DNA from: an uncultured Candidatus Saccharibacteria bacterium
Lineage (GTDB): Bacteria; Patescibacteriota; Minisyncoccia; Phycocordibacterales; UBA9973
Assembly: GCA_964563715.1 (NCBI GenBank)
Contig: CAZLXA010000003.1
Coordinates: 1 to 59,150 of the forward strand
Length of the DNA stretch: 59,150 nt
Reading direction: 5' to 3'
In this document: positions 1 to 59,150 of the stretch, piece after piece
How the letters are laid out: each line of letters starts with the position of its first letter
Numbering within the stretch: position 1 is the first letter of the stretch
Position numbers and translations under genes: made by a program
The notes under the pieces: model-generated
What the model saw: only the letters and a program-made list of their open reading frames with translations
What the model was told of the DNA's origin: nothing
The model's database searches: none

Positions 1-1297
1 TTATTTCTTTGCCTAAATATTTTTGCAAAACTTCTGGAATTTTAATTGTCCCATCTTCTTGCTGGTAGTTTTCTAGAATTGCAATTAATGTTCTTTGCGC
101 AACGACAGTTGCATCATTCATATGCACTGGTTCTATTTTGCCATCACTTCTTCTGACTCTCGTGTTTAAACGACGAGCCTGAAACCCTCCAGTTGAATCC
201 GCACTATGTGTTTCCCGATATTTATTTTGCCCAGGCATCCATGTCTCAATATCGATTTGTCTTGTATCCGGAAAACCCATATCACCAGTACAAACAGCCA
301 CAGCCTGATACGGTAATTCTAATTTTTGTAATATATATTCCTGAATTGCTACGAGAAAATTTTGTTCTTGCATTGAATTTTCTGGCAAAGAAAAAACTTC
401 CATTTCTAATTTATCAAATTGGTGTAAACGAAAAATTCCACTAGTATCTTTCCCTGCCGTACCGGCTTCTCTACGAAATGCTGTTGAATACCCTGCATAA
501 CGAATTGGTAATTCACTTTCTTCAAAAATTTTATTCATGTGCATAGAACCAAGTGTATGCTCAGCGCTACCAATAAGCATTAAATCATCTTCGGGAAAAA
601 GGTAATGTTCTTCGGGTGTCATATATCGAGCCATTTTAACTTGGACAAGTGGTCGGACAAAAACTGGAGGTAAAATAGGCATGAACCTTGAAACATTTAT
701 TGATAAATTTGCTCCTTCGGCAATTTTTTTTAGTGTTTCTTCGTTCGTTAAAATATCCCAACACATTTGAATCAAAGCAAAATGCAAAAGAACTAAATCT
801 CCTTTCAGATAAGCAAATCGTGACGAAGCAACTTCACCGGCAGTTTCTGTATCAATAATTCCTAAAGCTTTTCCTAATTCAAAATGTTCCTTTGGGGTAA
901 AAGAAAAATCCTTCTTTTGGCCCCATTGACGAATGACCATATTTCCAGAATCATCCGGACCAACAGGTGTATCAACCGAAGGAATATTTGGTATTTTTAA
1001 CATTATTGCTTGCCAATTGGAAACAACATTTCTCAATTCTTCTTCTTGTTCTTTTAATTCCTCTTTAACCAAACGCATTTCTTCGATCAATTGACCTCGA
1101 GCTGCCTCAGTTAAGGTTCCACCCATTGAAACACTGACTTTATTTTGTTCAGCTCGCAAAGATTCAACTCGAGATAGAATTTCTAGTCTTTTTTCATCAA
1201 TTGCCAACAATTCATCAATATCAACAGTGGAAAACTTTTTTTGTATTCCCTCCTTAATTATCTCTTTATTTTCACGTATAAATTTAATATCTAACAT
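1..1297 (-). CDS. serS: seryl-tRNA synthetase; C-terminal end runs off the left window edge
   Basis: The minus-strand frame is open to position 2, so it has no stop in the window and is absent from the ORF track. My translation starts MLDIKFIRENKEIIKEG (ATG at 1297..1295). It contains the class II motif-2-like AFRREAGTAGKDTSGIFRLHQFDKLE. It ends TLIAILENYQQEDGTIKIPEVLQKYLGKEI. Confidence 0.9.
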   Translation of the reverse strand, partial: MLDIKFIRENKEIIKEGIQKKFSTVDIDELLAIDEKRLEILSRVESLRAEQNKVSVSMGGTLTEAARGQLIEEMRLVKEELKEQEEELRNVVSNWQAIMLKIPNIPSVDTPVGPDDSGNMVIRQWGQKKDFSFTPKEHFELGKALGIIDTETAGEVASSRFAYLKGDLVLLHFALIQMCWDILTNEETLKKIAEGANLSINVSRFMPILPPVFVRPLVQVKMARYMTPEEHYLFPEDDLMLIGSAEHTLGSMHMNKIFEESELPIRYAGYSTAFRREAGTAGKDTSGIFRLHQFDKLEMEVFSLPENSMQEQNFLVAIQEYILQKLELPYQAVAVCTGDMGFPDTRQIDIETWMPGQNKYRETHSADSTGGFQARRLNTRVRRSDGKIEPVHMNDATVVAQRTLIAILENYQQEDGTIKIPEVLQKYLGKEI

Positions 1298-1303
1298 TTT
1301 TGT

Positions 1304-1331
1304 ATTATACCGCGATATTAAGTTTTCTCAA
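1304..1331 (-). promoter_or_regulatory. candidate sigma70-type promoter of serS, only 6 nt from the ATG (leaderless or near-leaderless mRNA)
   Basis: On the minus strand: TTGAGA (1331..1326), 16 nt, TATAAT (1309..1304), ACAAAA, then ATG. No Shine-Dalgarno sequence can fit in that gap. Confidence 0.4.
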
Positions 1332-1365
1332 AACTATTACTTGCTAAATAAAAAGTGGTATAATT

Positions 1366-1374
1366 TAAAATATA
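1366..1374 (+). promoter_or_regulatory. extended -10 element TGGTATAAT upstream of the structured leader and dprA
   Basis: Exact TGnTATAAT match. TTACTT lies 16 nt upstream as a possible -35. Confidence 0.4.
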
Positions 1375-1395
1375 ATTATGTGTTTGAAATAAGTA

Positions 1396-1482
1396 GTCTT
1401 ATCAGAGGGGGGCGCGCAAGACTGACGAGTCGAGCCAGAGCAAATTTTCAACAGAAAATTATGCGGTCCCTCTGGAAAGAGC
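1396..1482 (+). ncRNA. candidate structured leader RNA (three-way junction) upstream of dprA; class unknown
   Basis: A GC-rich island in an AT-rich spacer. The closing helix pairs CAGAGGG (1403-1409) with CCCTCTG (1468-1474). One internal hairpin is GACU-GACG-AGUC (1420-1431). The other is AAUUUUC-AACA-GAAAAUU (1443-1460). Confidence 0.35.
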
Positions 1483-1512
1483 TATTTATTTCAATAACTT
1501 ATACAAAATTTT

Positions 1513-2376
1513 ATGGAAGATGTTTGCAAATTAAAATTTGAACAATTTCCGAAAGCCCTACTCGAAATTCCCCAACCACCAAAAACTCTATATATTAGAG
1601 GAAAACTTCCTGATCCTGATTTTATATATTTAGCCGTCGTTGGATCGAGAAGATACACTTCCTATGGCAAAGATATCTGTCAAAAATTAATCCGTGGATT
1701 AAAAAATTATCCTATCGTTATTGTTTCGGGTTTGGCTATTGGAATAGATAGTATTGCTCATAAGACAGCTTTGGAAGTCGGACTTCCAACAATTTCATTC
1801 CCAGGCTCGGGACTTGATAATAATGTTTTATTTCCAAAAACAAATATAAAACTAGCGCAAGAGATTGTGGATAGTGGTGGATGTCTTATTTCAGAATTCG
1901 AACCAAATTTCGTTGCTACAACTTATTCTTTCCCCCAAAGAAATAGATTAATGGCGGGAATCTCCAAAGCTGTCCTTATCATCGAAGCTGAAGAAAAATC
2001 TGGCTCATTAATAACAGCTCGAATGGCTCTTGATTATAATCGTGATGTATTGGCCGTCCCCGGCTCAGCTTTTTCATCAAATTCAAATGGAACAAATGCT
2101 CTTATTAAGCAAGGAGCAATACCAGTGACTAGTAGTGATGATGTACTTGAAGCATTAGGTTTTGAAGTCGAAAAAATAATTCAATCAGATAAAGAAAAAT
2201 ATGCCGATTGTTCTAAAGATGAATTAAAAATAATTGAATTACTTCGAGAACCAATGGAACGCGATGACTTAATAAGAGAATTAAAAATAGATACAGCCAC
2301 AGCCAATGCTCTACTTTCGATGATGGAATTGAAAGAATTAATCAAACAAGAACTCGGACAAATCAGAAAAATTTAA
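1513..2376 (+). CDS. dprA: DNA processing protein DprA/Smf
   Basis: 287 aa. DprA Rossmann-core motifs are present: VSGLAIGIDSIAHKTAL, FPQRNRLMAGIS and VPGSAFS. A C-terminal winged-helix-like tail follows. The gene sits next to topA, the common synteny. Confidence 0.9.
   Translation: MEDVCKLKFEQFPKALLEIPQPPKTLYIRGKLPDPDFIYLAVVGSRRYTSYGKDICQKLIRGLKNYPIVIVSGLAIGIDSIAHKTALEVGLPTISFPGSGLDNNVLFPKTNIKLAQEIVDSGGCLISEFEPNFVATTYSFPQRNRLMAGISKAVLIIEAEEKSGSLITARMALDYNRDVLAVPGSAFSSNSNGTNALIKQGAIPVTSSDDVLEALGFEVEKIIQSDKEKYADCSKDELKIIELLREPMERDDLIRELKIDTATANALLSMMELKELIKQELGQIRKI
1771..1789 (+). repeat. 19-nt perfect palindrome TTGGAAGTCGGACTTCCAA inside dprA (family A coding-region palindrome)
   Basis: The same 19-mer on the coding strand occurs in tatD (34673-34691) and argS (52079-52097). 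In all three genes it is translated as LEVGLP. Confidence 0.75.
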
Positions 2377-2420
2377 GATAAATAAGTTATCCACATACTA
2401 TTTACGATATTAATAAAATA

Positions 2421-2429
2421 TGGTATTAT
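2421..2429 (+). promoter_or_regulatory. extended -10 element TGGTATTAT in front of a small structured RNA
   Basis: TGnTATTAT match placed 6-7 nt before the first helix of the 2436-2493 structure. Confidence 0.35.
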
Positions 2430-2435
2430 CTAAAT

Positions 2436-2493
2436 GTGCCTGTGGGCGAAAGCCCCTTCTCGGCTAAGGATTTCCTAAGCTGAAAACAGGTAC
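2436..2493 (+). ncRNA. candidate small structured RNA (three-way junction) downstream of dprA; class unknown
   Basis: P1 pairs GUGCCUGU (2436-2443) with ACAGGUAC (2486-2493), including one G-U pair. Inside are a GNRA hairpin, GGGC-GAAA-GCCC (2444-2455), and the hairpin GCUAAGG-AUUU-CCUAAGC (2463-2480), which has one mismatch. An intrinsic terminator follows. Confidence 0.35.
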
Positions 2494-2502
2494 ATAAAAG
2501 AA

Positions 2503-2527
2503 CCCCAGATTCCTGGGATTTTTTTAT
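2503..2527. terminator. intrinsic terminator hairpin, usable in both directions
   Basis: Stem CCCAG-ATTC-CTGGG followed by ATTTTTTTAT on the plus strand. The complement also has a T-rich tail. The hairpin sits between the dprA-side transcript and the convergent ORF 2536..3003. Confidence 0.6.
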
Positions 2528-2535
2528 ATAAAATT

Positions 2536-3003
2536 TTAATCTTCATCAATTCCATCTGAATACAACCTTTTCCTATTGTCTGACATAACACTCCAAAAAA
2601 TTATTTTGCCATCACCAATTTGTCTTAAAACTACAATAACTTTACTTTTCTTTTCTGGAAAAATCGCATGAAAGCCCCAATATTGAACTTGTTTTGTTTT
2701 ATAAAAATTGTCTCTTCCTTTATTCCCAATTTTTTCAGATACTATCCTATATTCTTGTAATGTTCCCATTTTGGGAATTATTTCAATTACTTTCTTTAAT
2801 AATGTTAATTTTCTAATTTGAGCGTTCACATTTCTAGGCATACGATTAGGTTTATACTGTAGGTGATTAAATCCATCAGAATTTAATGTAATTTTTTGTT
2901 GAAAATATGGACAGTAAATTTCATTATTTTTAGAATAAATAATTTTGGCTTTTTCTAGACACTCTTTTAATTTTAAATTATCATCTAAAGTATATTCTTC
3001 CAT
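2536..3003 (-). CDS. hypothetical protein, 155 aa; no family recognised
   Basis: A long ORF with coding-like composition, in opposite orientation between dprA and topA. I recognise no motif. Confidence 0.55.
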   Translation of the reverse strand: MEEYTLDDNLKLKECLEKAKIIYSKNNEIYCPYFQQKITLNSDGFNHLQYKPNRMPRNVNAQIRKLTLLKKVIEIIPKMGTLQEYRIVSEKIGNKGRDNFYKTKQVQYWGFHAIFPEKKSKVIVVLRQIGDGKIIFWSVMSDNRKRLYSDGIDED

Positions 3004-3186
3004 CCATATATTATCTCAAATAGATTATCAAAATACAAACACATCTCAATGCCCTACTTTCAAAGATGTAATTAATGAAGAATAAGGCCAAATAAGAAAA
3101 AATTAAATAATATTTGCAAAAAAAATGATTTCATGTAATTCTTGTCTTAAGGAGCTAGCAACTAATACTAGAACCTAAAAATATTT

Positions 3187-5436
3187 ATGAAATTATTAAT
3201 TGTTGAGTCACCATCAAAAGCTAAAACTATCGAAAAATACCTGTCCGCCGACAAGGCGGGTTTAGATTCATCTTGGACTGTCCGCGCCTCTGTTGGACAC
3301 ATTCGTGATTTACCGAAATCAAATAAAGATGCTATTGATATTTTGGCTGGTTTTGTTCCTCGTTACGAAATTTCAAAAGGTAAAGAAAAAGTTGTTAATG
3401 AACTTAGGTTGCTCTCAGTTAAGGCCACAGAAATAATGTTGGCGACTGACCCGGACCGCGAAGGAGAAGCGATTTCATGGCATTTGAAAGAATTGCTCGA
3501 TGCAGATAAAAAAATTAAAGCTCCAATCAAGAGAGTTACTTTTCACGAAATAACAAAAGAAGCAGTTTTGGAGGCTCTCGATAAACCTCGAGATATTGAT
3601 AACAATTTAGTAAAAGCCCAGGAAGCCCGTCGTGTTCTCGATCGACTTGTGGGTTATGATTTATCGGGAATAATTTGGAAGAAAGTTCGCTATGGTCTCT
3701 CGGCTGGACGAGTTCAATCCCCTGCCCTTCGAATTATAATGGAACGCGAAAGAGAAATCAGGGCTTTTATTCCTGAACAATATTGGACGCTCGAAGGAAT
3801 TTTTGATACTCAAAAAAAGACCAGGCTAACGCTTTCTTGCACCGAAGAGCCTCGAGATGAAAAAGTTGTTGAAAATATATTGAAATTAGGAAAAAGTGAA
3901 AAATGGCATGTAACAGATATTAAAGAAAGTGAACAAAAAAGATCCCCTCGAGCCCCTTTTACAACTTCGACACTCCAACAAACCGCCAGTTCACGCTTGG
4001 GCTTTTCCCCATCAAGAACAATGCAAACAGCTCAAAAACTTTACGAGGCGGGACACATTACGTATATGCGTACAGATAGTACAAATTTATCGGTCGCGGC
4101 CCAAAATCAAATTCTTAAACTTGTAGAAAGTAAATACGGCAAAGAATATACAGAATTACACATTTATAAAACTAAGTCTAAAAATGCTCAAGAAGCCCAT
4201 GAAGCAATTCGTCCAACCCATATAGAACAAATTTCAGTCGGAACAACTGAAGACCAGAAAAAACTTTATAAGCTTATCTGGGAAAGAACTGTCTCATCTC
4301 AAATGTCTGATGCCAAGTTATTAAAAACAAAAATTGTCGCCAATATACAAGATGGTCAAATTCCTGATTTCACAGCCAATGGCTCTCAAGTCTTATTCTT
4401 AGGATGGCTAAAATGTGATACCGGGGCTCGGGGTGAAGATGTTGAGCTGCCTAAAATAGAAATTGGCGAAGAATTAAAATTAATCGAACTTACAAGTACA
4501 GAAAAATTTACTGAGCCACCAAATCGCTATTCTGAAGCAGGACTCATTAAAGAGCTCGAAGCCCGAGGAATTGGTCGTCCTTCAACTTATGCTTCAATAA
4601 TGAAAACTATAGAAGACAGAGGCTATGTCCGAAAAGAAGGCCGAACACTCTTCCCAACTGATACTGGTGATGTCGTCTCTTCATTCTTGGAAAATAATTT
4701 TGCTAATTATATTAGTGATACATTCACCGCTGAAATGGAAGATGAGCTTGATGATATTTCAAATGGTAAACGTGAATATGTAAAAACTTTAAGTGATTTT
4801 TATACACCCTTCCAAAAAGAGGTAAAAGAAAAAGACAAATTAGCCAAAGCGACTAATATGGGTGAAGCCCCAAGTGATATGCTTTGTCCAAAATGTCAGA
4901 GTTCGATGATAATTAAACTTTCCCGCGGTGGAAAATTTTATTCATGTTCAAAATACCCTGATTGTGACGGAGCCAGAAATATGGAAGGTAATGTTTTGGA
5001 AGGTCCTAAAGAAACTGGTGAGATGTGCCCGCTTTGTGGAGAGAAGAAGGGTAAATCAGGAGGTGGTAAATTAGTCATTAGAGAAAGACGCGATGGAACT
5101 GGAACTTTTATTTCATGTTCGCGTTATCCAAAATGTAAATTTGTAAAACAAGACGAAGAAGAAATGAAAAGAAAAATGACCGATGTCACTTGTCCTATGT
5201 GCCAAAAAGGTAAAATGATGGAGCGTCGAGGACGTTTTGGAATTTTTTATTCATGTTCTGATTACCCAGATTGTAAAAATGCCATTAAAACCAAACCAAC
5301 CGGCAATATCTGCGACCTCTGTGGTTCCCTCATGATGGAAGGTACAAAAACTATCCCAGAGCGATGTTCAAACAAAATGTGTAAAAACCACAATCCTCAT
5401 AAACATGGTGACAATATAAAGAATAATAAGATATAA
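3187..5436 (+). CDS. topA: DNA topoisomerase I with four C-terminal Cys4 zinc ribbons
   Basis: 749 aa. TOPRIM N-terminus MKLLIVESPSKAKTIEKYL and DPDREGEAISWH. Active-site Tyr region GHITYMRTDS. Four CxxC...CxxxxC zinc-ribbon modules. Confidence 0.95.
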   Translation: MKLLIVESPSKAKTIEKYLSADKAGLDSSWTVRASVGHIRDLPKSNKDAIDILAGFVPRYEISKGKEKVVNELRLLSVKATEIMLATDPDREGEAISWHLKELLDADKKIKAPIKRVTFHEITKEAVLEALDKPRDIDNNLVKAQEARRVLDRLVGYDLSGIIWKKVRYGLSAGRVQSPALRIIMEREREIRAFIPEQYWTLEGIFDTQKKTRLTLSCTEEPRDEKVVENILKLGKSEKWHVTDIKESEQKRSPRAPFTTSTLQQTASSRLGFSPSRTMQTAQKLYEAGHITYMRTDSTNLSVAAQNQILKLVESKYGKEYTELHIYKTKSKNAQEAHEAIRPTHIEQISVGTTEDQKKLYKLIWERTVSSQMSDAKLLKTKIVANIQDGQIPDFTANGSQVLFLGWLKCDTGARGEDVELPKIEIGEELKLIELTSTEKFTEPPNRYSEAGLIKELEARGIGRPSTYASIMKTIEDRGYVRKEGRTLFPTDTGDVVSSFLENNFANYISDTFTAEMEDELDDISNGKREYVKTLSDFYTPFQKEVKEKDKLAKATNMGEAPSDMLCPKCQSSMIIKLSRGGKFYSCSKYPDCDGARNMEGNVLEGPKETGEMCPLCGEKKGKSGGGKLVIRERRDGTGTFISCSRYPKCKFVKQDEEEMKRKMTDVTCPMCQKGKMMERRGRFGIFYSCSDYPDCKNAIKTKPTGNICDLCGSLMMEGTKTIPERCSNKMCKNHNPHKHGDNIKNNKI

Positions 5437-5443
5437 TATAATT

Positions 5444-6910
5444 ATGATTCCAACAGCAGAAGAAATCATATCTTTAACTTACGGCCTTAAAGAAAGAGAT
5501 AAAGCTTTAATAGAAAAAGCTTATAATTTTGCTAAACAGGCTCATGAGGGACAACTACGAAAAAGTGGTGAACCATATTTTTTACATGTGGCAACTACAG
5601 CCAAAAATCTAGCCGACCTTGATATGAGTTCTGTTGTTATTGCCGCTGGTTTACTTCACGATGTTTTAGAAGATGCAGGCGTGACAGAAGAGGAATTAAA
5701 AAAAGAATTCGGAGACGAAATAGTTGGATTAGTCGAAGGAGTAACAAAACTTGGTAAGGTTAAATATAAAGGTGTAGAAAGGAATGTTGAGAATTTAAGA
5801 AAATTTTTCATTTCAGTTGCAAAAGATTTGCGGGTTTTGGTCATCAAATTAGCCGATCGCTTACACAATATTGAAACCTTAGAGCATGTTCGGCCAGATA
5901 AACAAAAACGAATCGCCCTTGAAACTCTTGAAATTTATGCCCCCCTGGCTAATCGTTTATCGATGGGTCGATTAAAAGGTAAACTCGAGGACGCTGCATT
6001 CCGATTTGCTTTTCCGAAAGAATACGCTCAAGTTAAAGAATTACTTTTATCTAAAAAAGATGCTGAAGAAAAATATTTAATTGAAGTTAAAGATAAAATT
6101 GATCAAAAAATAAAAGAATCAAGAATTAAAGACACTAAAATAGACTACCGACAAAAACATTTATATTCTTTGTGGCGGAAACTTCAAAAATATAATATGG
6201 ATATCGGTAAAATCTATGATATTATTGCTCTCCGTATCATGGTTGATAGTGTGGCTGATTGTTATCATATCTTAGGTTTAATTCACGGTGAATGGACTCC
6301 GGTTCCTAATCGAATTAAAGATTATATTGCTTCGCCAAAAACAAACGGTTATCAAAGTTTACATACCACTATCTTTACTGGTACTGGTGGAATTGTCGAG
6401 ATTCAAATCAGGACTCATGAAATGCATGAAAAAGCCGAAAATGGTATTGCTGCTCATTTTTTCTATAAAGAGGAACATCATACCGATAAAACCATTCCAA
6501 AAGAATTCGAATGGGTTCATCAACTTCATGATTTAAACCAAAATAATGAAAACCCGGAAAAATTTTTAAAATCAATTAAAATGGATTTTTTTAGCGACCG
6601 ACTTTTCGTCTTCACTCCCAAGGGCGACATCATAGATTTACCAGAAGAATCGAGTGTTATTGACTTTGCTTATGCTATTCACACTGATGTTGGTGACCAC
6701 GCTCAAGGGGCCAAGGTTAATGGTAAAAATTCTTCACTCGGCACAAAATTAAAATCAAACGATATCGTTGAAATCCAAATAAATAAAAATGCTAAACCAT
6801 CATCAAAGTGGTTAGATTATGCGAAAACATCCTTGGCTAGAAAAAGAATTAACCTGCACTTAAAATCAAACAGTCTTTTATCAAAATTCTTATCTTTCGG
6901 TAAAAACTAA
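5444..6910 (+). CDS. rel: RelA/SpoT-homolog (p)ppGpp synthetase/hydrolase, truncated after the TGS domain
   Basis: 488 aa. HD hydrolase motif LLHDVLED. Synthetase motifs GYQSLHTTI and VEIQIRTHEMH. TGS domain FVFTPKGDIIDLPEESSVIDFAYAIHTDVG. There is no ACT/RRM tail. Confidence 0.9.
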   Translation: MIPTAEEIISLTYGLKERDKALIEKAYNFAKQAHEGQLRKSGEPYFLHVATTAKNLADLDMSSVVIAAGLLHDVLEDAGVTEEELKKEFGDEIVGLVEGVTKLGKVKYKGVERNVENLRKFFISVAKDLRVLVIKLADRLHNIETLEHVRPDKQKRIALETLEIYAPLANRLSMGRLKGKLEDAAFRFAFPKEYAQVKELLLSKKDAEEKYLIEVKDKIDQKIKESRIKDTKIDYRQKHLYSLWRKLQKYNMDIGKIYDIIALRIMVDSVADCYHILGLIHGEWTPVPNRIKDYIASPKTNGYQSLHTTIFTGTGGIVEIQIRTHEMHEKAENGIAAHFFYKEEHHTDKTIPKEFEWVHQLHDLNQNNENPEKFLKSIKMDFFSDRLFVFTPKGDIIDLPEESSVIDFAYAIHTDVGDHAQGAKVNGKNSSLGTKLKSNDIVEIQINKNAKPSSKWLDYAKTSLARKRINLHLKSNSLLSKFLSFGKN

Positions 6911-6939
6911 AAAATCACAGGTCTGACCTGTGATTTTTT
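6910..6939. terminator. bidirectional intrinsic terminator between convergent rel and parB
   Basis: AAAAA-TCACAGG-TCTGA-CCTGTGA-TTTTTT. Confidence 0.75.
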
Positions 6940-6942
6940 AGT

Positions 6943-7968
6943 TTAAAGTGAGAAATTTTTAATATTGTATAAATCAATATCCTCTTCAGCTTTTTTAACT
7001 TCTTCTTTTGTTCTATCATCAACAAGATGTGAATCACCTTCTTCAATTAGAGTTATTTCATTTGGCATCTCTGTCGTTGTTGAAATTACAACTTCTGGTT
7101 CTTGACTAGCTACATATTTATCAAGCATGGCATTTGGGTTTCCATTTTCAGTTGATTTAATTAAATTAAGAATTGTGTGAAGATCGTCATTCGTAAAGAA
7201 ATCTATCGTAATATATCCCCCATTTTCTTTTTTCTCAATGTGAACTCGTGTTCCAAGTGATTCCTGAAGTTTCTCTTCCATTTCAGCGATTTCAGGATCG
7301 GGCATATACTCTTTTTTGCGAACTTTATCAAAAGCAATTTTACGAGCGGCTTTTTCAGCATCACGAACTGTCATTTTCTTAAACATTATTTCTTTAAACA
7401 AAACCATTTGCTCTTCTGGTCGATCAATCAACATTAATATTGGCCTGGTATGACCTTCACTAATTTTACGAGTAGATAAAGCGTCTAGTATTTCTTGAGG
7501 TAAAGCAAGTAGTCTTAGAGTGTTTGAAACATATTCCCGACTTTTACCAACTTTTTTTCCAATTTGAGTATGATTAAATTTAAATTCTTCAACGAGTCGC
7601 ATAAAGGCTCGAGCTCGCTCAACAGCATTTAAATCTTCGCGTTGTAAATTTTCAATAATAGCTAATTCCAGTTTAGCCATATTGTCATCACCGACTCGAA
7701 TGATGACTGGGATTTGTTCCAAACCAGCTATTTTTGAAGCTCTCAACCGACGCTCACCCGCAATCAATTCATACTCAACTGCCACTCCATCTTCCTTTTG
7801 AATTTCTTCACGGGATACAACAAGCGGTTGAAGAACCCCATACTGACGAATTGAATCAGCTAAATCACGAAGTCGATCTTCATCAAACTCGCGACGAGGC
7901 TGAAAAGGGTTTGGTTTAATTTTTTCAATATCTACCCAAAAAATTGAATTATTATAAAGCTGTGACAT
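6943..7968 (-). CDS. parB: ParB/Spo0J-family partition protein with a long acidic C-terminal extension
   Basis: 341 aa. N-terminus NPFQPRREFDEDRLRDLADSIRQYGVLQPLVV. ParB box LIAGERRLRASKIAG. An HTH region follows. Confidence 0.9.
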   Translation of the reverse strand: MSQLYNNSIFWVDIEKIKPNPFQPRREFDEDRLRDLADSIRQYGVLQPLVVSREEIQKEDGVAVEYELIAGERRLRASKIAGLEQIPVIIRVGDDNMAKLELAIIENLQREDLNAVERARAFMRLVEEFKFNHTQIGKKVGKSREYVSNTLRLLALPQEILDALSTRKISEGHTRPILMLIDRPEEQMVLFKEIMFKKMTVRDAEKAARKIAFDKVRKKEYMPDPEIAEMEEKLQESLGTRVHIEKKENGGYITIDFFTNDDLHTILNLIKSTENGNPNAMLDKYVASQEPEVVISTTTEMPNEITLIEEGDSHLVDDRTKEEVKKAEEDIDLYNIKNFSL

Positions 7969-7985
7969 ATGTTTATTATACCTCT

Positions 7986-8012
7986 TAGTAGAATTTTCTC
8001 AAAATTCTACTA
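7986..8012. promoter_or_regulatory. perfect 12-bp inverted repeat in the parB / LAGLIDADG divergent spacer (possible operator)
   Basis: TAGTAGAATTTT-CTC-AAAATTCTACTA, starting 18 nt upstream of the parB start codon. Confidence 0.3.
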
Positions 8013-8103
8013 TAAAATAAAATTATTATTTATAATAACAATTTAATATCAGATAGTAAAGTGGTCAATTGTAATTTTTGTTTAAAATTGCTATTATTAA
8101 ATA

Positions 8104-8922
8104 ATGGCTAATCGTTGGACAAAAGAAGAAGAGTATAAATATCGGTCAGAGCTTTTAGATTATTATGTTAAACAAAATAAAAGTTTACGTGACATTTCAG
8201 AAATTCTAAATATTCCAGAATCAACAATTTTCAAAAGAATGGAACGTTTACAAATAAAAACAAAGCCTCATTTAAAAGAGAATTATTTAAAGAAAAGAAA
8301 GGGCATAAAAATTCCTAATAAATATTCTGTGGATTTGGCCGAATTTTTTGGAATAATGCTAGGAGATGGACATATAAGTCACTTTCAAATTGTTGTCAGT
8401 TTGGGAAATAAAGAAGAAGAATATGCAAAATATGTTAGTTTGCTTATAAAAAAGATATTCGAAACAGATGCAAAAATTTCTATTCGTAAGACCGGATATA
8501 GAGACGTTTATCTTGGTTCAGTTGATATAACTTCATGGTTATTTAAAAAAGGGCTAGTTTCAAATAAAGTTAAATCCCAAGTAAATGTTCCTTCGTGGAT
8601 TTTTAGTAAAGATAAATATATGAAAAGTTTTTTAAGAGGATTCTTTGATACAGATGGATCAGTGTATAAATTAAAATACGGTATCCAGATATCTTTTTGT
8701 AATAGATCATTACCTATTCTTAAATCTTTACAATTAATGTTAAAAAGGTTAAGATATAATCCATCGAGTGTTAGTTTATATAATCTATACCTTACCAGAA
8801 GGAAAGATGTAAAAAGATTTTTTGAAGAAATAAAACCTTCAAACCATAAGCATACAAGTCGATATTTAAAAATTGAAAACGATTTGCGCCGATCGGATAG
8901 CGGCTATTCCAGGAGACTGTAA
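8104..8922 (+). CDS. free-standing LAGLIDADG homing-endonuclease-like protein with an N-terminal HTH
   Basis: 272 aa. Two LAGLIDADG motifs are present: LAEFFGIMLGDGHIS and FLRGFFDTDGSV. The N-terminal SLRDISEILNIPESTIFKRMERL looks HTH-like. The 3' end overlaps tRNA-Tyr by 37 nt. Confidence 0.85.
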   Translation: MANRWTKEEEYKYRSELLDYYVKQNKSLRDISEILNIPESTIFKRMERLQIKTKPHLKENYLKKRKGIKIPNKYSVDLAEFFGIMLGDGHISHFQIVVSLGNKEEEYAKYVSLLIKKIFETDAKISIRKTGYRDVYLGSVDITSWLFKKGLVSNKVKSQVNVPSWIFSKDKYMKSFLRGFFDTDGSVYKLKYGIQISFCNRSLPILKSLQLMLKRLRYNPSSVSLYNLYLTRRKDVKRFFEEIKPSNHKHTSRYLKIENDLRRSDSGYSRRL

Positions 8923-8968
8923 ATCTCCCACCCTTTGGGTATCGTTGGTTCGAGTCCAACTCGGCGCA
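8886..8968 (+). tRNA. tRNA-Tyr (anticodon GTA), long variable arm, no encoded CCA
   Basis: Acceptor stem GCGCCGA/TCGGCGC with discriminator A. Anticodon stem GGAGA/TCTCC with loop CTGTAAA. Long variable arm. T arm GTTGG-TTCGAGT-CCAAC. Confidence 0.9.
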
Positions 8969-8992
8969 CAAAACAAACAAACCCTGAAAAGT

Positions 8993-9021
8993 AAAAAACA
9001 CAGGCCTTGCCTGTGCTATTT
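8993..9021. terminator. intrinsic terminator, best on the minus strand for clpB
   Basis: AAAAAA-CACAGGC-CTT-GCCTGTG. On the minus strand the hairpin is followed by TTTTTT. Confidence 0.7.
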
Positions 9022-9025
9022 AATA

Positions 9026-11719
9026 TTATTTACTACTTTTAATTCCTGTTTTTGAAATTCGTATATTTGACTTAACTTTTAGTTTTTTCATTTCAATCAC
9101 TAATTCGTTGTTTTTGAAAGTTACATAAACTGTATCCCCTTTTTTGACTCCTCCCGAAATTATAAACATCGCTACCGGATTAAGAATTTTATCTTGAATC
9201 AGTCTGCCCAGAGGTCGAGCTCCATAATGTGGGTCATATCCCTCTTTAGCAAGATAGGTAAGAGCTTCATCTGAAATATCGAGAATAATATTTTTACCTA
9301 ATAAACGCTCACGAATAACTTTAATTTTTATATCAACAATATTCCTAATTACTTCTGGAGAAAGAATATCGAAGACAATGATATCATCGAGTCGATTCAA
9401 AAATTCTGGACGAAAATGTTCTTTTAAAGAATCCAAAACTTTTTCTTTAGTTTGAGCATATTCATCTTTTTTAGTTTTATTAGTAAAACCAAGCGATTCC
9501 ATTTTTTCAATATAATTTGAACCCAAATTTGATGTCAAAATTATAATCGTATTTTTAAAGTTAACGATTCTGCCTTTGGCATCAGTTAAGCGCCCTTCAT
9601 CGAGTACTTGGAGTAAAACATTAAAAACTTCTGGGTGGGCTTTCTCTATTTCATCAAATAAGACAACTGAATATGGACGATGCCGAACAGCTTCAGTTAA
9701 ATTACCCGATTCATCGTAACCAACATATCCAGGGGGTGAACCAATAAGTTTTGAAATACTATGGCGTTCGGTATATTCACTCATATCAACTCGCACTAGA
9801 GCCTTATCATCATTAAATAAAAACTGGGCCAGAGCTTTAGTTAATTCAGTTTTCCCAACCCCTGTTGGCCCCAAGAAAATAAATGAACCCATCGGTTTAT
9901 TGGGGTCTGAAATTCCCGCTCGACTTCTTCGAACAACATCAGCAATTTTTTTAATTGCTAAATCTTGTCCGACAACTCGCTCTCTCAATTCATTTTCAAT
10001 TTGAGCTAACTTTTTTAATTCTTCTTCAAGCATCTTTTCAAGTGGCACTCCAGTCCAACGCGAAACGACAGAAGCTATATCTTCAGTCGTAATTTCTTCT
10101 TTCAAAATTCGACGCGATTTTTGTAATTTCTTTAAGCGAGTAAGCTTAACCTGTAACTTATTTTTTAAATCAGGAATTTCTCCATAGCGTATTTCAGCTG
10201 CTCTGCCTAAGTCGGCTTTCATTTCAGAATTCTCAGCTTCAATTCGTAAAGATTCCAATTCTTTTTTAATTTCTCGAATTTCTAGCACTGTCTCTTTTTC
10301 ATTTTTCCATTTAAGTTCAAGCTCGTGAGTTTTTTCTTTTAAATTAGCAATTTCTTTTTCAATTTCTTTCATTCGAGCTCTTGTCTCTTTGCCTTCCGCT
10401 TGATTAACTCTTGCCATTTCATTATTAAGTGCTTGTTTTTCAACTTCAAAACGCATTATCTTACGATCTGCTTCTTCTAAAATTTGTGGCTTATTTTCAA
10501 GAGCCAAACGAAGTGATGAGGAAGCCTCGTCAATTAAATCGACAGCCTTATCAGGTAAATATCGATTTGTAATATATCTGGAACTTAAATTAACCGCTGA
10601 AATAATTGCCTCATCAGTAATTCTTACTCCGTGGAATAATTCGTATTTTTCTTTCAACCCTCGCAAAATTGCAATTGCATCATCTATATTTGGTTCATCA
10701 ATATAAACCGGTTGAAAACGTCGAGCCAAAGCAGGATCTTTTTCAATATGTTTTTGATATTCTTTTAAGGTGGTGGCCCCTATCGCTCGAAGCTCACCAC
10801 GCGCCAAAGCTGGCTTTAGCATATTTGAAGCATCAAGTGAACCTTCAGACGAACCAGCCCCAACAATGGTATGGATCTCATCAATAAAAAGAATTATTTT
10901 GCCATCTGATTTTTCTATTTCTTTCATAATGCCTCGCAATCTTTCTTCAAATTCTCCGCGGTATTTTGTTCCCGATAAAAGCAAGCCCAAATCAAGAGCA
11001 ACAACTTCTTTATCTTTCAAACTCTCGGGCACATCGTTCTTGGCAATTCGAATAGCTAGGGCTTCTGCTACGGCAGTTTTTCCTGTTCCGGCCTCCCCTA
11101 TTAAAATTGGGTTATTTTTTGTTCGGCGAGATAAAATCTGCATCATTCTCATAATTTCTATATCTCGACCTATAACAGGATCGAGTTTATCTTCTTTTGC
11201 TAAGTCAGTTAGATTACGAGTGAATTTAACCAATAATTTTGGTTTTCGAGAAGAAGTATTTTCCGAAATATTTTCACTGCGTAATAATTTCAAAACATTT
11301 AAAACTTTTTCTTTGTTTATTTTAAAGCGCCCCAACAATTCGCGAGCCTCACCTGGAACTTCCAAAAGTGAAACAAATAAATGTTCAGTTGAAACAAATT
11401 CATCTTTTAAAGCCAATGCCACCTTACTAGAATTCTCAATCACTTGGGCTAAATCTGGAGTTAAATAAATTTGATATGATGGCGATAAAGTATTTCTATT
11501 TTCTGGTGATTCAGTCATTTCTATTAAATTATCAGTCAGAAGCATAGTATCTACTTCCATTTTATCTAGTATTGATATTACTAATGAATCCTCTTGAATA
11601 AGAAGAGCTGTTAATAAATGCAAAGAATTAACATGGTTTTGGCCACGTTCAATAGCTAGCTCGTGAGCTTTTCTTATTACTTCTTTTGCTTTAGTTGTAA
11701 AATTGTTAAATGGTGGCAT
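9026..11719 (-). CDS. clpB: ClpB disaggregase (AAA+ chaperone)
   Basis: 897 aa. Clp_N repeats. Walker A sites GEAGTGKTA and GPTGVGKTE. A long coiled-coil middle domain lies between the two AAA modules. Confidence 0.95.
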   Translation of the reverse strand: MPPFNNFTTKAKEVIRKAHELAIERGQNHVNSLHLLTALLIQEDSLVISILDKMEVDTMLLTDNLIEMTESPENRNTLSPSYQIYLTPDLAQVIENSSKVALALKDEFVSTEHLFVSLLEVPGEARELLGRFKINKEKVLNVLKLLRSENISENTSSRKPKLLVKFTRNLTDLAKEDKLDPVIGRDIEIMRMMQILSRRTKNNPILIGEAGTGKTAVAEALAIRIAKNDVPESLKDKEVVALDLGLLLSGTKYRGEFEERLRGIMKEIEKSDGKIILFIDEIHTIVGAGSSEGSLDASNMLKPALARGELRAIGATTLKEYQKHIEKDPALARRFQPVYIDEPNIDDAIAILRGLKEKYELFHGVRITDEAIISAVNLSSRYITNRYLPDKAVDLIDEASSSLRLALENKPQILEEADRKIMRFEVEKQALNNEMARVNQAEGKETRARMKEIEKEIANLKEKTHELELKWKNEKETVLEIREIKKELESLRIEAENSEMKADLGRAAEIRYGEIPDLKNKLQVKLTRLKKLQKSRRILKEEITTEDIASVVSRWTGVPLEKMLEEELKKLAQIENELRERVVGQDLAIKKIADVVRRSRAGISDPNKPMGSFIFLGPTGVGKTELTKALAQFLFNDDKALVRVDMSEYTERHSISKLIGSPPGYVGYDESGNLTEAVRHRPYSVVLFDEIEKAHPEVFNVLLQVLDEGRLTDAKGRIVNFKNTIIILTSNLGSNYIEKMESLGFTNKTKKDEYAQTKEKVLDSLKEHFRPEFLNRLDDIIVFDILSPEVIRNIVDIKIKVIRERLLGKNIILDISDEALTYLAKEGYDPHYGARPLGRLIQDKILNPVAMFIISGGVKKGDTVYVTFKNNELVIEMKKLKVKSNIRISKTGIKSSK

Positions 11720-11734
11720 AAATATATAATTAAA

Positions 11735-11760
11735 AATTACGAATTAATAATTACGAATTA
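11735..11760. repeat. two copies of AATTACGAATTA (14-nt period) just upstream of the clpB start
   Basis: Copies at 11735-11746 and 11749-11760. This is the same heptad family as the arrays at 13388-13415 and 42728-42755. Confidence 0.7.
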
Positions 11761-11783
11761 AAATACAAAAATTTTATAATTGT

Positions 11784-12365
11784 TTACTGTGTTTTAATTG
11801 TAGAGTCAGTATTTTCTGTGTTTTCAGTTGTCTCTGTGGTGGTAGGTTCTATTGGAGAAATTTTAAGAATAGTAAAACCATTATTAAACTTTTTTAAAAC
11901 TTCTACACTAAAGTCGGTTTTATTTAAAATTACTTTATATTTATCTGTCTCATTAACTAAGCTTGAATCAATTAAAATTAAACCAACTTCCGAAATAATA
12001 ATCCCTTGACCAATTGGCTCAATTGCTGAACTCTCACTTATCTGATCAGAATTTTGGATTGTTTCAATTTTATTATTTAAATAAATAGAAACAAGAGCAT
12101 TACTATCACCTAATGTCACAATAGAGTTTGAGACGGAATTATTTGAATTACCATTTGAATATATCCCACCATTATTTGCCGGAACTTCAACTGTTGTAAC
12201 TTTTTCTATCGTCCGTTCGATAACATTGTTTATAGCTTGAGGTACACTAGCGGGCATTTGCTTCATAAGTGAAACCGTAACAATACCAGTGGCAATCGAA
12301 ACCACAAAAGTTATCAATAAAACCAATAAAATAAGCTGTTTTTTGTCTAATTCTTTAATATCCAT
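11784..12365 (-). CDS. membrane-anchored hypothetical protein; possible degenerate N-terminal half of a trypsin-like (HtrA-type) fold
   Basis: 193 aa with an N-terminal TM helix LILLVLLITFVVSIATGIVTV. GQGIIISEVGLILID and FTILKI faintly resemble S1C protease strands. No catalytic His or Ser is seen. Confidence 0.5.
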   Translation of the reverse strand: MDIKELDKKQLILLVLLITFVVSIATGIVTVSLMKQMPASVPQAINNVIERTIEKVTTVEVPANNGGIYSNGNSNNSVSNSIVTLGDSNALVSIYLNNKIETIQNSDQISESSAIEPIGQGIIISEVGLILIDSSLVNETDKYKVILNKTDFSVEVLKKFNNGFTILKISPIEPTTTETTENTENTDSTIKTQ

Positions 12366-12391
12366 GTCAGAATTATATCATATACTCACCC

Positions 12392-13696
12392 TTATTTCCA
12401 CTTTTTATATTTCTCTAAAATCTTTTTTAATTCCTTATATAATACATCGATGTCTTCTTTTTTATTACCCCTTCCCAAGGAAATTCGAAGTGAACCTTCT
12501 TCTATTCCATCTTTGGGACAAATTTTTCGAATAGCCTTAATAACATATGAACCTTGATCGTCGTCACTTTTGCACGCACTTTTTTCCGAAACATAAATAC
12601 CTCGAGCAGAAAGTTCAATAACTAAAAGTTCGCTTGATATCCCTCTGATTGAAATATTTATATTATTGGGTAATCTTTTTTCCTTATCGCCATTTAAAAT
12701 TATTTTGTAACCTGAAGTATCAGAGAGTGATAGTAATTTTTCGATTCCATAATCTCTAATTTTTGTCAGCCTCTCTGTTTCTTTTTGTTTAATTTTATTT
12801 GTTATTTCAAAAGCAGAAGTTACTCCGGCAATTAAAGAAACACTTTCCGTGCCAGAATGTAAACCAAATTCTTGACCTCCCCCACTATATAATGGAGACA
12901 AATCTATATTTCTTTTTTTATATAAAATACCAATTCCTTTCGGTCCATAAATTTTTGAGCTATTGAAGGTCATTAAATCAACACCCAATTTCTCAATATT
13001 TTCAGTCGGTAAATAATTCATTGCCTGACATGCATCCGTATGGAAAACAGGAAGAAGAGCGGGAAAAGGCCTTGCCTCAATAGAGCCCGAGGCAAGGCCT
13101 TGAGGAGCTCTTTTTATTTTCCTAAACCTTCTAATTATTTTTGCGATTTCTTCTATTGGTTCTATTGTTCCAATTTCATTATTAGCGTACATAACTGAAA
13201 CTAAAACTGTATTTTCTTTTAGTGATTCTTCCAACTCAGAAAGATCTACAATTCCATTTTTATCAACCGAAACATATGTCACTTCGGCCTGCCCTCTTTC
13301 TTCGAGCATTTTACAATTTTCAAGTACGGCAGGGTGTTCTATTTTCGTCGTCACAATATGTGGAATTTTGTATTCTGTATTTTCATTCTTAATTCTTAAT
13401 TCGTAATTCGTAATTATCCCTATTATTGCAAGAGCATCGCTTTCTGTTCCGCTTCCGGTAAATATTATTTCATCACTATGCGCATTTATTAATTTAGCAA
13501 CTTTTTTTCTTGACTCTTCTATAATATTTCTTGCTTTTACACCCCTATCATAAATAGCGCTTGGGTTTGCAAAAAATTCTCGCTCATAAAAAGCGACTTG
13601 TCTGCCAACCTTTTTATCAATGGGTGTAGACCCTGCATGATCTAAATATATTATTTTCTTTCTAAACATATTATTACTATACCATATTTCCATCAC
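12392..13696 (-). CDS. class V aminotransferase / cysteine desulfurase (NifS/IscS-like)
   Basis: 434 aa. Motifs: YLDHAGSTP, FTGSGTESD, FHTDACQ, PLP-lysine region FNSSKIYGPKGIG and Cys loop SEKSACKSD. The likely true start is the MFRKKIIYLD ATG at 13669. Confidence 0.9.
   Translation of the reverse strand: MMEIWYSNNMFRKKIIYLDHAGSTPIDKKVGRQVAFYEREFFANPSAIYDRGVKARNIIEESRKKVAKLINAHSDEIIFTGSGTESDALAIIGIITNYELRIKNENTEYKIPHIVTTKIEHPAVLENCKMLEERGQAEVTYVSVDKNGIVDLSELEESLKENTVLVSVMYANNEIGTIEPIEEIAKIIRRFRKIKRAPQGLASGSIEARPFPALLPVFHTDACQAMNYLPTENIEKLGVDLMTFNSSKIYGPKGIGILYKKRNIDLSPLYSGGGQEFGLHSGTESVSLIAGVTSAFEITNKIKQKETERLTKIRDYGIEKLLSLSDTSGYKIILNGDKEKRLPNNINISIRGISSELLVIELSARGIYVSEKSACKSDDDQGSYVIKAIRKICPKDGIEEGSLRISLGRGNKKEDIDVLYKELKKILEKYKKWK
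13066..13101. repeat. GC-rich 13-bp perfect inverted repeat inserted in-frame in the cysteine desulfurase gene
   Basis: AAGGCCTTGCCTC-(10 nt)-GAGGCAAGGCCTT. It encodes part of the extra loop RAPQGLASGSIEARPFP just before the conserved FHTDACQ. Confidence 0.75.
13388..13415. repeat. four tandem heptamers C[T/G]TAATT inside the cysteine desulfurase CDS
   Basis: cttaatt cttaatt cgtaatt cgtaatt, read on the coding strand as ITNYELRIKN. Confidence 0.75.
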
Positions 13697-13770
13697 TACC
13701 CAACCTCAAATGACAAGAAATTATTTTCTTATTGTAAAAAAAGCCTTATTGGTATATACTCTTTTAGTAT

Positions 13771-14217
13771 ATGAATACTATTATCTTATTTTATATAATT
13801 TCAGCGGTTGTTATTATCATTTTACTATGGATTTTAATGATTGAGATTCGATTAAAAAAAATCTTTGCAGGTACGAAGGCTCGTAATTTAGAAGAAATGA
13901 TTGTGATCGTTGGTAAAAAAATAAATCAACTTGAAGAAAAAGAAGAAAAAATAGATAATCACTTAAAAACAATTGACGACAGATTAAATAAGTCAATTCG
14001 AAGTATAGAAACAGTTCGTTTTAATCCATTCGTTGATGCTGGAAGTAATCAAAGTTTTGCAATTTCTTTTATGAACGATGAGGGCAATGGAGTGGTCATG
14101 TCGTCATTATATGCACGCGACCGAATGAGTATTTTTGCTAAACCAATCGTCAAAGGGAAATCAGAATTTGAATTATCAAGTGAAGAAAAAGAAGTATTAG
14201 ATCGATCAATAAAATAA
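13771..14217 (+). CDS. DUF4446-like small membrane-anchored protein
   Basis: 148 aa. N-terminal TM helix, then a coiled segment, then VRFNPFVDAGSNQSFAISFMNDEGNGVVMSSLYARD. Confidence 0.65.
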   Translation: MNTIILFYIISAVVIIILLWILMIEIRLKKIFAGTKARNLEEMIVIVGKKINQLEEKEEKIDNHLKTIDDRLNKSIRSIETVRFNPFVDAGSNQSFAISFMNDEGNGVVMSSLYARDRMSIFAKPIVKGKSEFELSSEEKEVLDRSIK

Positions 14218-14251
14218 ATAAATTTATATTTTCAAAAATAAATACAAGCTA

Positions 14252-14336
14252 CACAAATTATATTCCGAAAAAAGTCCTCGGATGAGGGAGGACGAGGAGC
14301 CAGACATTTTTTCGTAAAATAATTTGTTCCGCTTTA
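14252..14336 (+). repeat. hairpin-forming leader element, copy A, ending 7 nt before the infB ATG
   Basis: The 22-nt left arm CACAAATTATATTCCGAAAAAA and the 35-nt right arm AGACATTTTTTCGTAAAATAATTTGTTCCGCTTTA are identical to copy B. ACAAATTAT pairs with ATAATTTGT, and CGAAAAAA pairs with TTTTTTCG. Confidence 0.8.
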
Positions 14337-14343
14337 AACTTTT

Positions 14344-15852
14344 ATGCCAGAAAAAACACAAACAATTGAAAAAGTTCGCCCACCCGTCGTTGTTGTTATG
14401 GGGCATGTTGATCATGGTAAATCAACTCTTTTAGACTATATTCGTAAATCAAACATAGTTGAAGGTGAAGCCGGTGGAATTACCCAACATATCAGCGCTT
14501 ATGAAGTGATGAGTATAGATGATAATGGAGAAAATAGATTAATTACTTTTTTAGACACTCCTGGCCATGAAGCTTTTTCAAAAATGAGAACCAGAGGGGC
14601 CGCAGTAGCCGATATTGCTATCCTTGTCGTTTCAGCCGAAGACAGCGTCAAAGCTCAAACACTCGAAGCTTATAATACAATCATTGAAAGTAAAACTCCT
14701 TATATTGTGGCTATTAATAAAATCGATCGCCCAAATGCCAATATCGAAAAAACGAAAATGGATTTAGTCGAAAAAGGCATATATTTAGAAGGTTTAGGTG
14801 GAGACATTCCTTTTGTCTTAATCTCTGCTAAAGCCGGTACTGGTATTGATGACCTTTTAAGTATGATTATTCTGGTGGCTGATTTAAATGAATTTAAGGC
14901 TAATCCTCAATTAAATGCCTCCGGTGTTATTATTGAAGCCAAGCGTGAACCAAAACGTGGAATTTCTGCTACGGGCGTCATAAAAAATGGAACTTTAAAA
15001 TCTGGAATGTTTGTGGCTTGCGGTGAAGCTATCGTCACAACTCGAATACTAGAAAATTTTAAAGGTTTACCTATTAAAGAAGCAACTTTCTCTTCACCTA
15101 TTAAACTTATTGGTTTTGAATCAATGCCAGAAGTTGGTAATATTTTTCAATCATTTAAAACAAAAAAGGAAGCTGAAAATTATGTTGAAAAAATAAAAGA
15201 AGAAAATTTAAATAATAAAAGTAACGAAAAACAAGAAACAACGACTGGGAAAATTATTCCGATAATTATAAAAACTGATGTTTCAGGAACAATTGAGGCA
15301 ATTGAAAAAGAAATTAGTAAATTAAATACTTTAGAATTATCATTTAAAATAATTACTAAAGGAGTTGGAGCCATAAATGAGTCTGATCTTAAGATGGGTA
15401 ATGTTAATAAAGAAAGTGTTATTGTTGGATTCAATACAAAATTAGATAATGGAGCTCGTGATTTAAATGAAACACTAAAAGTTAGAGTTGAAACATTTAA
15501 CATTATTTATAAATTGATAGATTGGCTAAAAGAAATCGTTGAGGAACGCCGTCCTCGCCAGGAAACAATTGAGGTTATTGGATCACTTAAAATTTTAAAA
15601 ACTTTTGGAGGAAGTAAAGGGAAACATATAGTTGGAGGTAAGGTTACAATTGGAAAAATTACTTATGGAAGTAATATTCGTATCATTCGTCGTGATTTTG
15701 AAATCGGCACAGGGAAAATTGTTGAATTACAAGTTAATAAAATAAAATCAAAGGAAGTTCAGGAAGGGTCAGATTGTGGACTCCAAGTTGAAACCAAAAT
15801 GGATATTGCCGCCGGTGATGTGCTTGAAGCGTTTGAAATTAAAATCGTTTAA
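14344..15852 (+). CDS. infB: translation initiation factor IF-2 (short form, no N-terminal extension)
   Basis: 502 aa. G1 GHVDHGKSTLLD, G3 DTPGHEAF, G4 NKIDR. Confidence 0.95.
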   Translation: MPEKTQTIEKVRPPVVVVMGHVDHGKSTLLDYIRKSNIVEGEAGGITQHISAYEVMSIDDNGENRLITFLDTPGHEAFSKMRTRGAAVADIAILVVSAEDSVKAQTLEAYNTIIESKTPYIVAINKIDRPNANIEKTKMDLVEKGIYLEGLGGDIPFVLISAKAGTGIDDLLSMIILVADLNEFKANPQLNASGVIIEAKREPKRGISATGVIKNGTLKSGMFVACGEAIVTTRILENFKGLPIKEATFSSPIKLIGFESMPEVGNIFQSFKTKKEAENYVEKIKEENLNNKSNEKQETTTGKIIPIIIKTDVSGTIEAIEKEISKLNTLELSFKIITKGVGAINESDLKMGNVNKESVIVGFNTKLDNGARDLNETLKVRVETFNIIYKLIDWLKEIVEERRPRQETIEVIGSLKILKTFGGSKGKHIVGGKVTIGKITYGSNIRIIRRDFEIGTGKIVELQVNKIKSKEVQEGSDCGLQVETKMDIAAGDVLEAFEIKIV

Positions 15853-15861
15853 CAAAAGCTT

Positions 15862-15936
15862 CACAAATTATATTCCGAAAAAACTGTAAGAGGAAAAGGG
15901 TAGACATTTTTTCGTAAAATAATTTGTTCCGCTTTA
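15862..15936 (+). repeat. hairpin-forming leader element, copy B, ending 9 nt before the rbfA ATG
   Basis: Same arms as copy A, with a different and shorter central segment (CTGTAAGAGGAAAAGGGT). Confidence 0.8.
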
Positions 15937-15945
15937 TTTATATGT

Positions 15946-16272
15946 ATGTCAGAATATAGAAATGAAAAAATAAAAAATAATATCAAAGAACTGGCCGCTT
16001 TATATATTGAGCGTGAAGCTGGCCCGACTTCGATGATTACTGTCACTCGAGTTTTGATGTCCCCTGACGGAAAAAGAGCCAGTATTATGATTAGTGTCTT
16101 GCCGACAGAAAAAGAAAAAGCTGCCTACGGTTTTATCAAAAGAAACTTAGGTGAGTTACGGAAACACATCACTAAAAATTTACGGATAAATCCTATCCCC
16201 TTCCTAGATGTAGAAATTGATGAAGGTGAAAAAAATCGCCAAAAGATTGACGATTTGTTAATGAACGGTTAG
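15946..16272 (+). CDS. rbfA: ribosome-binding factor A
   Basis: 108 aa. KH-like core ITVTRVLMSPDGKRASIMISV. Located directly after infB, the conserved order. Confidence 0.85.
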   Translation: MSEYRNEKIKNNIKELAALYIEREAGPTSMITVTRVLMSPDGKRASIMISVLPTEKEKAAYGFIKRNLGELRKHITKNLRINPIPFLDVEIDEGEKNRQKIDDLLMNG

Positions 16273-16283
16273 GATAAAAATAA

Positions 16284-16355
16284 GGCGTGGTAGCCAAGTG
16301 GTAAGGCATTCCTCTGCAAAAGGAATATACGGCGGTTCGATTCCGCCTCACGCCT
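16284..16355 (+). tRNA. tRNA-Cys (anticodon GCA)
   Basis: Acceptor stem GGCGTGG/TCACGCC. Anticodon stem TTCCT/AGGAA with loop CTGCAAA. T arm GGCGG-TTCGATT-CCGCC. Confidence 0.9.
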
Positions 16356-16401
16356 CAAAGAGCTTTCAAAAGTTCTTAAAATGTAATAAGATGAAAAATA
16401 C

Positions 16402-16485
16402 GCCGGGGTGGCGAAATTGGTAGACGCACTGCTCTTAGGAAGCAGCGAGAGTAATCTCATGGAAGTTCAAGTCTTCTCCCCGGCA
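16402..16485 (+). tRNA. tRNA-Leu (anticodon TAG), long variable arm
   Basis: Acceptor stem GCCGGGG/CCCCGGC. Anticodon stem CTGCT/AGCAG with loop CTTAGGA. Long variable arm. T loop TTCAAGT. Confidence 0.9.
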
Positions 16486-16493
16486 CAAAATTT

Positions 16494-17363
16494 ATGTCTC
16501 ACCAAAAAACAGCGGTTAAAACTATCTATTTCAGTATTTTAAGTAATGCTGTACTGGCAGCCATAAAATGGACTGCTGGATTTTTTGGCAATTCATATGC
16601 CCTAATTGCTGACGCTATTGAATCAACTACTGATATTGTCTCTTCAATTTTAGTATTATTTGGTATTAAATATTCAGGTAAACCAGCTGACAAAAATCAC
16701 CCTTATGGCCACGGCCGAATCGAGCCATTAGTTACATTTTTAGTTGTCGGATTTTTAATTGTCTCGGCCATCATCATTGCCATCCATGCAATAGAAAATA
16801 TTCAAATTCCTCACCACATGCCAAAATTTTATACTTTATTTATTTTGGCTGGGATAATTGCCTGGAAAGAAATTTCATATAGGCTAGTTGTCAAAAAAAG
16901 TAAGGAGACAAAAAGTACATCGCTTAAAGCCGATGCTTGGCATCATCGAAGTGATGCTATTACTTCAGTCGCTGCATTTATTGGTATTAGTATTGCTTTA
17001 ATATTAGGACCTGGTTATGAGGCAGCCGACGACTGGGCGGCTTTATTTGCAGCTTTATTTATTCTATACAATTGCTATTTAATTTTCAGGCCGGCCCTAG
17101 GTGAAATCATGGATGAACATACTCACGATGAGATCGTTCTCCAAATCAGAGAAATTTCAAAAAAAGTTGATGGAGTTATCGACACTGAGAAATGTTGGGT
17201 GCGTAAAACTGGTATGAAATTTTATGTTGACCTACATATCACTGTAAATTCTGAATTATCAGTCCGACATGGTCATAAAATTTCACATGAACTTAAAAAA
17301 TCTCTCTTGCGTGAAATACCAGAATTATCGAATGTTTTAATTCATGTTGAACCAAATGAATAA
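16494..17363 (+). CDS. cation diffusion facilitator (CDF) family metal efflux transporter
   Basis: 289 aa with six predicted TM helices. Metal-site motifs LIADAIESTTD and HHRSDAITS. A C-terminal cytoplasmic domain follows. Confidence 0.85.
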   Translation: MSHQKTAVKTIYFSILSNAVLAAIKWTAGFFGNSYALIADAIESTTDIVSSILVLFGIKYSGKPADKNHPYGHGRIEPLVTFLVVGFLIVSAIIIAIHAIENIQIPHHMPKFYTLFILAGIIAWKEISYRLVVKKSKETKSTSLKADAWHHRSDAITSVAAFIGISIALILGPGYEAADDWAALFAALFILYNCYLIFRPALGEIMDEHTHDEIVLQIREISKKVDGVIDTEKCWVRKTGMKFYVDLHITVNSELSVRHGHKISHELKKSLLREIPELSNVLIHVEPNE

Positions 17364-17416
17364 TATTTTAGCTTTACGTATTGCTTCTTGGCTTAAAATA
17401 TAGTATACTCAAAAAT

Positions 17417-17650
17417 ATGACGATTATAGTTAATATCTTACCTTATTTACAGATTATTCTATCAATTATTTTAATAGCTGCAATTTTACTCCAAAAATCT
17501 AGTGCTGGAGTCGGAGGAGCATTAGGAGGAGGTGATGGGGGTGGTCTTTATAATACCCGTCGTGGTTTTGAAAAATTTCTATTTGTCTTAACGATTGTTA
17601 TCAGTCTATTTTTTGTTATATCCTCATTTATCGCAATTTTCGTTAAATAA
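17417..17650 (+). CDS. secG: preprotein translocase subunit SecG
   Basis: Two TM helices flank the Gly-rich loop LLQKSSAGVGGALGGGDGGG. I prefer the ATG at 17417 over the ORF-track start at 17381. Confidence 0.75.
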   Translation: MTIIVNILPYLQIILSIILIAAILLQKSSAGVGGALGGGDGGGLYNTRRGFEKFLFVLTIVISLFFVISSFIAIFVK

Positions 17651-17691
17651 TTAATGGGTTACACCAAAAAGTTGTTTTGATTCTGTGTCTT

Positions 17692-19491
17692 ATGCATAAA
17701 TTTATTCTATTTATTAAAGAATTTCGTATTTATAAAAAGAAAGAACTCTTAGGTGCCGTGGCATCTTTTTCAAGGAAACAACTTCTGATTTTTTATATGA
17801 TCATGGCAGTAGCTATTGGTTCTACAATAGTTTTACTTAGTAAAATAAATAATATGTTTTTGGTTGATGTCCCTATAAGCGGCGGAACAATCACGGAAGG
17901 GATTATTGGTGTTCCAACTTTAATTAATCCTATTATTGCTATATCTGATGCTGATAAAGATTTAACCGCTCTTGTATATTCAGGTTTAATGAGAAAAAAT
18001 TCTCTCGGTGAACTGATTCCTGATTTAGCTGAATCTTATACTATTTCACCCGATGGAATAAATTATACTTTTATAATAAAAAAAGATGCTAGATTTCATA
18101 ATGGTGATAAGGTTACTGCCGATGATATAATTTTTACCATCGAAAAAATTAAAGACCCCTTAATAAAAAGTCCTCGAAAAAATGGTTGGGGTGGAGTCAA
18201 TGTCAGTAAGGTTGACGATAGTACTGTGGTCTTTACTTTAATTCAACCTTATATTTCATTTTTAGATAATACAACAATTGGAATATTGCCTTTTAATGTT
18301 TGGAAAAATGTTAAGACCGAAGAATTTAATTTATCCCCTCTTAATATTAAAGCAGTTGGTTCGGGCCCATATAAAATTAAGTCCGTAACCAAAAACAATG
18401 AAGATATTCCTGAGCGTTACAAACTTGAGAGTTTTAATAATTTTACTCTTGGAAAGCCATTAATAAAAAATATAAATATTATATCTTATGCCAACGAAAA
18501 AGATTTACTAAAAGCCTTAAATAATAATGATATTGATCAAGCGGGAGGAATTAGTTCTGAAAATATCTCGGGGGTGAAAGAAGGAAAATATTTAATTTAT
18601 ACTGCAACATTACCTAGAGTTTTTGGAATATTTTTTAATGCCAATAATAATAAAATTTTTACCGATCAATCTGTTGTTAAAGCTATAGATTTAGCTTTAA
18701 ACCGACAAGAAATTATTGATCAGGTTTTAAATGGCTATGGAAAGATAGTCCACAATCCAATTCCAAATGAAATGACTGAAGATAAATTATTGGAGAAATA
18801 TAGTCAGTCTCAAATTGATGAAGCCAATGCTATTTTAGAAAAAGCTGGATGGGTTATGGGAGAAGATGGAATCAGGTCTAAGGGCGGAACTACCACAACT
18901 AAGGTCACAAAAAAAGTTAATGGTAAAACTGTAACCCAAACAGTTAAAAGTACTGCACCACAAACTAGACTAACTTTTTCTTTAATGACCGGTGATACTC
19001 CTGAACTAAAACAAACAACAGTTCTATTGGCAGAACAGTTCAAGAAAGTTGGGATAGAAGTAGATATTAAAAAAGTTTATGAATCAGGCCAATTAAATCA
19101 ATTAATTAGAGCACGAGAATACGAGGCTCTTCTCTTTGGACAACTCGTAAATTATGAATCTGATTTATATTCGTATTGGCATTCTTCACAAAGAACCGAC
19201 CCAGGCCGAAATATTTCTATGTATAACAATAAAAAAGTTGATAATCTTTTAGAAATAATTCAAAAAATTTTAAAAAGTGAAGATAGGCAAGATAAATATA
19301 AAGATCTTTGGACAGAATTTAATATAAACATTCCAGCTGTTTTAATTTATTCTCCCGAATATTTATATTTAACAAATCATAATCTAAATAATATTAAGAT
19401 TGAAAATATAACTATCCCCTCAGATCGATTCTCATCAGTCTATCTCTGGGCCGCAGATACCGATAAAGTCTGGAAAATTTTTACTAAATAA
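17692..19491 (+). CDS. ABC transporter substrate-binding protein, family 5 (peptide/nickel type), membrane-anchored
   Basis: About 600 aa with an N-terminal TM anchor. Overall OppA/DppA-like layout, for example LVYSGLMRKN...LAESYTISPDGINYTF.IKKDARFHNGDKVTADD. The first ATG is at 17692, because the ORF-track start at 17677 is TTG. There is no adjacent permease or ATPase. Confidence 0.75.
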   Translation: MHKFILFIKEFRIYKKKELLGAVASFSRKQLLIFYMIMAVAIGSTIVLLSKINNMFLVDVPISGGTITEGIIGVPTLINPIIAISDADKDLTALVYSGLMRKNSLGELIPDLAESYTISPDGINYTFIIKKDARFHNGDKVTADDIIFTIEKIKDPLIKSPRKNGWGGVNVSKVDDSTVVFTLIQPYISFLDNTTIGILPFNVWKNVKTEEFNLSPLNIKAVGSGPYKIKSVTKNNEDIPERYKLESFNNFTLGKPLIKNINIISYANEKDLLKALNNNDIDQAGGISSENISGVKEGKYLIYTATLPRVFGIFFNANNNKIFTDQSVVKAIDLALNRQEIIDQVLNGYGKIVHNPIPNEMTEDKLLEKYSQSQIDEANAILEKAGWVMGEDGIRSKGGTTTTKVTKKVNGKTVTQTVKSTAPQTRLTFSLMTGDTPELKQTTVLLAEQFKKVGIEVDIKKVYESGQLNQLIRAREYEALLFGQLVNYESDLYSYWHSSQRTDPGRNISMYNNKKVDNLLEIIQKILKSEDRQDKYKDLWTEFNINIPAVLIYSPEYLYLTNHNLNNIKIENITIPSDRFSSVYLWAADTDKVWKIFTK

Positions 19492-19522
19492 CAATATACC
19501 GGCTTAATAAGCCAATAAAAAT

Positions 19523-21496
19523 ATGAATGAATCACCCAAAAAAAATGTAAGCCCTAAAATAAAAGCCGGGCAAAAATTTAATTATCATAAACACGGAAAT
19601 ATTCGTGTCTTGCATAAAACAGAAGTGCCTACAACTAAAGTTGTAGCTAAACACACAGCCTATACAAGTAAAACACCTCAAAATAATAAAAAGATAAGCC
19701 GAGGGAGTTTTCAATATAATAATACAAAAGGAAATCGTCGCCCAAAGCAAGAAAATTCTAATCAACAAAACAAATCTACTTATACAAAAAATAAACCCTT
19801 ACCTATTCCCCCACCTGAAAAAGGTGTCATCAGAATAATCCCTCTAGGTGGAGTTGAAGAAATTGGAAAAAATATGACTGCGATTGAAATTGGCGATGAT
19901 ATTATTGTCGTTGACGCAGGAATGCAATTCAAAACTGAAAACACCCCCGGCATCGATTATATTATTCCCAATACTACCTACTTAGAAGAAAGAAAAGATA
20001 AGGTCAGAGCAATGCTTGTTACCCATGGACACTTAGACCACATTGGTGGTATTCCTCTTGTTATGAGTCGAATTGGTAACCCTCCTCTTTATTCTCGTAA
20101 TCTTTCTATTTTGGTTATGAAGAAACGCCAAGAAGAATTTCCTCACCTACCGGCACTTAATACTCATGTTGTTGAAACAAATTCAGTTATCACTGTCGGT
20201 AATATTCGTGTTCGTTTTTTTGGTGTGACTCATACAATGCCAGACTCTATGGGAATTATAATTGAAACTCCTTATGGTTCAATAATTACACCTGGAGATT
20301 ACAAACTAGACCAAATAGATGGCGTTGTGTCACCTGAAGAAGAAAAAGAATATGCTTTTTTTGACAAAGAAAAAGTTCTTTTGCTTTTAACTGATTCCAC
20401 CAATATTGAAAATGAAGGATTTTCGCTACCCGAAGTTCGTGTTCATGAAGGTTTAGATAAAGTCATCCGCCAAGGAACTGGCCGAATTATTATTTCAGCT
20501 TTTGCTTCTTCTATTACTCGCTTAATGAAAATTGTTGAAATTGCTGAATCGCTAGGCAAAAAAGTTGTTCTTGATGGTCGGTCACTAAAAACAAACATGG
20601 AAGTCTGTGAACAAGCTGGAATCTTTACTCCCAAAAAAGGTACTATTATTCCAGTTGAAGAAGTTGATAATTATCCACCAAATAAAGTTTTAATAATGAT
20701 GACCGGTGCTCAAGGTGAAGAATTTGCTGCTCTTGGTCGAGCTGCAAATAAAACTCACAAAAAATTTACCATTCGTCCCGGAGATACCATTATTCTTTCT
20801 TCTTCAATTGTTCCTGGTAATGAAATCGCAGTCCAACACTTAAAAGACAATTTATCTCGTCATGGTGTTCGAATTATAAGTTACCGAACAAGTGAAGAAT
20901 ATATTCACGCTACAGGCCACGGAAATCAAGAAGATATAAAATGGTTGCATCGTAAAACCCACCCTAAATTCTTTATTCCAATTCATGGCTGGCACTCAAT
21001 GCTAGTTAAACACAAAGAAGTAGCTATGTCGCTCGGAATGTCGAGCGATAATATTATTGTCCCTGATAATGGCTCAATTATTGAAATAATTGATAATGGA
21101 GAGAAAATGGTTTTAAGGAAAGAAAAGGCTCCATCTGGTCCAATGATGGTAGACGGTTTTTCTGTCGGAGACGAACAAGATGTCGTTATCCGTGACAGAG
21201 TTATGCTTGCTCAAGATGGAATGTTTGTTTTAATTGCTACAATTGATTCTACTACTGGTAAGTTAAGAAAATCGCCAGATATTATTTCTCGAGGTTTTAT
21301 TTATTTAAAAGAAAACCAAGAACTATTACACCAAGTTCGTTTAATAATTAAAAAAACAATCGAAGATGAAGCAAGTGGAATGAATCCAATTGATTTCGAT
21401 GTTGTCAAAAGTGCTCTAGGAGACAATATTTCAAAATTTCTTTTTCAAAAAACTGCCAAGCGTCCAATCGTTATACCAGTATTATTAAGTATATAA
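19523..21496 (+). CDS. rnj: ribonuclease J with a basic ~100-aa N-terminal extension
   Basis: 657 aa. Metallo-beta-lactamase motif VTHGHLDHIGG. Beta-CASP layout with HATGHG near the end. Confidence 0.9.
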   Translation: MNESPKKNVSPKIKAGQKFNYHKHGNIRVLHKTEVPTTKVVAKHTAYTSKTPQNNKKISRGSFQYNNTKGNRRPKQENSNQQNKSTYTKNKPLPIPPPEKGVIRIIPLGGVEEIGKNMTAIEIGDDIIVVDAGMQFKTENTPGIDYIIPNTTYLEERKDKVRAMLVTHGHLDHIGGIPLVMSRIGNPPLYSRNLSILVMKKRQEEFPHLPALNTHVVETNSVITVGNIRVRFFGVTHTMPDSMGIIIETPYGSIITPGDYKLDQIDGVVSPEEEKEYAFFDKEKVLLLLTDSTNIENEGFSLPEVRVHEGLDKVIRQGTGRIIISAFASSITRLMKIVEIAESLGKKVVLDGRSLKTNMEVCEQAGIFTPKKGTIIPVEEVDNYPPNKVLIMMTGAQGEEFAALGRAANKTHKKFTIRPGDTIILSSSIVPGNEIAVQHLKDNLSRHGVRIISYRTSEEYIHATGHGNQEDIKWLHRKTHPKFFIPIHGWHSMLVKHKEVAMSLGMSSDNIIVPDNGSIIEIIDNGEKMVLRKEKAPSGPMMVDGFSVGDEQDVVIRDRVMLAQDGMFVLIATIDSTTGKLRKSPDIISRGFIYLKENQELLHQVRLIIKKTIEDEASGMNPIDFDVVKSALGDNISKFLFQKTAKRPIVIPVLLSI

Positions 21497-21502
21497 ACAT
21501 AG

Positions 21503-22672
21503 ATGATAAAAATTGCTAAAATAAAAAAAATGTATGTATTGTCATTTATCTTCGCTTTACATATTTCTATTTCGGCCTATATCAGTTCTGTTTTTTTAAC
21601 TCAATTTATTAGCGAAAAATATGTTGGTATATTATATACCCTAGCCTCACTATTAACATTAATACTTCTAATTAAAAGTTCCGGGATCTTAAAAAATCTT
21701 GGGAATCGTAGGCTTACTCTAATTTTTCTATTAATAAATATGTTTTCTCTGGTAGGGCTAATAACCTCCCAAAATCCATATATTATTGGAACTTCGTTTA
21801 TATTATTTATGACGACCAATACATTGGTATATTTTTGTATCGATATTTTTATCGAACATTTTGGTAATCCTGCGACAATTGGTAAAACTAGAGGTCTATA
21901 CTTAACAATTATAAATATTGCTTGGATGGTATCTCCAATTATTTCGGTTTTTCTAATTACGAAAGAAGGAGGTTATAAGGCTATATATATACTTGCTTTT
22001 GTTATGGTTATGTTAATGGCTATCGGCCTATTCTTTTCGGTTAAAACATTTAAAGACAAGGTATATAAAAAAACTCCTTTCCTTGAGACATTTAAATACT
22101 TAAGAACAAATCCTCATATGTTTGCGATAGTAATTATTAATTTTATATTACAGTTCTTTTTTGCTTGGATGGTTGTTTATACTCCTATTTATTTATTTAG
22201 TCATTTAAATTTTACCTGGAATCAAATTGGCATTATTTTTACGATAATGTTAACACCGTTTGTTATATTAGGATTACCAACAGGTATACTAATAGATAAA
22301 TATCATGTTAACAAAAGAACATTACTTTATATTGGATTTATAATTATAATTATTTCGACTTTTATAATTTCATTTATTACCACAAAAAATATAGCTATAT
22401 GGGCAATTATTTTATTTATGACTCGTGTTGGTGCTAGTTTTATCGAAACAACTTCAGAAACTTATTTCTTTACCCACATACAAGAAGAAGATGCTTACCT
22501 CTTAGGAATCTTTCGTGATATGAATCCGATCGCTTACATCATTGCTCCCCTAATTGCCACAAGTATATTTTTAGTATTACCATTTAATTATCTTTTTATT
22601 GTTTTAAGTCTTATTTTATTAATCGGTCTATACTATATACCAAAATTAAAACATAACCATGGATCCCGTTAG
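21503..22672 (+). CDS. MFS-type transporter
   Basis: 389 aa with about 12 hydrophobic helices. Confidence 0.7.
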   Translation: MIKIAKIKKMYVLSFIFALHISISAYISSVFLTQFISEKYVGILYTLASLLTLILLIKSSGILKNLGNRRLTLIFLLINMFSLVGLITSQNPYIIGTSFILFMTTNTLVYFCIDIFIEHFGNPATIGKTRGLYLTIINIAWMVSPIISVFLITKEGGYKAIYILAFVMVMLMAIGLFFSVKTFKDKVYKKTPFLETFKYLRTNPHMFAIVIINFILQFFFAWMVVYTPIYLFSHLNFTWNQIGIIFTIMLTPFVILGLPTGILIDKYHVNKRTLLYIGFIIIIISTFIISFITTKNIAIWAIILFMTRVGASFIETTSETYFFTHIQEEDAYLLGIFRDMNPIAYIIAPLIATSIFLVLPFNYLFIVLSLILLIGLYYIPKLKHNHGSR

Positions 22673-22787
22673 AAGTCATACATGTTAGCTTAATAAAAAA
22701 GATTATGCTAAGCTATAAACTATATATTTTGATATTATTATTTAATCAAAGTACGGGAATCTAAAGATTCCCTACTTCTAACGGGAT
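22663..22787 (+). repeat. inverted-repeat leader element E1 (14-bp arms, ~97-nt spacer); the 3' arm ends on the ATG of the pseudouridine synthase
   Basis: ATCCCGTTAGAAGT (22663-22676, overlapping the MFS stop codon) pairs with ACTTCTAACGGGAT (22774-22787). Hairpin GGGAATC-TAAA-GATTCCC (22755-22772) sits 1 nt before the 3' arm. Confidence 0.8.
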
Positions 22788-23487
22788 GGAACCAATTAGA
22801 ATAAATAAATATTTAGCCCAAAAAAATTATTCCACCCGTGTTGGTGGTGATGAACTTATTAAAAAAGGTTTAGTTTTTATTAATGGTAAAAAGGCTGTCT
22901 TAGGTGATAAGGTGTACGAAAATGATGAGGTGGTAGTTAAATCAAAAGGATCAAAAAAAGAATATGTTTACTATGCTTACAATAAAAATGTAAATGTTTC
23001 AACTAATCCCGATACAACAAGTAAAGACATCCTTCAGGTCACAAAATTTCCCGTCCGAGTATTCCCCGTCGGAAGGCTCGACAAAGATTCACACGGACTA
23101 ATATTAATGACAAACGATGGTCGTGTTACCGACCGATTACTTTCTCCACGTTTTGTTCATGAAAAAGAATATACAGTTAAAGTCGATAAGCCATTTTCTG
23201 ACACTTTCATAGAATTAATGCAAAATGGTGTCCATTTTGACGGTTTCATCAGTAAAAAGTGTAAAGTCTGGAGAATGGGTAAATCCAAAGATATCTTCCA
23301 TATAGTGCTAACAGAGGGCAAAAAACGCCAAATAAGGCGTATGTGTGAGGCTTTACACCATAATGTCATTGACCTTAAAAGAATCCGAATCTTAAATATT
23401 GAGCTCGATAAAATCCCTCTTGGAGAATTTAGAGAAATAAAAGGCAAAGAATTAAATGAACTTCTCAAGCAATTAAATCTACTATAA
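22786..23487 (+). CDS. pseudouridine synthase, RsuA/RluB family
   Basis: 233 aa. N-terminal S4 domain IRINKYLAQ. Catalytic-Asp motif GRLDKDSHGLILMTNDG. Confidence 0.9.
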   Translation: MEPIRINKYLAQKNYSTRVGGDELIKKGLVFINGKKAVLGDKVYENDEVVVKSKGSKKEYVYYAYNKNVNVSTNPDTTSKDILQVTKFPVRVFPVGRLDKDSHGLILMTNDGRVTDRLLSPRFVHEKEYTVKVDKPFSDTFIELMQNGVHFDGFISKKCKVWRMGKSKDIFHIVLTEGKKRQIRRMCEALHHNVIDLKRIRILNIELDKIPLGEFREIKGKELNELLKQLNLL

Positions 23488-23490
23488 AAC

Positions 23491-23524
23491 AAAAAATCTC
23501 CACAGAACCTGTGGAGATTTTTTG
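23491..23524. terminator. bidirectional intrinsic terminator
   Basis: AAAAA-ATCTCCACAG-AAC-CTGTGGAGAT-TTTTTT, between convergent genes. Confidence 0.8.
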
Positions 23525-23533
23525 TTATCTCTA

Positions 23534-24838
23534 TTATTGTACTAATCCGGCTTTTACGCGACTTGCTGGACCGAATACTCCATCTGGGTTTAACCCATTT
23601 ATTGCTTGCCATTCTCTTACCTTCGCAGCAGTTAATCTTCCATAAAATCCATCTGTCTTAATACCAAAGAAAGACTGAAGAATTCTAACATCTTCTCCTT
23701 TTACTCCGATTCTAAGAGTTCTTTCAAATGCCCTTGGTGTGAAATATGTATTCCCGACGTTAACACTTAAACTTGTTTCTGCACTTAATCCACTTTCATT
23801 TGTGACCCTAAAAACAGGACTATAAACTCCAGCTCTCGAGTAAGTGTGTGTAAATGTTGCTTGCTGGTCTATTTTTTCAAATGGAGGTAAGGAAGCAGTT
23901 GCTGAATTACGAAAATATTCATCTCCCCAATTAACAGAGTAAGAAAGATTTTCTTCTTTTGAGCCAGAGACTAATACTTTCCATGTCCCCATTTGGTTGA
24001 CACTTAAGTTTTGTGGCCCACTAATTCCACTGATAACTGGTGTATTTGTTGTATTTTTAATTAACTTAAAATGATCATCGCTTTCATCGCATATGTTTGA
24101 CCTTGCTGAACAAACTTTTATTCTATAGTTTGCGCCCGCAATGACAGTGTAACTATTTGGCCCCCCAGGACCAAACAAATTTTTATTTGTATCCCATAAA
24201 TAACTTCCATCATTATTGGTAGGTCCAGTAATAGCAACAGCGTTCCAACAACCAGTTATACCAGGTCGACAATAAACACTATCATTTTTCAAATAAATGT
24301 TTACATTCTGATCATTTAAGTTATTCGATTTCCATTTGATGTTATACTTTTGTCCAATTATTATTTTCTCACCTCCATTTGGAGAAATAACTTTTATCAT
24401 TTGATTATTTGTCTCAAGTGGAATTACCTCTGTGGCAACGATTCCCCAAAAACCAGCCCCAAGTGGAATCCACTCCAATGTCCCAATAATTTTAACTCTA
24501 CTATTTTCATATTTAATTAAATCCGCTAAAACTGAATCCGAACCACCTGGGTTTACTAAATATGAAAGATTAGCCGACGGGCAAGGAGCCATAATGCAAA
24601 CAGCATAACCATCATTGGTAATTACGTGAGTTCCCCACATAGTATTTGAAGGGCCACTCTCTGTTAGAAAACCGGTAAATTGTTGTTCTCTTTGGCACAA
24701 AGCTCCTGTTGTAGAACTGTAGTTTTGATTATTAGAACATCCATCTTCGTAGGTCGATGCAAAAACAGAACTTTTTAATAACAAAAATCCTCCAATAATA
24801 AAAACAAACGCAAAAATACTACCTAATATTTTTTTCAT
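23534..24838 (-). CDS. secreted protein with a PKD-like domain and a C-terminal peptidoglycan-binding domain
   Basis: 434 aa. Signal/anchor MKKILGSIFAFVFIIGGFLLL. PKD-like YSVNWGDE...FTHTYSRAGVYSPVFRVTNESG. PG_binding_1-like GEDVRILQSFFGIKTDGFYGRLTAAKVREWQAINGLNPDGVFG. Confidence 0.75.
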   Translation of the reverse strand: MKKILGSIFAFVFIIGGFLLLKSSVFASTYEDGCSNNQNYSSTTGALCQREQQFTGFLTESGPSNTMWGTHVITNDGYAVCIMAPCPSANLSYLVNPGGSDSVLADLIKYENSRVKIIGTLEWIPLGAGFWGIVATEVIPLETNNQMIKVISPNGGEKIIIGQKYNIKWKSNNLNDQNVNIYLKNDSVYCRPGITGCWNAVAITGPTNNDGSYLWDTNKNLFGPGGPNSYTVIAGANYRIKVCSARSNICDESDDHFKLIKNTTNTPVISGISGPQNLSVNQMGTWKVLVSGSKEENLSYSVNWGDEYFRNSATASLPPFEKIDQQATFTHTYSRAGVYSPVFRVTNESGLSAETSLSVNVGNTYFTPRAFERTLRIGVKGEDVRILQSFFGIKTDGFYGRLTAAKVREWQAINGLNPDGVFGPASRVKAGLVQ

Positions 24839-24991
24839 ACAACTTATAATAAATGTAAATTATTAATATCGACATAAAACTATCTATAAGTGGAGTTTTT
24901 ATAGCTCCAACATGTATAATGACGTCTGATATTTCGTTTTCTTACATTAATATTTTCCACAGATCTAACCTATGAAAAACATGGCTATAAC

Positions 24992-25022
24992 AAAAATCCC
25001 CACTATTTGGTGGGAATTTTTG
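24992..25022. terminator. intrinsic terminator downstream of rpsR
   Basis: AAAAATCCCCAC-TATT-TGGTGGGAATTTTT, a stem with one bulge and A/T runs on both sides. Confidence 0.6.
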
Positions 25023-25052
25023 TTATTTTGCAATGTATGGCTACCTGATTAC

Positions 25053-25253
25053 CTATTTGGCAATGTAGGGTAGTAATCCCATAAACCGTGCTCTTTTGAT
25101 AGCTTCAGCCAACTTTCTTTGATTTTTAGCTGTCACATCTGTTCGTTTACGCGCAAGCATTCGAGCGCTAGGTGAAAGAAATCTTTTTAGAACTTCTACA
25201 TCTTTGTAATCAATATGTTTTATATTGTTTGATGAAAAATAATCTTGTTTCAT
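25053..25253 (-). CDS. rpsR: 30S ribosomal protein S18
   Basis: 66 aa, with IDYKDVEVLKRFLS and RKRTDVTAKNQRKLAEAIKRARFMGLLPY. Confidence 0.95.
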   Translation of the reverse strand: MKQDYFSSNNIKHIDYKDVEVLKRFLSPSARMLARKRTDVTAKNQRKLAEAIKRARFMGLLPYIAK

Positions 25254-25298
25254 GTTTTTAATTCTTAATTTTAACTTTATAAACTTTATAACTTTTTA

Positions 25299-25766
25299 CT
25301 AAAAAGGAATATCTTCTGCGTTGATTTGTTCATCTGGATAATCAATAGTATCTAATCCACTTTGATCATCTGCTTGTGGGGCATTGCCCTTAGGAGCAGA
25401 TTGGTCGGAATTTCCTCCGGTCTTAGGTCCTCCATTACCACTTGAACCAAATTGAACACGGTCGGCGATAACTTCTGTGCGATATTTTTTAGTATTGGTT
25501 GCAGCATCATCCCATGACCTTGTCTGCATCCGACCCTCAACCATAACCTGGCTACCTTTTTTCATATATTGAGCTACTGTCTCAGCCTGGCGACCGAAAA
25601 CTACAATATTATGATAATCAGTTGCTTCTTGTCGAGCTCCATTTTTGTCTTTCCAAACTCGATTAGTAGCAACAGAAAAACTACAAACTTTGATACCTGA
25701 AGGAATTGCTTTCAACTCTGGATCTCGGGTTAAATTCCCTATTATAAATACTTTGTTTAAATACAT
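25299..25766 (-). CDS. ssb: single-stranded DNA-binding protein
   Basis: OB fold beginning MYLNKVFIIGNLTRDPE (ATG at 25766, internal to the ORF-track call). Acidic tail ending DIPF. Confidence 0.9.
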   Translation of the reverse strand: MYLNKVFIIGNLTRDPELKAIPSGIKVCSFSVATNRVWKDKNGARQEATDYHNIVVFGRQAETVAQYMKKGSQVMVEGRMQTRSWDDAATNTKKYRTEVIADRVQFGSSGNGGPKTGGNSDQSAPKGNAPQADDQSGLDTIDYPDEQINAEDIPF

Positions 25767-25776
25767 ATATAGATAT

Positions 25777-25858
25777 GTAGAAAGTAGAATGTAGAATGTA
25801 GAAAGGAAAACAATTTGCATTTAACCTTACTACTTGCTACCTACTACCTACTACTTAT
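25777..25858. repeat. two opposed blocks of four tandem heptamers in the rpsF-ssb spacer
   Basis: GTAGAA[A/T] x4 at 25777-25804 and TAC[C/T]T[A/G][C/T] x4 at 25831-25858. The two blocks are imperfectly complementary and could form a long mismatched hairpin. Confidence 0.7.
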
Positions 25859-25876
25859 TATTTATTAATAATAATA

Positions 25877-26377
25877 TTATACCACCAAAGCATCAATTTC
25901 TTTATCAATTGTCTCTTCGTTTATTGGAGTAGACTCTTCGTGCTTTTGAAGAGGACGACGTTTCGCTCCGTCTTGCTTATTATATGAACGCTTAACTGAC
26001 ATGGTATTTTCACGAACGGTTTTAATCATTAAATAACGAACAAGCTTTTCATTCTTGTCCAAAATATCTTTTATAATCTTGGCCGCGCTAGTTGTACATT
26101 CAAACTTTACCCATCCAAAATAACCATAAGTAAACTTTTGTTTCTTATTGTTAATTGAACGAGTCATTTCATACGCAAGTTCTATTAGTTTAGGATACTC
26201 ATCAGAAATGAAAACTGCTCCATTTTCGATAAACATGTCCTTAAATAATGTGACTTCCCCTCCCAAATTTTCTTCTGCAATAGTTGGTAACATCAAGTAA
26301 CCAACTTCATAAACACTAAGACGAATTTCTTTTTCTTCGCCGTCATTTTCCTCAACAACTTTTTTTGTTTTTGCCAT
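25877..26377 (-). CDS. rpsF: 30S ribosomal protein S6 with N- and C-terminal extensions
   Basis: 166 aa. Core YEVGYLMLP...GYFGWVKFE. Heads the conserved rpsF-ssb-rpsR arrangement. Confidence 0.85.
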   Translation of the reverse strand: MAKTKKVVEENDGEEKEIRLSVYEVGYLMLPTIAEENLGGEVTLFKDMFIENGAVFISDEYPKLIELAYEMTRSINNKKQKFTYGYFGWVKFECTTSAAKIIKDILDKNEKLVRYLMIKTVRENTMSVKRSYNKQDGAKRRPLQKHEESTPINEETIDKEIDALVV

Positions 26378-26418
26378 TAAATAGTGCGTAAAATACGCGT
26401 TAATTGTTATTTTTAATA

Positions 26419-26471
26419 TATCTCGCTATGGACCAGTGTGTACCGACTTCAGGGTCGGGACAAACGAGATA
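26419..26471 (-). promoter_or_regulatory. candidate rpsF leader hairpin (possible S6:S18 autoregulatory site)
   Basis: The minus strand reads UAUCUCG ... CCGAC-CCUGAA-GUCGG ... CGAGAUA. It is a GC-rich island about 40 nt upstream of the rpsF ATG. Confidence 0.4.
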
Positions 26472-26520
26472 GGACATATATTAACAAATATAAGTCATTT
26501 TGTCTACTTTCCTTATTTTA

Positions 26521-29500
26521 CTAATTCTCTGACGGTATTGTGTTTGAGTCATCTGAAACAGGGCTTTCAGGAAGAGATACTACCACTGTTGTGTCATTAA
26601 TAGGTTCCGTTACTGTTTCAATAGATGGAGTAATAACCGGCTCTGTATCGATAAGAGGAAGTGGATTTGTAACGATTTCATTTTCAACTACTGGGGGATT
26701 TTCTGTTTCAATAGGAGGAGTAGCGACAGGTGGAGGCACCACAGTCGGTGTAACTTCAATTTCAGGGGTAGTGACATCTGTATTTGCTGTTCCCTTTGCA
26801 TTTATCAACATTTGTTTAAATTCTTCTTTTGTAATGCAGACATCATCAACACAAACATCACCGTTGACATGAAAAATATTGGCGGTAAATTCTTTGGCGA
26901 AAGTAGCTTGCTCTGCTAAAAATCGAGTAATAAGAGAACCGAGAGAATTATCCTTACTTGTATCTAAAGATGAAAGTTCTTTCACTATAAGGTCCATCTC
27001 TTGTATGGCCTTCACAGTGTAAGGTATTAAATTTGTATAAGAAATAGATTTCAAATTTGTATTCGGATCTGTAAAAACAATATCAGGGAATATTTGTTCT
27101 ACCTCTTGAGCAATAAATCCGACATGCTTATTTGTATTATCATTTTCATTATTCCAGTTATACATTACAGGTGTCAAAGCAAGTATTTTTTCTAGAGATT
27201 TCGAAGATGTATCAATATTTTCTTTTAAAATAAATTCAGAATTTTCGAGTGTTGTTATATTTTTCTTTAAATTTATATCTGAAGAACAAGCAAGTGATGC
27301 GGTTGTCGGATTTATATCGCAAGTCCCAGTACTGTTTTCAAATCTTACAACGATTCCAGAAACTGTATTATTACCAACTTGGAGTTGATATGAAGGACTG
27401 GTATTTCCAATTCCGACATTGCCTAAATTATCAACAGACATCAAATCAATTAAAGAATTTTTAAACCTAATACCACCAATTGATTGATTTAAAATCTCGA
27501 CATAACTAGTTATCCCTGAACCTGCATGATTGAGTCTACCATTTCCTCCAAACGCGATTGTTGATGATGATTTAATGTTACCCAATACATCTAAATTTGC
27601 AGCCGGAGTAGCTGTCCCAATTCCGACATTGCCGCCAAAATAACTTATAGCAGTACCTGCACCATAATATCCATACCTTCCTGTACCACTTGCAACATTA
27701 GTTTCTATCGCTCTAAAATCTGGAGCCGAGGTGAGAGTTGGATTAACATAAATCCCTCTTGTAATTCCATTTGCTGTTCCAGTTTGATTTACCGTAGGTG
27801 CGATATTTAATACATTAAATGTTGTACTATTTGACGCTGTAGCAATAGTTGGAGTTGAAGTAATTATATTTTGAGTTATACCATTAGTAGCCCCAGTTGC
27901 CATCGTACCATTCCCTAATCTTATAAAATTGGTAATTGTAGCACTTGCGTTTATGTCATAATCAATTATTGGACCAATGGAATTCGAGGTAACATTATTT
28001 ACAAAAAATGTTCCTGATCCTGCTGACAATTTTATAATATCTGTAGCAACAGTTGAAGTACCAACTACATGTAATTTACCCGTTGGTGTCGTCGTACCAA
28101 TACCTACATTACCGGATCCTGTTATCCTCATATTCTCCCTGAGAGTAGCTCCTCCTGTATCATAATTTTTAAATGCAAGGTCATAAGTTGCATTTGTTAT
28201 GGCAGCATTACCAGACCAGTTTAAAGTAAGCCCACCTCCAGAGAAAGCTATATCTCCAACTACTGTTAATTTACTACTCGGACTCGTCGTCCCAATTCCG
28301 ACATTACCAGAACTATTAATTCTCATCATTGTTGAACCAATTGTATTATTATTATTCCAAGAACCAACCTTAAAATCTAAATAATTTGTAGTTCCAATAT
28401 CAGTATGACCAGCAACAATTTGAGCCATCGATGTATTGGTATTACCCCCACCTGCTGTATTGCCATTAAATTTTATTATCCCTCTATCTCCATATGCCGT
28501 AGTATTATTATATAAACGTAACGAGGTACCAGCGGTAGATATTCCTGTTATATCAAGTAATTCACTTGGACTCGTCGTCCCGATGCCGACATTGCCGTTA
28601 GTATTATCTATCGCCATCCTTGTAGTAGCACCAGTTGAAACAGTACCTCCTGCTCCAAAGAAAAACTTTCCATTGAAAGTACCTATGTTAACGTCACCAT
28701 TGTTCCAACCAAAATAAGCTAAACCAGGAACTGTGGTACTTTTTGTATCATTAAAAAATCCAGCCATATAAGGTGATTCACTTGGGGCATGAACGGCTAA
28801 AGCAAAAGGGGTAACATTATATAAATCTACACTCTTAACTTCCAATTTTCCTAAAGTCGGTGTCGTCGTCCCAATCCCGACATTGCCGCTTGCCAAAACA
28901 TTAAGTAGATTATCATTATTGTACATTCCGATTGAAAAACGATTACTTGTTGAACCATCAGAAACATGCACATAATCAAAATGAGCTGAGTTATTTGTTG
29001 ACTTCGCTTTTCCAAGAAGGAACAATGATCCACTATTATTCACAATGTTTGGAGTCAATCCTTCGTATACCCATGAGAATACTCCACTTGAACCAGCAGA
29101 CGTATTTGATGTAATGAATGGAGCAACTTGAGTCGAAGCTGATGTTGCTCTGACAACACCATTTACGTCAAGAGGGTACGCAGGAGTTGTCGTCCCAATG
29201 CCGACATTGCCATTACCCATTACAGCAAATCTATTACCACCTATTAAAGTATAAGATAATCCTGAAGCTGTATTTGAGAAAGCAACTGAAACAGTAAGAA
29301 CTGTATCACTTGCAATTGTTGAAATTATTCTAGCTGTTTCTCCTGATACTGTAACTGTATCTCCGACCTTAAAAGTGCTCAAGAATGATGTGTTGGTTCC
29401 AGTCAGTGTCGTTGTTCCTGTAGTTGCGACTGTTCCGTTACCTGTTGTACTTTGTATAACATTATATAGGCCACTTAATCCAGTGCTTGATCCCGTCGCA

Positions 29501-32500
29501 AATCTACCTGCGGTATCAGAATAAAACATATAATTACCACCAGCGGTACGAAAACCACCACTAAGATTAGATAAATAATATTCATTACCTTTAATAGGCC
29601 CACTCGTTCTAACTCCATAACTACCATTAGTTGTTGTATTAAATTCTGTCAAGAAAGTACTATTTACTTCAAGTTTTGCAGCTGGATTAGTAATTCCAAT
29701 ACCTACGTTGCCTGCACTTGTAATTCTCATTTTTTCTGAGGTCACAGAATCTAAAGCAGAGCCGAAAGAAATAAAACTATCGTTAGTTGTATTTGTAGTA
29801 GTCCACTCCTGTTCTTTACCGAACCTCAAATACCCAGCAGAAATAGGAGCTGAAGAAGTTGTTCTAGCAAAATATGCATCTTGAGTAATAGAATGCGATA
29901 TGCCCGACGATTGGTCCATATTTCGTAGGGTAATAGGGATAGCATCTCCGTTATTATTATAATTCACGAGCAACTGACCATTTGAATTTATTTGAGTATA
30001 TCTTATTGTAGAATTCGTACTTCCTACATGCAAAAGGGCTCCCGGTGCCGTCGTCCCGATGCCAACATTACCAGAAGGATTTATAACAAATTCACTTGTT
30101 CCTCTAACATTTTCACCAGAAAAAATTTTAAAATTATTATCTGAATTATCAAGACCAATACTGTATTCAACTGCAGCATTAGTATTTGCAGAAAATTGCA
30201 CTTGAGAATCATAAGCAGAGCTACTAAAAGCATATAATTTCAAATTAGCATTTTCTCCCGCTTTGTATATTTCCAAATTTGCCCCTGGCGTTGTTGTTCC
30301 AATACCGACGTTGCCTGTACTTCTATTTATTGTCAATCTATCAACAAAGCCAGCACCTTCCATACTTTGTACATTAAAAGTATTTGCAGAAGCCCCATTA
30401 TAAAATAATTTGAAACCATAACTTGTTCCAGTTATTAAAGAACCAGCACCTTCTGCCATTACAAAACCGCTATCCTGATTTGCCCCAGACACTAACCCAA
30501 CTAAGGCATTATTAGCAAAAGCACTATCTCCAATTTGCAACGGAACTGTTGGCGTTGTCGTTCCAATACCAATATTACTAACCCCAATCGACATAATAGT
30601 CGTCGCTGCTCGAGAAATTTCTAAATTTCCAGTTAATGCGCTTAACGCAATTGTCGCTCTACTAGCACCGACTCTTTCTATTCTTATACCATCATTCGCT
30701 GTATCCCCTGACTGTAATATACTTAGTAACCCTGTAGGAGTATTTGTCCCAATCCCGACATTACCACCATCAATAACAGATAAAGCCGAGTTTGCTCCAT
30801 CTAAAAATTCTACAATCTTTCCTGTTCCATTTTGATTCACAGTCAAACCAGTAAGAGTAGAATTTCTTGTTATATCAATACCACCAGAACTTACCGTCAT
30901 ATTGCCGTTCGGTAGAAAAATGCTACCATTTTCAATTCTAAAATTACCCGTTCCAAGATTTAATAATGTTGTTGGACTCGTCGTCCCAATGCCGACGTTA
31001 TTTCCAGATGGATTTAAAGCAAGATTACTATTATACGATTGTATTGAAGAATATGTATTAGTTGCACCGAGATTAAAAGAAAGAGTCGTATCACTTCCTC
31101 CTGGTCCTATTTGCAATTTTGCAATCGGACTCGTCGTCCCAATCCCAACGTTACCATTCAATAACGTCTTTGTGATATTTGTATTTCCAAGAGTCACAGT
31201 ATTACTCCCTTGCCCTATTGCATTATATCCAATAACAATTTCATTATCAGTTCCATTGTCACTAGCCTTAGAATTACCACCTAAATATAATCCATTATTA
31301 CCAGTTGTTCTTTCTGTTATCCCATCTGAAATATACCTGGCTGACTGATAGCCATAAGCTGTATTTAAAGAACCGGTTGTATTTGAAACCATAGAGGCGT
31401 AACCACTCGCAGTATTGTTTCCAGCAGTAGTTGAAGAGAGTGCGTAAGCGCCATTTGCCGTATTATTACTACTAGTAACATTAGCAAACAAAGACTCTCT
31501 ACCTATTGCAGTATTGTTTGTTCCTGTTGTATTAGAATATAATGCAAGTATTCCAATAGCCATATTATTATTACCTGTCGTGTTTGAAGTTAATGTTCTA
31601 TAACCTAAAGAAGTATTATTAAATCCGGTAGTATTTGAGGTAAATGACTCACTACCAATAACTGTATTCAGTGAAGATTGTGAAGCCATAGTAGCAGTTG
31701 AACCAGTTGTAAGATTGCCAGCCCCGATTCCAATAAAAATATTATTACCAGTTGGAGTTATTGAATTACTATTTAATCCATAACTAAAATCAGAAATAAA
31801 AGGCGATGATCCTTTATAAATTATTCCATACGGAGTACTCCCTGTTGTTGTTGGTAGTCTAAAGTTTTTTGTAATTTCTAATTGCTGATTTGGTGTTGTT
31901 GTTCCAATGCCGACGTTACCATCTTTATCAATCCTCATTTTTTCTGAATTAACAGAACCATTGTTTGTTTGGAAAATCAAATACCCTTCAAGATTTGTAG
32001 TATAGTTTGCATATATACCTGCAATATTACCCCAAGATGGTCGTCGAAAATTTATCGATTGACCATTTTCTATTATTAGATTACCTGCTGAAATATGTAA
32101 TTTTTCTAATGGATTTGTCGTTCCAATGCCGACGTTTCCATTATTTAAAATAGTAACTTTATCAGAACCGCCAATCATAAAATGAAGTGGGTAAAGTCCA
32201 ATATTATTTATATATCCATCTCCTGTATTGGTATTAGAATATAACTCCATATAATTTCCACCACCACTTCCATCATATCCAAAAATAAGTTTTGGTGTGT
32301 TCCCAATCGTTGTTGCTCCTATTCTTATTCCTTTATCGGTAAGATGTAATCCTGCGGTCGGTGCCGTCGTTCCGATACCCACATTACCTGTGTTGTCAAT
32401 CAACATCCTAGTAAGAGAATCAGAACCGAAACCACCTGTTCTGAATGCTAATGTTCTTCCAGATGCGCTACCTAGAATCATTCTAGAAGACCCATCAAAA

Positions 32501-34215
32501 AACAAAGCTCCTTGTGAATTTGAAAATAAAAATTGATGACTATCTGTGGAATCATTTCCAATTAAAACATTTCCCTCAACTTCTAATTTTTGAGTTGGGT
32601 TTGTTGTTCCGATTCCAATATTTCCATTACCATTCATTCTCATATATTCTGTACTTCCAACCATAAATTTAACTGCGTAAGAAGAAGAATATGGTTTTAT
32701 AAAAAAATCTGTAGAACCAATAACCCCTGCAATACTACTAATTTGCCCCGATCCCATATTTAAACCAGCGATATAACTTGTAGTCCAATATTTACTAGGA
32801 ATTCCGAGTGAACCACCAGATGATACTGTTGGAACAATATTCCCAGTCACAGTTAATGCATCAGTTGGTGATGTCGTTCCCATTCCAACTCGGTGATTCA
32901 CACTATCAACAAATAAAGTATTCGTATCAACAGTTAAATTATGTAGACCCAAATCAACATTGGTATTTCCACCTGTATAAGGAATTAATCCTGACAAATT
33001 AGAAGGGGTTAAATAATTTCCCGCTGGTTGTTTATTATTAAAAGTTAACCAATCTGTTGATGCTAGATATCCATCAACCAAATTTGTGGCCACTCCTAAT
33101 TTTGTTTTTATAGAAGAATTTGTTTCATCTCCTGTATTTGTCCCAGAAAGATTTGAGCCAATAATATTTCCTGTGGCTAAAATATTCCCGTCTACACTTA
33201 TTTTCTCTGAAGGAGTACTTGTCCCTATTCCCAACCTAGAATTCGTACTATCCCAAAATAAATTTGTATTATCCTCTGTAAGTCCAGATGCTCCCTGGAA
33301 TGGAATTGAACCGAAAGTAAATGCGGGGTTAATAGTCCCAACTACATTTCCCGTGAGGTTACCGGTGATAGTTAGATCTCCGTTGATATTTGCATCACCT
33401 GAAACAATAAGAGATTTTGTCTCTACTTCATCTGCTAGTGAATTAGATAACCCTTTGATGCTGTCTGATATAGAATCAAATATTTTACTGACTTGTCGAG
33501 AAAAAAATACTTCTGAGACAAAATTAGAAACATCGATACTGTTTCCGTTTTCACCTTTCGGTCCTTGAGGGCCAACTGGCCCAATCAAACCTTGTGAACC
33601 TTGAATTATTTTTGTATCTGTTTTAGTTATTTGGATTGCTGGTGGAATAATTTCGTTTTTTGTTGTTTTTGGATTTTCTTTATTTGATGAGGGAATACTA
33701 GGAACAGTTTTCTTTGAAGTATTATTATCAGAAATAATTGTATCAGTATTTTTATTGTCGATTCCTATAACTGCTTGATTAAGAGCAATTCTTGTTTCAA
33801 CAAAATTGTTTATTAGTCCTTTTATAAAATAGTTCCAACCATAAGCTAGGTCGCCAGCGACTGAGACTAGAGACGATCCGAGTGAGGTATTATTTGTATA
33901 TTCTTTATTAGAAAGTGGGATAGAAATATCGATAGCAGTTGCAGTAAGATTTGTTTTCTTATTTACAGAAAATTCTGTTGTTTTGATTTCAAATTGATTA
34001 TCTAAATTAGAAAAATCTGGAATATTTTTCTTAAACAATGAAAGTGAATCATTTATTAAACATGCAACATCTGTATCATTGCATACGATTCTTTCTGTTA
34101 TCTTTTCGTTATTATAAGCAAGTAATATTTTAATGGGAAAAGTCACAAAAATAACAAAAATCAGTATAATGAAAAATGTATACTTATAATTTTTTATTTT
34201 TTTATTTTTTTCCAT
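26521..34215 (-). CDS. giant membrane-anchored fibre protein: collagen-like stretch, ~20 GNVGIGTT repeats, C-terminal tail-fibre-type intramolecular chaperone (Peptidase S74-like) domain, Pro-rich tail
   Basis: 2564 aa. TM anchor FFIILIFVIFVTFPIKILLAY. Collagen-like run GSQGLIGPVGPQGPKGENG. The motif GNVGIGTTxPxxxLxV recurs about 18-20 times by my count. The C-terminal module reads CSSDINLKKNITTLEN...LTPVMYNWNN...HVGFIAQEVEQIFPDIV...YTNLIPYTVKAIQEM. Confidence 0.9.
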   Translation of the reverse strand: MEKNKKIKNYKYTFFIILIFVIFVTFPIKILLAYNNEKITERIVCNDTDVACLINDSLSLFKKNIPDFSNLDNQFEIKTTEFSVNKKTNLTATAIDISIPLSNKEYTNNTSLGSSLVSVAGDLAYGWNYFIKGLINNFVETRIALNQAVIGIDNKNTDTIISDNNTSKKTVPSIPSSNKENPKTTKNEIIPPAIQITKTDTKIIQGSQGLIGPVGPQGPKGENGNSIDVSNFVSEVFFSRQVSKIFDSISDSIKGLSNSLADEVETKSLIVSGDANINGDLTITGNLTGNVVGTINPAFTFGSIPFQGASGLTEDNTNLFWDSTNSRLGIGTSTPSEKISVDGNILATGNIIGSNLSGTNTGDETNSSIKTKLGVATNLVDGYLASTDWLTFNNKQPAGNYLTPSNLSGLIPYTGGNTNVDLGLHNLTVDTNTLFVDSVNHRVGMGTTSPTDALTVTGNIVPTVSSGGSLGIPSKYWTTSYIAGLNMGSGQISSIAGVIGSTDFFIKPYSSSYAVKFMVGSTEYMRMNGNGNIGIGTTNPTQKLEVEGNVLIGNDSTDSHQFLFSNSQGALFFDGSSRMILGSASGRTLAFRTGGFGSDSLTRMLIDNTGNVGIGTTAPTAGLHLTDKGIRIGATTIGNTPKLIFGYDGSGGGNYMELYSNTNTGDGYINNIGLYPLHFMIGGSDKVTILNNGNVGIGTTNPLEKLHISAGNLIIENGQSINFRRPSWGNIAGIYANYTTNLEGYLIFQTNNGSVNSEKMRIDKDGNVGIGTTTPNQQLEITKNFRLPTTTGSTPYGIIYKGSSPFISDFSYGLNSNSITPTGNNIFIGIGAGNLTTGSTATMASQSSLNTVIGSESFTSNTTGFNNTSLGYRTLTSNTTGNNNMAIGILALYSNTTGTNNTAIGRESLFANVTSSNNTANGAYALSSTTAGNNTASGYASMVSNTTGSLNTAYGYQSARYISDGITERTTGNNGLYLGGNSKASDNGTDNEIVIGYNAIGQGSNTVTLGNTNITKTLLNGNVGIGTTSPIAKLQIGPGGSDTTLSFNLGATNTYSSIQSYNSNLALNPSGNNVGIGTTSPTTLLNLGTGNFRIENGSIFLPNGNMTVSSGGIDITRNSTLTGLTVNQNGTGKIVEFLDGANSALSVIDGGNVGIGTNTPTGLLSILQSGDTANDGIRIERVGASRATIALSALTGNLEISRAATTIMSIGVSNIGIGTTTPTVPLQIGDSAFANNALVGLVSGANQDSGFVMAEGAGSLITGTSYGFKLFYNGASANTFNVQSMEGAGFVDRLTINRSTGNVGIGTTTPGANLEIYKAGENANLKLYAFSSSAYDSQVQFSANTNAAVEYSIGLDNSDNNFKIFSGENVRGTSEFVINPSGNVGIGTTAPGALLHVGSTNSTIRYTQINSNGQLLVNYNNNGDAIPITLRNMDQSSGISHSITQDAYFARTTSSAPISAGYLRFGKEQEWTTTNTTNDSFISFGSALDSVTSEKMRITSAGNVGIGITNPAAKLEVNSTFLTEFNTTTNGSYGVRTSGPIKGNEYYLSNLSGGFRTAGGNYMFYSDTAGRFATGSSTGLSGLYNVIQSTTGNGTVATTGTTTLTGTNTSFLSTFKVGDTVTVSGETARIISTIASDTVLTVSVAFSNTASGLSYTLIGGNRFAVMGNGNVGIGTTTPAYPLDVNGVVRATSASTQVAPFITSNTSAGSSGVFSWVYEGLTPNIVNNSGSLFLLGKAKSTNNSAHFDYVHVSDGSTSNRFSIGMYNNDNLLNVLASGNVGIGTTTPTLGKLEVKSVDLYNVTPFALAVHAPSESPYMAGFFNDTKSTTVPGLAYFGWNNGDVNIGTFNGKFFFGAGGTVSTGATTRMAIDNTNGNVGIGTTSPSELLDITGISTAGTSLRLYNNTTAYGDRGIIKFNGNTAGGGNTNTSMAQIVAGHTDIGTTNYLDFKVGSWNNNNTIGSTMMRINSSGNVGIGTTSPSSKLTVVGDIAFSGGGLTLNWSGNAAITNATYDLAFKNYDTGGATLRENMRITGSGNVGIGTTTPTGKLHVVGTSTVATDIIKLSAGSGTFFVNNVTSNSIGPIIDYDINASATITNFIRLGNGTMATGATNGITQNIITSTPTIATASNSTTFNVLNIAPTVNQTGTANGITRGIYVNPTLTSAPDFRAIETNVASGTGRYGYYGAGTAISYFGGNVGIGTATPAANLDVLGNIKSSSTIAFGGNGRLNHAGSGITSYVEILNQSIGGIRFKNSLIDLMSVDNLGNVGIGNTSPSYQLQVGNNTVSGIVVRFENSTGTCDINPTTASLACSSDINLKKNITTLENSEFILKENIDTSSKSLEKILALTPVMYNWNNENDNTNKHVGFIAQEVEQIFPDIVFTDPNTNLKSISYTNLIPYTVKAIQEMDLIVKELSSLDTSKDNSLGSLITRFLAEQATFAKEFTANIFHVNGDVCVDDVCITKEEFKQMLINAKGTANTDVTTPEIEVTPTVVPPPVATPPIETENPPVVENEIVTNPLPLIDTEPVITPSIETVTEPINDTTVVVSLPESPVSDDSNTIPSEN

Positions 34216-34340
34216 TTATATGTATAAAATACAAGTATATTATACAATATTTTGAGTAAAAAAGGATTAAATTTATGTGGATAAGTAAAAGAAAAAACCC
34301 ATATCTCGTGGTTTAATTTTAACTTCAAAAATTTGTAATA

Positions 34341-35246
34341 TTAAAGATTAAAAATTCTCTTCGCATTAGCGAAAATCGCTTCCGAAACTTCATTTTCAGG
34401 TAAGTTTTTTATCTCTGCGATTTTTTTAACTATTTCTTTTACATACACTGGCTCGTTTCTCTTGCCTCTATGAGGGACTGGAGCTACATATGGGCTATCT
34501 GTATCAGTTAGAATCATATCAAGTGGTGTTTCTTTAATAACCCGTAAATAATCACAAATTTCTGGTTTAGGCTTATAGGTTATCGGTCCTGCAAAAGAAA
34601 TATATACTCCTATCTCTACAAATCTTTCCATATCCTCTACACTGCCAGCAAAAAAATGCGACACTCCAATCTTTGGAAGTCCGACTTCCAAAGATTTTGA
34701 ATATTTCTTAAGTAATTCATAAACATCAAAATAAGCATTGCGAGTTTTATCAGTCGGCCCGCCTTGACCCGCGTCAGTCGAGGCAGGATTGTTTCGAACA
34801 TGAAGCATGAGGGGAAGACCAAGTTCATTGGCAAGTTCGATTTGAGCAATAAAAGCAATTTTTTGTTTCTCAATACTCTCTTCATCCATGTGATAATAAT
34901 CAAGACCACATTCCCCTATACCAACAACTTTGCCGAGCTTTATTAATTCTCTGTATTTTTCTTTATCGAAAACTTCACCACGTGAGACAAACTCTTTTCC
35001 TTCCTCTCCGAGCTCATTCACATCATGATATGAAGCTCCCGTATGAATTGGATGAAGTCCAATCGTTGAATAAACTCCTTCGGGATAATCATTCGTCATC
35101 TCAACTGCTTTTTTCGAAGTGTCATATTGAGTACCGATATTTATGACCCAAGTATCATTATCCAAAGCCCGACGAATAACCATATCCCTATCATCATCGT
35201 ATGCTTTAAAATTTGTATGCGCATGTATGTCTATGTATTTAGGCAT
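34341..35246 (-). CDS. tatD: TatD-family metal-dependent hydrolase/DNase
   Basis: 301 aa. Motifs IDIHAHTNF, GECGLDYY, LMLHVRN, VSHFFAGS and TDSPY. Confidence 0.9.
   Translation of the reverse strand: MPKYIDIHAHTNFKAYDDDRDMVIRRALDNDTWVINIGTQYDTSKKAVEMTNDYPEGVYSTIGLHPIHTGASYHDVNELGEEGKEFVSRGEVFDKEKYRELIKLGKVVGIGECGLDYYHMDEESIEKQKIAFIAQIELANELGLPLMLHVRNNPASTDAGQGGPTDKTRNAYFDVYELLKKYSKSLEVGLPKIGVSHFFAGSVEDMERFVEIGVYISFAGPITYKPKPEICDYLRVIKETPLDMILTDTDSPYVAPVPHRGKRNEPVYVKEIVKKIAEIKNLPENEVSEAIFANAKRIFNL
34669..34695. repeat. 27-nt perfect palindrome ATCTTTGGAAGTCCGACTTCCAAAGAT in-frame in tatD (family A)
   Basis: Identical 27-mer at 52075-52101 in argS. On the coding strand it is translated SLEVGLPKI in both proteins. 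Confidence 0.9.
34758..34787. repeat. second GC-rich imperfect palindrome in-frame in tatD
   Basis: CCCGCCTTGAC-(8 nt)-GTCGAGGCAGG. It encodes part of the extra loop NPASTDAGQGGPTDKT immediately after the conserved LHVRN. Confidence 0.55.
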
Positions 35247-35283
35247 AAAGTAAATATATCACTTCTTTTAATAAATTAGAAAT

Positions 35284-35322
35284 AAAAAAACCTGTTAAAA
35301 CTTTCGTCGAAACAGATTTTTT
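35284..35322. terminator. probable intrinsic terminator after tatD
   Basis: AAAAAAA-CCTGTT...AACAG-ATTTTTT. Confidence 0.4.
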
Positions 35323-35326
35323 AATT

Positions 35327-36172
35327 TTATCCAAAAATGAAATAAAATGGAGTAATTATTAATCCAACTAAAAAGGAAAGAGCAAATATAGATAATATAG
35401 TTCGTGCATCTTCATATTCAGCTGGCATCAGATATTTATTCAACCATGTCCAATCATTATAATAAATGAAATTATTTTTCATGAATAATATGATTAATCT
35501 ATAAAATCTTTGGGTTATTAAGAATAATCCAATTGCAATTAGCCCCAAAATAATGACGATCAACTTTTCTGTGAAGTTATATTGTGTCAACCCTAAAGTT
35601 AGTCCAACTAAGGTTAATACAATAACTCTTATTTTAAGAAGATAAGCAATGGACCTAGATACTCTGAATTTTAAAGGATAACAATGATCCTCCCATGTCT
35701 CTTTTTCCGACATCTCCCAAAAAAATTTTATTGACCCAAAAATATAGGCAATAATTGGAATAAATATTATTGGTAATTCTTTAAACACGATAACCATAAT
35801 AAAAAATCCCAACATGAACCATAAAATAGAGTCTAAAATTGATCCCATCAATAATCTTATATTTGAAACTCGTGGATAGTAGTACCAGTGATTTTCATAA
35901 CTTATCCGAATTAGTTTTTTTTCATTTATCTTAATGATAAAAAAATTTGTGAAAAAAAATAAGATAGCAGTTCCAAAAATCAGAGTAAAAATTACGGACC
36001 ATAAAATATTATTTCCGATGGGGATATTTACAACAATTGGTGAATTTCCAATTAATTCTGTTTCTTCCAACAGAACTAGGAAAATCAAACTTTTTGCTTG
36101 AGTTATTAAATAAATAACTCCGATAGCAACCACTAAAAATAGTGTCCCGTACCAAATTTTTATGTTTTTCAT
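35327..36172 (-). CDS. polytopic membrane protein, function unknown
   Basis: 281 aa, with multiple hydrophobic helices throughout. Confidence 0.6.
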   Translation of the reverse strand: MKNIKIWYGTLFLVVAIGVIYLITQAKSLIFLVLLEETELIGNSPIVVNIPIGNNILWSVIFTLIFGTAILFFFTNFFIIKINEKKLIRISYENHWYYYPRVSNIRLLMGSILDSILWFMLGFFIMVIVFKELPIIFIPIIAYIFGSIKFFWEMSEKETWEDHCYPLKFRVSRSIAYLLKIRVIVLTLVGLTLGLTQYNFTEKLIVIILGLIAIGLFLITQRFYRLIILFMKNNFIYYNDWTWLNKYLMPAEYEDARTILSIFALSFLVGLIITPFYFIFG

Positions 36173-36214
36173 TTTTTCTGCCCATTTTATTGAGCGTGTT
36201 TGATTGTTAGTATA

Positions 36215-36267
36215 TTTTTGTTAGCTATTCTAAAAGCTCTTAATACCCTTAGAATAGCCAGCAAAAA
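36215..36267 (-). promoter_or_regulatory. 19-bp hairpin in the probable 5' leader of the membrane-protein gene
   Basis: TTTTTGTTAGCTATTCTAA-(15 nt)-TTAGAATAGCCAGCAAAAA, 17 of 19 complementary. A TTGACA-16-TAATAT promoter lies upstream on the minus strand at about 36340-36313. Confidence 0.4.
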
Positions 36268-36347
36268 CTAACCCAAAAATCTTATTTCAAGGTACTTAGT
36301 AAAATCTGTTTTTATATTACAACTACAATAATATTTGTCAATGACTA

Positions 36348-37853
36348 TTATTTCCTTAAAAACAAAGGAGTTTCTGGTTTTTTATTTTGTTTTATTAATT
36401 CTTGAATTTTTAGAGATGTCGCGGGGAGCATTGGCTCTATGGCAAGAGAAGCTTTATATAAATGGAACAATAAGTAATGCACATCTTTCTCGGCTTCTTC
36501 TTTGTTTATTTTAATTTTTTTAAATGGCTCATTTGTTTGAATATATTTATCGAGAGCTCCTAAGCATTCCCAAATCCAATTTATAAATTTATTGATATCA
36601 TAATTTTCTAAATCATCTTTTGGCTCACTAAAATATTTTATATTCATTTCTTCTTCCGATAATTTGACGTCATAATTTACAGCCATGGTCATAATACGAC
36701 TAACTAAATTTCCTAAACCATTTGCGAGTCCTGAATTGTAAGCATCTTTGAATCGCTCAATAGTAAATGGACTATCTTCAAAACTTCCTACTTCACGAAG
36801 AAGAAAATACCTGAGTGCGTCTGTACCATATTCAGAAACTACATCACGAGGGTCAACAACATTGCCGAGTGTTTTCGACATTCTTATTCCACCCTCACCT
36901 GTTATAAAACCATTCACAATTATTTGATGAGAATTGGGTACTCCTGCTGCCATAAGCATGGCTTGCCACATAGCACTTTGGAAGCGAGTATTGTCTTTAC
37001 CGCAATACTGAGTGGGGGTACCATTAACCCAATATTTTTCAAATAAATTTTCAGTATTTGGCCTAAAACCTTCATCAGTAGATGAAGGTTCGGCCGAACT
37101 TGTGCCATTTGCACAAGTTTTAGGCCATCCAAGAGTTGAAATATAATTTACAAGTGCATCAAACCATACATACATAACTTGATTCTCATCACCAGGGACG
37201 GTTATACCCCAAGGCATTTTTTCTTTCAATCGAGAAATTGAAAAATCCTGTAAGCCATTTTTAACAAAATTTTTAATTTCATTTAAGCGAAATTCAGGAA
37301 TAACAAAATTTGGATGCTCGTCGTAGAATCTTAATAATCGATCCCCAAATTCTGAATATTTGAAAAAATAATTCTCTTCATTTATTATTTTAAGCGATAT
37401 TCCGGGATGCTCAGGACAAAAACCATCTACAAGCTCACTATCTGTTTTTTCACTCTCACATCCTACGCAATATTTAGCTTCATAAGTTTTTTTATAAATA
37501 TAACCGTTATCGTTTACCCTCTTCCAAAACTCTTGTGCTGCTTTCTCATGATTCTCATCAGTCGTTCGAATAAAATGTATTATACTTTCATCAACGCCAA
37601 ACATTTTTAATTGTTCTTTAAAAGTTTCAAAACCAAGATCCACAAATTTTTGGGGAGAAAGACCTTGTTCTTTGGCTTTTTCAAATATTTTCATACCATG
37701 CTCATCAGTCCCTGTATTAAAATAAACATCGTACCCAATAAGCTTTTTATATCGAGCAATAGTATCTGCCCGGACAAATTCAAGAGCATGCCCCATGTGA
37801 AGCGGTGCATTTACATAAGGAAGTGTAGTTGTAAGGAAAAAAGGTTTTTTCAT
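36348..37853 (-). CDS. metG: methionyl-tRNA synthetase
   Basis: HIGH-type PLHMGHA and KMSKS-type RMSKTLGN. I prefer the ATG at 37853 (MKKPFFLTT), which abuts the upstream stop codon, over the ORF-track start at 37895. Confidence 0.95.
   Translation of the reverse strand: MKKPFFLTTTLPYVNAPLHMGHALEFVRADTIARYKKLIGYDVYFNTGTDEHGMKIFEKAKEQGLSPQKFVDLGFETFKEQLKMFGVDESIIHFIRTTDENHEKAAQEFWKRVNDNGYIYKKTYEAKYCVGCESEKTDSELVDGFCPEHPGISLKIINEENYFFKYSEFGDRLLRFYDEHPNFVIPEFRLNEIKNFVKNGLQDFSISRLKEKMPWGITVPGDENQVMYVWFDALVNYISTLGWPKTCANGTSSAEPSSTDEGFRPNTENLFEKYWVNGTPTQYCGKDNTRFQSAMWQAMLMAAGVPNSHQIIVNGFITGEGGIRMSKTLGNVVDPRDVVSEYGTDALRYFLLREVGSFEDSPFTIERFKDAYNSGLANGLGNLVSRIMTMAVNYDVKLSEEEMNIKYFSEPKDDLENYDINKFINWIWECLGALDKYIQTNEPFKKIKINKEEAEKDVHYLLFHLYKASLAIEPMLPATSLKIQELIKQNKKPETPLFLRK
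37097..37119. repeat. 9-bp palindrome within an extra loop of metG
   Basis: AACTTGTGC-CATTT-GCACAAGTT flanked by GGCC...GGCC. It encodes part of WPKTCANGTSSAEPSSTDEG. Confidence 0.4.
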
Positions 37854-37854
37854 A

Positions 37855-38922
37855 TTAATCAGTTTTAGAAAGAATCTTTTTCTTTTCCAAATCATCTAAA
37901 AATTCTAATAAACAAACTGCTACTGGAATAGCAAGTATGACTCCCATAAAACCAGCAAGTTCTGCTCCAATAATAATCGACAATATAACAACAAGTGGAG
38001 ATATTCCTATAACTTTTTTAATAATTAATGGGTATATTAAATAATTTTCAAATTGATGAAGAATAAAATATAACCCAAAAGATAATAGTGCCATCGTCAC
38101 TCCACCATCAAGATATCCAAATAAGGTTACAGGCACCATGGCCAAGAAAATACCAAATGGTACAAGCTCACAAAAGGCCGTCAAAATAGCAAGAACAAGT
38201 GAATACTTCACCCCTAAAATCGTAAGCCCCAAATAAGCAAGAATTCCAATAATAAGACCGAGTAACATTTGCCCTTGAACCCAGCGACCAATCTTGTGCT
38301 CTGTGCGTTGCCAAAGATCAATAATATATTCTTCACTTTTTCTTGGAGTAATAATTCTCAAGAAATTTTCTATACCCTTCTCAGTAATAGAAAGATAAAA
38401 TGAAATAATGATGATAAAGAAAAAATTCAAAATTCCACCAAAGGCCCCACTAAAGACATCCATAAATCCACCAGAAAATCCATTGATTAACACTTGGGTA
38501 CTTTTTATAACTTCCCCAATTGAAGCATTGCGAGAAATATCGGAAACTACATCTTTAGCCCCAGTAATAGCATCAGGTTGAAATGAATTTAAAATACTAC
38601 TATTTGGAATATATTGGGAAAGTGATGAAACTAAAGCCGACATTTCTTCAATAAAAATCGGCATGAAAACAGAGAGAAGTCCAATGATAATACTAATTGT
38701 TGTAACATAAATTAAAAATACAGCTAATGATCTATTTTTAATATATGGTTTAATCCTTTTGTAAGCTGATTCAACAAAAGAAGCGATAACAATAGCAATA
38801 AGGATAACGAGCACAACATTATACAATTTTATAATAGCTATAACTAAAACCCCCAAAAGGAGGATTTTTATTAAAGTATTTGTCGAAATACTTATGTGCA
38901 TATTATTTTGTTTGTTTTCCAT
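37855..38922 (-). CDS. AI-2E family (PerM-like) transporter
   Basis: Polytopic membrane protein with the typical AI-2E layout. I prefer the ATG at 38922 (MENKQNN), because the ORF-track start at 38958 is a TTG lying inside a repeat. Confidence 0.75.
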   Translation of the reverse strand: MENKQNNMHISISTNTLIKILLLGVLVIAIIKLYNVVLVILIAIVIASFVESAYKRIKPYIKNRSLAVFLIYVTTISIIIGLLSVFMPIFIEEMSALVSSLSQYIPNSSILNSFQPDAITGAKDVVSDISRNASIGEVIKSTQVLINGFSGGFMDVFSGAFGGILNFFFIIIISFYLSITEKGIENFLRIITPRKSEEYIIDLWQRTEHKIGRWVQGQMLLGLIIGILAYLGLTILGVKYSLVLAILTAFCELVPFGIFLAMVPVTLFGYLDGGVTMALLSFGLYFILHQFENYLIYPLIIKKVIGISPLVVILSIIIGAELAGFMGVILAIPVAVCLLEFLDDLEKKKILSKTD

Positions 38923-38937
38923 TTCTTTATAATAACA

Positions 38938-39038
38938 CCCTGTAGTGAATTTTGCCAATGCATATATAATGCGTAAATTTTCTTAAAATTTACTTTGGCA
39001 AAATCTACTACCGGGAACACCCGGTAGTGAATTTTGCC
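38938..39038. repeat. long GC-cored hairpin (38993-39038) plus an orphan half-copy of one arm (38938-38959)
   Basis: TTGGCAAAATCTACTACCGGG-AACA-CCCGGTAGTGAATTTTGCCAA. The arm GTAGTGAATTTTGCCAA recurs at 38942-38958. Confidence 0.7.
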
Positions 39039-39043
39039 AATAA

Positions 39044-40315
39044 TTAGAATTTTAATATTTTTTTGAATTCTATTTCACTCTTATATGGACCGATAATTGC
39101 GAGATTTAATTTTTCTGTCTGAAAAATAACTTTTGCCATTTTCTGTATATCACTTGAAGTAACACTATTAATTTCTTTTATTTTTTCATCTAAAGTTTTT
39201 ATCTCATTTTTCATCAATTCTTGACCACCATAGAAATTTGCCACATCGTCGGTTGATTCAAGAGACATTTTCATATTTCCAATTAAAAAAGACTTTACTT
39301 TATTTAATTCTCGATCCTCTACTTTATGAATTTTTAAATCATTGCATTCCTTCAAAATCTCCTTCACCACCTCAGCTGTTCTTGTATTATTTACCCCGGC
39401 TGATATTTGAAAACTTCCATAATCAAGTGATGGATCATTGTATGCTCTAACATAATAAGCCACACCCATTTCCTCACGAAGTTTATTAAACAACCGTGAA
39501 CTCATCCCCGCCCCAAGCACAGCCCCCAGTAATGAAATAGTCGTATTTCTTTTATCCATTAAAGGGAAAGTTCTAACTCCTAATACAAAGTGAGTTTGGT
39601 CTGTTTCTTTATACAAAATTTTGACTTTTGGTTTATTTTCGGTGTTTTTAGTTTTTTCTTTCTTTAGACTTTTATTTGAAGGTATATTTTTAAAATATTT
39701 ATCGACTTCTTTATAGACATCATTATTTTTTATATTCCCCGCGACTATAATTACAGTATTTGAAGAAACATAGTGACCAGCTTTATAATTCACAAAATTA
39801 TCTCGAATCATTTTACTGATATTTTCTTTTGGTCCTAAAGTACTACGTCCTGCTGGTTGGTCGCCATAAAGAACTTCACTCCATAAATCTTGAACATGGG
39901 CTTGTGGCATATCTTCATACATATTTATTTCTTCTATAATGACACCTTTTTCTTTTTCCATTTCAGCTTCTGGAAAAGTCGAATTTAAATAAACATCAGA
40001 AACAATATCAAAAATCTGGGCAAAATTTTTAGCATCCCCTTTAGCATAATAACCCGTCATTTGATTCCCGGTAAAAGCATTATATTGACAACCAAGTGCA
40101 TCAAGTTCGTGAGAAATCAATTGAGCATTTGGCCTTTTTTTTGTGCCCTTGAAACACATATGCTCCAAAAAGTGTGATATACCGTTTATTTCTTTCGGCT
40201 CATAATCACTACCAGTACCAACTAAGACAAGGACGGTAACAGTTGGATTGTCTTTCATTGGTATCGTCACGACGCGTAAACCATTTTTATATGTCTTTTT
40301 TTTAGCTTTTATCAT
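39044..40315 (-). CDS. M16-family (pitrilysin-like) zinc peptidase
   Basis: 423 aa, with the inverted zinc motif HFLEHMCFKGT. Confidence 0.9.
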   Translation of the reverse strand: MIKAKKKTYKNGLRVVTIPMKDNPTVTVLVLVGTGSDYEPKEINGISHFLEHMCFKGTKKRPNAQLISHELDALGCQYNAFTGNQMTGYYAKGDAKNFAQIFDIVSDVYLNSTFPEAEMEKEKGVIIEEINMYEDMPQAHVQDLWSEVLYGDQPAGRSTLGPKENISKMIRDNFVNYKAGHYVSSNTVIIVAGNIKNNDVYKEVDKYFKNIPSNKSLKKEKTKNTENKPKVKILYKETDQTHFVLGVRTFPLMDKRNTTISLLGAVLGAGMSSRLFNKLREEMGVAYYVRAYNDPSLDYGSFQISAGVNNTRTAEVVKEILKECNDLKIHKVEDRELNKVKSFLIGNMKMSLESTDDVANFYGGQELMKNEIKTLDEKIKEINSVTSSDIQKMAKVIFQTEKLNLAIIGPYKSEIEFKKILKF

Positions 40316-40409
40316 ATGGTGATATTACCATATTAAATGGTATAAAAAAACTTTGACATTGTATCAGATATGAGATAATCTTGTATTTAAATAACCTAAA
40401 ATAATAATC

Positions 40410-40775
40410 ATGGCTGAAATTCAAGACGAAAAACAGGACGAAATAGTATTGTCCATATCAGAATTACTTGATATGTTAGCATTTGATCCAACGAATCAAG
40501 GAACCAGGGAATCTATCGAGAAAATTATCTCGAAAAATTACGAGCTAAAACCTTTAGTTAGGTTTAATAAATCATTGAAAAATTTGGAAAAGGAATTATC
40601 TTCTCAGGAGTCGATAGATACAGTTGAGTCTGCTAGGACTTGTGCTCTGCAAATTATCGAGAATTTTGGTGATTTTAACCCTATTCTTACAATTCGTGAT
40701 GTTGAGATTATCGTCAACCATCAAATTGGAACAGCAAAAAAATTAATGACAATTAATGCTTTTAAAAAAAGTTAG
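40410..40775 (+). CDS. hypothetical protein, 121 aa
   Basis: ORF with a plausible TTGACA-17-TAATCT promoter upstream and a terminator downstream. No recognised motif. Confidence 0.5.
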   Translation: MAEIQDEKQDEIVLSISELLDMLAFDPTNQGTRESIEKIISKNYELKPLVRFNKSLKNLEKELSSQESIDTVESARTCALQIIENFGDFNPILTIRDVEIIVNHQIGTAKKLMTINAFKKS

Positions 40776-40777
40776 TA

Positions 40778-40806
40778 AAACAGCAGGCTTGTCCTGCTTT
40801 TTTTAT
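40778..40806. terminator. intrinsic terminator between convergent genes
   Basis: AGCAGG-CTTGT-CCTGCT-TTTTTTT. Confidence 0.75.
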
Positions 40807-41060
40807 TTATATATATCATGTGTCCCGATAGCATGAAAATGTACCAAATCCCCATCTATAAATGTAAAACCGATACGATAATTATAAGAAATAGAGAATG
40901 CCCAATATTCTTTCATTGTGCCGTGAAGTTTGTGAGTTTTTAATTTTGGGTCAAATGGATTTTTACGAAATAATTTCTCACACAATAAAGCATTTTCTTT
41001 TACATCTTTCGGTAATTTCTTAAACTGCTTTTGAAACTTAGGAGAATATTCTATTTCCAT
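40803..41060 (-). CDS. RelE/YafQ-family type II toxin (mRNA interferase)
   Basis: 85 aa. Motifs FKKLPKDVKE, LKTHKLHGTMKEYWAFSISYNYRIGF and HAIGTHD. Sits 3 nt downstream of a ribbon-helix-helix gene. Confidence 0.8.
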   Translation of the reverse strand: MEIEYSPKFQKQFKKLPKDVKENALLCEKLFRKNPFDPKLKTHKLHGTMKEYWAFSISYNYRIGFTFIDGDLVHFHAIGTHDIYK

Positions 41061-41063
41061 ATA

Positions 41064-41279
41064 TTACATTAAATCTTTTAGAGAGTGTAGCTTCTTTCCT
41101 TTTCCAAGGGAAAACTCTCTTTCACTTTCCATAATATTCTTTATTAAAATATCTTCTTCAAGTGAGCGCATAGCATCACGAAAAAGTTCACTCGTTGAAG
41201 CATAATTACTCTCTTTCATAATATTATCCATCCTCTTCTTCAAAGAAGGTGGAATTGATATTGACATAATATTTCTCAT
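41064..41279 (-). CDS. ribbon-helix-helix antitoxin
   Basis: 71 aa. SISIPPSLKKRMDNIMKESNYASTSELFRDAMRSL fits an RHH fold. Confidence 0.75.
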   Translation of the reverse strand: MRNIMSISIPPSLKKRMDNIMKESNYASTSELFRDAMRSLEEDILIKNIMESEREFSLGKGKKLHSLKDLM

Positions 41280-41286
41280 ATTTAAA

Positions 41287-41307
41287 GTGTATTACATTGT
41301 AATACAC
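41287..41307. promoter_or_regulatory. palindromic operator candidate of the TA operon
   Basis: GTGTATTAC-ATT-GTAATACAC, 8 nt upstream of the antitoxin start codon. Confidence 0.5.
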
Positions 41308-41322
41308 AAGTCAATCCCCTTT

Positions 41323-42702
41323 TTAATTCATTCTTTCTTTTATATAATCGGCTATTTCTTCTTTTTTGATACGGACTTGTTCACCAGTGTCGCGGTCACG
41401 AATAGTAACAGAGTCGTCAGTTAGAGTATCAAAATCGATAACTATACACCAAGGTGTACCAATTTCATCTTGCCTACGGTAACGTTTACCAATATTACCA
41501 TTGTCATCCCATGCTACCCAGCCAAATTCTTTTTTTAATTCTCCAAAAACATTCCTTGCATAAGAAACAAGCTCAGGTTTATTTTTCAAAAGTGGTGAGA
41601 CACACACTTTATATGGAGCGATAGCTGGCGGAATTTTTAAATAAACACGGACATTATCTCCTTCCCCACTTTCTCGATACACGGAGCACAAAAGTGCTAG
41701 TATGGCTCTATCAACACTTATAGTAGGTTCAATAACATGTGGAATAAATTTTTCAGCAGTTTGCTCATTTAGCATTTCCATCGATTCACCAGAAAATTCC
41801 TGGTGTCTCTTTAAATCATAATCACCCCGATGTGAAAGCCCCGTTAATTCTTTTGTGCCAAAAGGATATTCAAATTCTAAGTCAACTGTCTTTCGACTAT
41901 AATGCGCTCGAGCCGTATCTGGATGCTCTAGTGGATGAAGTTTGGAAACATCAACACCTATTTTAGAAAGCCAATCTTTTTGTTCTAATAAAAAATTATC
42001 AAAAAAAGCTTCCCATGGATCGTTGGGGTGAATAAAATATTCAAATTCCATTATTTCGAATTCTCTTAATCGATAAATAAAATCTCGAGGTGTAATCTCA
42101 TTTCGAAAAGCTTTACCAATCTGAGCAATCCCAAAAGGAATTTTAGGAGACAACGATTGTAAAACATTTTTAAAACAAACAAACATACTTTGAGCTTCTT
42201 CGGGTCGGAGATAAGTTTTTATTGAAGATTCTTCAACTGCCCCCATTTTCGTCTCGAGCATTAAATTAAAAGTGCGAACCTCAGAAAGTGGATTGCCATC
42301 AGGACTTTTAAGCTTTAACTCTTTAATTTTAATGTCCATTTCATCAATCGTTAATTTCTCAGAATTTACTCCGGCCTCTTCCAGTAAATGGTCTGCTCGA
42401 TAACGCTTTTTTGTCACAAGATCATCAACAAGTGGGTCAATAAATTCGCTAGTATGACCCGAGGCATCCCAAACCCTTGGGTGCATTAAAATAGGTGTAT
42501 CGATTAAATAAATATTCTCTCGACTTCGGACAAAATAATTAATCCAAGATTCCTCGATATTTTTTTTCAACAATGACCCTAATGGCCCGTAATCATATGT
42601 TCCAGCTAAACCACCATAAATTTCTGAACCCGGATATATAAAACCTCTTCTTTTACAAAGTGAAATAATTTTATCCATCAATTTTTCGTCTTTTTCAGGC
42701 AT
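41323..42702 (-). CDS. glyQS: glycyl-tRNA synthetase (dimeric class II GlyQS type)
   Basis: 459 aa, with N-terminus MDKIISLCKRRGFIYPGSEIYGGLAGTYDYGPLGSLLKKNI. Confidence 0.95.
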   Translation of the reverse strand: MPEKDEKLMDKIISLCKRRGFIYPGSEIYGGLAGTYDYGPLGSLLKKNIEESWINYFVRSRENIYLIDTPILMHPRVWDASGHTSEFIDPLVDDLVTKKRYRADHLLEEAGVNSEKLTIDEMDIKIKELKLKSPDGNPLSEVRTFNLMLETKMGAVEESSIKTYLRPEEAQSMFVCFKNVLQSLSPKIPFGIAQIGKAFRNEITPRDFIYRLREFEIMEFEYFIHPNDPWEAFFDNFLLEQKDWLSKIGVDVSKLHPLEHPDTARAHYSRKTVDLEFEYPFGTKELTGLSHRGDYDLKRHQEFSGESMEMLNEQTAEKFIPHVIEPTISVDRAILALLCSVYRESGEGDNVRVYLKIPPAIAPYKVCVSPLLKNKPELVSYARNVFGELKKEFGWVAWDDNGNIGKRYRRQDEIGTPWCIVIDFDTLTDDSVTIRDRDTGEQVRIKKEEIADYIKERMN

Positions 42703-42727
42703 TTTATTTTAATTTTTATTTATAATT

Positions 42728-42755
42728 GGTAATTCGTAATTCGTAATTCGTAATT
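42728..42755. repeat. four tandem heptamers [G/C]GTAATT in the spacer upstream of glyQS
   Basis: ggtaatt cgtaatt cgtaatt cgtaatt. Confidence 0.8.
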
Positions 42756-44655
42756 ATTTTATCACTTGTCCATTCCCTGGTGTAAAATTTGGGTCATTAT
42801 ATAATGTAGTTGTAATCGAATTATGTTTACTATTTATCGTCGTATTTGTAAATGAATCAACCCCTGTAAGAAAAACATCTTTCATTAATTGTGGGACACT
42901 TCCAACTTGAGAAAGTGATGGTTTGAGAGCTATAACAAAAGAAATTTCTCGGTTTGAACTAATTCCAGTATTGGGTACTACCTGGCCAATATTCCAAACA
43001 ACTTCGCGAGTCACATCGTTATAAGATAGATTATCATTTGTTCCAACTGCTAACCCTACCCATTTAACATATACAGGTAATGCTGAACGAGCAGTTGCCC
43101 CGGTTATACTATTGGCAGAATTTGATAGTGTCCAGGTCACAATGTATTTTGTTTCAGTTTCGGCTTTAGGTGGCATATTACCAGTCAAATACACGGCTGA
43201 TGAGGCAATTTGGAAATCTGAAACAACCTTAACTACTTTTTCTGAAAAATTATTTATATCGTTATATGTCGAACCAAAAAGTGGCTCACGACCCTTGATG
43301 CTAACCTTAATTGAAACTTGGGGATTTTTAATAGTTGATAAACCAATGAGAGAAGTAGGCACAAAACTAAATGAGACTGTCCCATCTTCACCAGGATTAA
43401 TTTCCGATAATTCAGACATAGAATTTCTGTCCCAAATTATTTGATTATTCGCAGAATCATAAAAACCGTTCGTAGCTTTGACGGTATTTTTATCAAAAAC
43501 ATTTCCAGACAAATTAACGATTATTTGTCCATCTGTCACTCGAGTGGTTAAATTATTAGCCCAAGCGATTTCCACATTAACGGTTTTCCCTCCTGAGACT
43601 GCATACTCTTTCTGGTCACGACTATCAACTAAGATTTTTGCTTCTAAAAATGGTTTAGTAATTAATATTTTATGTAAAACCGAACTATAGACAACTCCAA
43701 CTTGTGATTGATTTGTTCCATTTGTTGTTCCGGCATAAGCATGAAATACTTGTTCTTCATTATCCTCCCCAACTAAACGCCCCCGTACTTCAATCATGAT
43801 TGGATTCTCTTCCGTTATCGTCGACAAATCCCAAATTGAATTTCCAACAATAGGAGCTGGTAATGCTTCATCAAAGACGAAATTATTTGGATAAGTCATT
43901 TGTAAAATCGGATTTTCTTCAGGTAATGAGGTATTTAATGTGGTGGTAACTTTAAATACAACAGGCTGATTTGAAGTAGTAGTATTTGGAGCTTCAAGAT
44001 TAATCGAAAGTGGTGCAATACTTATCGTAACTGGATAAAATTTATCTTTCGTAAAAATAGCATTAGACCCTTCAGGGTGATACTCTAAACTAACCTTAAT
44101 GTTACGGATTGACTTCTCTTGACCATAAAGTTTAACTTTAACATTACGCATCACCGTTTCTCCAGATTTAATGGTGCCGATTGGATCTTTTGGCAAGCGA
44201 ACAACTTCCAGGGTATTATCTTCAGCTCCCTTTGGATACTCAACAATTAAATTTGTAAACTCTAAACTAGCCGTATTATTATTTGTTATTTCAATTTGGA
44301 GTGGCAATTCTTCTCCCCCTTTGGTAAAAGCACTACCAATAACTTCTATATTTATTTTCTGACCCGAGACTGAAGTATCATTATAATAAAATTTATAAAA
44401 AGCAAAACCTACTGCGGCCAAGAAAAAAATAACCGAGATAAGAAAAAATTTTTTAAAGACTGAAACTGGTGGTTTTTTAAATTTATGATTCATATCAGTA
44501 TTTTCTTTTAGCTGACTATCTTCTTTCCATTTATCATTAAAATCGTGGTCTACTCTATGTAATATACCTTCTCTTTGATGACTTATATCCTTTTCGTTCG
44601 GGTCATAAAGATTCATTTTAACATCTTCGATTTTATTTTTTTCACCTTCTTTCAT
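42754..44655 (-). CDS. membrane-anchored extracytoplasmic protein, function unknown (beta-rich)
   Basis: 633 aa. Charged N-terminus, then one TM helix FFLISVIFFLAAVGFAFY, then a long beta-strand-like sequence. Confidence 0.65.
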   Translation of the reverse strand: MKEGEKNKIEDVKMNLYDPNEKDISHQREGILHRVDHDFNDKWKEDSQLKENTDMNHKFKKPPVSVFKKFFLISVIFFLAAVGFAFYKFYYNDTSVSGQKINIEVIGSAFTKGGEELPLQIEITNNNTASLEFTNLIVEYPKGAEDNTLEVVRLPKDPIGTIKSGETVMRNVKVKLYGQEKSIRNIKVSLEYHPEGSNAIFTKDKFYPVTISIAPLSINLEAPNTTTSNQPVVFKVTTTLNTSLPEENPILQMTYPNNFVFDEALPAPIVGNSIWDLSTITEENPIMIEVRGRLVGEDNEEQVFHAYAGTTNGTNQSQVGVVYSSVLHKILITKPFLEAKILVDSRDQKEYAVSGGKTVNVEIAWANNLTTRVTDGQIIVNLSGNVFDKNTVKATNGFYDSANNQIIWDRNSMSELSEINPGEDGTVSFSFVPTSLIGLSTIKNPQVSIKVSIKGREPLFGSTYNDINNFSEKVVKVVSDFQIASSAVYLTGNMPPKAETETKYIVTWTLSNSANSITGATARSALPVYVKWVGLAVGTNDNLSYNDVTREVVWNIGQVVPNTGISSNREISFVIALKPSLSQVGSVPQLMKDVFLTGVDSFTNTTINSKHNSITTTLYNDPNFTPGNGQVIK

Positions 44656-44677
44656 TTATATAGTATAACACAAAAAA

Positions 44678-45277
44678 TTATAATTGACTCTCAGTTAGGG
44701 CTTTATTTATATGGGCAACTATAGACTGTCGTTCACTTAAAAGAAGCTCTGTTTTGTCTTCATTAAATGAGGACCCCAAATATTTCGCCAATATATCTGA
44801 ATCGCCAATATATCCAAGACTATTCATTATACGAAGTACTAAGTGTAACTCAAGAGCTTCGCGAGATTTTGATTCTAGGCTTTCAATATCAAGTATATAC
44901 AGAGCCTGAATAAAATCATCAAAAATATCTTCACTTGGACCCTCCCCATTACAAAGTCTTTCAAGTAAACTACTCACTCTAGTCATCAGTAAAAGTGATT
45001 GCGAACTTGCTCGTGCCAACGGAAATGATGTTATATGTTTAGCTGATGTTACTCGCCACATTTCTTTACCACGAACAAGATCGACATTCACATACGAAAA
45101 ATCCTGAAGTGTAAAACGGAGTTTTGATTTATGTAACCGAATCCCCTGCGCCGCTGCTCGAACCAGCCCCATCTCTCTGGTATAAATCGTCAACATCTTA
45201 TTCGCCTCACCTCGATTGCGAGATGAAAGTATAAATCCATGTGTGTGGTGAATGTGGTGCATATTATTAATCTTCAC
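44678..45277 (-). CDS. recO: DNA repair protein RecO (short)
   Basis: 199 aa, with OB-fold region GFILSSRNRGEANKMLTIYTREMGLVRAAAQGIR. Confidence 0.8.
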   Translation of the reverse strand: MKINNMHHIHHTHGFILSSRNRGEANKMLTIYTREMGLVRAAAQGIRLHKSKLRFTLQDFSYVNVDLVRGKEMWRVTSAKHITSFPLARASSQSLLLMTRVSSLLERLCNGEGPSEDIFDDFIQALYILDIESLESKSREALELHLVLRIMNSLGYIGDSDILAKYLGSSFNEDKTELLLSERQSIVAHINKALTESQL

Positions 45278-45833
45278 TAGATAGTCTATTTAATAACTCG
45301 TTAATTAATTTATATTGACTACTTAATTCATTTTTTGAAACCTCAAGACTTAATGCATTCCATTTTTCTTCAACTTTATTATTTAACAACTTTATCAAAT
45401 CCTCAAATGGCATGTCTCTCAAATATCTCATAGCATATGAAAAGCCTTTAATAGAAATAAACCTATAACAATCCGCATTACAACAAATCTCAGATTCTAT
45501 AGAATAGAATTTCGTTACTCCATGATGTTCTAATATACAATTTCTTATGTTTTCCTTATCATTCTCCGAAAGAGTAGATTTATTCAATAACTCATTTACT
45601 TTTTCTAAAGACATCTCAATATGCTCACTAGAACGGTTTTCTTTTAAGGCTTGCCCTATTAAACAATCCATAAGTAGTGTCCCTGCTTCAACAATCTCTA
45701 TACTAGCTCCCAATTATTTAGCTAACTTCTTTGCTGTTTCTACCGCTAAATCAACATGTAATTTAACTGGCATTCCTGTTTTTTTCACCTCACTATATGC
45801 TAATTTTCTTGCTTCAATTAAAAAATTTTTCAT
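45267..45833 (-). pseudogene. HD-domain-like gene interrupted by one in-frame TAA
   Basis: The ATG at 45833 opens MKNFLIEARKLAYSEVKKTGMPVKLHVDLAVETAKKLAK. A TAA at 45716..45714 follows. The same frame then continues as LGASIEIVEAGTLLMDCLIG...ILEHHG to 45267. Confidence 0.55.
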
Positions 45834-45836
45834 AAT

Positions 45837-46421
45837 TTATTCTGTAATTTTCAAAACAATATCTAATAATTCTGGAAGTTGATAACAAATCGGTTCTGCT
45901 AAAATGAAAAAGTGTCCACCTTTTTCAACTTTAACAAGTTCACAATCAAGACTATTTGAAATTATTTCTGCATGAGAAAATGGTACGGCCGGATCATCAG
46001 TACTATGTAGAACAATAAATTTTTGTGTTTTATTTTTTACTTCATTAAAATTTATTGTTGGTACAACAAAAGAATCAATTAGACGGTAATTACTATTTAT
46101 ATTATCGGGTTCTAATGGACTAACTAATCCGGAAACCAAAACAGCACCAGATATTTTTTTATTTTCTTTTATAAATTCAAGATATTTCAATACTGCTGTA
46201 GCTCCAAGACTGTGCCCAACTAGAAATATCTCATCTTCTGGTGAATTATCCAAAGCAAAAGAAATTTCTTCTATCCATTTTGAGACAACTGGTTTTTTTG
46301 ATTCTGGCATAGGTAAAGCACAAGCATAAATTTTCTTTTTTGCTAACTCTTCCATCAACCAAGGAATCCATCCTCCATTAGGTATTCCGCCAAATCCATG
46401 AACAATAAATACTTTTTTCAT
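45837..46421 (-). CDS. alpha/beta-fold serine hydrolase (YdeN/RBBP9-like)
   Basis: 194 aa, with nucleophile elbow VGHSLG and a late HS.DD/GGH. Confidence 0.8.
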   Translation of the reverse strand: MKKVFIVHGFGGIPNGGWIPWLMEELAKKKIYACALPMPESKKPVVSKWIEEISFALDNSPEDEIFLVGHSLGATAVLKYLEFIKENKKISGAVLVSGLVSPLEPDNINSNYRLIDSFVVPTINFNEVKNKTQKFIVLHSTDDPAVPFSHAEIISNSLDCELVKVEKGGHFFILAEPICYQLPELLDIVLKITE

Positions 46422-46447
46422 AATCCTATTTTATCACATTTTTTATA

Positions 46448-49400
46448 CTATTTCTCAATTAGTATCTTAAACACAAATTCATCGATTTTTATTTCTTGAC
46501 CATCGTTTTCTTTAATAAATATATCTTTTGCTCCGATAGATTTCATAAATTCTTTCTCATCGAAAGTATTTATTAATTCTTGGCCATCTACACCTGTCTC
46601 AATAAGTAAATTAATTATATCATTTGGATTCAACCCATTCTTTTTTCTCATATCCTGTATAGCTCGTAGAAGTTCTCGGTATTGACCCTCTTGTTTTAGC
46701 TCAGGTGTGATATCAGGATTCAACTCAATTTTTTCTGAAATAAAATTATCAGTGATGATCATTTTAATATTCAACTCGTCTTTTATAATTTTTGTATATT
46801 CTTTATCTAAATCATAATCTCTAACTTTTATACCAATAAGGGGCTGACGAACGGCAATACCAGCTTTTTGCCTTTCTTTTAATCCGAGTGATACAATCTC
46901 GCGGGCTTGTTTCATTTCATCAATAACTTTCACATCAATATTATCTATTTTGATATCTAAAAAGAAATCGGTCAGATGAACACTGATAGGGTCAGATGGA
47001 AATCTTATTTTATTCCAAATTTCTTCTGCCACAAATGGCATAAATGGGGCAAAAAGCTGAGCAGTTACTTTTATAACAAAATATAATGTATGTTTTGCTT
47101 CTTCATCCCCTTCTTTTAATCGATCACGAGAACGACGTAAATACCATGTGGAAAGATCTTCAATAAATAAATCAAAGGGCTTTGTTGCTTGAGCTAAATC
47201 ATAAGATTCCATTCCGTTTTTAACATCGAGCACAAATTGCGAGATCCGAGCAAGTATCCATCGGTCTAGAATATTTTTGCTTAATACTTGTTGCTCACTA
47301 CTTTCTACTTCCTTGTCTCTATATAATTCATAAAAAGAAACAACATTATCAAATCTATTAATTATTTTACTTGATACTTCTTGAACAAGTTTTTCTGAAA
47401 AATTTACATCTTCACCCTTCATCAAAGTACTTGAAATTAAATAAAAACGAAGAGCATCAACACCATATTTATCAAATAAAACCCATGGATCTGGATAATT
47501 ATTTTTAGATTTAGACATTTTACTTCCATCTTCAGCTAAAACTGTCCCTGTTGTAACTACGTTTTCAAAAGGGGCTTTACCAAAAAGAATTGTCGAAATA
47601 GCATGAGTATAGTAAAACCAAGTTCTGGTTTGAGCTATATATTCAGCAACAAAGCCAGCAGGAAAATTATTCTTTTGCCAATTCAAGTTTTCAAAAGGAA
47701 AATGATCTTGAGCAAAAGGCATCGAGCCTGATTCAAACCAACAGTCTATAACTTCTGGAATTCTCTTGTATTCTTCTTTATTTTCATCTAAAAGAATAAT
47801 TGAATCAATATAGGGCCGGTGCAAATCGAACTTATAATCTCCAGTATGTGGTAATGGGACGAAAGGTAATTCAATAAAATCCCCATTACTAACATAATTG
47901 AAATTTTTCTCGTTTTTTACTATTCCAAGAGATTCTTCTGTACTTAACATATTTACATCTGAAAACATTTGCCAAACAGGACTACCATGAGTAACCACAA
48001 GAATATTTTTATCTTCGTATTTTTTTTCTATATCATATAAAAAACTCATTGACCTGCGTCTAACATCTTCATAGGATTCATTCCCGTCTGGTGCGTAATA
48101 AAAATTCTCAACCGTCTTAGCGAATGCGTCATGATATTCTTTCCATTTTTTCCCTTCATACATTGGGACAGACATTTCATGAAGCCTATCATCAAAAACA
48201 ATTTTTTCTTTCTCATAACCTATTTTTTCAGCAATCAATTCTGCTGTTTCTCGTGTTCTTATAAAAGGAGAAGATATTATGTAATCAATTTTTTTATTTA
48301 TTAATTCTCGTGCAGATTTTTCAACTTGTTCTATCCCCTTCGCAGTTAGGTGATCATCATTGTTTACAGTCGAACTCACTTCACCACGCACATTACACTC
48401 TGTCTCGCCATGGCGCATGACAAAATATTTATTCCCAGATTTTTTAGTTTTTGATTTTAAATCTTCAACCGAATTTACCATCATTACCTTTCCATTTTTA
48501 TTCTTCCAAATTGGAAGAGGGCTGGCCCAATAGCGATTTCTAGAAATAGTCCAATCAGGAGCATTCTCCATTGTATGTTTAAACCGTCCTTCTTTTAAAT
48601 GGCTAGGAATCCAATTCATATCTTCACCTTTTGCAAGTAAATCATTTTTAACTTTCTGAATATTCACAAACCACGAAGGGAGAGCATAGTATAGAAGTGG
48701 TGTCTCACAACGGTAACAATGTGGGTAGGAGTGAATAATTTTTTCTTTAGCAAAAAGACTCCCAGCATGAGCAAGATACTTAATAATTAAAATATCGGTT
48801 GACTGATGATCTTCTTTTGATTTTGCTTTAACGTTTGGAAAATCTACTACCTCTTTAGAAAAATCACCATTAGGCTCCACGTGTCGAATAAAAGGGATAT
48901 TATGCTCTTTAGCTAAATTCATATCATCTTCTCCAAAAGCTGGAGCTTCATGAGCAATCCCTGTTCCTTTATCTAGAGTCACGAATGGAGCATGCCAAAC
49001 TTTCCAAATATTTTCTTTATTAGGCATGTCGATATTTTTATAATAATTAAATACTGGCTCATATGAAAGGCCCACAAGCTCATTTCCAGATACTTCTTTT
49101 AATATTTTTCCATCATTAAATTTATCTTTTAATGTTTCAAATAAATCATTTACAACAATAAGTATTTCTTTCCCGGCATCTGTTTTATTTTCAACAAAAA
49201 GATATTTTAATTCTTTATTAATTGCAATCGCTGTATTACCCGGGAGAGTCCATGGTGTTGTTGTCCACGCAAGCAAATAGGTATCTTTATATTGTTCATT
49301 TATAATTTTAAATTTTACATAAACAGAAATATCGGTAATATCCTTATAAGAATTATCCATGGCAATTTCAGAATTTGCTATTGGGGTTTCGCATCGAGGG

Positions 49401-49942
49401 CAATAAGCAAGAACTCTAACACCTTCATAAAGTAAACCTTTTTTATTCATCTCCCCGAGCGCCCACCAAACACTTTCAATAAAAGTGTTATCCATTGTCA
49501 TATAAGAATTATCAAAATCAACCCAACGTCCCATACGATCAATAGTTTTTTTCCACTCTCCGACATATTTAAGAACCTTGCTTCGAGCATGTTCAGTAAA
49601 TTTATCAATTCCTAATTCTTCAATTGCTTTTTTTCCGGAAATACCCAATTCTTTCTCAACAATATTTTCAATCGGCAAACCATGGCAATCCCAACCCCAA
49701 CGTCGTGGGACATTATATCCACTCATAGTTTTATATCTACCAATTACATCCTTAACAGTACTTCCAAGAATATGCCCATAATGTGGTAATCCTGTCGCAA
49801 AAGGAGGACCATCATAAAAAACATACTCCCCTTTGGGTGAATCCTTTTCTAAACTCTTTTTGAAAATGTCGTTTTCTTTCCAAAATTTTAAAACCTCTTC
49901 TTCTCGAAGTGCACTATTTGTTTTTTGGGTTTTTTCTTCCAT
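46448..49942 (-). CDS. ileS: isoleucyl-tRNA synthetase carrying an inserted histidine-phosphatase (PGAM-like) domain
   Basis: 1164 aa. HIGH-type PHYGHILG. CP1 editing motif TTPWTLPGNTAIA. KMSKS is present. The insert at about aa 505-700 contains FVMRHGETECN, SSPFIRTRETAE and VVTHGSPV. Confidence 0.95.
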   Translation of the reverse strand: MEEKTQKTNSALREEEVLKFWKENDIFKKSLEKDSPKGEYVFYDGPPFATGLPHYGHILGSTVKDVIGRYKTMSGYNVPRRWGWDCHGLPIENIVEKELGISGKKAIEELGIDKFTEHARSKVLKYVGEWKKTIDRMGRWVDFDNSYMTMDNTFIESVWWALGEMNKKGLLYEGVRVLAYCPRCETPIANSEIAMDNSYKDITDISVYVKFKIINEQYKDTYLLAWTTTPWTLPGNTAIAINKELKYLFVENKTDAGKEILIVVNDLFETLKDKFNDGKILKEVSGNELVGLSYEPVFNYYKNIDMPNKENIWKVWHAPFVTLDKGTGIAHEAPAFGEDDMNLAKEHNIPFIRHVEPNGDFSKEVVDFPNVKAKSKEDHQSTDILIIKYLAHAGSLFAKEKIIHSYPHCYRCETPLLYYALPSWFVNIQKVKNDLLAKGEDMNWIPSHLKEGRFKHTMENAPDWTISRNRYWASPLPIWKNKNGKVMMVNSVEDLKSKTKKSGNKYFVMRHGETECNVRGEVSSTVNNDDHLTAKGIEQVEKSARELINKKIDYIISSPFIRTRETAELIAEKIGYEKEKIVFDDRLHEMSVPMYEGKKWKEYHDAFAKTVENFYYAPDGNESYEDVRRRSMSFLYDIEKKYEDKNILVVTHGSPVWQMFSDVNMLSTEESLGIVKNEKNFNYVSNGDFIELPFVPLPHTGDYKFDLHRPYIDSIILLDENKEEYKRIPEVIDCWFESGSMPFAQDHFPFENLNWQKNNFPAGFVAEYIAQTRTWFYYTHAISTILFGKAPFENVVTTGTVLAEDGSKMSKSKNNYPDPWVLFDKYGVDALRFYLISSTLMKGEDVNFSEKLVQEVSSKIINRFDNVVSFYELYRDKEVESSEQQVLSKNILDRWILARISQFVLDVKNGMESYDLAQATKPFDLFIEDLSTWYLRRSRDRLKEGDEEAKHTLYFVIKVTAQLFAPFMPFVAEEIWNKIRFPSDPISVHLTDFFLDIKIDNIDVKVIDEMKQAREIVSLGLKERQKAGIAVRQPLIGIKVRDYDLDKEYTKIIKDELNIKMIITDNFISEKIELNPDITPELKQEGQYRELLRAIQDMRKKNGLNPNDIINLLIETGVDGQELINTFDEKEFMKSIGAKDIFIKENDGQEIKIDEFVFKILIEK

Positions 49943-49959
49943 ATATTAATAAATTAAAT

Positions 49960-50095
49960 TTATAAAGTTAATGCTTGATAATAATTTCTCGAGTGAGCCA
50001 CCGCGGAAGCTGTCGAGCTGAGCAATGAGGAAATTTCTAGTAAGAAATTATCCGTTGGCGAATCCGAGAATATTTTTATAAAGCATTTTGCTTTA
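49960..50095 (-). other. unexplained structured, GC-enriched segment between the T-box terminator and the ileS start
   Basis: On the minus strand the closing helix is UUCUCG/CGAGAA. Internal hairpins are GGAUAAUUUCU-UACU-AGAAAUUUCC and AGCU-CGAC-AGCU. GCCA pairs with UGGC. Confidence 0.35.
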
Positions 50096-50330
50096 TAAAT
50101 AAAAAACTCGTCCCCGTACAACAATTAAAATAATTGCTATACAAGGACGAGTTTCTCTCGTGGTACCACCTTGATTACTTCTCATTTAATAGGGTTCTAC
50201 TCATTTATTTGGTCCGCCAACGGCGAGATAAACTTTCTTCCCAATGCCTGTCCGAAATAAATACCTGTATTTACGTCGGGCTCTAGGGTGATAACCCTTT
50301 CACTGCATATACTTTAAGAATACTATAAAA
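50095..50330 (-). promoter_or_regulatory. T-box riboswitch leader of ileS
   Basis: The minus strand carries AATCAAGGTGGTACCACGAG (50176..50156), matching the T-box consensus AAnnnGGGUGGUACCGCG. It is followed by the terminator ACTCGTCCTT...CGGGGACGAGT-TTTTT. Confidence 0.85.
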
Positions 50331-50373
50331 TCACAAAATTGCAAGAAATATTATTTTGTTGTAATATCTAATC

Positions 50374-50616
50374 GAATTGCACTTTTGTGACGTCCAAAAG
50401 GAAATCGCCTTCGAAGTCAACGCGAAACAGGCTTCATAGGAGGTCGTGAAAATTAGAATAGTGAAGAAGTTATTCTAATTTCATTTAGATTTCAGCAACT
50501 CAATGCTTTGGATTGATCGTCAGCGAAAGCAAGTCCTAATAGGGCGAAAAGATGGCGTTCATAAAACCAAAGCAGAAAGCCCTCTACAAAATCTTCGGAT
50601 GCGTGAGGGCTTTTTA
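50374..50616 (+). ncRNA. promoter- and terminator-delimited ~240-nt non-coding RNA candidate, class unknown (6S-like size for the paired core)
   Basis: Promoter TTGCAA (50339-50344)-17 nt-TAATAT (50362-50367). Terminator AGCCCUC...GAGGGCU-UUUUU (50578-50615) with an inner UUCG hairpin. A perfect 10-bp hairpin AATTAGAATA/TATTCTAATT sits at 50451-50482. UUUUGUGACGUCC (50384-96) pairs at long range with GGCGUUCAUAAAA (50554-66). Confidence 0.45.
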
Positions 50617-50643
50617 TTATGTTTCCTTACTAATTTCTACTTG

Positions 50644-50895
50644 CTACTTATTTTTAATCCAAGATTTTTTTATTATAGGGATTGATTGAGTAGATAAAAT
50701 AAATCCAAGTACTGGAATTATGGAACTTAAATATGGTTTATTGGCCCCAATACTATATAAAGCAAAAAATGCCGCCACATAAGTAATCACACTAATAGAC
50801 AAAATTCTAACAAAACTCGTCTCCCATGCCTTATCGAGTTCTACTCTTTTATTTCTTTCTTCAATTTTATTTAATCTTTCTTCTATTATTTCCAT
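50644..50895 (-). CDS. small two-TM membrane protein
   Basis: 83 aa. A charged N-terminal helix is followed by two hydrophobic segments. The gene is 5 nt downstream of argS. Confidence 0.6.
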   Translation of the reverse strand: MEIIEERLNKIEERNKRVELDKAWETSFVRILSISVITYVAAFFALYSIGANKPYLSSIIPVLGFILSTQSIPIIKKSWIKNK

Positions 50896-50900
50896 AAATC

Positions 50901-52637
50901 CTACATTTTTTCTGGTGTTTCAATACCAAGCAACCAAAGACCGTTTTTCATTGTTTGATAAAATGCTTTAATTAATTCAAGGTGATAACTCACATACTTA
51001 TTTTCATCATCAAGGATTTTTGTATTTCCATAAAAATTATTAAAAGAGCTTGCAAGTTGGGTTAGATAAGTTGCGATATGATGTGGTTGTAATGTCTCGT
51101 ATGAACGCTCTACAATTTCTGGAAATTGATAAATCAATTTTTCTAAATCTGTCGTCTCTAGATTAGTTTCTAGCGAAGAGGTTCTAGTTTCTAGTTTAAA
51201 TTCTTTGGATTTTTCTAAAATCGAATTGGCACGAACAGCAGTATATTGTAGATACGGACCTGAATCTCCATCAAAAGAAATTGATTTCTCAAAATCATAA
51301 ACTATATCACTTCCAAGTGATGAACGAAGTATAGAATATTTAAGTGCCGCCACACCAACAATTTCAGATATTTTCTTTTTTTCTTCATCCGAAAAATCTC
51401 TGTCTTTTACTTTCTCAAGGACAATATCCATTGAGTCACGTAATAATGACTCCCCTGTTATAACATTACCTTTTCGTGAGGACATCTTACCTGTGGCAAG
51501 ACGCATCATCCCATGAGTAATGTGCTTCATTCTACTTTCCAAATCTGGATGCATAAGTGAGATAGCTTTCTGAACAACTTTCATATACTCAGCTTGCTCA
51601 ATCGCTGTCGTAACAATAGAAATATCTGGATTTTCTTTTTCGAATTTCGTCATGGTTAGACCGATCTCTTTTGTCTCATAAGTTGGTAGTCCTTGAGAAT
51701 TTATAAATACACGAGTGTGAAGCTTTTTATCATAATTCTCCCCATGAAAAACTATTGCTCCGGCTGATTCTTCAAATACATTACCCGTATTCCCCCGGAC
51801 AACCTTCTCCCCCTTTACGGCCATTTCACTCTCAAAAAAATAGTGATCAAATTTTGTACCTAGAAGTTTGTATATTCCCTCAAATGCCTCTAGTGTTATC
51901 TTTCTTCCCCAATCATAAATTTTATTTATTTCATCATCAGACTTATCATAGATTTTTTTATTAATTTCATCTATTTTTTTCTTGGCATTTTCATCGTTAT
52001 CATACAAATTGCTTCCTTTGGAATAACACTCACCCATGTATTGAGCCAATTCATTATAGGAAGTCCGACTTCCTATCTTTGGAAGTCCGACTTCCAAAGA
52101 TTCTTTTGAATTTAAAATTGAATATATAGCTTTAGCAACATGAGGGCCAACGTCACCTTGGTAATTTGCCCGAACAGTTTTAGCACCAGAAAATTCAACA
52201 ATTCGAGAAATGGATTCCCCTATCGCATTACTCATTAAATGACCAATATGAAAAGGCTTAAATGGATTTGGCTGAGTATATTCAACCATCACTTTTTTAC
52301 CAGTTAGTATTTCATTTTTTCCCCAATTTTCTTTTTTATTTAAAATTTCATTTATACTTTTTGTAAAAAATTCTCGTGATAAATAAAAGTTTATAAACCC
52401 AGCACCGGCGACTTCAACCTTTTCAATTTCTTTTATTAAATTCTTTTCAATTTCTTTTTTAATAGTTTCTGCTAATTCTTTAGGATTTTTACCAAACTTT
52501 TTAGCACATACCATCGCTACATTCGTAGAGTAATCTCCATTCACAAAACTCTCAGGATGTTCAACAGAAAAAGAAACATCTTCCATCCCAAGATTTTTTA
52601 GAGCATTTTGTATTTGTTTCTTGATTTCTTCTTTCAT
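50901..52637 (-). CDS. argS: arginyl-tRNA synthetase
   Basis: 578 aa. HIGH-type NPFKPFHIGHL. MSSRKGN. C-terminal anticodon-binding (DALR-like) domain. Confidence 0.95.
   Translation of the reverse strand: MKEEIKKQIQNALKNLGMEDVSFSVEHPESFVNGDYSTNVAMVCAKKFGKNPKELAETIKKEIEKNLIKEIEKVEVAGAGFINFYLSREFFTKSINEILNKKENWGKNEILTGKKVMVEYTQPNPFKPFHIGHLMSNAIGESISRIVEFSGAKTVRANYQGDVGPHVAKAIYSILNSKESLEVGLPKIGSRTSYNELAQYMGECYSKGSNLYDNDENAKKKIDEINKKIYDKSDDEINKIYDWGRKITLEAFEGIYKLLGTKFDHYFFESEMAVKGEKVVRGNTGNVFEESAGAIVFHGENYDKKLHTRVFINSQGLPTYETKEIGLTMTKFEKENPDISIVTTAIEQAEYMKVVQKAISLMHPDLESRMKHITHGMMRLATGKMSSRKGNVITGESLLRDSMDIVLEKVKDRDFSDEEKKKISEIVGVAALKYSILRSSLGSDIVYDFEKSISFDGDSGPYLQYTAVRANSILEKSKEFKLETRTSSLETNLETTDLEKLIYQFPEIVERSYETLQPHHIATYLTQLASSFNNFYGNTKILDDENKYVSYHLELIKAFYQTMKNGLWLLGIETPEKM
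51160..51203. repeat. CTAGAAAC-type heptamer repeats inside the argS CDS
   Basis: The coding strand reads AAACTAGAAACTAGAACC...GCTAGAAACTAATCTAGAG, translated KLETRTSSLETNLETT. The same AAACTAGAAACTAGAA string lies in the spacer at 53418-53434. Confidence 0.65.
52059..52101. repeat. family A palindrome in argS: full 27-nt copy (52075-52101) plus a 15-nt core copy GGAAGTCCGACTTCC (52059-52073)
   Basis: The 27-mer is identical to tatD 34669-34695. The two units are read in different frames and give SLEVGLPKIGSRTSY. Confidence 0.9.
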
Positions 52638-52705
52638 ACGTATTTTGTAACCCGCCTACTCCCAAACTATCGTGAGGGTAGGCAGGTTATTAATTTTTAA
52701 TTGTC

Positions 52706-53131
52706 TTAATGTCCAGTTGTACCAAAACCTCCGCGTGCAACTTCCTTCATCTTATCTACCTCTTCCCACTCGGCCTTTTCAACTTTTACAAAAACACCTT
52801 GGCCGAGGCGTTCACCTTTTTCTATTTTAACATCATTATCTGTTAGATTATAGACCTGAAGCAATATTTCATCTTCTTCTCCATGAAAATCATTATCAAT
52901 ATAACCAGTGCTGACCAATAATCCCTTTCTCTTTAAAGTACTCGAGCGGTCCTTTATTTCAAGCATATATCCTTTAGGAATTTCAATAATAATATTTGTT
53001 GGCAGTCTTTCAAGTGTCTTTGGTTTTATTTCAACATCAACTCGCGAATACAAATCAAAAGCCACAGCACCAGAAGTCTGATATTCTGGCAACGGTAAAC
53101 TATTGTCGATTCTTTTAATATTAACTTTCAT
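52706..53131 (-). CDS. dut: dUTP diphosphatase
   Basis: 141 aa, with AVAFDLYS, RSS, GYIDNDFHGE and a C-terminal RGGFGTTG. Confidence 0.9.
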   Translation of the reverse strand: MKVNIKRIDNSLPLPEYQTSGAVAFDLYSRVDVEIKPKTLERLPTNIIIEIPKGYMLEIKDRSSTLKRKGLLVSTGYIDNDFHGEEDEILLQVYNLTDNDVKIEKGERLGQGVFVKVEKAEWEEVDKMKEVARGGFGTTGH

Positions 53132-53140
53132 AATTTTATA

Positions 53141-53392
53141 TTAACATTTATAACCACTGTCTAACATCTCTGCTAGTCCGCCGCCATTTTTAATATTTGT
53201 AAATCCAATCTGCTCCATCATTGATTTGGCAATAGTTGCTCTACTTCCAGATTCGCAATATAAAAGTATTTCTTCATCTTTTAAAAATTCTGGAAATTTT
53301 CCATACATCATATCCATAATATCAAAAAGTATGGCATCTTTTATATGCCCACAATCATATTCACCTTTCGTTCTGACATCTATAATTTTCAT
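53141..53392 (-). CDS. single-domain rhodanese-like sulfurtransferase
   Basis: 83 aa, with active-site loop LYCESGSRA. Confidence 0.8.
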   Translation of the reverse strand: MKIIDVRTKGEYDCGHIKDAILFDIMDMMYGKFPEFLKDEEILLYCESGSRATIAKSMMEQIGFTNIKNGGGLAEMLDSGYKC

Positions 53393-53406
53393 AATATTTT
53401 TTATTT

Positions 53407-53441
53407 CTAGAACCTAGCCACTAGAAACTAGAAACTAATTC
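53407..53441. repeat. five tandem CTAGnnn heptamers in the tmk-rhodanese spacer
   Basis: ctagaac ctagcca ctagaaa ctagaaa ctaattc. Confidence 0.7.
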
Positions 53442-54145
53442 TTTAATATTTTTTTAACTTCCTTATAAACCATTTCGTGGACATCTTCGCGCGATAAAAT
53501 TTTACCTTTTTCTGAACATTCAATTCTTCGGAAATTGGGAATTTCTTTTTCTAATTTAAGTGCACTTTTTCTTGAATTAATTAAAAAATTAACATCACTC
53601 TCGTGAACATCTTTTTTCTTTTTTAAATATTCTCTTTTCATTTTACTACTTTCGCGTTTTTCTAAAAGCTCCAAAACTATTTTAATTGGCAAACTCAAAT
53701 AAAAAGTTAAATCGGGTCGAGGAAGGCCAAAAACTTCATATTCCATATGATTAAGCCACTTAATGAAATCAGCTCTTTTTTTGGCGCTTTTAACTTTACC
53801 TCCTTGATGAATTTGATTGGCTGAAACATAACGATTGGCGATGACAATATACCCTTTCTCAAGCCATTCTCTCATTTCTTTGCTTGATTCCCATCTATCA
53901 GCGGCAAAAATTATCGAAACAATTTTTGGATGAACATTTAGAAAATTATAATATTGCTCAGAAAGACAATGGCCAATAAATTTACCAAAGAAATTTTTAT
54001 AATACTCAGGAAAATCGACAATTTTTACTTTATAACCATCTTTTTTTAAATGCTCCGTCAGATAAGACACCTGAGTAGCTTTCCCACTTCCATCTGTTCC
54101 ATCTATCACTATTAATTTCCCTTTATATTTTTGCTTTCTATTCAT
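53435..54145 (-). CDS. tmk: thymidylate kinase
   Basis: 236 aa, with P-loop IVIDGTDGSGKATQ and a DRW-type motif. Confidence 0.85.
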   Translation of the reverse strand: MNRKQKYKGKLIVIDGTDGSGKATQVSYLTEHLKKDGYKVKIVDFPEYYKNFFGKFIGHCLSEQYYNFLNVHPKIVSIIFAADRWESSKEMREWLEKGYIVIANRYVSANQIHQGGKVKSAKKRADFIKWLNHMEYEVFGLPRPDLTFYLSLPIKIVLELLEKRESSKMKREYLKKKKDVHESDVNFLINSRKSALKLEKEIPNFRRIECSEKGKILSREDVHEMVYKEVKKILKN

Positions 54146-54170
54146 ATAATAATTTTTTAATATTGTATAA

Positions 54171-54632
54171 TTAATTAGATAATTCCCTTAAAGCTTCTAA
54201 TGCGTAATATTTAATATTCGGCCTTAAGTCCATATTTTCTATTTCTTCTTTAGTAAACCATTTCATTTCAACTCCCCTCTCATGTTCCAAAAGAGATTCA
54301 TTCACAATATCTGTTTTAGATTTAGCAAAATAAACAAACACAACATGCTGGTGTATATTATTAACGTGATGTTTTCCAACATACCTTGGTGTTCTAATAG
54401 CCTTATATTCTAAATCATGATAATCAGGCTTTTCACCATAAAGTTCTACTTCAAGTCCGGTCTCTTCTTTTATCTCACGAATGATAGCTTGCTCAGGATC
54501 TTCATCAAGTTCAATGTGCCCTCCAACAGACATCCATATATGAAATTTATCATGCATTCTTAAAAGAATCTTATTTTTATAGACAATAAAAGCTTCAACT
54601 GTAAAATCAATTTTTTCATGTATATGTGCCAT
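54171..54632 (-). CDS. Nudix hydrolase
   Basis: 153 aa, with Nudix box GGHIELDEDPEQAIIREIKEETGL. Confidence 0.9.
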   Translation of the reverse strand: MAHIHEKIDFTVEAFIVYKNKILLRMHDKFHIWMSVGGHIELDEDPEQAIIREIKEETGLEVELYGEKPDYHDLEYKAIRTPRYVGKHHVNNIHQHVVFVYFAKSKTDIVNESLLEHERGVEMKWFTKEEIENMDLRPNIKYYALEALRELSN

Positions 54633-54633
54633 A

Positions 54634-55830
54634 TTATTTTCTTAAAATTTTATCCATTTTAACTGCAATCTTTATCATATCTTTTTCTTTTCTTCCTCTG
54701 GTTGTTTCGGCACAAGTACCAAGTCGAATCCCCGATGGGTCCATAACACTTCTGGTATCTCCTGGAATTGTATTCATATTCACAATGATTCCTGCTTTTT
54801 CAAGTTTTATACTTGCTTCTTTGCCTGAAATACCTTTCCCATTGAGCCATGTATCCATCAATATCAAATGTGAGTCCGTCCCACCTGAGATAATATGCCA
54901 GCCGAGTTTTTGTAATTCTTTGGCCAAAACTTTTGCATTTTTAATAACTTGCTTTGTATATTTTTTAAATTCTGGCTTCATAGCTTCAGCAAGTGCTACC
55001 GCGACTCCAGCAATATTATTTTCATGTGGTCCACCAAAAAGTCCAGGGATAACCATCTTGTCTAGTTTTTTGTCAAAACCTCGCTCGTCTTTTTTAACAA
55101 ATAAAATTGCTTGTCTTGGGCCACGAAGAGATTTATGAGTTGTAGTCATCACAGAATCCGCATATGGAAATGGAGATGGATAAGCACCACCCGCAATAAG
55201 CCCTGCAAAGTGTGAAATATCAGCGTGGAGAATAGCACCACAAGCATCTGCAATTTCTCTGAACTTTTTAAAATCAACTACTCTCGGATAAGCAGTAAAA
55301 CCACAAACAATGATGTCTGGTTTTTCAGCTATGGCAATTTTTTTCAAATCATCATAATCAATAACTTCAGTTTTAGGGTCAAGTTCAAATTGCAAAGGCT
55401 TCCAAAGTTTACCGGTCATAGAAAGTGGATGCCCATGAGTTAAATGTCCGCCGGAAGTTAATTTCATTCCCATTATCTTTCCTTGCCCGACACCAGTTTT
55501 AGGGTCCCCAATTGGAACAAGGGCTGAGTACAAAGCAAAGTTTGCAGGCGATCCTGAGAGAAGTTGAACATTCACATGCCAGTCTTCTTTTTTTAATTTA
55601 AAAAGTTTTAAAGCACGTTCCATACAAAGGACTTCAACTTTGTCTATAATTTCATTACCACCATAATATCGGCGTCCTGGATAGCCCTCAGCATATTTAT
55701 TTGTCAGTTTAGAACCGACAGCCTTAAGAACATCATCAGATACATAGTTCTCCGAAGCTATAAGGTTTATAACGCTTTTTTGCCTTTTTTCTTCACTCTT
55801 TATAAGTTTTTCTATTTGTTTATCTCGCAT
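54634..55830 (-). CDS. glyA: serine hydroxymethyltransferase
   Basis: Motifs LIASENYVS and TTTHKSLRGPR (PLP lysine). I prefer the second ATG at 55830 (MRDKQIEKL) over the ORF-track start at 55857. That upstream ATG lies inside the E2 leader hairpin. Confidence 0.95.
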   Translation of the reverse strand: MRDKQIEKLIKSEEKRQKSVINLIASENYVSDDVLKAVGSKLTNKYAEGYPGRRYYGGNEIIDKVEVLCMERALKLFKLKKEDWHVNVQLLSGSPANFALYSALVPIGDPKTGVGQGKIMGMKLTSGGHLTHGHPLSMTGKLWKPLQFELDPKTEVIDYDDLKKIAIAEKPDIIVCGFTAYPRVVDFKKFREIADACGAILHADISHFAGLIAGGAYPSPFPYADSVMTTTHKSLRGPRQAILFVKKDERGFDKKLDKMVIPGLFGGPHENNIAGVAVALAEAMKPEFKKYTKQVIKNAKVLAKELQKLGWHIISGGTDSHLILMDTWLNGKGISGKEASIKLEKAGIIVNMNTIPGDTRSVMDPSGIRLGTCAETTRGRKEKDMIKIAVKMDKILRK

Positions 55831-55947
55831 CCCATTAGAAGTAGTCCTTTCGGACATACATATATTTAGTTAATAAAAATCAAAATATGACTAACTTCTT
55901 GATACATTCCCGTTTTCTTAATATAACATATATGACTTCTAACGGGA
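55829..55947 (-). repeat. inverted-repeat leader element E2 (same family as E1, opposite orientation); its 3' arm ends on the glyA ATG
   Basis: On the minus strand CCCGUUAGAAGU (55946..55935) pairs with ACUUCUAAUGGG (55842..55831), with one G-U wobble. Hairpin GUCC-GAAA-GGAC (55855..55844) sits 1 nt before the 3' arm. Confidence 0.8.
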
Positions 55948-56004
55948 CAAGTTCCTTAATTTTATCACAGTTGGCAAAAAAGAAGAAAAGGTTATAATAG
56001 GCTT

Positions 56005-56877
56005 ATGAGAAGCTATTTAGATATTGTTGAAAAAATATTAAAAGAGGGCAAAAAAGTATCAACTAGACAAGGAACACCAGCATTTACAATTGCAGGGGCT
56101 ATATTTGAACACGATATGTCAAAAGGCTTTCCATTACTAACTACAAAAAAAGTTCCATTTCGTTTAATAGCAAGCGAGTTAGAATTTTTTATAAATGGTA
56201 TCACTGATAAAAAATGGCTACAAGATCGCAACAATCATATTTGGGACGAATGGGCCAAGCCACAACTTGCCCCATATGGTCACGATGAAGAATCTAAAAA
56301 AAAGATGCTAGAAGAAAGAGACCTTGGTCCTATTTATGGTTTTCAATGGAGACATTTTAATGCTCCATATGAAAAATTTGATTCTGACTACACAGGAAAA
56401 GGAATTGACCAACTTAAAAAAATAGTTGAAACATTAAAAACAAATCCACGAGACAGAAGAATGATTGTCAGCGCTTGGAATCCATTACAATTTGACGAGA
56501 TGGCTCTTCCCCCTTGCCACTATTCTTATCAAGTGACGGCAATAAACGGAAAATTAAATCTTTTGTGGAATCAAAGATCTGTCGACACAATGCTTGGTCT
56601 TCCTTTTAACATTGCCAGTTACGCATTATTATTACATCTACTTGCAAAAGAATCAGGACTTGAAGAAGGTAAACTTGTCGGATTTCTTGCTGATGTTCAT
56701 TTATTTGAAAATCATGTTGAAGGAGCTAAAGAACAATTATCTCGTGATCCAGAAAAATTTCCACTCTCAAAAATTGAAACAGAGAATTGGAATTCAATTT
56801 TTGATTGGAAGGCAGAAAATTCTAAAGTTTTAAATTATCAAAGTTACGATCGAATTCCTTTTGAAATAGCAATATGA
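56005..56877 (+). CDS. thyA: thymidylate synthase (ThyA type)
   Basis: 290 aa, with LGPIYGFQWRHF, MALPPCH (catalytic Cys) and DVHLFENH. Confidence 0.95.
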   Translation: MRSYLDIVEKILKEGKKVSTRQGTPAFTIAGAIFEHDMSKGFPLLTTKKVPFRLIASELEFFINGITDKKWLQDRNNHIWDEWAKPQLAPYGHDEESKKKMLEERDLGPIYGFQWRHFNAPYEKFDSDYTGKGIDQLKKIVETLKTNPRDRRMIVSAWNPLQFDEMALPPCHYSYQVTAINGKLNLLWNQRSVDTMLGLPFNIASYALLLHLLAKESGLEEGKLVGFLADVHLFENHVEGAKEQLSRDPEKFPLSKIETENWNSIFDWKAENSKVLNYQSYDRIPFEIAI

Positions 56878-57398
56878 TTCTATCTATAATCTCTGCCATT
56901 GGGAAAAATAATGAAATTGGCCAAAGTAATGCTTTACTTTGGGATTTACCAGCAGATATGAAGCACTTTAAAGAAACTACTTCTAGTCATACTGTAATAA
57001 TGGGCCAAAAAACCTATGAATCTTTAGGACAAAGTAAGACTGGTGAGCTTGGCCGACCACTTCCCAACCGAAGAAACATAGTTTTAACCAAAGATGTATC
57101 TTTCCGCCGTGAGGGAATTGAAGTTATCTTTTCTATTGAAGAACTTATTAAACTATTAAACGAAACTGAAGATAAAGATAGCGAATGTTTTATTATTGGT
57201 GGAGGACAAATTTATAAATTATTCATTGATATAGCTGACCGACTTTATATCACCCATGTTGATGAATCATTCCATTTAGCTGATACATTCTTCCCTGAAA
57301 TAGATATATCTAAATGGACAAAAACATCTGAAGAAGAATATCCCTCAGATGAAAAAAATAAATACAATCTTTCGTTTGTAACATATACTAAAAAATAA
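56874..57398 (+). CDS. folA: dihydrofolate reductase
   Basis: 174 aa, with AIGKNNEIG, VIMGQKTYESLG and IIGGGQIY. Overlaps the thyA stop by 4 nt. Confidence 0.9.
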   Translation: MILSIISAIGKNNEIGQSNALLWDLPADMKHFKETTSSHTVIMGQKTYESLGQSKTGELGRPLPNRRNIVLTKDVSFRREGIEVIFSIEELIKLLNETEDKDSECFIIGGGQIYKLFIDIADRLYITHVDESFHLADTFFPEIDISKWTKTSEEEYPSDEKNKYNLSFVTYTKK

Positions 57399-57426
57399 AA
57401 CCCTCATTTGAGGGTTTTATTTTTTA
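57397..57426. terminator. bidirectional intrinsic terminator
   Basis: AAAA-CCCTCA-TT-TGAGGG-TTTTATTTTTT. Confidence 0.8.
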
Positions 57427-57984
57427 TTTATTTTTTATATTTTTAATTAATTCATCAACTTGTCTATAGAGATCTTCGAAATTTCCACTATTTTCTATTG
57501 AATACTCGGCTGTTTTCATAACTTCAGGAATTTGTTTATCTGCTTCATTCTCTTGATCTGATAAAAAATCTTCGTAAGTTTTCTTATCATCACCTGTATT
57601 TTCATTTCTTTTTTTCATTCTTTCATACCTGATTTTTGAATCAGCATCAATTTTAACTAAAATAAAATTTGGCAATGCTCTTAGATGTTCAATATCTGTA
57701 AATCTCCTTACCCCGTCGATAACTACAATCTCAGACTCAAGTTTTGAAGCATCAACAGCAATAGCTTTAGCTAGCAAATTCTCTCCAAAGTTTACTCTCA
57801 AGACAGTCGATATTTTCTGTAAATTTTCACGGCTAACAGGAATAGTTATCCTTTCTAAAACATCTCGTAAAATAGATGAAAATTTACAATCTTTTGCTCC
57901 ATATTTTTCAACTAAATGTTTTTTAATCGTTTCTTTGCCACTAGCAATAGATCCAACAATTCCAACAATTATTTTATTCTCCAT
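57424..57984 (-). CDS. P-loop nucleotide kinase (CoaE/dNMP-kinase-like)
   Basis: 186 aa, with P-loop GIVGSIASGKE. The pyrimidine-deoxynucleotide neighbourhood suggests a dNMP kinase. That role is inference only. Confidence 0.55.
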   Translation of the reverse strand: MENKIIVGIVGSIASGKETIKKHLVEKYGAKDCKFSSILRDVLERITIPVSRENLQKISTVLRVNFGENLLAKAIAVDASKLESEIVVIDGVRRFTDIEHLRALPNFILVKIDADSKIRYERMKKRNENTGDDKKTYEDFLSDQENEADKQIPEVMKTAEYSIENSGNFEDLYRQVDELIKNIKNK

Positions 57985-57985
57985 A

Positions 57986-58510
57986 TTATTTCATATTGGA
58001 GTAAGTCTCCATTTCTGTATTTAATAAAACAAATTCAACCTTTGCCTCTTTAAAAATTTCTTTACTTCGTCCACCCCCATGATAATCTTTCATCGCCACC
58101 ACCTTCTCAATTCCAGCATTAATAATACTCTGAGCACATTTATAACAAGGAACCATTTTACAATATAATGTTCCACCCTCAACTGCTACCCCAATTCGAG
58201 CCGCATTGTTTATGGCATTTTGTTCAGCGTGACTAGTTCTAATACAATGTTTTGAAACAGTCCCGTCTTCTTGAGTCACTGTGTGCATTTCGTGACCAAC
58301 TTCATCACAACTAGGTAATCCAACAGGAGCTCCAACATAACCTGTTGCTAAGATTCTTTTATTTTTTGTAATAATACAACCTGCTCGTCCCCTATCACAA
58401 GTACCTCGAGTTCCAACCATCTCTGCTAGTTGGATAAAATATTCGTCCCATGATGGCCTTACAAAACTATTTTTTTCTTCCATAAATATATTATTTATAT
58501 TAAAACTCAC
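57986..58510 (-). CDS. dCMP deaminase (ComEB-type cytidine/deoxycytidylate deaminase)
   Basis: Zinc motifs HAEQNAI and PCYKCAQ. An alternative start MEEKNSF lies at 58483. Confidence 0.9.
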   Translation of the reverse strand: MSFNINNIFMEEKNSFVRPSWDEYFIQLAEMVGTRGTCDRGRAGCIITKNKRILATGYVGAPVGLPSCDEVGHEMHTVTQEDGTVSKHCIRTSHAEQNAINNAARIGVAVEGGTLYCKMVPCYKCAQSIINAGIEKVVAMKDYHGGGRSKEIFKEAKVEFVLLNTEMETYSNMK

Positions 58511-59121
58511 CTAATAATAAAAAACCCCAGTATCATCCCAACAAAATTTAAAATTGTGTGGGAAATTGAAATTAAAACCAAATTTTTATATCGGTAATAC
58601 ATCCAAGCAAAACCAATTCCAGCAATGAAAGTCATAGGAAGAACGAATGTTGAATTTAAGTAAATAACATGGATCAAAGTAAAGACTGAAGCATTTAAAA
58701 TAATAATAAATATGGGACTAGAAAAAGCTCTTCTTAGCATATTCATTAAAACTCCACGAAAAACAATTTCTTGTATTATACTTAGAGGAATAAAAAGTAA
58801 TAAAAATTTTAGATTTTTCCACCAGCCTAAAAACGGACTATGTGGAACGATTTCAGAGAGCCAAATTAGAAACAAAACTCCCGCCACAGTAAATACAGTG
58901 TAAGGTAAAATATCTTTCATAAAATCCCTAGTCAACCCCATATCAGCGTAAGACCATTTATTGTGTTTTACAATTCCAATCAAAAGCAGGGCCACACCAA
59001 AAAGCATTATTAATCTAAAGCTTTCCGGAATAACATTAAAATATAAAAGTAGAGTAGGAATTACATACAAATATAATATTTGAATCCAAACAAGTTCTCT
59101 TTCTTTTTTTATGTCTTCCAT
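58507..59121 (-). CDS. CPBP-family intramembrane glutamic protease (CAAX protease-like)
   Basis: 204 aa, polytopic. Motifs QEIVFRGV, FTLIHV and SISHTILN. Confidence 0.8.
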   Translation of the reverse strand: MEDIKKERELVWIQILYLYVIPTLLLYFNVIPESFRLIMLFGVALLLIGIVKHNKWSYADMGLTRDFMKDILPYTVFTVAGVLFLIWLSEIVPHSPFLGWWKNLKFLLLFIPLSIIQEIVFRGVLMNMLRRAFSSPIFIIILNASVFTLIHVIYLNSTFVLPMTFIAGIGFAWMYYRYKNLVLISISHTILNFVGMILGFFIIR

Positions 59122-59150
59122 CCCGTTAGAAGTAGATAATCTTTAGATTA
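59120..59150 (-). repeat. partial third copy of the E leader element (3' arm plus hairpin), cut by the window edge
   Basis: The minus strand reads AAUCUAAAGAUUAUCUACUUCUAACGGGAUG. This is 29 of 31 identical to the E1 segment AAUCUAAAGAUUCCCUACUUCUAACGGGAUG. The ATG is the CPBP start codon. Confidence 0.75.

Follow-up and report, generated by a model that had tools for sequence, protein, structure and literature searches.

REP/REPIN-RAYT systems (repetitive extragenic palindromes and REP-associated tyrosine transposases) are known as extragenic and mainly proteobacterial, and palindromes inserted in frame within genes are a hallmark of Rickettsia. Systems of the former kind have been described in Pseudomonas and Enterobacteria (Bertels and Rainey, 2011, PMC3116915; PMC3337134; PMC5581495), and one end of a REP is marked by a conserved GTAG or CGTC tetranucleotide (Di Nocera et al., PMC3733652). 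As presented in the review PMC10969869 (citing Ogata et al.), Rickettsia palindromic elements (RPEs) are in-frame inserts of a small, AT-rich genome that lie in housekeeping ORFs unrelated to one another, where they add a peptide segment compatible with the fold of the protein; they are about 100-150 bp long, fall into Rickettsia-specific families and have no known transposase.

The REP/REPIN-RAYT literature that we searched does not cover Patescibacteria or the candidate phyla radiation (CPR), and our literature search returned no palindromic elements, REPINs or RAYTs for CPR/Patescibacteria, nor any description of such elements for the phylum. The locus analyzed here is a palindrome inside a coding sequence of the window, by which we mean the whole stretch of 59,150 nucleotides under study, part of a Paceibacterota contig with ~33% GC.

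Small GC-rich palindromes of AT-rich genomes also include the GC clusters of yeast mitochondrial DNA and the palindromic coding repeats of Methanocaldococcus jannaschii, some of which are in-frame coding inserts with polymorphism between lineages. These belong to other hosts and have other sequences, and we know of no RAYT association for them.

A palindrome in frame within a cysteine desulfurase gene

The host gene (12392..13696, minus strand) encodes an intact NifS/IscS-type cysteine desulfurase of 433-434 aa with the class-V aminotransferase fold (Pfam Aminotran_5, E 2e-61) that retains the conserved motifs HTDACQ, SSKIYGPKG with the PLP lysine, and SACKS with the catalytic cysteine. D220, Q223, K247 and C374 are invariant among 62 orthologs, and the PDB sequence matches are IscS/NifS proteins (E 5e-75). 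Around the insertion the ORF encodes ...RAPQGLASGSIEARPFPALLPVFHTDACQ.

As the initial annotation had reported, the coding sequence contains a perfect inverted repeat with 13-bp arms at 13066-13078 (AAGGCCTTGCCTC) and 13089-13101 (GAGGCAAGGCCTT) and a 10-nt loop (AATAGAGCCC); the element core (13066..13101, minus strand) thus consists of two inverted 13-nt units. Each unit contains the 11-nt core of the family, either as AGGCCTTGCCT or as the complement, and each arm is itself palindromic (AGGC-CTT-GCCT or AGGC-AAG-GCCT), which is the organization of a REPIN, with inverted REP units that form a hairpin. The repeat continues imperfectly into 27-nt arms that are 78% complementary (13052-13115), and the total hairpin in the coding sequence measures 62-80 nt. 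An alignment of 38 copies defines the full element, denoted Fam1 (13053..13114, minus strand), with the consensus tGGCTCCTCA-AGGCCTTGCCT-TGGGCTCCCTTA-AGGCAAGGCCT-TTTCCCGCCa, an outer stem and a conserved asymmetric internal loop, TCCTC / TTCCC; with the host-encoded flanks AGGAAAAU...GUUUUCCU and AGAGC...GCUCU included, the hairpin has three tiers (13042..13122, minus strand). Covariance model R1 scores 78.8 bits at 13053..13114 (E 2.5e-23), its sole match within the window, where it detects no further or degenerate Fam1 copy.

The palindrome had been described as far richer in GC than its surroundings and as expected well below once per 59 kb by chance, and both statements are borne out. Its GC content is ~0.58-0.60 compared with 0.33 for the window, and chance alone would give 0.06 perfect inverted repeats of 13 bp or longer with loops of 3-20 nt in the window, a number that drops to 7e-5 for repeats with at least eight G:C pairs. 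The window contains five perfect inverted repeats of this length and loop size, and the other four are AT-rich intergenic terminators. The 88-nt sense strand has a folding energy of -41.5 kcal/mol (z -7.2) as RNA and one of -22.2 kcal/mol (z -6.1) as DNA.

The same annotation interpreted the repeat as an in-frame insertion that forms an additional loop directly before FHTDACQ, at a point where NifS/IscS proteins have only a few residues, and comparative data agree with this on each count. Close orthologs with an empty site (L002 and L206, 77-78% identical) are 14 codons shorter, the Patescibacteria baseline at the insertion site is 16 codons shorter, and the loop site holds 29 residues here versus 5-12 in solved IscS/NifS structures. 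These comparisons show an in-frame insertion of 14-16 codons in a surface loop that is permissive, the desulfurase being intact in other respects. The insertion, which encodes APQGLASGSIEARPFPA (13058..13108, minus strand; residues 196-212), coincides with residues 197-211 of the AlphaFold2 model, where pLDDT is below 50 (83.9 for the model), in a low-confidence loop between helix 180-195 and strand 216-220; the model predicts a disordered surface loop just ahead of the FHTDACQ strand. Orthologs with loops of the same length carry the palindrome or a decayed copy of it rather than palindrome-free DNA.

A dispersed family linked to RAYT-like genes

From the recurrence of AGGCCTTGCCT in the clpB terminator, the initial annotation proposed that a terminator-like palindrome had been copied into the coding region. 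The shared sequence and a common REP-like family stand, and the terminator itself need not be the donor. The 11-mer lies at 9002-9012, within the clpB/tRNA-Tyr terminator, as part of a single REP-like unit, CACAGGCCTTGCCTGTG (8999..9015, unstranded), located between tRNA-Tyr and the clpB stop codon; this hairpin scores as a bidirectional intrinsic terminator, being called on both strands by the terminator scan. Some 11-mer shared with the rest of the window appears in 23% of simulations (p about 0.23), and is thus not rare, whereas only 0.005 occurrences of this particular 11-mer are expected. Furthermore, the stem of CACAGGCCTTGCCTGTG is the stem of the hairpins that flank the RAYT-like transposase gene of L210. 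We link the clpB unit to the palindrome because of the core-specific expectation and the similarity to RAYT flanks, the any-11-mer test alone not being significant. The copy in the coding sequence is an inverted doublet of units like the clpB single unit, and both are members of one REP-like family.

Between relA/spoT and parB, which are convergent, a second single unit, CACAGGTCTGACCTGTG (6916..6932, unstranded), occupies the center of a perfect 20-bp hairpin, and an identical unit is present at the equivalent junction in L206; the pattern CACAGG-N5-CCTGTG occurs twice in the window versus 0.02 expected. The single units are 17-nt hairpins and the core doublet spans 36 nt, in keeping with a short palindromic REP unit of about 20-40 nt, and the family has three members in the 59 kb of the window, namely a doublet and two single units. 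The two intergenic units probably double as terminators.

Related copies are abundant elsewhere: a pattern scan for the core AGGCCTTGCCT...AGGCAAGGCCT recovered at least 120 metagenome loci. Among the matches listed, 62 of the ~135 core copies lie within ORFs of at least 180 aa, and these in-frame copies fall in about 31 protein clusters. The hosts include ComEC, PriA, ATP synthase gamma, RNase R, Dus and TopA, as well as LeuRS, IleRS, ArgRS, EF-G, DnaE and CarA; Pfam domains of the host proteins span or flank the insert, and the reading frame is kept in all hosts. Copies that are almost identical, down to the non-palindromic internal loop, are inserted in many unrelated housekeeping genes, in either orientation and in five or more reading frames, and also occupy intergenic, terminator-like positions. 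One and the same 52-62-nt Fam1 sequence is present in ComEC, LeuRS, Dus, IleRS, a methyltransferase and intergenic sites. Copies on the same contig belong to one subfamily (L084, L097, L120, L132, L141, L180). Contigs of 593 kb and 457 kb have two exact-core matches each, and model R1 detects no further Fam1 copy beyond the cysteine desulfurase site in 1.24 Mb around the orthologs.

Core hairpins are located on both sides of Y1_Tnp genes in L084, L180, L094 and L156, and adjacent to such a gene in L093, L141, L196 and L120/L150. Among the matches listed, 12 of the 120 pattern loci contain a RAYT-like gene, nine of them beside a core hairpin, compared with none of 88 other sequences (87 other loci and the window; Fisher p 0.0015). 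Moreover, in three additional RAYT loci that were chosen by protein only (L208-L210), the flanks are the core or variants of it that differ by 1-3 nt. Such direct flanking of Y1/HUH "RAYT-like" genes by hairpins that share this core is the signature of REP/REPIN-RAYT systems.

The motifs H78-F-H80 (HUH) and Y138-x-H-L-N-P of the RAYT-like protein are at least 95% conserved. It matches Pfam Y1_Tnp with 30-33 bits (cut-off, 23 bits), and its best and only NCBIfam match is REP_Tyr_transpos, with 26-37 bits, below the curated cut-off of 80 bits; a PDB sequence search with this protein returned no match. The clade comprises more than 7,700 homologs, some of them named Nomurabacteria or Gracilibacteria. 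In five contigs the RAYT gene lies beside rplJ-rplL, a conserved synteny that suggests vertical inheritance, and every RAYT paralog comes with a cognate repeat of its own. The exact Fam1 variant flanks none of the RAYTs examined, which have the core alone in common with it. RAYT genes on Fam1-bearing contigs were discarded as evidence on Fam1, those of L146 and L109 being flanked by other cognate repeats and that of L121 having no core hairpin beside it. Since a tblastn search of the 59-kb window found no RAYT gene, the cognate RAYT of this genome is assumed rather than seen.

The family resembles REP/REPIN-RAYT systems in its short palindromic units with inverted doublets that form a hairpin, in the repeat that flanks a Y1/HUH transposase gene, with a cognate repeat per RAYT paralog, in RAYT synteny, and in terminator-like single units at gene ends. 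It differs from them in that many of its copies lie inside genes, keep the frame and are apparently translated, whereas REPs are extragenic by definition; the copy in the desulfurase gene departs from that definition, and the two single units in the window conform to it. The doublet measures 36-62 nt, in contrast to the spacings of about 70-110 nt in SBW25, the transposase scores below the NCBIfam RAYT cut-off, and the copy number looks low beside the tens to hundreds per genome of classical REPINs. Fam1 also has no GTAG or CGTC tag, CTCA/TTTC adjoining the core in the 38-copy alignment, and GTAG abuts the core in one subfamily only (L086, L112, L114, L117). The present element is like RPEs in lying in frame in unrelated housekeeping ORFs, and unlike them in its length of 48-62 nt, its linkage to RAYT-like genes and, apparently, its sequence.

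We favor, with a probability of roughly three in four, the interpretation that the palindrome is a REPIN-like element of a RAYT-linked family spread in Patescibacteria, mobilized in trans and tolerated in translated form within a permissive loop. The core conserved in the family is the hairpin found beside one clade of RAYT-like (Y1/HUH) transposase genes. By analogy with TnpA(REP) and IS200/IS605, a RAYT encoded elsewhere in the genome would recognize the folded single-stranded hairpin, and the same enzyme would copy or move it. Intragenic copies would survive only where their length, frame and encoded peptide are tolerated, and the desulfurase copy would be translated as a disordered loop of 16-17 residues that does not terminate the gene. 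In several lineages the pairing and sequence of the hairpin persist at synonymous sites, whereas in others the element has decayed, is flipped, carries a nested insertion or is absent. In orthologs picked by protein only, codon identity at positions with the same amino acid is 0.79-0.94 in the element and 0.41-0.62 in the rest of the gene, and the paired core variant GGT...AGA of L204 and L205 also flanks the RAYTs of L208 and L209. No target-site duplication or signature is definable from filled versus empty sites, the loop being too diverged for boundaries.

Maintenance, function and other origins

Conceivably, although we regard this as doubtful, intragenic translated REPINs are not junk that Patescibacteria tolerate but a feature that they maintain. 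A vertically inherited RAYT would then keep a small population of fixed-core hairpins inside essential genes; the hairpins would stay conserved at synonymous sites across deep divergence, and they would track the RAYT-specific core variant of the lineage. They might provide a nucleic-acid-level service to the host or to the RAYT-REPIN partnership, such as marking single-stranded DNA or taking part in RNA processing, with repeated remodeling of the surface loops of core enzymes as a side effect.

Less probable still is a hairpin that the host selects as a functional nucleic-acid element, coding by happenstance and with a merely historical link to RAYTs; it could act in mRNA stability or processing, as a translational pause, or as a site for a DNA- or RNA-binding protein. 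The high codon identity of the element relative to the rest of the gene, a synonymous-site conservation at saturated distance, could reflect host-level function rather than activity of the element. The element also persists at the same codon position in orthologs that are just 56-76% identical, its fold is very strong, and pairs are compensated, with covariation in the outer stem (77.6% paired across Fam1 copies; double changes at 7/8 pairs). However, orthologs with empty sites are interleaved with filled ones on the tree, and the element has decayed through uncompensated changes in L001 and L202. Unrelated hairpins occupy the identical site in other lineages, and the family is spread over unrelated genes in both orientations and several frames. 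Rfam yielded no family match, with only tRNAs and noise detected (the window at the gathering threshold; 12950-13220 at E up to 10).

Very improbable is a local origin, in which template switching or fold-back replication at a small inverted repeat already present in the gene (AGGAAA...TTTCCT) generated the hairpin and no copy was involved. The host flanks are themselves complementary, different hairpins occupy this site in different lineages, and the arm swaps, flips and "corrected" internal loops of L203, L089 and L003 resemble template-switch products. Quasipalindrome template-switch mutagenesis is established E. coli genetics and edits existing hairpins; it could explain these changes and the outgrowth of the stem into host flanks, but it leaves dispersed identical copies unaccounted for, and the arms do not copy neighboring gene sequence. 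The same 52-62-nt sequence in unrelated genes and intergenic sites, non-palindromic internal loop included, argues against this origin. Template switching may reshape copies after insertion, but the family could not have been created by it.

An internal transcription terminator or attenuator of the cysteine desulfurase gene, which a GC-rich stem, four U after the core on the sense strand and a T-run after the extended hairpin on the antisense strand might suggest, is equally improbable: the terminator scan that detects the clpB hairpin does not call this one as an intrinsic terminator (GC-rich stem, loop of no more than 8 nt, U-tract after it), the downstream half of the gene is intact, with the PLP lysine and the catalytic cysteine, and every host keeps its reading frame. 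Apart from the window being a metagenome contig, nothing favors a chance palindrome or an assembly artefact, which can be dismissed given the expectation of 7e-5 and the presence of the same element at the same site in independent ENA, JGI, Logan and NCBI assemblies.

Two further candidates were rejected. A DNA-uptake signal (CPR encode ComEC, DprA and pili) disagrees with a density of ~1 per 20 kb rather than ~1 per kb, and with an element that is an insertion, not accumulated point mutations. A parS-like or origin-linked site was considered in view of the nearby parB gene and of TTATCCACA beside some hairpins; the sequence is not that of a parS site, and the TTATCCACA copies in question lie within the flanks of RAYT genes.

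Implications for patescibacterial genomes

Extragenic REPIN-RAYT systems and in-frame palindromes meet here in the CPR, with its tiny, tightly packed genomes, where RAYT-linked hairpins are written into the coding sequences of essential enzymes, including tRNA synthetases, DnaE, EF-G, TopA, ComEC and cysteine desulfurase. Annotators are thereby warned not to take GC-rich hairpins within CPR genes for terminators or for assembly errors. If the favored interpretation is true, part of the lineage-specific insertions typical of CPR proteins would be explained, and an RPE-like process would gain a named candidate enzyme. Furthermore, the states seen at a single loop (filled, decayed, flipped, nested and empty) would then provide a natural series on the co-evolution of mobile hairpins and protein loops.

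A GC-rich palindrome within the cysteine desulfurase gene

The palindrome consists, as read from the sequence, of a left arm AAGGCCTTGCCTC (13066-13078), a 10-nt spacer and a right arm GAGGCAAGGCCTT (13089-13101), and an imperfect continuation of the repeat extends the arms to 27 nt. The sense strand folds as a three-tier hairpin (13042-13122) whose free energy is -41.5 kcal/mol (z -7.2) for RNA and -22.2 kcal/mol (z -6.1) for DNA, and the GC content of the palindrome island is ~58-60% against 33% for the window. By chance, the window should contain 0.06 short-looped perfect inverted repeats of 13 bp or longer, and 7e-5 GC-rich ones; the four others that it does contain are AT-rich terminators between genes. 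Thus, the initial annotation was right that a GC-rich 13-bp perfect inverted repeat lies in this coding region above chance.

The host gene, a class-V aminotransferase ORF on the minus strand (12392..13696; Pfam E 2e-61), encodes a protein that is closest, among solved structures, to IscS/NifS cysteine desulfurases (E 5e-75) and whose catalytic motifs are intact and invariant. Directly before the FHTDACQ motif, where an extra loop had been proposed, the protein indeed has 29 residues vs 5-12 in solved homologs. In 120 close orthologs, which are all Paceibacterota-type, PIEEIAK and FHTDACQ delimit a stretch of 27-66 residues. In species-representative genomes, the outgroups, archaea among them, have 32 residues between YANNEIG and HTDACQ, compared with 39 in most Patescibacteria and 44-76 in scattered lineages. 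Codon-level comparison gives the window copy 14 additional codons relative to the nearest empty-site orthologs (metagenome loci L002 and L206, 77-78% identical) and 16 relative to the baseline, so that the palindrome is, as claimed, an in-frame insertion. In an AlphaFold2 model (mean pLDDT 83.9), the inserted residues 196-212 match the sole internal segment with pLDDT <50 at that position (197-211), which sits between helix 180-195 and the strand bearing the PLP-binding aspartate. The palindrome is therefore an insertion that produces a loop in the cysteine desulfurase.

A dispersed family of homologous hairpins

Metagenome contigs were scanned for AGGCCTTGCCT-N(3-30)-AGGCAAGGCCT, a pattern with 22 fixed bases for which about one chance match or fewer is expected. 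At least 120 loci carry this core pattern, bearing out the suspicion that related copies of the arm exist elsewhere. Among the matches listed, most lie on contigs of 26-47% GC, and 62 core copies fall within stop-free ORFs of at least 180 residues that form ~31 unrelated protein clusters, cysteine desulfurases accounting for only five of the 62. The other hosts identified by Pfam among these matches include ComEC, PriA, ATP synthase gamma, a SAM methyltransferase, an M50 protease, RNase R, Dus, topoisomerase I, LeuRS, IleRS, ArgRS, EF-G, DNA polymerase III alpha, an AIR-synthase-related protein, an M1 peptidase and CarA, with domain matches that flank the insert on both sides or span it. One IleRS-like ORF (L171, 6308-10324, minus strand; 1,339 residues) carries, besides its copy of the element, a histidine-phosphatase domain (His_Phos_1) within the catalytic domain of the synthetase; this copy belongs to the Fam1 subfamily described below.

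The window copy falls in a subfamily, Fam1, of which the matches listed include 38 distinct copies, with the consensus tGGCTCCTCA-AGGCCTTGCCT-TGGGCTCCCTTA-AGGCAAGGCCT-TTTCCCGCCa. These copies have in common an internal loop that is not palindromic (TCCTC facing TTCCC) and are therefore homologous rather than convergent hairpins. With respect to the host gene, they lie in either orientation and use at least five reading frames; ~15 copies lie outside long ORFs and have AT-rich, terminator-like outer stems. Homologous copies of the window palindrome are thus dispersed. Multi-copy contigs carry one subfamily each (L084, L097, L120, L132, L141, L180), suggesting that copies spread or are homogenised within a genome.

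Several other repeats were noted in the window. Two copies of an imperfect inverted-repeat element of ~85-95 nt (AAGCTxCACAAATTATATTCCGAAAAAA ... GACATTTTTTCGTAAAATAATTTGTTCCGCTTTA), with nearly identical arms and different centres, lie just upstream (14246-14334) and just downstream (15850-15940) of the IF-2 gene and could represent either another repeat family or a leader or regulatory hairpin that the two sites share. In an intergenic cluster (38938-39040), a 21-nt unit, CC(C/G)GTAGTGAATTTTGCCAA, occurs three times, twice direct and once inverted, with a 21-bp hairpin at 38995-39040; as it contains the tetranucleotide GTAG, this unit may represent another REP-like family of the genome, one with a GTAG tag. 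Recurring GC-rich segments, such as GTCGTCCCAATxCCGACATTGCC at ~27597, 28850, 29166, 30016 and 32343, occur in a 2,564-aa ORF (26521-34215, minus strand), probably a repeat-domain surface protein.

Association with RAYT-like genes

On two contigs (L084, L180), two hairpins bracket an ORF of 207-217 residues that matches Pfam Y1_Tnp above the cut-off and whose sole NCBIfam match is the REP-associated tyrosine transposase (RAYT) model, below its strict cut-off. Using tblastn, RAYT-like genes were found in 12 of the 120 core-pattern loci, among the matches listed, and in none of the 87 cysteine desulfurase ortholog loci or the window (Fisher p 0.0015); the core hairpin adjoins the gene in nine of the 12. 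Three further RAYT-like loci were chosen by protein similarity alone (L208, L209, L210), and each has the core, or a variant differing by 1-3 nt, in its flanks; the exact Fam1 variant was not found flanking any RAYT gene examined. Three loci were rejected as evidence for a link with Fam1: the genes of L146 and L109 are flanked by different palindromes, and that of L121 has no adjacent core hairpin. The palindromes flanking a second RAYT-like paralog in L180 also differ from the core; together with L146 and L109, this suggests that each RAYT-like enzyme has its own cognate repeat, as is known for RAYT systems. The cognate palindromes of the L180 paralogs (219-842 and 2709-3368, two gene-repeat pairs within 3.5 kb), L146 and L109 are the AGGCCTTGCCT core, GTAG-TAGGCCCGGCCTA, TGTCAAAGACGGTCTTTGACA and CTGTCAAACACCCGATGTTTGACAG.

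The RAYT-like clade, which numbers over 7,700 homologs, some of them labelled Candidatus Nomurabacteria or Gracilibacteria in their sources, conserves the HUH motif and a Y-x-H-L-N-P motif. In five contigs (L084, L180, L094, L208, L210) the gene lies beside rplJ-rplL although the enzymes are only 44-60% identical, a placement that fits vertical inheritance of a single-copy gene; for a 'transposase', this is conserved synteny. Many core hairpins are followed after 8-10 nt by DnaA-box-like TTATCCACA or TATCCACA (L086, L094, L097, L104, L112, L114, L141), which in L094 and L141 at least is part of the RAYT-like gene flank; it may be a DnaA box or a feature of the element. Together, these features give the core hairpins and RAYT-like genes the arrangement that defines REP/REPIN-RAYT systems (PMC3116915).

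In a terminator scan, the hairpin CACAGGCCTTGCCTGTG (8999-9015), located between tRNA-Tyr and the stop codon of clpB, is scored as a terminator in both directions, whereas the coding-region hairpin is not. The clpB hairpin has the family core as its loop, and its stem (CACAGG/CCTGTG) recurs unchanged in the hairpins that bracket the L210 RAYT-like gene. The initial annotation had connected these two hairpins through a shared string; an arbitrary 11-mer match is weak support, as some shared 11-mer arises in 23% of simulations, but the specific core is expected 0.005 times, and in this form the connection stands. CACAGG-N5-CCTGTG occurs twice in the window vs 0.02 expected, the second copy (6916-6932) lying at the centre of the relA/spoT-parB terminator and being conserved at the same junction in L206. 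The window thus contains one in-gene doublet and two gene-end single units. Nearby, a 272-aa ORF with a LAGLIDADG_3 homing-endonuclease-like domain (8104-8922, plus strand) overlaps the first 37 nt of tRNA-Tyr (8886-8969).

Fate of the resident copy and origin of the element

Among seven orthologs retrieved by protein identity alone (L201-L207), two retain the exact core. L204 and L205 carry GGT...AGA, with C:G to T:A changes on both arms at synonymous positions, and this is the core variant flanking the RAYT-like genes of L208 and L209. In L203 the two arms are exchanged; L202 and L001 show one-sided decay towards AT, and L206 has an empty site. Across Fam1 copies, the outer stem, which lies in host-specific flanks, has 77.6% of cells paired (30-63% in slid controls), with double changes at seven of eight pairs; hairpin pairing is maintained. 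A neighbour-joining tree of orthologs intersperses filled and empty sites with other insert types, and the same loop accommodates Fam1 in another frame (P0018), flipped Fam1 (L089, L003), a Fam1 copy whose own loop harbours a nested second palindrome (P0050) and unrelated strong hairpins (L008, L034, L037, L007; z -4.7 to -11.4). By this comparison, the loop is therefore a recurrent landing place, whose resident copies are kept, edited or lost by lineage. Beside the cysteine desulfurase gene, L204 (4711-7422) and L207 (590-3298) have a variable island, in which an MmeI-type restriction-modification gene and small accessory genes separate it from DUF4446.

In the orthologs retrieved by protein identity alone, codon identity at same-amino-acid positions is 0.79-0.94 in the element vs 0.41-0.62 in the rest of the gene. 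Such strong conservation at synonymous sites could be due to a function at the host level and not to activity of the element; as the primary explanation of the palindrome, a host-level functional element appears improbable. We favor a REPIN-like explanation, with a probability of about 75%. The element resembles REPINs in its hairpin doublet and putative cognate RAYT, and the Rickettsia palindromic element (PMC10969869) in its in-frame insertion into housekeeping ORFs. Unlike classical REPs, it is not confined to extragenic positions and has no GTAG/CGTC tag, and it is far smaller than the Rickettsia elements and apparently not a member of their families. The literature searched contained no account of REPINs, RAYTs or palindromic elements from the candidate phyla radiation. 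Copy number looks low. By analogy with TnpA(REP) and IS200/IS605 enzymes, a RAYT encoded elsewhere in the genome would mobilise the REPIN-like hairpin as single-stranded DNA; only in-gene copies of tolerable length, frame and peptide would survive, and the copy in the cysteine desulfurase gene would be translated.

Follow-up and report, generated by a model that had tools for sequence, protein, structure and literature searches.

The window analysed here is a stretch of 59,150 nucleotides from an uncultured Candidatus Saccharibacteria bacterium. It has a coding density of 91% and contains three copies of a repeated element, which directly precede rluB, glyA and a gene for a CPBP protease (Table 1). 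The rluB gene is a pseudouridine synthase ORF of 233 amino acids and is itself preceded by an MFS ORF, the end of which now lies within the left (5') arm of copy 1. From the ATG on the far side of this copy a 9-codon ORF extends into the element, the only ORF to enter it.

Table 1. Positions of the three element copies and of the adjoining gene signals in the 59-kb window.
Feature	Position	Strand	Sequence or remark
Copy 1, mobile element, 123 bp	22664..22786	+	TCCCGTTAGAAG...CTTCTAACGGGA; same sense as rluB
Copy 1, left (gene-distal) terminal inverted repeat	22664..22675	+	TCCCGTTAGAAG
Copy 1, right (gene-proximal) terminal inverted repeat	22775..22786	+	CTTCTAACGGGA; final A opens the rluB ATG
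Copy 1, left target-site duplication	22660..22663	+	TGGA; with A at 22659 keeps the original ATGGA start context
Copy 1, right target-site duplication	22787..22790	+	TGGA; its TG completes the start codon in use at rluB
Copy 1, gene-proximal subterminal hairpin	22755..22772	+	GGGAATC (22755-22761), loop TAAA, GATTCCC (22766-22772); then TA, then the right arm
Far-side (left) ATG	22659-22661		opens the 9-codon ORF
MFS stop codon	22670-22672		TAG
rluB start codon	22786-22788		ATG
Copy 2, 118 bp, older copy	55830..55947	-	sense of glyA; arms 55830-55841 (TCCCATTAGAAG on the + strand) and 55936-55947
Copy 2, proximal hairpin	55844-55855	-	GTCC-TTTC-GGAC
glyA start codon	55828-55830	-	confirmed by homologues beginning MKDKQ...
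Copy 3, truncated by the contig end	59121..59150	-	sense of the CPBP/Rce1-like gene; arm and part of the hairpin
Copy 3, arm	59121-59132	-	
Copy 3, gene-side duplication	59117-59120	-	TCCA (= TGGA)
CPBP start codon	59119-59121	-	

The preliminary description had drawn the arms of copy 1 as 14-mers, ATCCCGTTAGAAGT (22663-22676) and ACTTCTAACGGGAT (22774-22787), perfectly complementary across a 97-nt spacer, with a hairpin that stops 1 nt short of the 3' arm, the 5' arm overlapping the MFS stop and the 3' arm meeting the pseudouridine synthase ATG. Re-reading of the sequence bears this out; only the limits of the element need correction, as its true boundary is T...A (22664-22786) and the outermost A/T of the 14-nt arms belongs to the TGGA repeat. 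The exact 14-mer occurs three times in the window, each time as an element arm. Perfect 14-nt inverted repeats no more than 150 nt apart were absent from 19 of 20 mononucleotide shuffles of the window, and the remaining shuffle held two. Folded as RNA, the copy 1 region reaches -43.2 kcal/mol, while shuffled sequences give -21.3 +/- 3.6 (z = -6.0).

Copies 1 and 2 have 70% identity over their full length and 65% within the interior, with the blocks CATAyATGTTA and ATATTTTGAT common to both spacers. The recurrence described at glyA is real; it spans 55829-55948, with a single mismatch in either 14-nt arm. The flanking repeat of copy 2 is degenerate. In the glyA orthologues of L244 and L245 the element is absent and a 31-nt leader stands in its place; copy 2 is no simple insertion, since 11 unrelated nucleotides now stand where this leader was and no flanking repeat is left, which counts against a transposon. 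The called 407-residue glyA product begins inside copy 2 and carries a false N-terminal extension of 9 residues, its homologues beginning at the second methionine. The recurrence at the CPBP gene (59120-59150) was also found as described, an arm with part of a hairpin; the end of the window is the end of the contig, so the copy is cut there. All three window copies, two of them on the minus strand, have the GGG-ATG junction that had been reported.

Outside the window, paired arms occur almost only in Patescibacteria MAGs; the viral contigs of IMG/VR gave 71 single matches at chance level and no pairs. Many metagenome matches, of the form TACTTCTAACGGGAGGGGAA, were set aside because they derive from a different, unrelated repeat. 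The terminal inverted repeats are 12 bp long and often reach 13-14 bp. Across 71 gene-oriented copies, 835 of 852 arm positions (98%) are Watson-Crick pairs, and in variant arms both sides change together. Element size ranges from 29 to 312 bp, with common classes of about 71 bp and about 100-125 bp. The interiors are hypervariable with little common sequence, to the extent that subfamilies cannot be aligned to each other; a hairpin conserved in structure adjoins one end in the larger class. Identical 12-bp ends are present in lineages as distant as Saccharibacteria and Parcubacteria, which is unusual for a MITE and counts against that reading.

Evidence for mobility comes from the flanks and from orthologous sites. 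Of about 60 arm pairs in the genome scan, 47 lie between exact direct repeats of 4 bp, and over all loci in Patescibacteria assemblies there are 80 distinct elements with exact 4-bp duplications (chance expectation 1 in 256); a few nested elements have a 5-bp duplication. The rluB site is filled identically in a genome with a 97% identical rluB (L237, L238) and empty in one with a 94% identical rluB (L239, L240). This empty site reads ...gattATGGAATATCC in L239 and is likewise given by ...ATGGAATATCC, with the MFS gene overlapping it. In L244, from a genome with a 94% identical glyA, the site at the CPBP orthologue is empty and leaderless, TATAATgattatATGGAAGA. Single 8-kb loci hold up to 3-4 arm pairs, some of them nested; nested copies (L053, L054, L041, L009 and L068) bear their own flanking repeats. 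The copies are short, non-coding and dispersed, with terminal inverted repeats, a duplication of fixed length and variable sequence, and presence or absence at orthologous sites, as MITEs are. The element is probably a non-autonomous, MITE-like DNA transposon from a family with a wide distribution among Patescibacteria (CPR), in Saccharibacteria as well as in Paceibacteria/Parcubacteria lineages. A transposase and cut-and-paste chemistry are assumed. The stretches of about 8 kb around the matches contained no arm pair 0.33-9 kb apart with a matching duplication, as an autonomous parent would have, and no long ORF beside an unpaired arm that resembled a transposase partner, a point against this reading.

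The variability of the 4-bp flanking repeats between copies also bears on whether the arms could be a recombination or uptake site (attC-like, Xer-type, or DNA-uptake sequences as inverted pairs) rather than a transposon, as a site-specific recombinase with a fixed crossover core would give no such variation. The arm sequence GTTAGAA does resemble the attC core GTTRRRY, arm spacing is variable in both, and CPR bacteria rely on DNA uptake. However, attC has its inverse core RYYYAAC at the 5' end and its core GTTRRRY at the 3' end, and the order here is the reverse (GTTAGAA first, TTCTAAC last). Sites of the attC type lie at the 3' ends of gene cassettes, whereas the copies lie at the starts of housekeeping genes, and the separate flanking repeats of nested copies likewise speak against this reading, which is extremely improbable.

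The preliminary description had favoured a conserved cis-regulatory RNA, riboswitch-like or protein-binding, and had offered a MITE-like element that donates start codons as the alternative. The alternative is strongly supported by the 4-bp duplications, the empty sites, the nesting and the terminal A within ATG. A vertically conserved leader RNA controlling a regulon would account for the conserved closing stem, the co-variation of one hairpin and the position of the element always immediately 5' of start codons. Against it stand the target-site duplications and the empty orthologous sites in close relatives, with the element absent at rluB, glyA and CPBP in the nearest diverged relatives, so that vertical conservation is lacking. 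Moreover, the interiors vary (29-312 nt), leaving only the closing arms and one hairpin in common. The 20 downstream genes examined encode unrelated housekeeping functions (aminoacyl-tRNA synthetases, ATP synthase alpha subunit, MreB, MurG, PNPase, H+-PPase, proteases and transporters among them) and form no functionally coherent set. Rfam, searched in gathering and permissive modes, returned nothing relevant, the best matches being L20_leader (E = 0.54) and miRNA models (E = 0.5-2), far below the cut-offs. A leader of this kind is very unlikely.

The position of the element relative to the gene is exact. In 58 of the 80 elements the last A of the element and the duplicated TG together form the ATG of a long ORF, and in several more a long ORF starts within 1-5 nt. 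With its terminal A placed before the TG that opens the duplication, the element rebuilds the ATG at the gene; a variant of the element that ends in G gives a GTG start. The base preceding the far-side duplication is A in 56 of the 58; the original ATG survives on that side. These start codons are genuine, as glyA homologues begin at the same methionine and Pfam domains begin near residue 1 in the 20 downstream proteins. Translation through the element in frame, to yield an extended N-terminus, was rejected, the element length plus 4 not being constrained to multiples of 3 and the glyA homologues starting at the second methionine.

The duplications in these 58 elements are TGAA (29), TGGA (13), TGAG (8), TGCG (3), TGGG (3), TGAT (1) and TGTA (1). 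TGGC, TGCC and TGTC are absent from them, though they make up 11 of 40 ATG starts in the window. The preferred target, 5'-A^TGRR-3', is the commonest start-codon context in these genomes. Sequence preference combined with purifying selection predicts that about 37-45% of non-disruptive ATGRR sites should be start codons (22 starts vs 37 intergenic sites in the window). The share seen is at least 73%, an excess that calls for a further factor, whether additional target recognition or selection. Open complexes formed by RNA polymerase at leaderless promoters were rejected as the sole cause of insertion at these sites, as the rluB site is intra-operonic and overlaps the MFS gene.

The element also keeps one orientation with respect to the gene. 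Among members of the 95-135-nt family, the end with the hairpin and TA is solely gene-proximal in 21 elements and solely distal in none, and the interior motif CGGRA is found 20 times in the sense and 2 times in the antisense direction. The GC-rich 71-nt family keeps one orientation; elements shorter than 95 nt show no bias by the hairpin/TA marker. The proximal hairpin has compensatory changes in 5 of 6 pairs (14 copies). The fixed orientation and these changes could equally reflect selection on an RNA function.

One role that might hold the element in this orientation is that of a portable promoter, for which the Correia elements of Neisseria are a precedent. An outward promoter in the AT-rich interior would drive the gene, transcripts would start in the spacer and the two arms would never lie on one RNA. 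An extended -10 motif, TGnTAnnnT, does occur 69-72 nt before the ATG in five related copies (L005, L006, L101, L203 and window copy 1), and TTTTATAGTC is common to several copies. However, across all 39 of the large copies this motif is not confined to the sense strand (12 sense vs 7 antisense), TATAAT with at most one mismatch is found on both strands (79 sense vs 84 antisense), and a consensus scan gave no sense-strand promoter within the window copy. The 71-nt family lacks room for a promoter and is nonetheless single in orientation. A promoter function is unlikely.

The host genome has few Shine-Dalgarno sites and many leaderless genes: of the 49 window genes, 4 have an SD-like sequence before them and 18 a -10-like hexamer 5-8 nt ahead of the start. 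The far-side flanks of the elements match this pattern (5 of 58 SD-like, 20 of 58 -10-like), and the far-side ATG often keeps its native -10 box at 6-7 nt. In the frame set by this ATG, the left arm never contains a stop. Pairing of the arms in RNA beside the AUG is physically plausible, the predicted fold of the 71-nt family being -42 to -51 kcal/mol.

On a rival reading, the mobile element would have been exapted as a translational module, its start-codon copies persisting in one orientation through a useful or necessary RNA role. The stem of terminal repeats would mask the AUG of the gene and open only when a ribosome crosses the left arm, having started either at the duplicated native AUG, which is 5'-terminal where genes are leaderless, or within the gene upstream; the original initiation signal would in this way still govern expression of the real ORF. 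The stable stem ending at the AUG in the window copy and in the 71-nt family would fit such a module, as would the retained -10 box, the stop-free left arm, the MFS stop codon within the left arm of copy 1, the excess of start codons over the sequence-only expectation, the fixed orientation with its co-varying hairpin, and tolerance of insertion at essential genes (aminoacyl-tRNA synthetases, ATP synthase alpha subunit, MreB, MurG). On the other hand, the short far-side ORF has no consistent end point, its stop falling anywhere between 132 nt ahead of the A of the gene and 34 nt past it; coupling through a conserved stop of this ORF was rejected, as the stops are scattered and only 4 of about 40 lie at the right-arm TAA. 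Mismatches in the gene-sense arms show no clear excess of G.U over A.C (5 vs 6 raw, about 5-7 vs 2 after curation, not significant with so few mismatches), and the absence of orientation bias below 95 nt is a further objection. The two window insertions with clean empty sites are also recent, present at 97% and absent at 94% protein identity, and therefore their intact arms need no long-term selection. Such exaptation is unlikely, if less so than the roles considered above.

A more specific form, a ‘start-codon relay’, is improbable: duplication of the start codon would preserve the native initiation site (the 5'-terminal AUG of leaderless genes) on the far side, the stem would bring this site beside the real AUG and initiation would be handed from the first AUG to the second. 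This could proceed by ribosome-driven unmasking and re-initiation or, in an extreme version, by the initiator tRNA and ribosome sliding across the base of the helix, much like bypassing of the gene-60 type. If true, it would be a transposon-borne, SD-independent translation start specific to the SD-poor, leaderless-rich Patescibacteria.

For the MITE-like transposon, the data show that insertion duplicates 4 bp of the target, preferably at A^TGRR, restoring an ATG directly at the gene and leaving the old ATG, with its promoter or coupling context, on the far side. Mobility, the start-codon register and the fixed orientation are likewise shown. Beyond this it may be proposed that target choice would be mainly sequence-directed and orientation-specific, and purifying selection would remove intragenic insertions, such that start codons remain as safe sites. 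The long-range RNA stem beside the AUG would then be a by-product of the inverted repeats, tolerated by the host, and no evolved ligand sensor.

Among known systems the element is reminiscent of bacterial MITEs and Correia elements (CREE/NEMIS), which are likewise non-coding and about 100-150 bp long, with perfect terminal inverted repeats, target-site duplications and many gene-adjacent copies; Correia elements are also co-transcribed into mRNA, where the repeats can form a long hairpin. Correia elements duplicate TA, whereas the duplication here is 4 bp and A^TGRR-preferring. Further differences are the exact start-codon register, with the last base of the element completing the ATG, the fixed orientation to the gene, and 12-bp ends common to class-level Patescibacteria lineages without a known parent IS. 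Correia elements and MITEs can change the expression of neighbouring genes (PMC10969869). Neither this MITE review (PMC10969869) nor a MITE survey of 183,232 genomes mentions behaviour like that of the present element, and a literature search on the arm sequence, CPR MITEs and start-codon-targeting MITEs found no prior description among the papers covered.

Rickettsia palindromic elements are mobile palindromes tolerated in contact with essential coding sequences in reduced genomes (PMC10969869). Their insertions keep the reading frame of the ORFs that contain them and add a peptide segment to the product, whereas the present element lies just outside the ORF, at the start codon, and contributes nothing to the protein. 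IS200/IS605 elements and their derivatives (PATEs, REP/RAYT) have a subterminal hairpin and insert in a specific orientation beside a short specific target. The element shares the hairpin and the oriented insertion with this type, but has terminal inverted repeats and a target duplication, both of which the type lacks. The piggyBac/IS1380 superfamily has a 4-bp target duplication and CCC...GGG ends as here, and the piggyBac terminal repeat CCCTAGAAAG presumably resembles CCCGTTAGAAG of the element, a lead only; in contrast, the target is not TTAA and the outermost base is T/A, not C/G. Finally, programmed bypassing (phage T4 gene 60; mitochondrial byp) similarly involves a structured insert of mobile origin between identical flanking codons, here AUG plus 2 nt. 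The identical AUGNN flanks result from the target duplication, there is no stop after the would-be take-off codon, and the insert lies before the ORF rather than within it; the sequence data give no evidence of bypassing for this element.

An apparent riboswitch-like leader is hence reclassified as a transposon with unusual behaviour: it lands exactly on start codons, rebuilds the ATG with its terminal base, keeps one orientation and has the same 12-bp ends in very distant Patescibacteria. The element breaks assemblies, as in the contig here, which ends within a copy, and misleads gene callers, as in the extension of glyA. Should the cognate enzyme truly recognise A^TGRR in a single orientation, it would make an interesting integrase, both site-directed and direction-specific. 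For the biology of these bacteria, a streamlined genome can harbour a mobile element at ‘safe’ sites, and a very stable helix set against the AUG of essential genes, in organisms that seemingly make almost no use of Shine-Dalgarno sites, provides a natural probe of translation start in the CPR.

The element stands at three gene starts in the window, those of rluB, glyA and a CPBP gene, and the coordinates of these copies are collected in the table. The structure proposed for them in the preliminary description was confirmed. In copy 1 the two 14-nt arms are perfectly complementary and lie 97 nt apart, with a hairpin that is separated from the 3' arm by a 1-nt gap, and both the second copy and the truncated third copy were recovered. 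The exact 14-mer occurs in the window only in element arms. Perfect 14-nt inverted repeats within 150 nt arose twice in one of 20 mononucleotide shuffles of the window and never in the other 19. Read as RNA, the copy 1 region has a predicted fold of -43.2 kcal/mol (z = -6.0 versus shuffles), and Rfam holds no family matching the element.

Coordinates of features in the window
Feature	Position (nt)	Sequence or remark
Copy 1, 5' arm	22663-22676	ATCCCGTTAGAAGT
Copy 1, 3' arm	22774-22787	ACTTCTAACGGGAT
Copy 1, hairpin	22755-22772	GGGAATC-TAAA-GATTCCC
Stop codon of upstream MFS ORF	22670-22672	TAG, inside 5' arm of copy 1
Target-site duplication of copy 1	22660-22663, 22787-22790	TGGA
rluB start codon	22786	ATG; 233-aa pseudouridine synthase
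Copy 2 (glyA)	55829-55948	
Recorded start of 407-aa glyA product (P0121)	55831-55857	MSERTTSNG-MRDKQ, within copy 2 hairpin
Sequence in place of glyA leader	55948-55958 (compared with 3470-3500 of orthologous locus L244)	TAAGGAACTTG
Copy 3 (CPBP gene)	from 59120	runs off window end
TAnnnT context, thyA start	55992-56007	TATAATaggcttATG
TAnnnT context, other starts	5430-5446, 11719-11735	
Heptamer runs	11726-11779, 13367-13417, 42693-42757	AATTCGT / TAATTCG (TTCGTAATTCGTAATT); intergenic
28-32-nt palindrome	34665-34696, 52071-52102, 1763-1794	ATCTTTGGAAGTCCGACTTCCAAAGAT; near-identical
35-nt direct repeat	14302-14336, 15902-15936	AGACATTTTTTCGTAAAATAATTTGTTCCGCTTTA; exact; genes start at 14344, 15946
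2564-aa ORF	26521-34215 (- strand)	repeat GG..GTCGTCCCAATnCCGACATTACC

The flanks of the element carry the signature of transposition. An exact 4-bp direct repeat lies directly outside TCCCG...CGGGA in 47 arm pairs of the genome scan and, when all loci are counted, in 80 distinct elements; by chance 1 in 256 would be expected. Elements are nested within one another at five loci (L053, L054, L041, L009, L068), and even the smallest, of 29 bp and consisting of two arms and a 5-nt loop, are flanked by such repeats (L009, L067). An identical element is present in a genome with a 97% identical rluB (L237, L238). A genome with a 94% identical rluB has an empty site, ...cacgattATGGAATATCCAATTAGAATAAAC, where the MFS and rluB genes overlap by 17 nt (L239, L240). 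The CPBP site is likewise empty, TATAATgattatATGGAAGA, in L244, a locus syntenic with the window whose glyA is 94% identical. These empty orthologous sites indicate that the window copies at rluB and CPBP are recent insertions at A^TGGA (the caret marks the left edge of the duplicated bases). The element is thus shown to be non-autonomous, bounded by terminal inverted repeats and 4-bp duplications, and mobile in the recent past.

The insertions are in register with start codons. At 58 of the 80 elements with exact duplications, the terminal A of the element and the first two duplicated bases together form the start ATG of a long ORF, and at several additional elements the ORF start is 1-5 nt off; a variant with C...G ends gives a GTG start (L135). 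An A precedes the far-side duplication in 56 of the 58, so that the original ATG survives on the side away from the gene. The element thus rebuilds the ATG. Pfam domains start near residue 1 in 20 downstream proteins, which together with the starts of glyA homologues (see below) shows that these are real gene starts. Among the 20 are TyrRS/TrpRS-type (two) and class II aminoacyl-tRNA synthetases, ATP synthase alpha, MreB (two), MurG, PNPase, H+-PPase, proteases, transporters and kinases. Being mutually unrelated, they rule out a regulon. The riboswitch-like leader favoured by the preliminary description is contradicted by these unrelated genes, by the empty orthologous sites and by the lack of an Rfam match, and it is the MITE-like alternative offered there that agrees with the duplications, nested copies, empty sites and rebuilt ATG.

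The duplications of the 58 start-codon elements are TGAA (29), TGGA (13), TGAG (8), TGCG (3), TGGG (3), TGAT (1) and TGTA (1), the fourth base being a purine in 57. ATGAA and ATGGA are the commonest start contexts in the window (21/49 genes); 11 of its 40 ATG starts have the context ATGGC, ATGCC or ATGTC, none of which is ever a target, and the target-sequence preference is therefore real. ATGRR occurs in the window at 22 starts, at 37 intergenic and at 601 intragenic positions. From these numbers, which rest on a crude gene map of this one window, sequence preference and loss of intragenic insertions would leave start codons with some 37-45% of the copies that survive. They in fact hold at least 73%, and by our own tally nearer 88% when the target is A+TGRR. 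Judged against that crude map, the association with start codons seems in part to exceed a simple model of preference plus purging.

The element is also asymmetric. Among 95-135-nt elements abutting a gene, an end with the hairpin followed by TA is found only gene-proximally in 21, at both ends in five, at neither in 16 and only distally in none; elements shorter than 95 nt show no orientation bias of the TA marker. In 29/42 the 30 nt nearest the gene have a more stable fold than the 30 nt at the distal end, and the hairpin shows compensatory changes in five of its six pairs across 14 copies. A CGGRA motif, a short echo of the right end, occurs inside elements 20 times in sense and twice in antisense, and CCTAACGGG lies just within the far arm in several subfamilies. 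A GC-rich 71-nt subfamily, predicted to form a rod with two hairpins (-42 to -51 kcal/mol), keeps a single orientation. In all four large elements that have an ATGRR side without a long ORF the hairpin faces that side, a hint that orientation may depend on the target sequence rather than on the gene.

Copy 2 has one mismatch in each 14-nt arm and an interior 65% identical to copy 1, and its flanking repeat is gone; it is an older copy and no simple insertion. Upstream of it the 31-nt glyA leader of two orthologues is replaced by another sequence, and the second glyA codon is CGA in place of AAA. Recombination between copies is one possible cause of this footprint. The longest glyA ORF and the 407-aa product on record both begin at an ATG in the hairpin of copy 2. 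The start methionine of the window glyA, the second M of that product, is shared by 115 of the 119 listed homologues (M[KQRH]DKQ...), so the recorded start is an error of gene calling brought about by the element.

A scan for the 14-mer in one genome per species (596 Gb) gave 116 loci. Single matches are spread across all phyla, as chance would produce for a word of this length in so much sequence. Inverted arm pairs 17-312 nt apart come almost exclusively from Patescibacteria/CPR MAGs, including Nomura-, Kaiser-, Yanofsky-, Zambryski-, Lloyd- and Jorgensenbacteria, Paceibacterota and Saccharibacteria. To judge by what homologues of its rluB and glyA are called, the window derives from an organism of the Nomurabacteria/Paceibacterota type. 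Pairs with flanking repeats were also seen in bins labelled Gammaproteobacteria and Planctomycetia/Planctomycetota and on an unclassified 1.5-Mb contig (L041, L046, L074, L021), which points either to CPR contigs placed in the wrong bin or to hosts beyond the CPR. Further copies came from metagenomes, scanned with a pattern that left the flanking base unconstrained. Metagenome matches in which TACTTCTAACGGGA runs on as GGGAGGGGAA... lack the partner arm and were set aside as a different repeat, from other organisms, sharing the 14-mer by chance (L122, L123, L143, L156, L173, L185, L215, L222, L224 and others). IMG/VR viral contigs gave 71 single matches and no pairs. The window, a whole contig, ends inside copy 3 (59121-59150), so the repeat probably breaks assemblies; further copies lie at contig ends in L002, L013, L059 and L104.

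Other repeats were observed in the window. Two of the three heptamer runs lie just upstream of ATGCC-starting genes, and the runs may be a second repeat or an operator-like motif. For the palindrome, a terminator-like or REP-like nature is possible; the 35-nt direct repeat closely precedes two genes and may have arisen by duplication of a promoter or leader. The 2564-aa ORF contains at least 16 diverged copies of a ~30-75-nt repeat and probably encodes a giant repetitive surface protein.

The element has every structural feature of a MITE save a known parent IS; identification as an attC site, an IS200/IS605-type element or a riboswitch was rejected. Its ends may resemble those of piggyBac/IS1380, in the 4-bp duplication and the CCC...GGG termini. 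Neither these ends nor any MITE of CPR bacteria is described in the literature searched, which included a 2024 review of MITEs and a MITE survey of 183,232 genomes, and the same holds for the targeting and regeneration of start codons by a MITE. We propose that a transposase would recognize the 12-bp ends and asymmetric subterminal sites and cut A^TGRR with a 4-bp stagger in one orientation; purging of intragenic insertions would leave start codons as safe landing sites, and the RNA stem would be a consequence of the inverted repeats. A less probable reading is a role for the RNA, in which the stem would mask the AUG until translation from the far-side AUG or the upstream gene opened it. The left arm is read through by the short far-side ORF in every case, but where this ORF ends is inconsistent, and a comparison of G.U with A.C mismatches in the arms had very few mismatches to draw on. 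A general sense-strand promoter within the element is not supported; a TGnTAnnnT motif occurs ~70 nt upstream of the ATG in five related copies, window copy 1 included.

A Shine-Dalgarno-like sequence precedes only four of the 49 predicted window genes, and 18 have a TAnnnT hexamer (often TATAAT) 5-8 nt before the start, thyA among them; the far-side flanks of the elements are alike (Shine-Dalgarno-like 5/58, -10-like 20/58). The organisms thus appear to have many leaderless genes and few Shine-Dalgarno sites, so that insertion at a start codon would not part a gene from its ribosome-binding site. In a leaderless gene, it would turn a 5'-terminal AUG into an internal AUG set against a 12-14-bp helix.

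Follow-up and report, generated by a model that had tools for sequence, protein, structure and literature searches.

A giant gene on a Nomurabacteria chromosome that probably encodes a secreted trimeric fibre related to Bdellovibrio adhesins and phage tail fibres

The window analysed here is a stretch of 59,150 nucleotides (59 kb) from a genome assigned to the CPR (Candidatus Nomurabacteria/Paceibacteria), and it carries one copy of a gene for a 2564-aa protein. On the balance of the evidence, this protein is probably a precursor that matures into a long homotrimeric fibre secreted by the Nomurabacteria cell, and the fibre may bind a host. It is a large variant of the Bdellovibrio-type MAT (mosaic adhesive trimer) fibre, which is known to help grip prey. 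The gene is a single uninterrupted ORF with an ATG start (26521..34215, minus strand, stop codon included), and its 7.7-kb frame is open throughout in AT-rich DNA (33–36 % GC). The ORF and most of the parts described in a first-pass annotation of the same DNA (the N-terminal hydrophobic segment, the collagen-like run, the repeats, and the S74 module) are present, and its view of a CPR-type cell agrees with the genome assignment. The features are as follows, with all coordinates referring to the window.

26521..34215, minus strand: whole gene for the putative secreted fibre pro-protein of 2564 aa, an ORF with the codon usage of the neighbouring housekeeping genes
34216..34340, minus strand: upstream intergenic region, read directly, with an extended -10-like element within
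34111..34215, minus strand: aa 1–35, Lys-rich n-region and 21-residue hydrophobic stretch, read directly and by Kyte-Doolittle analysis
33601..34110, minus strand: aa 36–205, lineage-specific N-terminal domain with the Cys45/Cys52 pair and the motif LGSSLVSVAGDLAYGWNYFIKG, then a Ser/Thr/Lys/Pro-rich linker
33544..33600, minus strand: aa 206–224, collagen-like run, read directly, sub-threshold for Pfam Collagen
33235..33543, minus strand: aa 225–327, conserved neck, in which a heptad-like helical stretch leads into the first beta strands
27283..33234, minus strand: aa 328–2311, shaft of ~20 predicted beta-helix modules, with a GNVGIGTTxPxxxL capping loop closing each
31156..31815, minus strand: aa 801–1020, 17-residue-repeat module, about six repeats of SNTTGxxNTAxGxxALx with the end NEIVIGYNAIGxGSNTVTLGN
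29212..29652, minus strand: aa 1522–1668, conserved shaft island with a ~70-aa unit TGTNTSFLSTFKVGDTVTVSGETARIISTIASDTVLTV...YTLIGG
26779..27282, minus strand: aa 2312–2479, Peptidase_S74 (ICA) domain with SDINLK, long helices, and a Cys2455/Cys2460 hairpin with ITKEEFKQML
26521..26778, minus strand: aa 2480–2564 and stop codon, Pro/Thr/Glu-rich low-complexity tail (20 % P, 16 % T, and 13 % E)

The protein opens with MEKNKKIKNYKY, and the hydrophobic stretch that follows ends in ...ILLA|YNN. A Kyte-Doolittle scan of the whole protein found this one hydrophobic segment only, so that the first-pass annotation was right about its presence; the ending (L-L-A|Y, with Pro at -7), however, looks more like that of a cleavable Sec signal peptide than that of a membrane anchor. 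The corresponding segments of the homologues end in AFA, VLA, VFA, or ASA, and the small-x-Ala ending, which is the signal peptidase I pattern, was read by eye in about 12 homologues and in four syntenic fibres. Because the hydrophobic N-terminus shares this type of ending, we favour a cleavable signal peptide over an uncleaved signal anchor for aa 1–35. The Bdellovibrio MAT fibres, which have a cleaved signal peptide and an N-terminal binding domain (PMC10769870), also speak against the anchor. A type II signal anchor, with the helix uncut and lodged in the cytoplasmic membrane, is nevertheless a possibility of some weight, if a doubtful one: the 21 residues are long enough to span a membrane, four homologues (P0019, P0037, P0044, and P0049) have a cytoplasmic HTH-like segment followed by a genuine internal TM helix, and no alternative anchoring device, including a C-terminal anchor motif, was found in the fibre protein. 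Export as such is indicated by the N-terminal segment together with three conserved, closely spaced Cys pairs.

The adjoining N-terminal domain is nearly an orphan. An exhaustive HMMER search of 1.84 billion representative proteins with aa 36–225 retrieved only P0002 and P0003 as relatives. The domain had no PDB match, Pfam gave only the sub-threshold Collagen hit, and NCBIfam returned nothing for the whole protein. The collagen-like run GSQGLIGPVGPQGPKGENG (aa 206–224, DNA 33544–33600) lies where the first-pass annotation had placed it and consists of six Gly-X-Y triplets, but its scores against Pfam Collagen (PF01391; 12.3 and 15.0 bits) stay below the 27.2-bit gathering score. G-X-Y runs occur at the equivalent position in P0002, P0003, P0013, P0032, and P0034, and the run is likely a trimer nucleation element. 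The neck is 52–70 % identical to those of P0002, P0013, and the syntenic fibres of L021 and L037, whose remaining shaft is unalignable.

The shaft contains 20 copies of the motif GNVGIGTTxPxxxL (18 strict and two looser) between aa 328 and 2267. Two glycines and the proline are kept in all of them, and the leucine in 18. The copy number thus agrees with the 18–20 counted earlier, whereas the spacing of 51–255 aa is wider than the 60–150 aa then given. The recurring ~27-nt string described on the plus strand was also recovered: GTCGTCCCAATGCCGACATTGCC has seven matches with at most three mismatches, against zero expected, all within the fibre gene, and 12 to 15 more copies are looser. These DNA repeats had been regarded as near-identical and as a possible source of length variation by recombination, neither of which was supported. 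Their cores of 21–27 nt carry synonymous differences, their flanks are 60–75 % identical, no exact internal repeat exceeds 19 nt, and the gene has no tandem repeats except an A/T-rich tract at its 5' end. The differences in length between species at the locus (1304–2564 aa) instead appear, from sequence comparison, to be gains, losses, and shufflings of modules. A metagenome scan with the N-terminal 330 aa gave generic motif matches only, and the window's own contig was not recovered either.

The shaft motif is identical to that in the MAT capping-loop alignment (Supplementary Fig. 18 of PMC10769870). Residues 595–793 align to Bd2133 (PDB 8OND) with E = 5.5e-10 and with the motifs in register, and the shaft also aligns to 8OL4, 8OJN (Bd3182), and 8OML. 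Because these are trimeric MAT crystal structures, and because S74 domains act on trimers (PMC10769870), a trimeric cell-surface fibre, as had been proposed in the first reading of the sequence, is the best reading. AlphaFold monomer predictions were confident for the ICA core only, with pLDDT <60 in the shaft regions. The protein also shares modules with phage tail fibres and tailspikes, as noted from the outset: PHROG tail-fibre families matched strongly (phrog_9942, 1.4e-55; phrog_18345, 3.7e-39; phrog_1980; and phrog_5481), tblastn found matches in cultured cyano-, pelagi-, roseo-, and Flavobacterium phages, and the homology covers all three repeat types of the protein. Searches of Pfam at E <= 1 to 10, and of NCBIfam with the whole protein, revealed no domains other than S74 and the sub-threshold Collagen.

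Two further elements are interspersed in the shaft. The 17-residue repeats occupy aa ~860–960, where their register can be seen directly. The surrounding module (aa 801–1020) is kept in 14 homologues with a mean column identity of 47 %, and it is 37–47 % identical to tail-spike and tail-fibre proteins of Flavobacterium and Roseobacter phages. Single-sequence and profile searches of the PDB with the module were empty, and no solved TAA was matched by the repeat profile. Its AlphaFold model is of low confidence (mean pLDDT 54), and Foldseek gave only non-significant beta-solenoids, including pectate lyases and tailspikes. The island at aa 1522–1668 stands out in comparison with the syntenic orthologue, to which it is 81 % and 54 % identical in consecutive 100-column windows, whereas the shaft otherwise reaches 15–30 %. 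Similar units occur in P0010, P0011, P0012, and P0021. In a PDB search with the island, the sole match (8OML, E = 0.09) fell on the capping-loop motif beside it and not on the island, which is possibly a protruding side domain. What had been called polyasparagine filler has no N run longer than four; it is an N/T/G/S-rich region that includes the conserved 17-residue repeat and this island of ~150 aa.

The C-terminal auto-processing module of the first-pass annotation was confirmed as a Peptidase_S74 domain. Pfam PF13884 matches aa 2312–2380 with E = 1.5e-15 and 57.7 bits for the whole protein, or 64.8 bits for the C-terminal fragment, above the cut-off of 22. The catalytic motif SDxxxK is intact, with Ser2312 (codon 27280–27282) and Lys2317 (codon 27265–27267); in an alignment of 20 homologues the serine and the lysine are invariant and the aspartate is kept in at least 90 %. 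The AlphaFold model has pLDDT 82–93 over about aa 2310–2400. The best PDB fold match of this monomer model was the MyRF ICA 7DC3 (probability 1.0, E = 0.03, TM = 0.5), the fold comparison matched 103 viral ICA or tail-fibre models at E <= 1e-3, and a profile search matched 8JOV, 6F45, 8OJN, 7DC3, 8HQZ, and 3GUD. The residues directly before the cleavage site are conserved in many CPR homologues, unlike the hypervariable receptor-binding tips of phages; specificity, if any, must therefore lie elsewhere. The low-complexity tail is identical to that of the orthologue in 27 of 100 alignment columns. The part after S74 is 210–330 aa long in the cellular class of homologues and 90–120 aa in a phage-like class, which forms a subclass without signal peptides.

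The gene occupies the tatD|rpsF junction of the chromosome, among rpsF, ssb, tatD, metG, topA, clpB, and infB. This housekeeping neighbourhood on a CPR chromosome, together with the native codon usage, led us to conclude that the fibre gene is cellular and not prophage-borne. A recent transfer from a donor of foreign base composition was rejected on the same codon usage. Of 62 related species, about 50 have an empty junction. The window, L081, and no more than four of the 62 have a fibre gene there (1304–2564 aa), and the nearest sequenced relative (90 % MetRS identity) lacks one at this site, so the fibre gene is dispensable at this locus. Synteny with the fibre-less relatives indicates a single-gene insertion. 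The syntenic orthologue (P0002 in L081) is ~76–77 % identical at its two ends, but the middle is rearranged and only 15–30 % identical, while the flanking proteins are 78–88 % identical. Judged from these sequences, the gene appears to evolve like a phage receptor-binding protein, with conserved ends, a shuffled middle, and a variable chromosomal site. Homologues of 1400–4400 aa with the same architecture occur by the hundreds in CPR MAGs (Paceibacterota, Nomurabacteria, Minisyncoccia, Wolfebacteria, and Doudnabacteria), where they are annotated as 'Tail fiber domain-containing protein' or as hypothetical giant proteins. The fibre of the window is the sole member of its own 90 % cluster, on one contig. 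Full-text literature searching found no description of S74 or tail-fibre proteins in CPR/Patescibacteria beyond database annotations, and a giant-gene preprint and the Southlakia Tn-seq paper make no mention of such fibres.

Upstream of the gene, TGTATAAT (34246–34239, minus strand) resembles an extended -10 element, which is weak evidence since the scan did no better than on shuffled sequence. The count of promoter-like sites upstream in a consensus scan was not above that of shuffled sequence, the promoter and terminator scans gave nothing beyond chance, and no Shine-Dalgarno sequence is visible in the intergenic region.

Two explanations would remove the gene from the cell's own repertoire. 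It might be the virion tail-fibre gene of a prophage or its remnant, as the PHROG matches, the insertion of the gene relative to the closest genome, and the existence of the phage-like subclass would allow. We regard this as very improbable and largely refuted, however, by the housekeeping neighbours, with no other phage gene within >20 kb on either side, by the native codon usage, and by the synteny, which is kept in L081, L007, L021, L037, and L038 with the fibre gene as the sole insertion. No integrase or other phage family is found among the annotated neighbours, no tRNA adjoins the gene (the nearest is ~10 kb off), and the N-terminal export signal and the long tail after S74 are those of the cellular class. 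A false giant ORF made by collapsed or chimeric repeats is hardly credible, even though the contig is of the metagenome type and the motif recurs 20 times. Assembly collapse was ruled out by a longest exact repeat shorter than typical assembler k-mers, by the absence of tandem arrays, by the open frame in AT-rich DNA, and by an independent syntenic orthologue and hundreds of homologues with the shared architecture.

The closest characterised relatives are the S74 subgroup of the Bdellovibrio bacteriovorus MAT fibres, such as Bd3182 (8OJN) and Bd2133 (8OND) (PMC10769870). These fibres are displayed on the Bdellovibrio surface, and some deletions slow prey entry (PMC10769870). Like them, the protein of the window is encoded on a chromosome, and its cell presumably also lives on other bacteria. 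Both have an N-terminal export signal (predicted for the window), a long beta-helical shaft with the capping loop NVGIGTTxPxxKL, and a C-terminal S74 with SDxxxK; the direct sequence matches to the MAT crystal structures and the mosaic evolution complete the likeness. The differences are also considerable. The protein is ~2.5 times longer (2564 vs ~1000 aa), with 20 capping loops. Its N-terminal domain appears unrelated in sequence to the single ~130-aa domain that all 21 MATs share directly behind the signal peptide, and that beta-rich domain was not found at the sequence level by the HMMER search of aa 36–225. The collagen-like run with its helical neck, the 17-residue-repeat module, and the ~250-aa post-cleavage part with a Cys hairpin and Pro/Thr-rich tail set the protein further apart. 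There is one copy in 59 kb, whereas MATs form a 21-member family per genome, and the bearer is a CPR cell, generally held to be single-membraned, rather than a Gram-negative predator.

Compared with the phage ICA fibres and tailspikes (K1F endosialidase, 3GW6; T5 L-shaped tail fibre pb1, 4UW8/8HQZ; S16 gp37, 6F45; phi29 gp12, 3GUD; and 8JOV), the protein shares the S74/ICA domain with its catalytic motif and, presumably, a triple beta-helix directly before the cleavage site. Its shaft modules and its 17-residue repeat recur in fibres of cultured cyano-, pelagi-, roseo-, and Flavobacterium phages (25–47 % identity). It differs in lying outside a phage genome, in its predicted secretion signal, in lacking a virion-attachment N-terminus, in a post-cleavage fragment about twice as long, and in a conserved rather than variable pre-cleavage tip. 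The CPR 'Tail fiber domain-containing protein' family is the fibre's own, with a hydrophobic N-terminus, capping loops, S74, and a long tail, from which the window's protein is set apart by its separate 90 % cluster and by an N-domain common to two other proteins only. One source names P0013 a trimeric autotransporter adhesin (YadA-like), which was rejected for this protein: Pfam showed neither a C-terminal YadA barrel nor Hep_Hag head repeats at E <= 1 to 10, and the C-terminus is S74.

From these comparisons the following course of assembly may be proposed. The N-terminal signal sequence would direct the chain to Sec for export. Three chains would then come into register, probably with the assistance of the collagen-like run and the helical neck (aa 206–327) from the N-terminal side, and the C-terminal S74/ICA domain, a known assembly chaperone of such fibres whose motif is present, may act in that role here. 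About 2000 residues would form an intertwined triple beta-helix of ~20 capping-loop modules, interspersed with the 17-residue-repeat module and the putative side domain. When the three chains have assembled correctly, the Ser2312/Lys2317 dyad would cleave each chain, so that a chaperone of 253 residues comes off together with its Pro/Thr-rich tail and the distal end is exposed. Scaled from the Bdellovibrio fibres, the mature fibre would be ~80–150 nm long. Either the lineage-specific N-terminal domain or a signal anchor left uncleaved could hold it on the cell. By analogy with MAT and prey, its binding partners would be surface structures of a second cell, most probably the presumed episymbiont's host.

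To our knowledge, no member of the Nomurabacteria has been cultured. All cultivated Patescibacteria are described as episymbionts in PMC12206443, and we infer the same lifestyle for the Nomurabacteria. Attachment to a host cell is plausible on the MAT analogy. The same S74-processed trimer might also serve in adhesion to particles or biofilms, as a spacer or coat of the envelope, or as a polysaccharide-degrading, tailspike-like enzyme. Such other roles would accord with the conserved distal segment before the cleavage site, with the lack of the gene at tatD|rpsF in most related species, the closest included, with the frequent attachment of S74 to depolymerases, the K1F endosialidase among them (PMC10769870), and with the solenoid resemblance, though non-significant, of the low-confidence 17-residue-repeat model. 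We nevertheless think them unlikely: Pfam, NCBIfam, and PDB searches showed no catalytic domain beyond S74, the closest characterised proteins are adhesins, and the mosaic evolution of the shaft is as expected under diversifying, partner-driven selection.

Little is known of how ultrasmall CPR bacteria locate their hosts and stay attached to them; in cultured Saccharibacteria a part has been ascribed to type IV pili and to a few adhesins, and we know of nothing reported on the means of attachment of uncultured Paceibacteria. The fibre gene offers a concrete candidate for this function, with a mechanism open to simple tests. A more far-reaching and quite tentative proposal is that Nomurabacteria/Paceibacteria deploy ~100-nm trimeric fibres derived from tail fibres as a host-recognition organelle, shedding a pro-domain of ICA, Cys hairpin, and Pro/Thr-rich tail and swapping modules at the tatD|rpsF hot spot. 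If host recognition is indeed the role, the host range of these episymbionts would depend on the fibre repertoire and not on type IV pili alone. The presence or absence of the gene and the module shuffling at a fixed site suggest its use as a marker of host specificity in metagenomes. Whichever direction the modules moved between phages and cells, the fibre would be a case of tail-fibre-type building blocks put to use on a cell surface.

Related elements extend to eukaryotes. MyRF (myelin regulatory factor; 7DC3), a membrane-bound transcription factor, has the ICA module in common with the fibre protein and also carries one capping-loop motif, for which it is listed together with the MATs (PMC10769870).

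The fibre gene is a single uninterrupted minus-strand ORF (26521-34215, 2564 codons) with an ATG start. Direct reading, a motif scan, and Pfam located in this ORF all of the features listed in the first-pass annotation, including the C-terminal auto-processing module, which corresponds to Pfam Peptidase_S74:

N-terminus, (-): Lys-rich, MEKNKKIKNYKY, then a 21-residue hydrophobic stretch; read directly
aa 206-224, DNA 33544-33600, (-): collagen-like run, GSQGLIGPVGPQGPKGENG; six triplets
aa 2312-2380, (-): Peptidase_S74; Pfam E = 1.5e-15, 57.7 bits versus a 22-bit cut-off

A regular-expression scan of the protein found GNVGIGTTxPxxxL 20 times (aa 328-2267; 18 strict copies and 2 looser ones), spaced 51-255 residues apart, with two Gly and the Pro invariant in 20/20. 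The recurring DNA string was recovered as described: the quoted 23-mer had seven matches at three or fewer mismatches versus 0 expected, all within the fibre gene. The description of the DNA repeats as near-identical did not hold, since their 21-27 nt cores differ at synonymous positions and flank identity is 60-75 %; the longest exact repeat inside the gene is 19 nt, and no tandem arrays were found in it. Nor is the region between the repeats a polyasparagine filler: the longest N run is 4, and the region holds ordered, conserved modules. The six Gly-X-Y triplets of the collagen-like run are present, but the Pfam Collagen score (12-15 bits) is below the threshold of 27.2. G-X-Y runs also occur at the equivalent position in several homologues.

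The whole protein matches three solved structures, 8OND (bd2133, E = 5.5e-10), 8OL4, and 8OJN, each of them a Bdellovibrio protein of the "cell wall surface anchor family". They are mosaic adhesive trimer (MAT) fibres, which Caulton et al. 2024 (PMC10769870) describe as trimeric, intertwined beta-helices with "capping loops" that seal their edges. GNVGIGTT...L of the query aligned onto GNLGLGTAAPTSALHV, GLVGINTAAPLQKLHV, and GNVGIGATAPTAKLEV of Bd2133, and the capping loops in Supplementary Fig. 18 of PMC10769870 include NVGIGTTTTTEKLN, NVGIGATSPSAKLQ, and similar ones, one of them from MyRF. On this alignment and this listing, the repeat is the capping loop, and the shaft consists of about 20 beta-helix modules strung together. 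The shaft also holds six 17-residue repeats, SNTTGxxNTAxGxxALx (aa ~860-960), within a 220-aa module that many homologues conserve (mean column identity 47 %) and that is 37-47 % identical to Flavobacterium and Roseobacter phage tail-spike/tail-fibre proteins. Matches of the shaft to PHROG tail-fibre families reach 1e-55, so the phrase "built from phage-tail-fibre parts" holds in the sense of homology.

The C-terminal intramolecular chaperone auto-processing (S74/ICA) domain opens with S2312-D-I-N-L-K2317, the SDxxxK catalytic motif, whose Ser and Lys are invariant in an alignment of the fibre protein with 19 homologues. A model predicted from a 20-sequence alignment was confident for the ICA core only (pLDDT 82-93); its best PDB match was the MyRF ICA domain 7DC3 (probability 1.0, E = 0.03), and it matched 103 viral ICA/tail-fibre models at E <= 1e-3. 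The sequence profile reached 8JOV (tail fibre, 7e-17), 6F45 (S16 gp37), and 8OJN (Bd3182), as well as 7DC3, 8HQZ (T5 L-shaped fibre), and 3GUD (phi29 gp12). The last ~45 residues before the predicted cleavage site (aa 2268-2311; 27283-27414) follow the consensus ...VGxxxxxGxVARFxNxxGTCDINPTTxxLxCxSD, Cys pair included, and are conserved in many CPR-type homologues of different lineages in the alignment of homologues (A1), whereas the tips of phage receptor-binding proteins are variable.

The sole hydrophobic segment of the protein is N-terminal and ends ...FPIKILLA/YNN. An end of the form small-x-Ala before a polar stretch is shared by homologues P0002-P0004, P0011, P0012, P0020, P0021, P0031, P0032, and P0036 and four syntenic fibres (for example, LIA/Y, ASA/F, TFA/A, VLA/T, VFA/V, and AFA/S). 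Since this is the signal peptidase I pattern, a cleaved signal peptide is the favoured reading of this export signal. The segment had been called a membrane anchor, and an uncleaved anchor is possible with a 21-residue hydrophobic stretch; the segment itself is confirmed, but the pattern at its end, in the fibre and its homologues, argues for cleavage. All six cysteines lie in closely spaced pairs (45/52, 2299/2310, and 2455/2460) that are conserved in P0002 and P0003; such pairing would be expected for an extracytoplasmic protein. With the signal peptide cleaved, the almost orphan N-domain (aa 36-205) would be the candidate to hold the fibre on the cell. This domain differs, at least by sequence, from the conserved N-domain of the MAT fibres, because aa 36-225 (N-domain and collagen run) has only two relatives among 1.84 billion representative proteins.

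Matches to the fibre at E <= 1e-10 number 319 proteins, most of them 1400-4400 aa with PF13884. Those from Nomurabacteria, Paceibacterota, Minisyncoccia, Wolfebacteria, and Doudnabacteria are annotated as hypothetical or "tail fiber domain-containing protein"; others are from Verrucomicrobia, Omnitrophota, Dehalococcoidia, and a Woesearchaeote. Phage-like homologues are without the N-terminal hydrophobic segment and have only 90-120 residues past the catalytic Ser; cellular homologues have the segment and 210-330 such residues. Judged by these features, the window fibre belongs to the cellular class (252 residues). Its extra C-terminal part, comprising helices, a Cys hairpin with ITKEEF, and a Pro/Thr/Glu-rich tail, would be shed along with the chaperone. 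Some giant homologues (P0019, P0037, P0044, and P0049) are without a signal peptide; their N-terminus is instead a helix-turn-helix-like segment, cytoplasmic, with a TM helix after it at aa ~115-215; P0095 and P0100, in the same group, have PF12728. P0019 also carries a C-terminal TM helix and KRKVK after its Pro/Thr-rich tail. Such proteins would be fibres wired to a possible DNA-binding domain.

The best database relative is the syntenic orthologue P0002 (2126 aa), encoded between tatD and rpsF in locus L081, where the flanking proteins are 78-88 % identical to those of the window. Identity to P0002 is about 40 % over aa 1-200, 77 % over aa 200-300, 15-30 % with many gaps over most of the shaft, 81 % then 54 % over aa 1522-1720, 75-78 % over aa 2285-2484, and 27 % in the tail. 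The DNA matches are not colinear (gene nt 5619-5899 correspond to orthologue nt 3381-3661, and 4567-5033 to 3736-4202). The profile and these matches show mosaic evolution, in which the ends are retained while the shaft undergoes gain, loss, and shuffling of modules. P0004, a homologue elsewhere 28 % identical, has the C-terminal peptide NGDVCVDDVCITKEEFKQMLINAKG unchanged. A metagenome scan with the N-terminal 330 aa returned no strain variants, nor the window's own contig.

The neighbours are housekeeping genes: rpsF and ssb downstream; tatD, a 281-aa membrane ORF, metG, an AI-2E transporter, and an M16 peptidase upstream; and, farther out, topA, a relA/spoT-family gene (HD, RelA_SpoT, and TGS domains), clpB, infB, RNase J, and several tRNA synthetases. 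The three tRNA genes in the window are all far from the fibre gene. The fibre gene is a resident chromosomal gene. A prophage gene or recent foreign arrival was rejected, since GC3 (0.20 versus 0.233 +/- 0.023) and synonymous codon choice are like those of the housekeeping genes. The order M16-AI2E-metG-tatD-rpsF-ssb is conserved across relatives. Among 62 species-representative genomes with tatD and rpsF both on the fetched locus, the two are adjacent in ~50 (gaps 43-770 bp), including the closest relative L001, where the gap is 122 bp and the fibre gene is absent from this site. Four (L007, L021, L037, and L038) have one S74-terminated fibre gene (1304-1797 aa) exactly at this junction, and two (L010 and L059) have unrelated cargo. 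By this comparison of gene orders, the tatD-rpsF junction is a general insertion site. Its coordinates are 26378-26520 and 34216-34340 in the window, L010:10154-14096, and L059:12235-19098; the L010/L059 cargo is 4-7 kb, and some ORF C-termini read by eye like histidine-kinase ATPase domains.

The chain would be exported via Sec, would trimerise with the ICA domain as its chaperone and with help from the helical neck and the collagen-like run, and would cleave itself at S2312. The mature fibre, roughly 80-150 nm as estimated for ~2100 residues from Bd3182 and Bd2133 (0.4-0.7 Å per residue), would be kept on the cell through its N-terminus and may bind another cell. Host attachment is suggested by analogy with MAT fibres, which are displayed on the Bdellovibrio predator and of which some, when deleted, slow prey entry (PMC10769870), and by the episymbiotic habit of all cultivated Patescibacteria (PMC12206443). 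The suggestion is tempered because the pre-cleavage residues are conserved among CPR homologues, and because most relatives are without the gene at tatD-rpsF. The bacterial chromosomal S74-terminated tail-fibre-like trimeric adhesin is an already known kind (MAT, 2024). Full-text literature searches found no account of fibres of this type from CPR bacteria; the adhesion domains named in papers on large surface proteins of CPR are different ones. The window fibre differs from MAT fibres in size and N-terminal module, and is set apart by its collagen-like run and neck, 17-residue-repeat module, and long predicted shed pro-domain.

The window MetRS is 90 % identical to that of MAG contig L001 and 60-76 % identical to those of dozens of Candidatus Nomurabacteria, Paceibacteria, and Paceibacterota MAGs, and the source is therefore a CPR bacterium of the Nomurabacteria/Paceibacteria group. 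Many MAG records (TPA assemblies; L001, L005, L010-L013, and others) carry the title 'uncultured Candidatus Saccharibacteria bacterium'. Their MetRS proteins are 60-90 % identical to those of Nomurabacteria/Paceibacteria records, with which they are also fully syntenic locally; the Saccharibacteria title seems generic or mistaken. The 5' end of the fibre gene (34185-34215, (-)) begins with the codons ATGGAAAAAAATAAAAAAATAAAAAAT, with tracts A7, A7, and A6; short homopolymers in the opening codons of a gene for a surface protein could permit on/off switching through slippage. Upstream lies TGTATAAT (34246-34239), with no Shine-Dalgarno sequence visible there. The 281-aa polytopic membrane protein between metG and tatD (35327-36172, (-)) matched no Pfam or NCBIfam family and no sequence in L001, where the metG-tatD spacing is ~270 bp. 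The isoleucyl-tRNA synthetase (46448-49942, (-), 1164 aa) has a ~210-aa insertion, a His_Phos_1 (histidine phosphatase/phosphoglycerate-mutase-like) domain (aa 507-664) whose catalytic RHG motif is at 510-512. The match to the NCBIfam ileS model runs as far as aa 507; from ~aa 720 the protein is again recognised, by ValRS/MetRS-type models and by Pfam class I tRNA-synthetase domains. Among NCBIfam exception families there is one for GNAT-containing IleRS and none for IleRS with a phosphatase. A possible wall-associated surface protein of 434 aa is encoded at 23534-24838 (-), some 1.7 kb downstream from the fibre gene; it combines PKD and Ig-like domains with a peptidoglycan-binding domain (PG_binding_1) at its C-terminus, and its relatives recur 3' of ssb in several related genomes.
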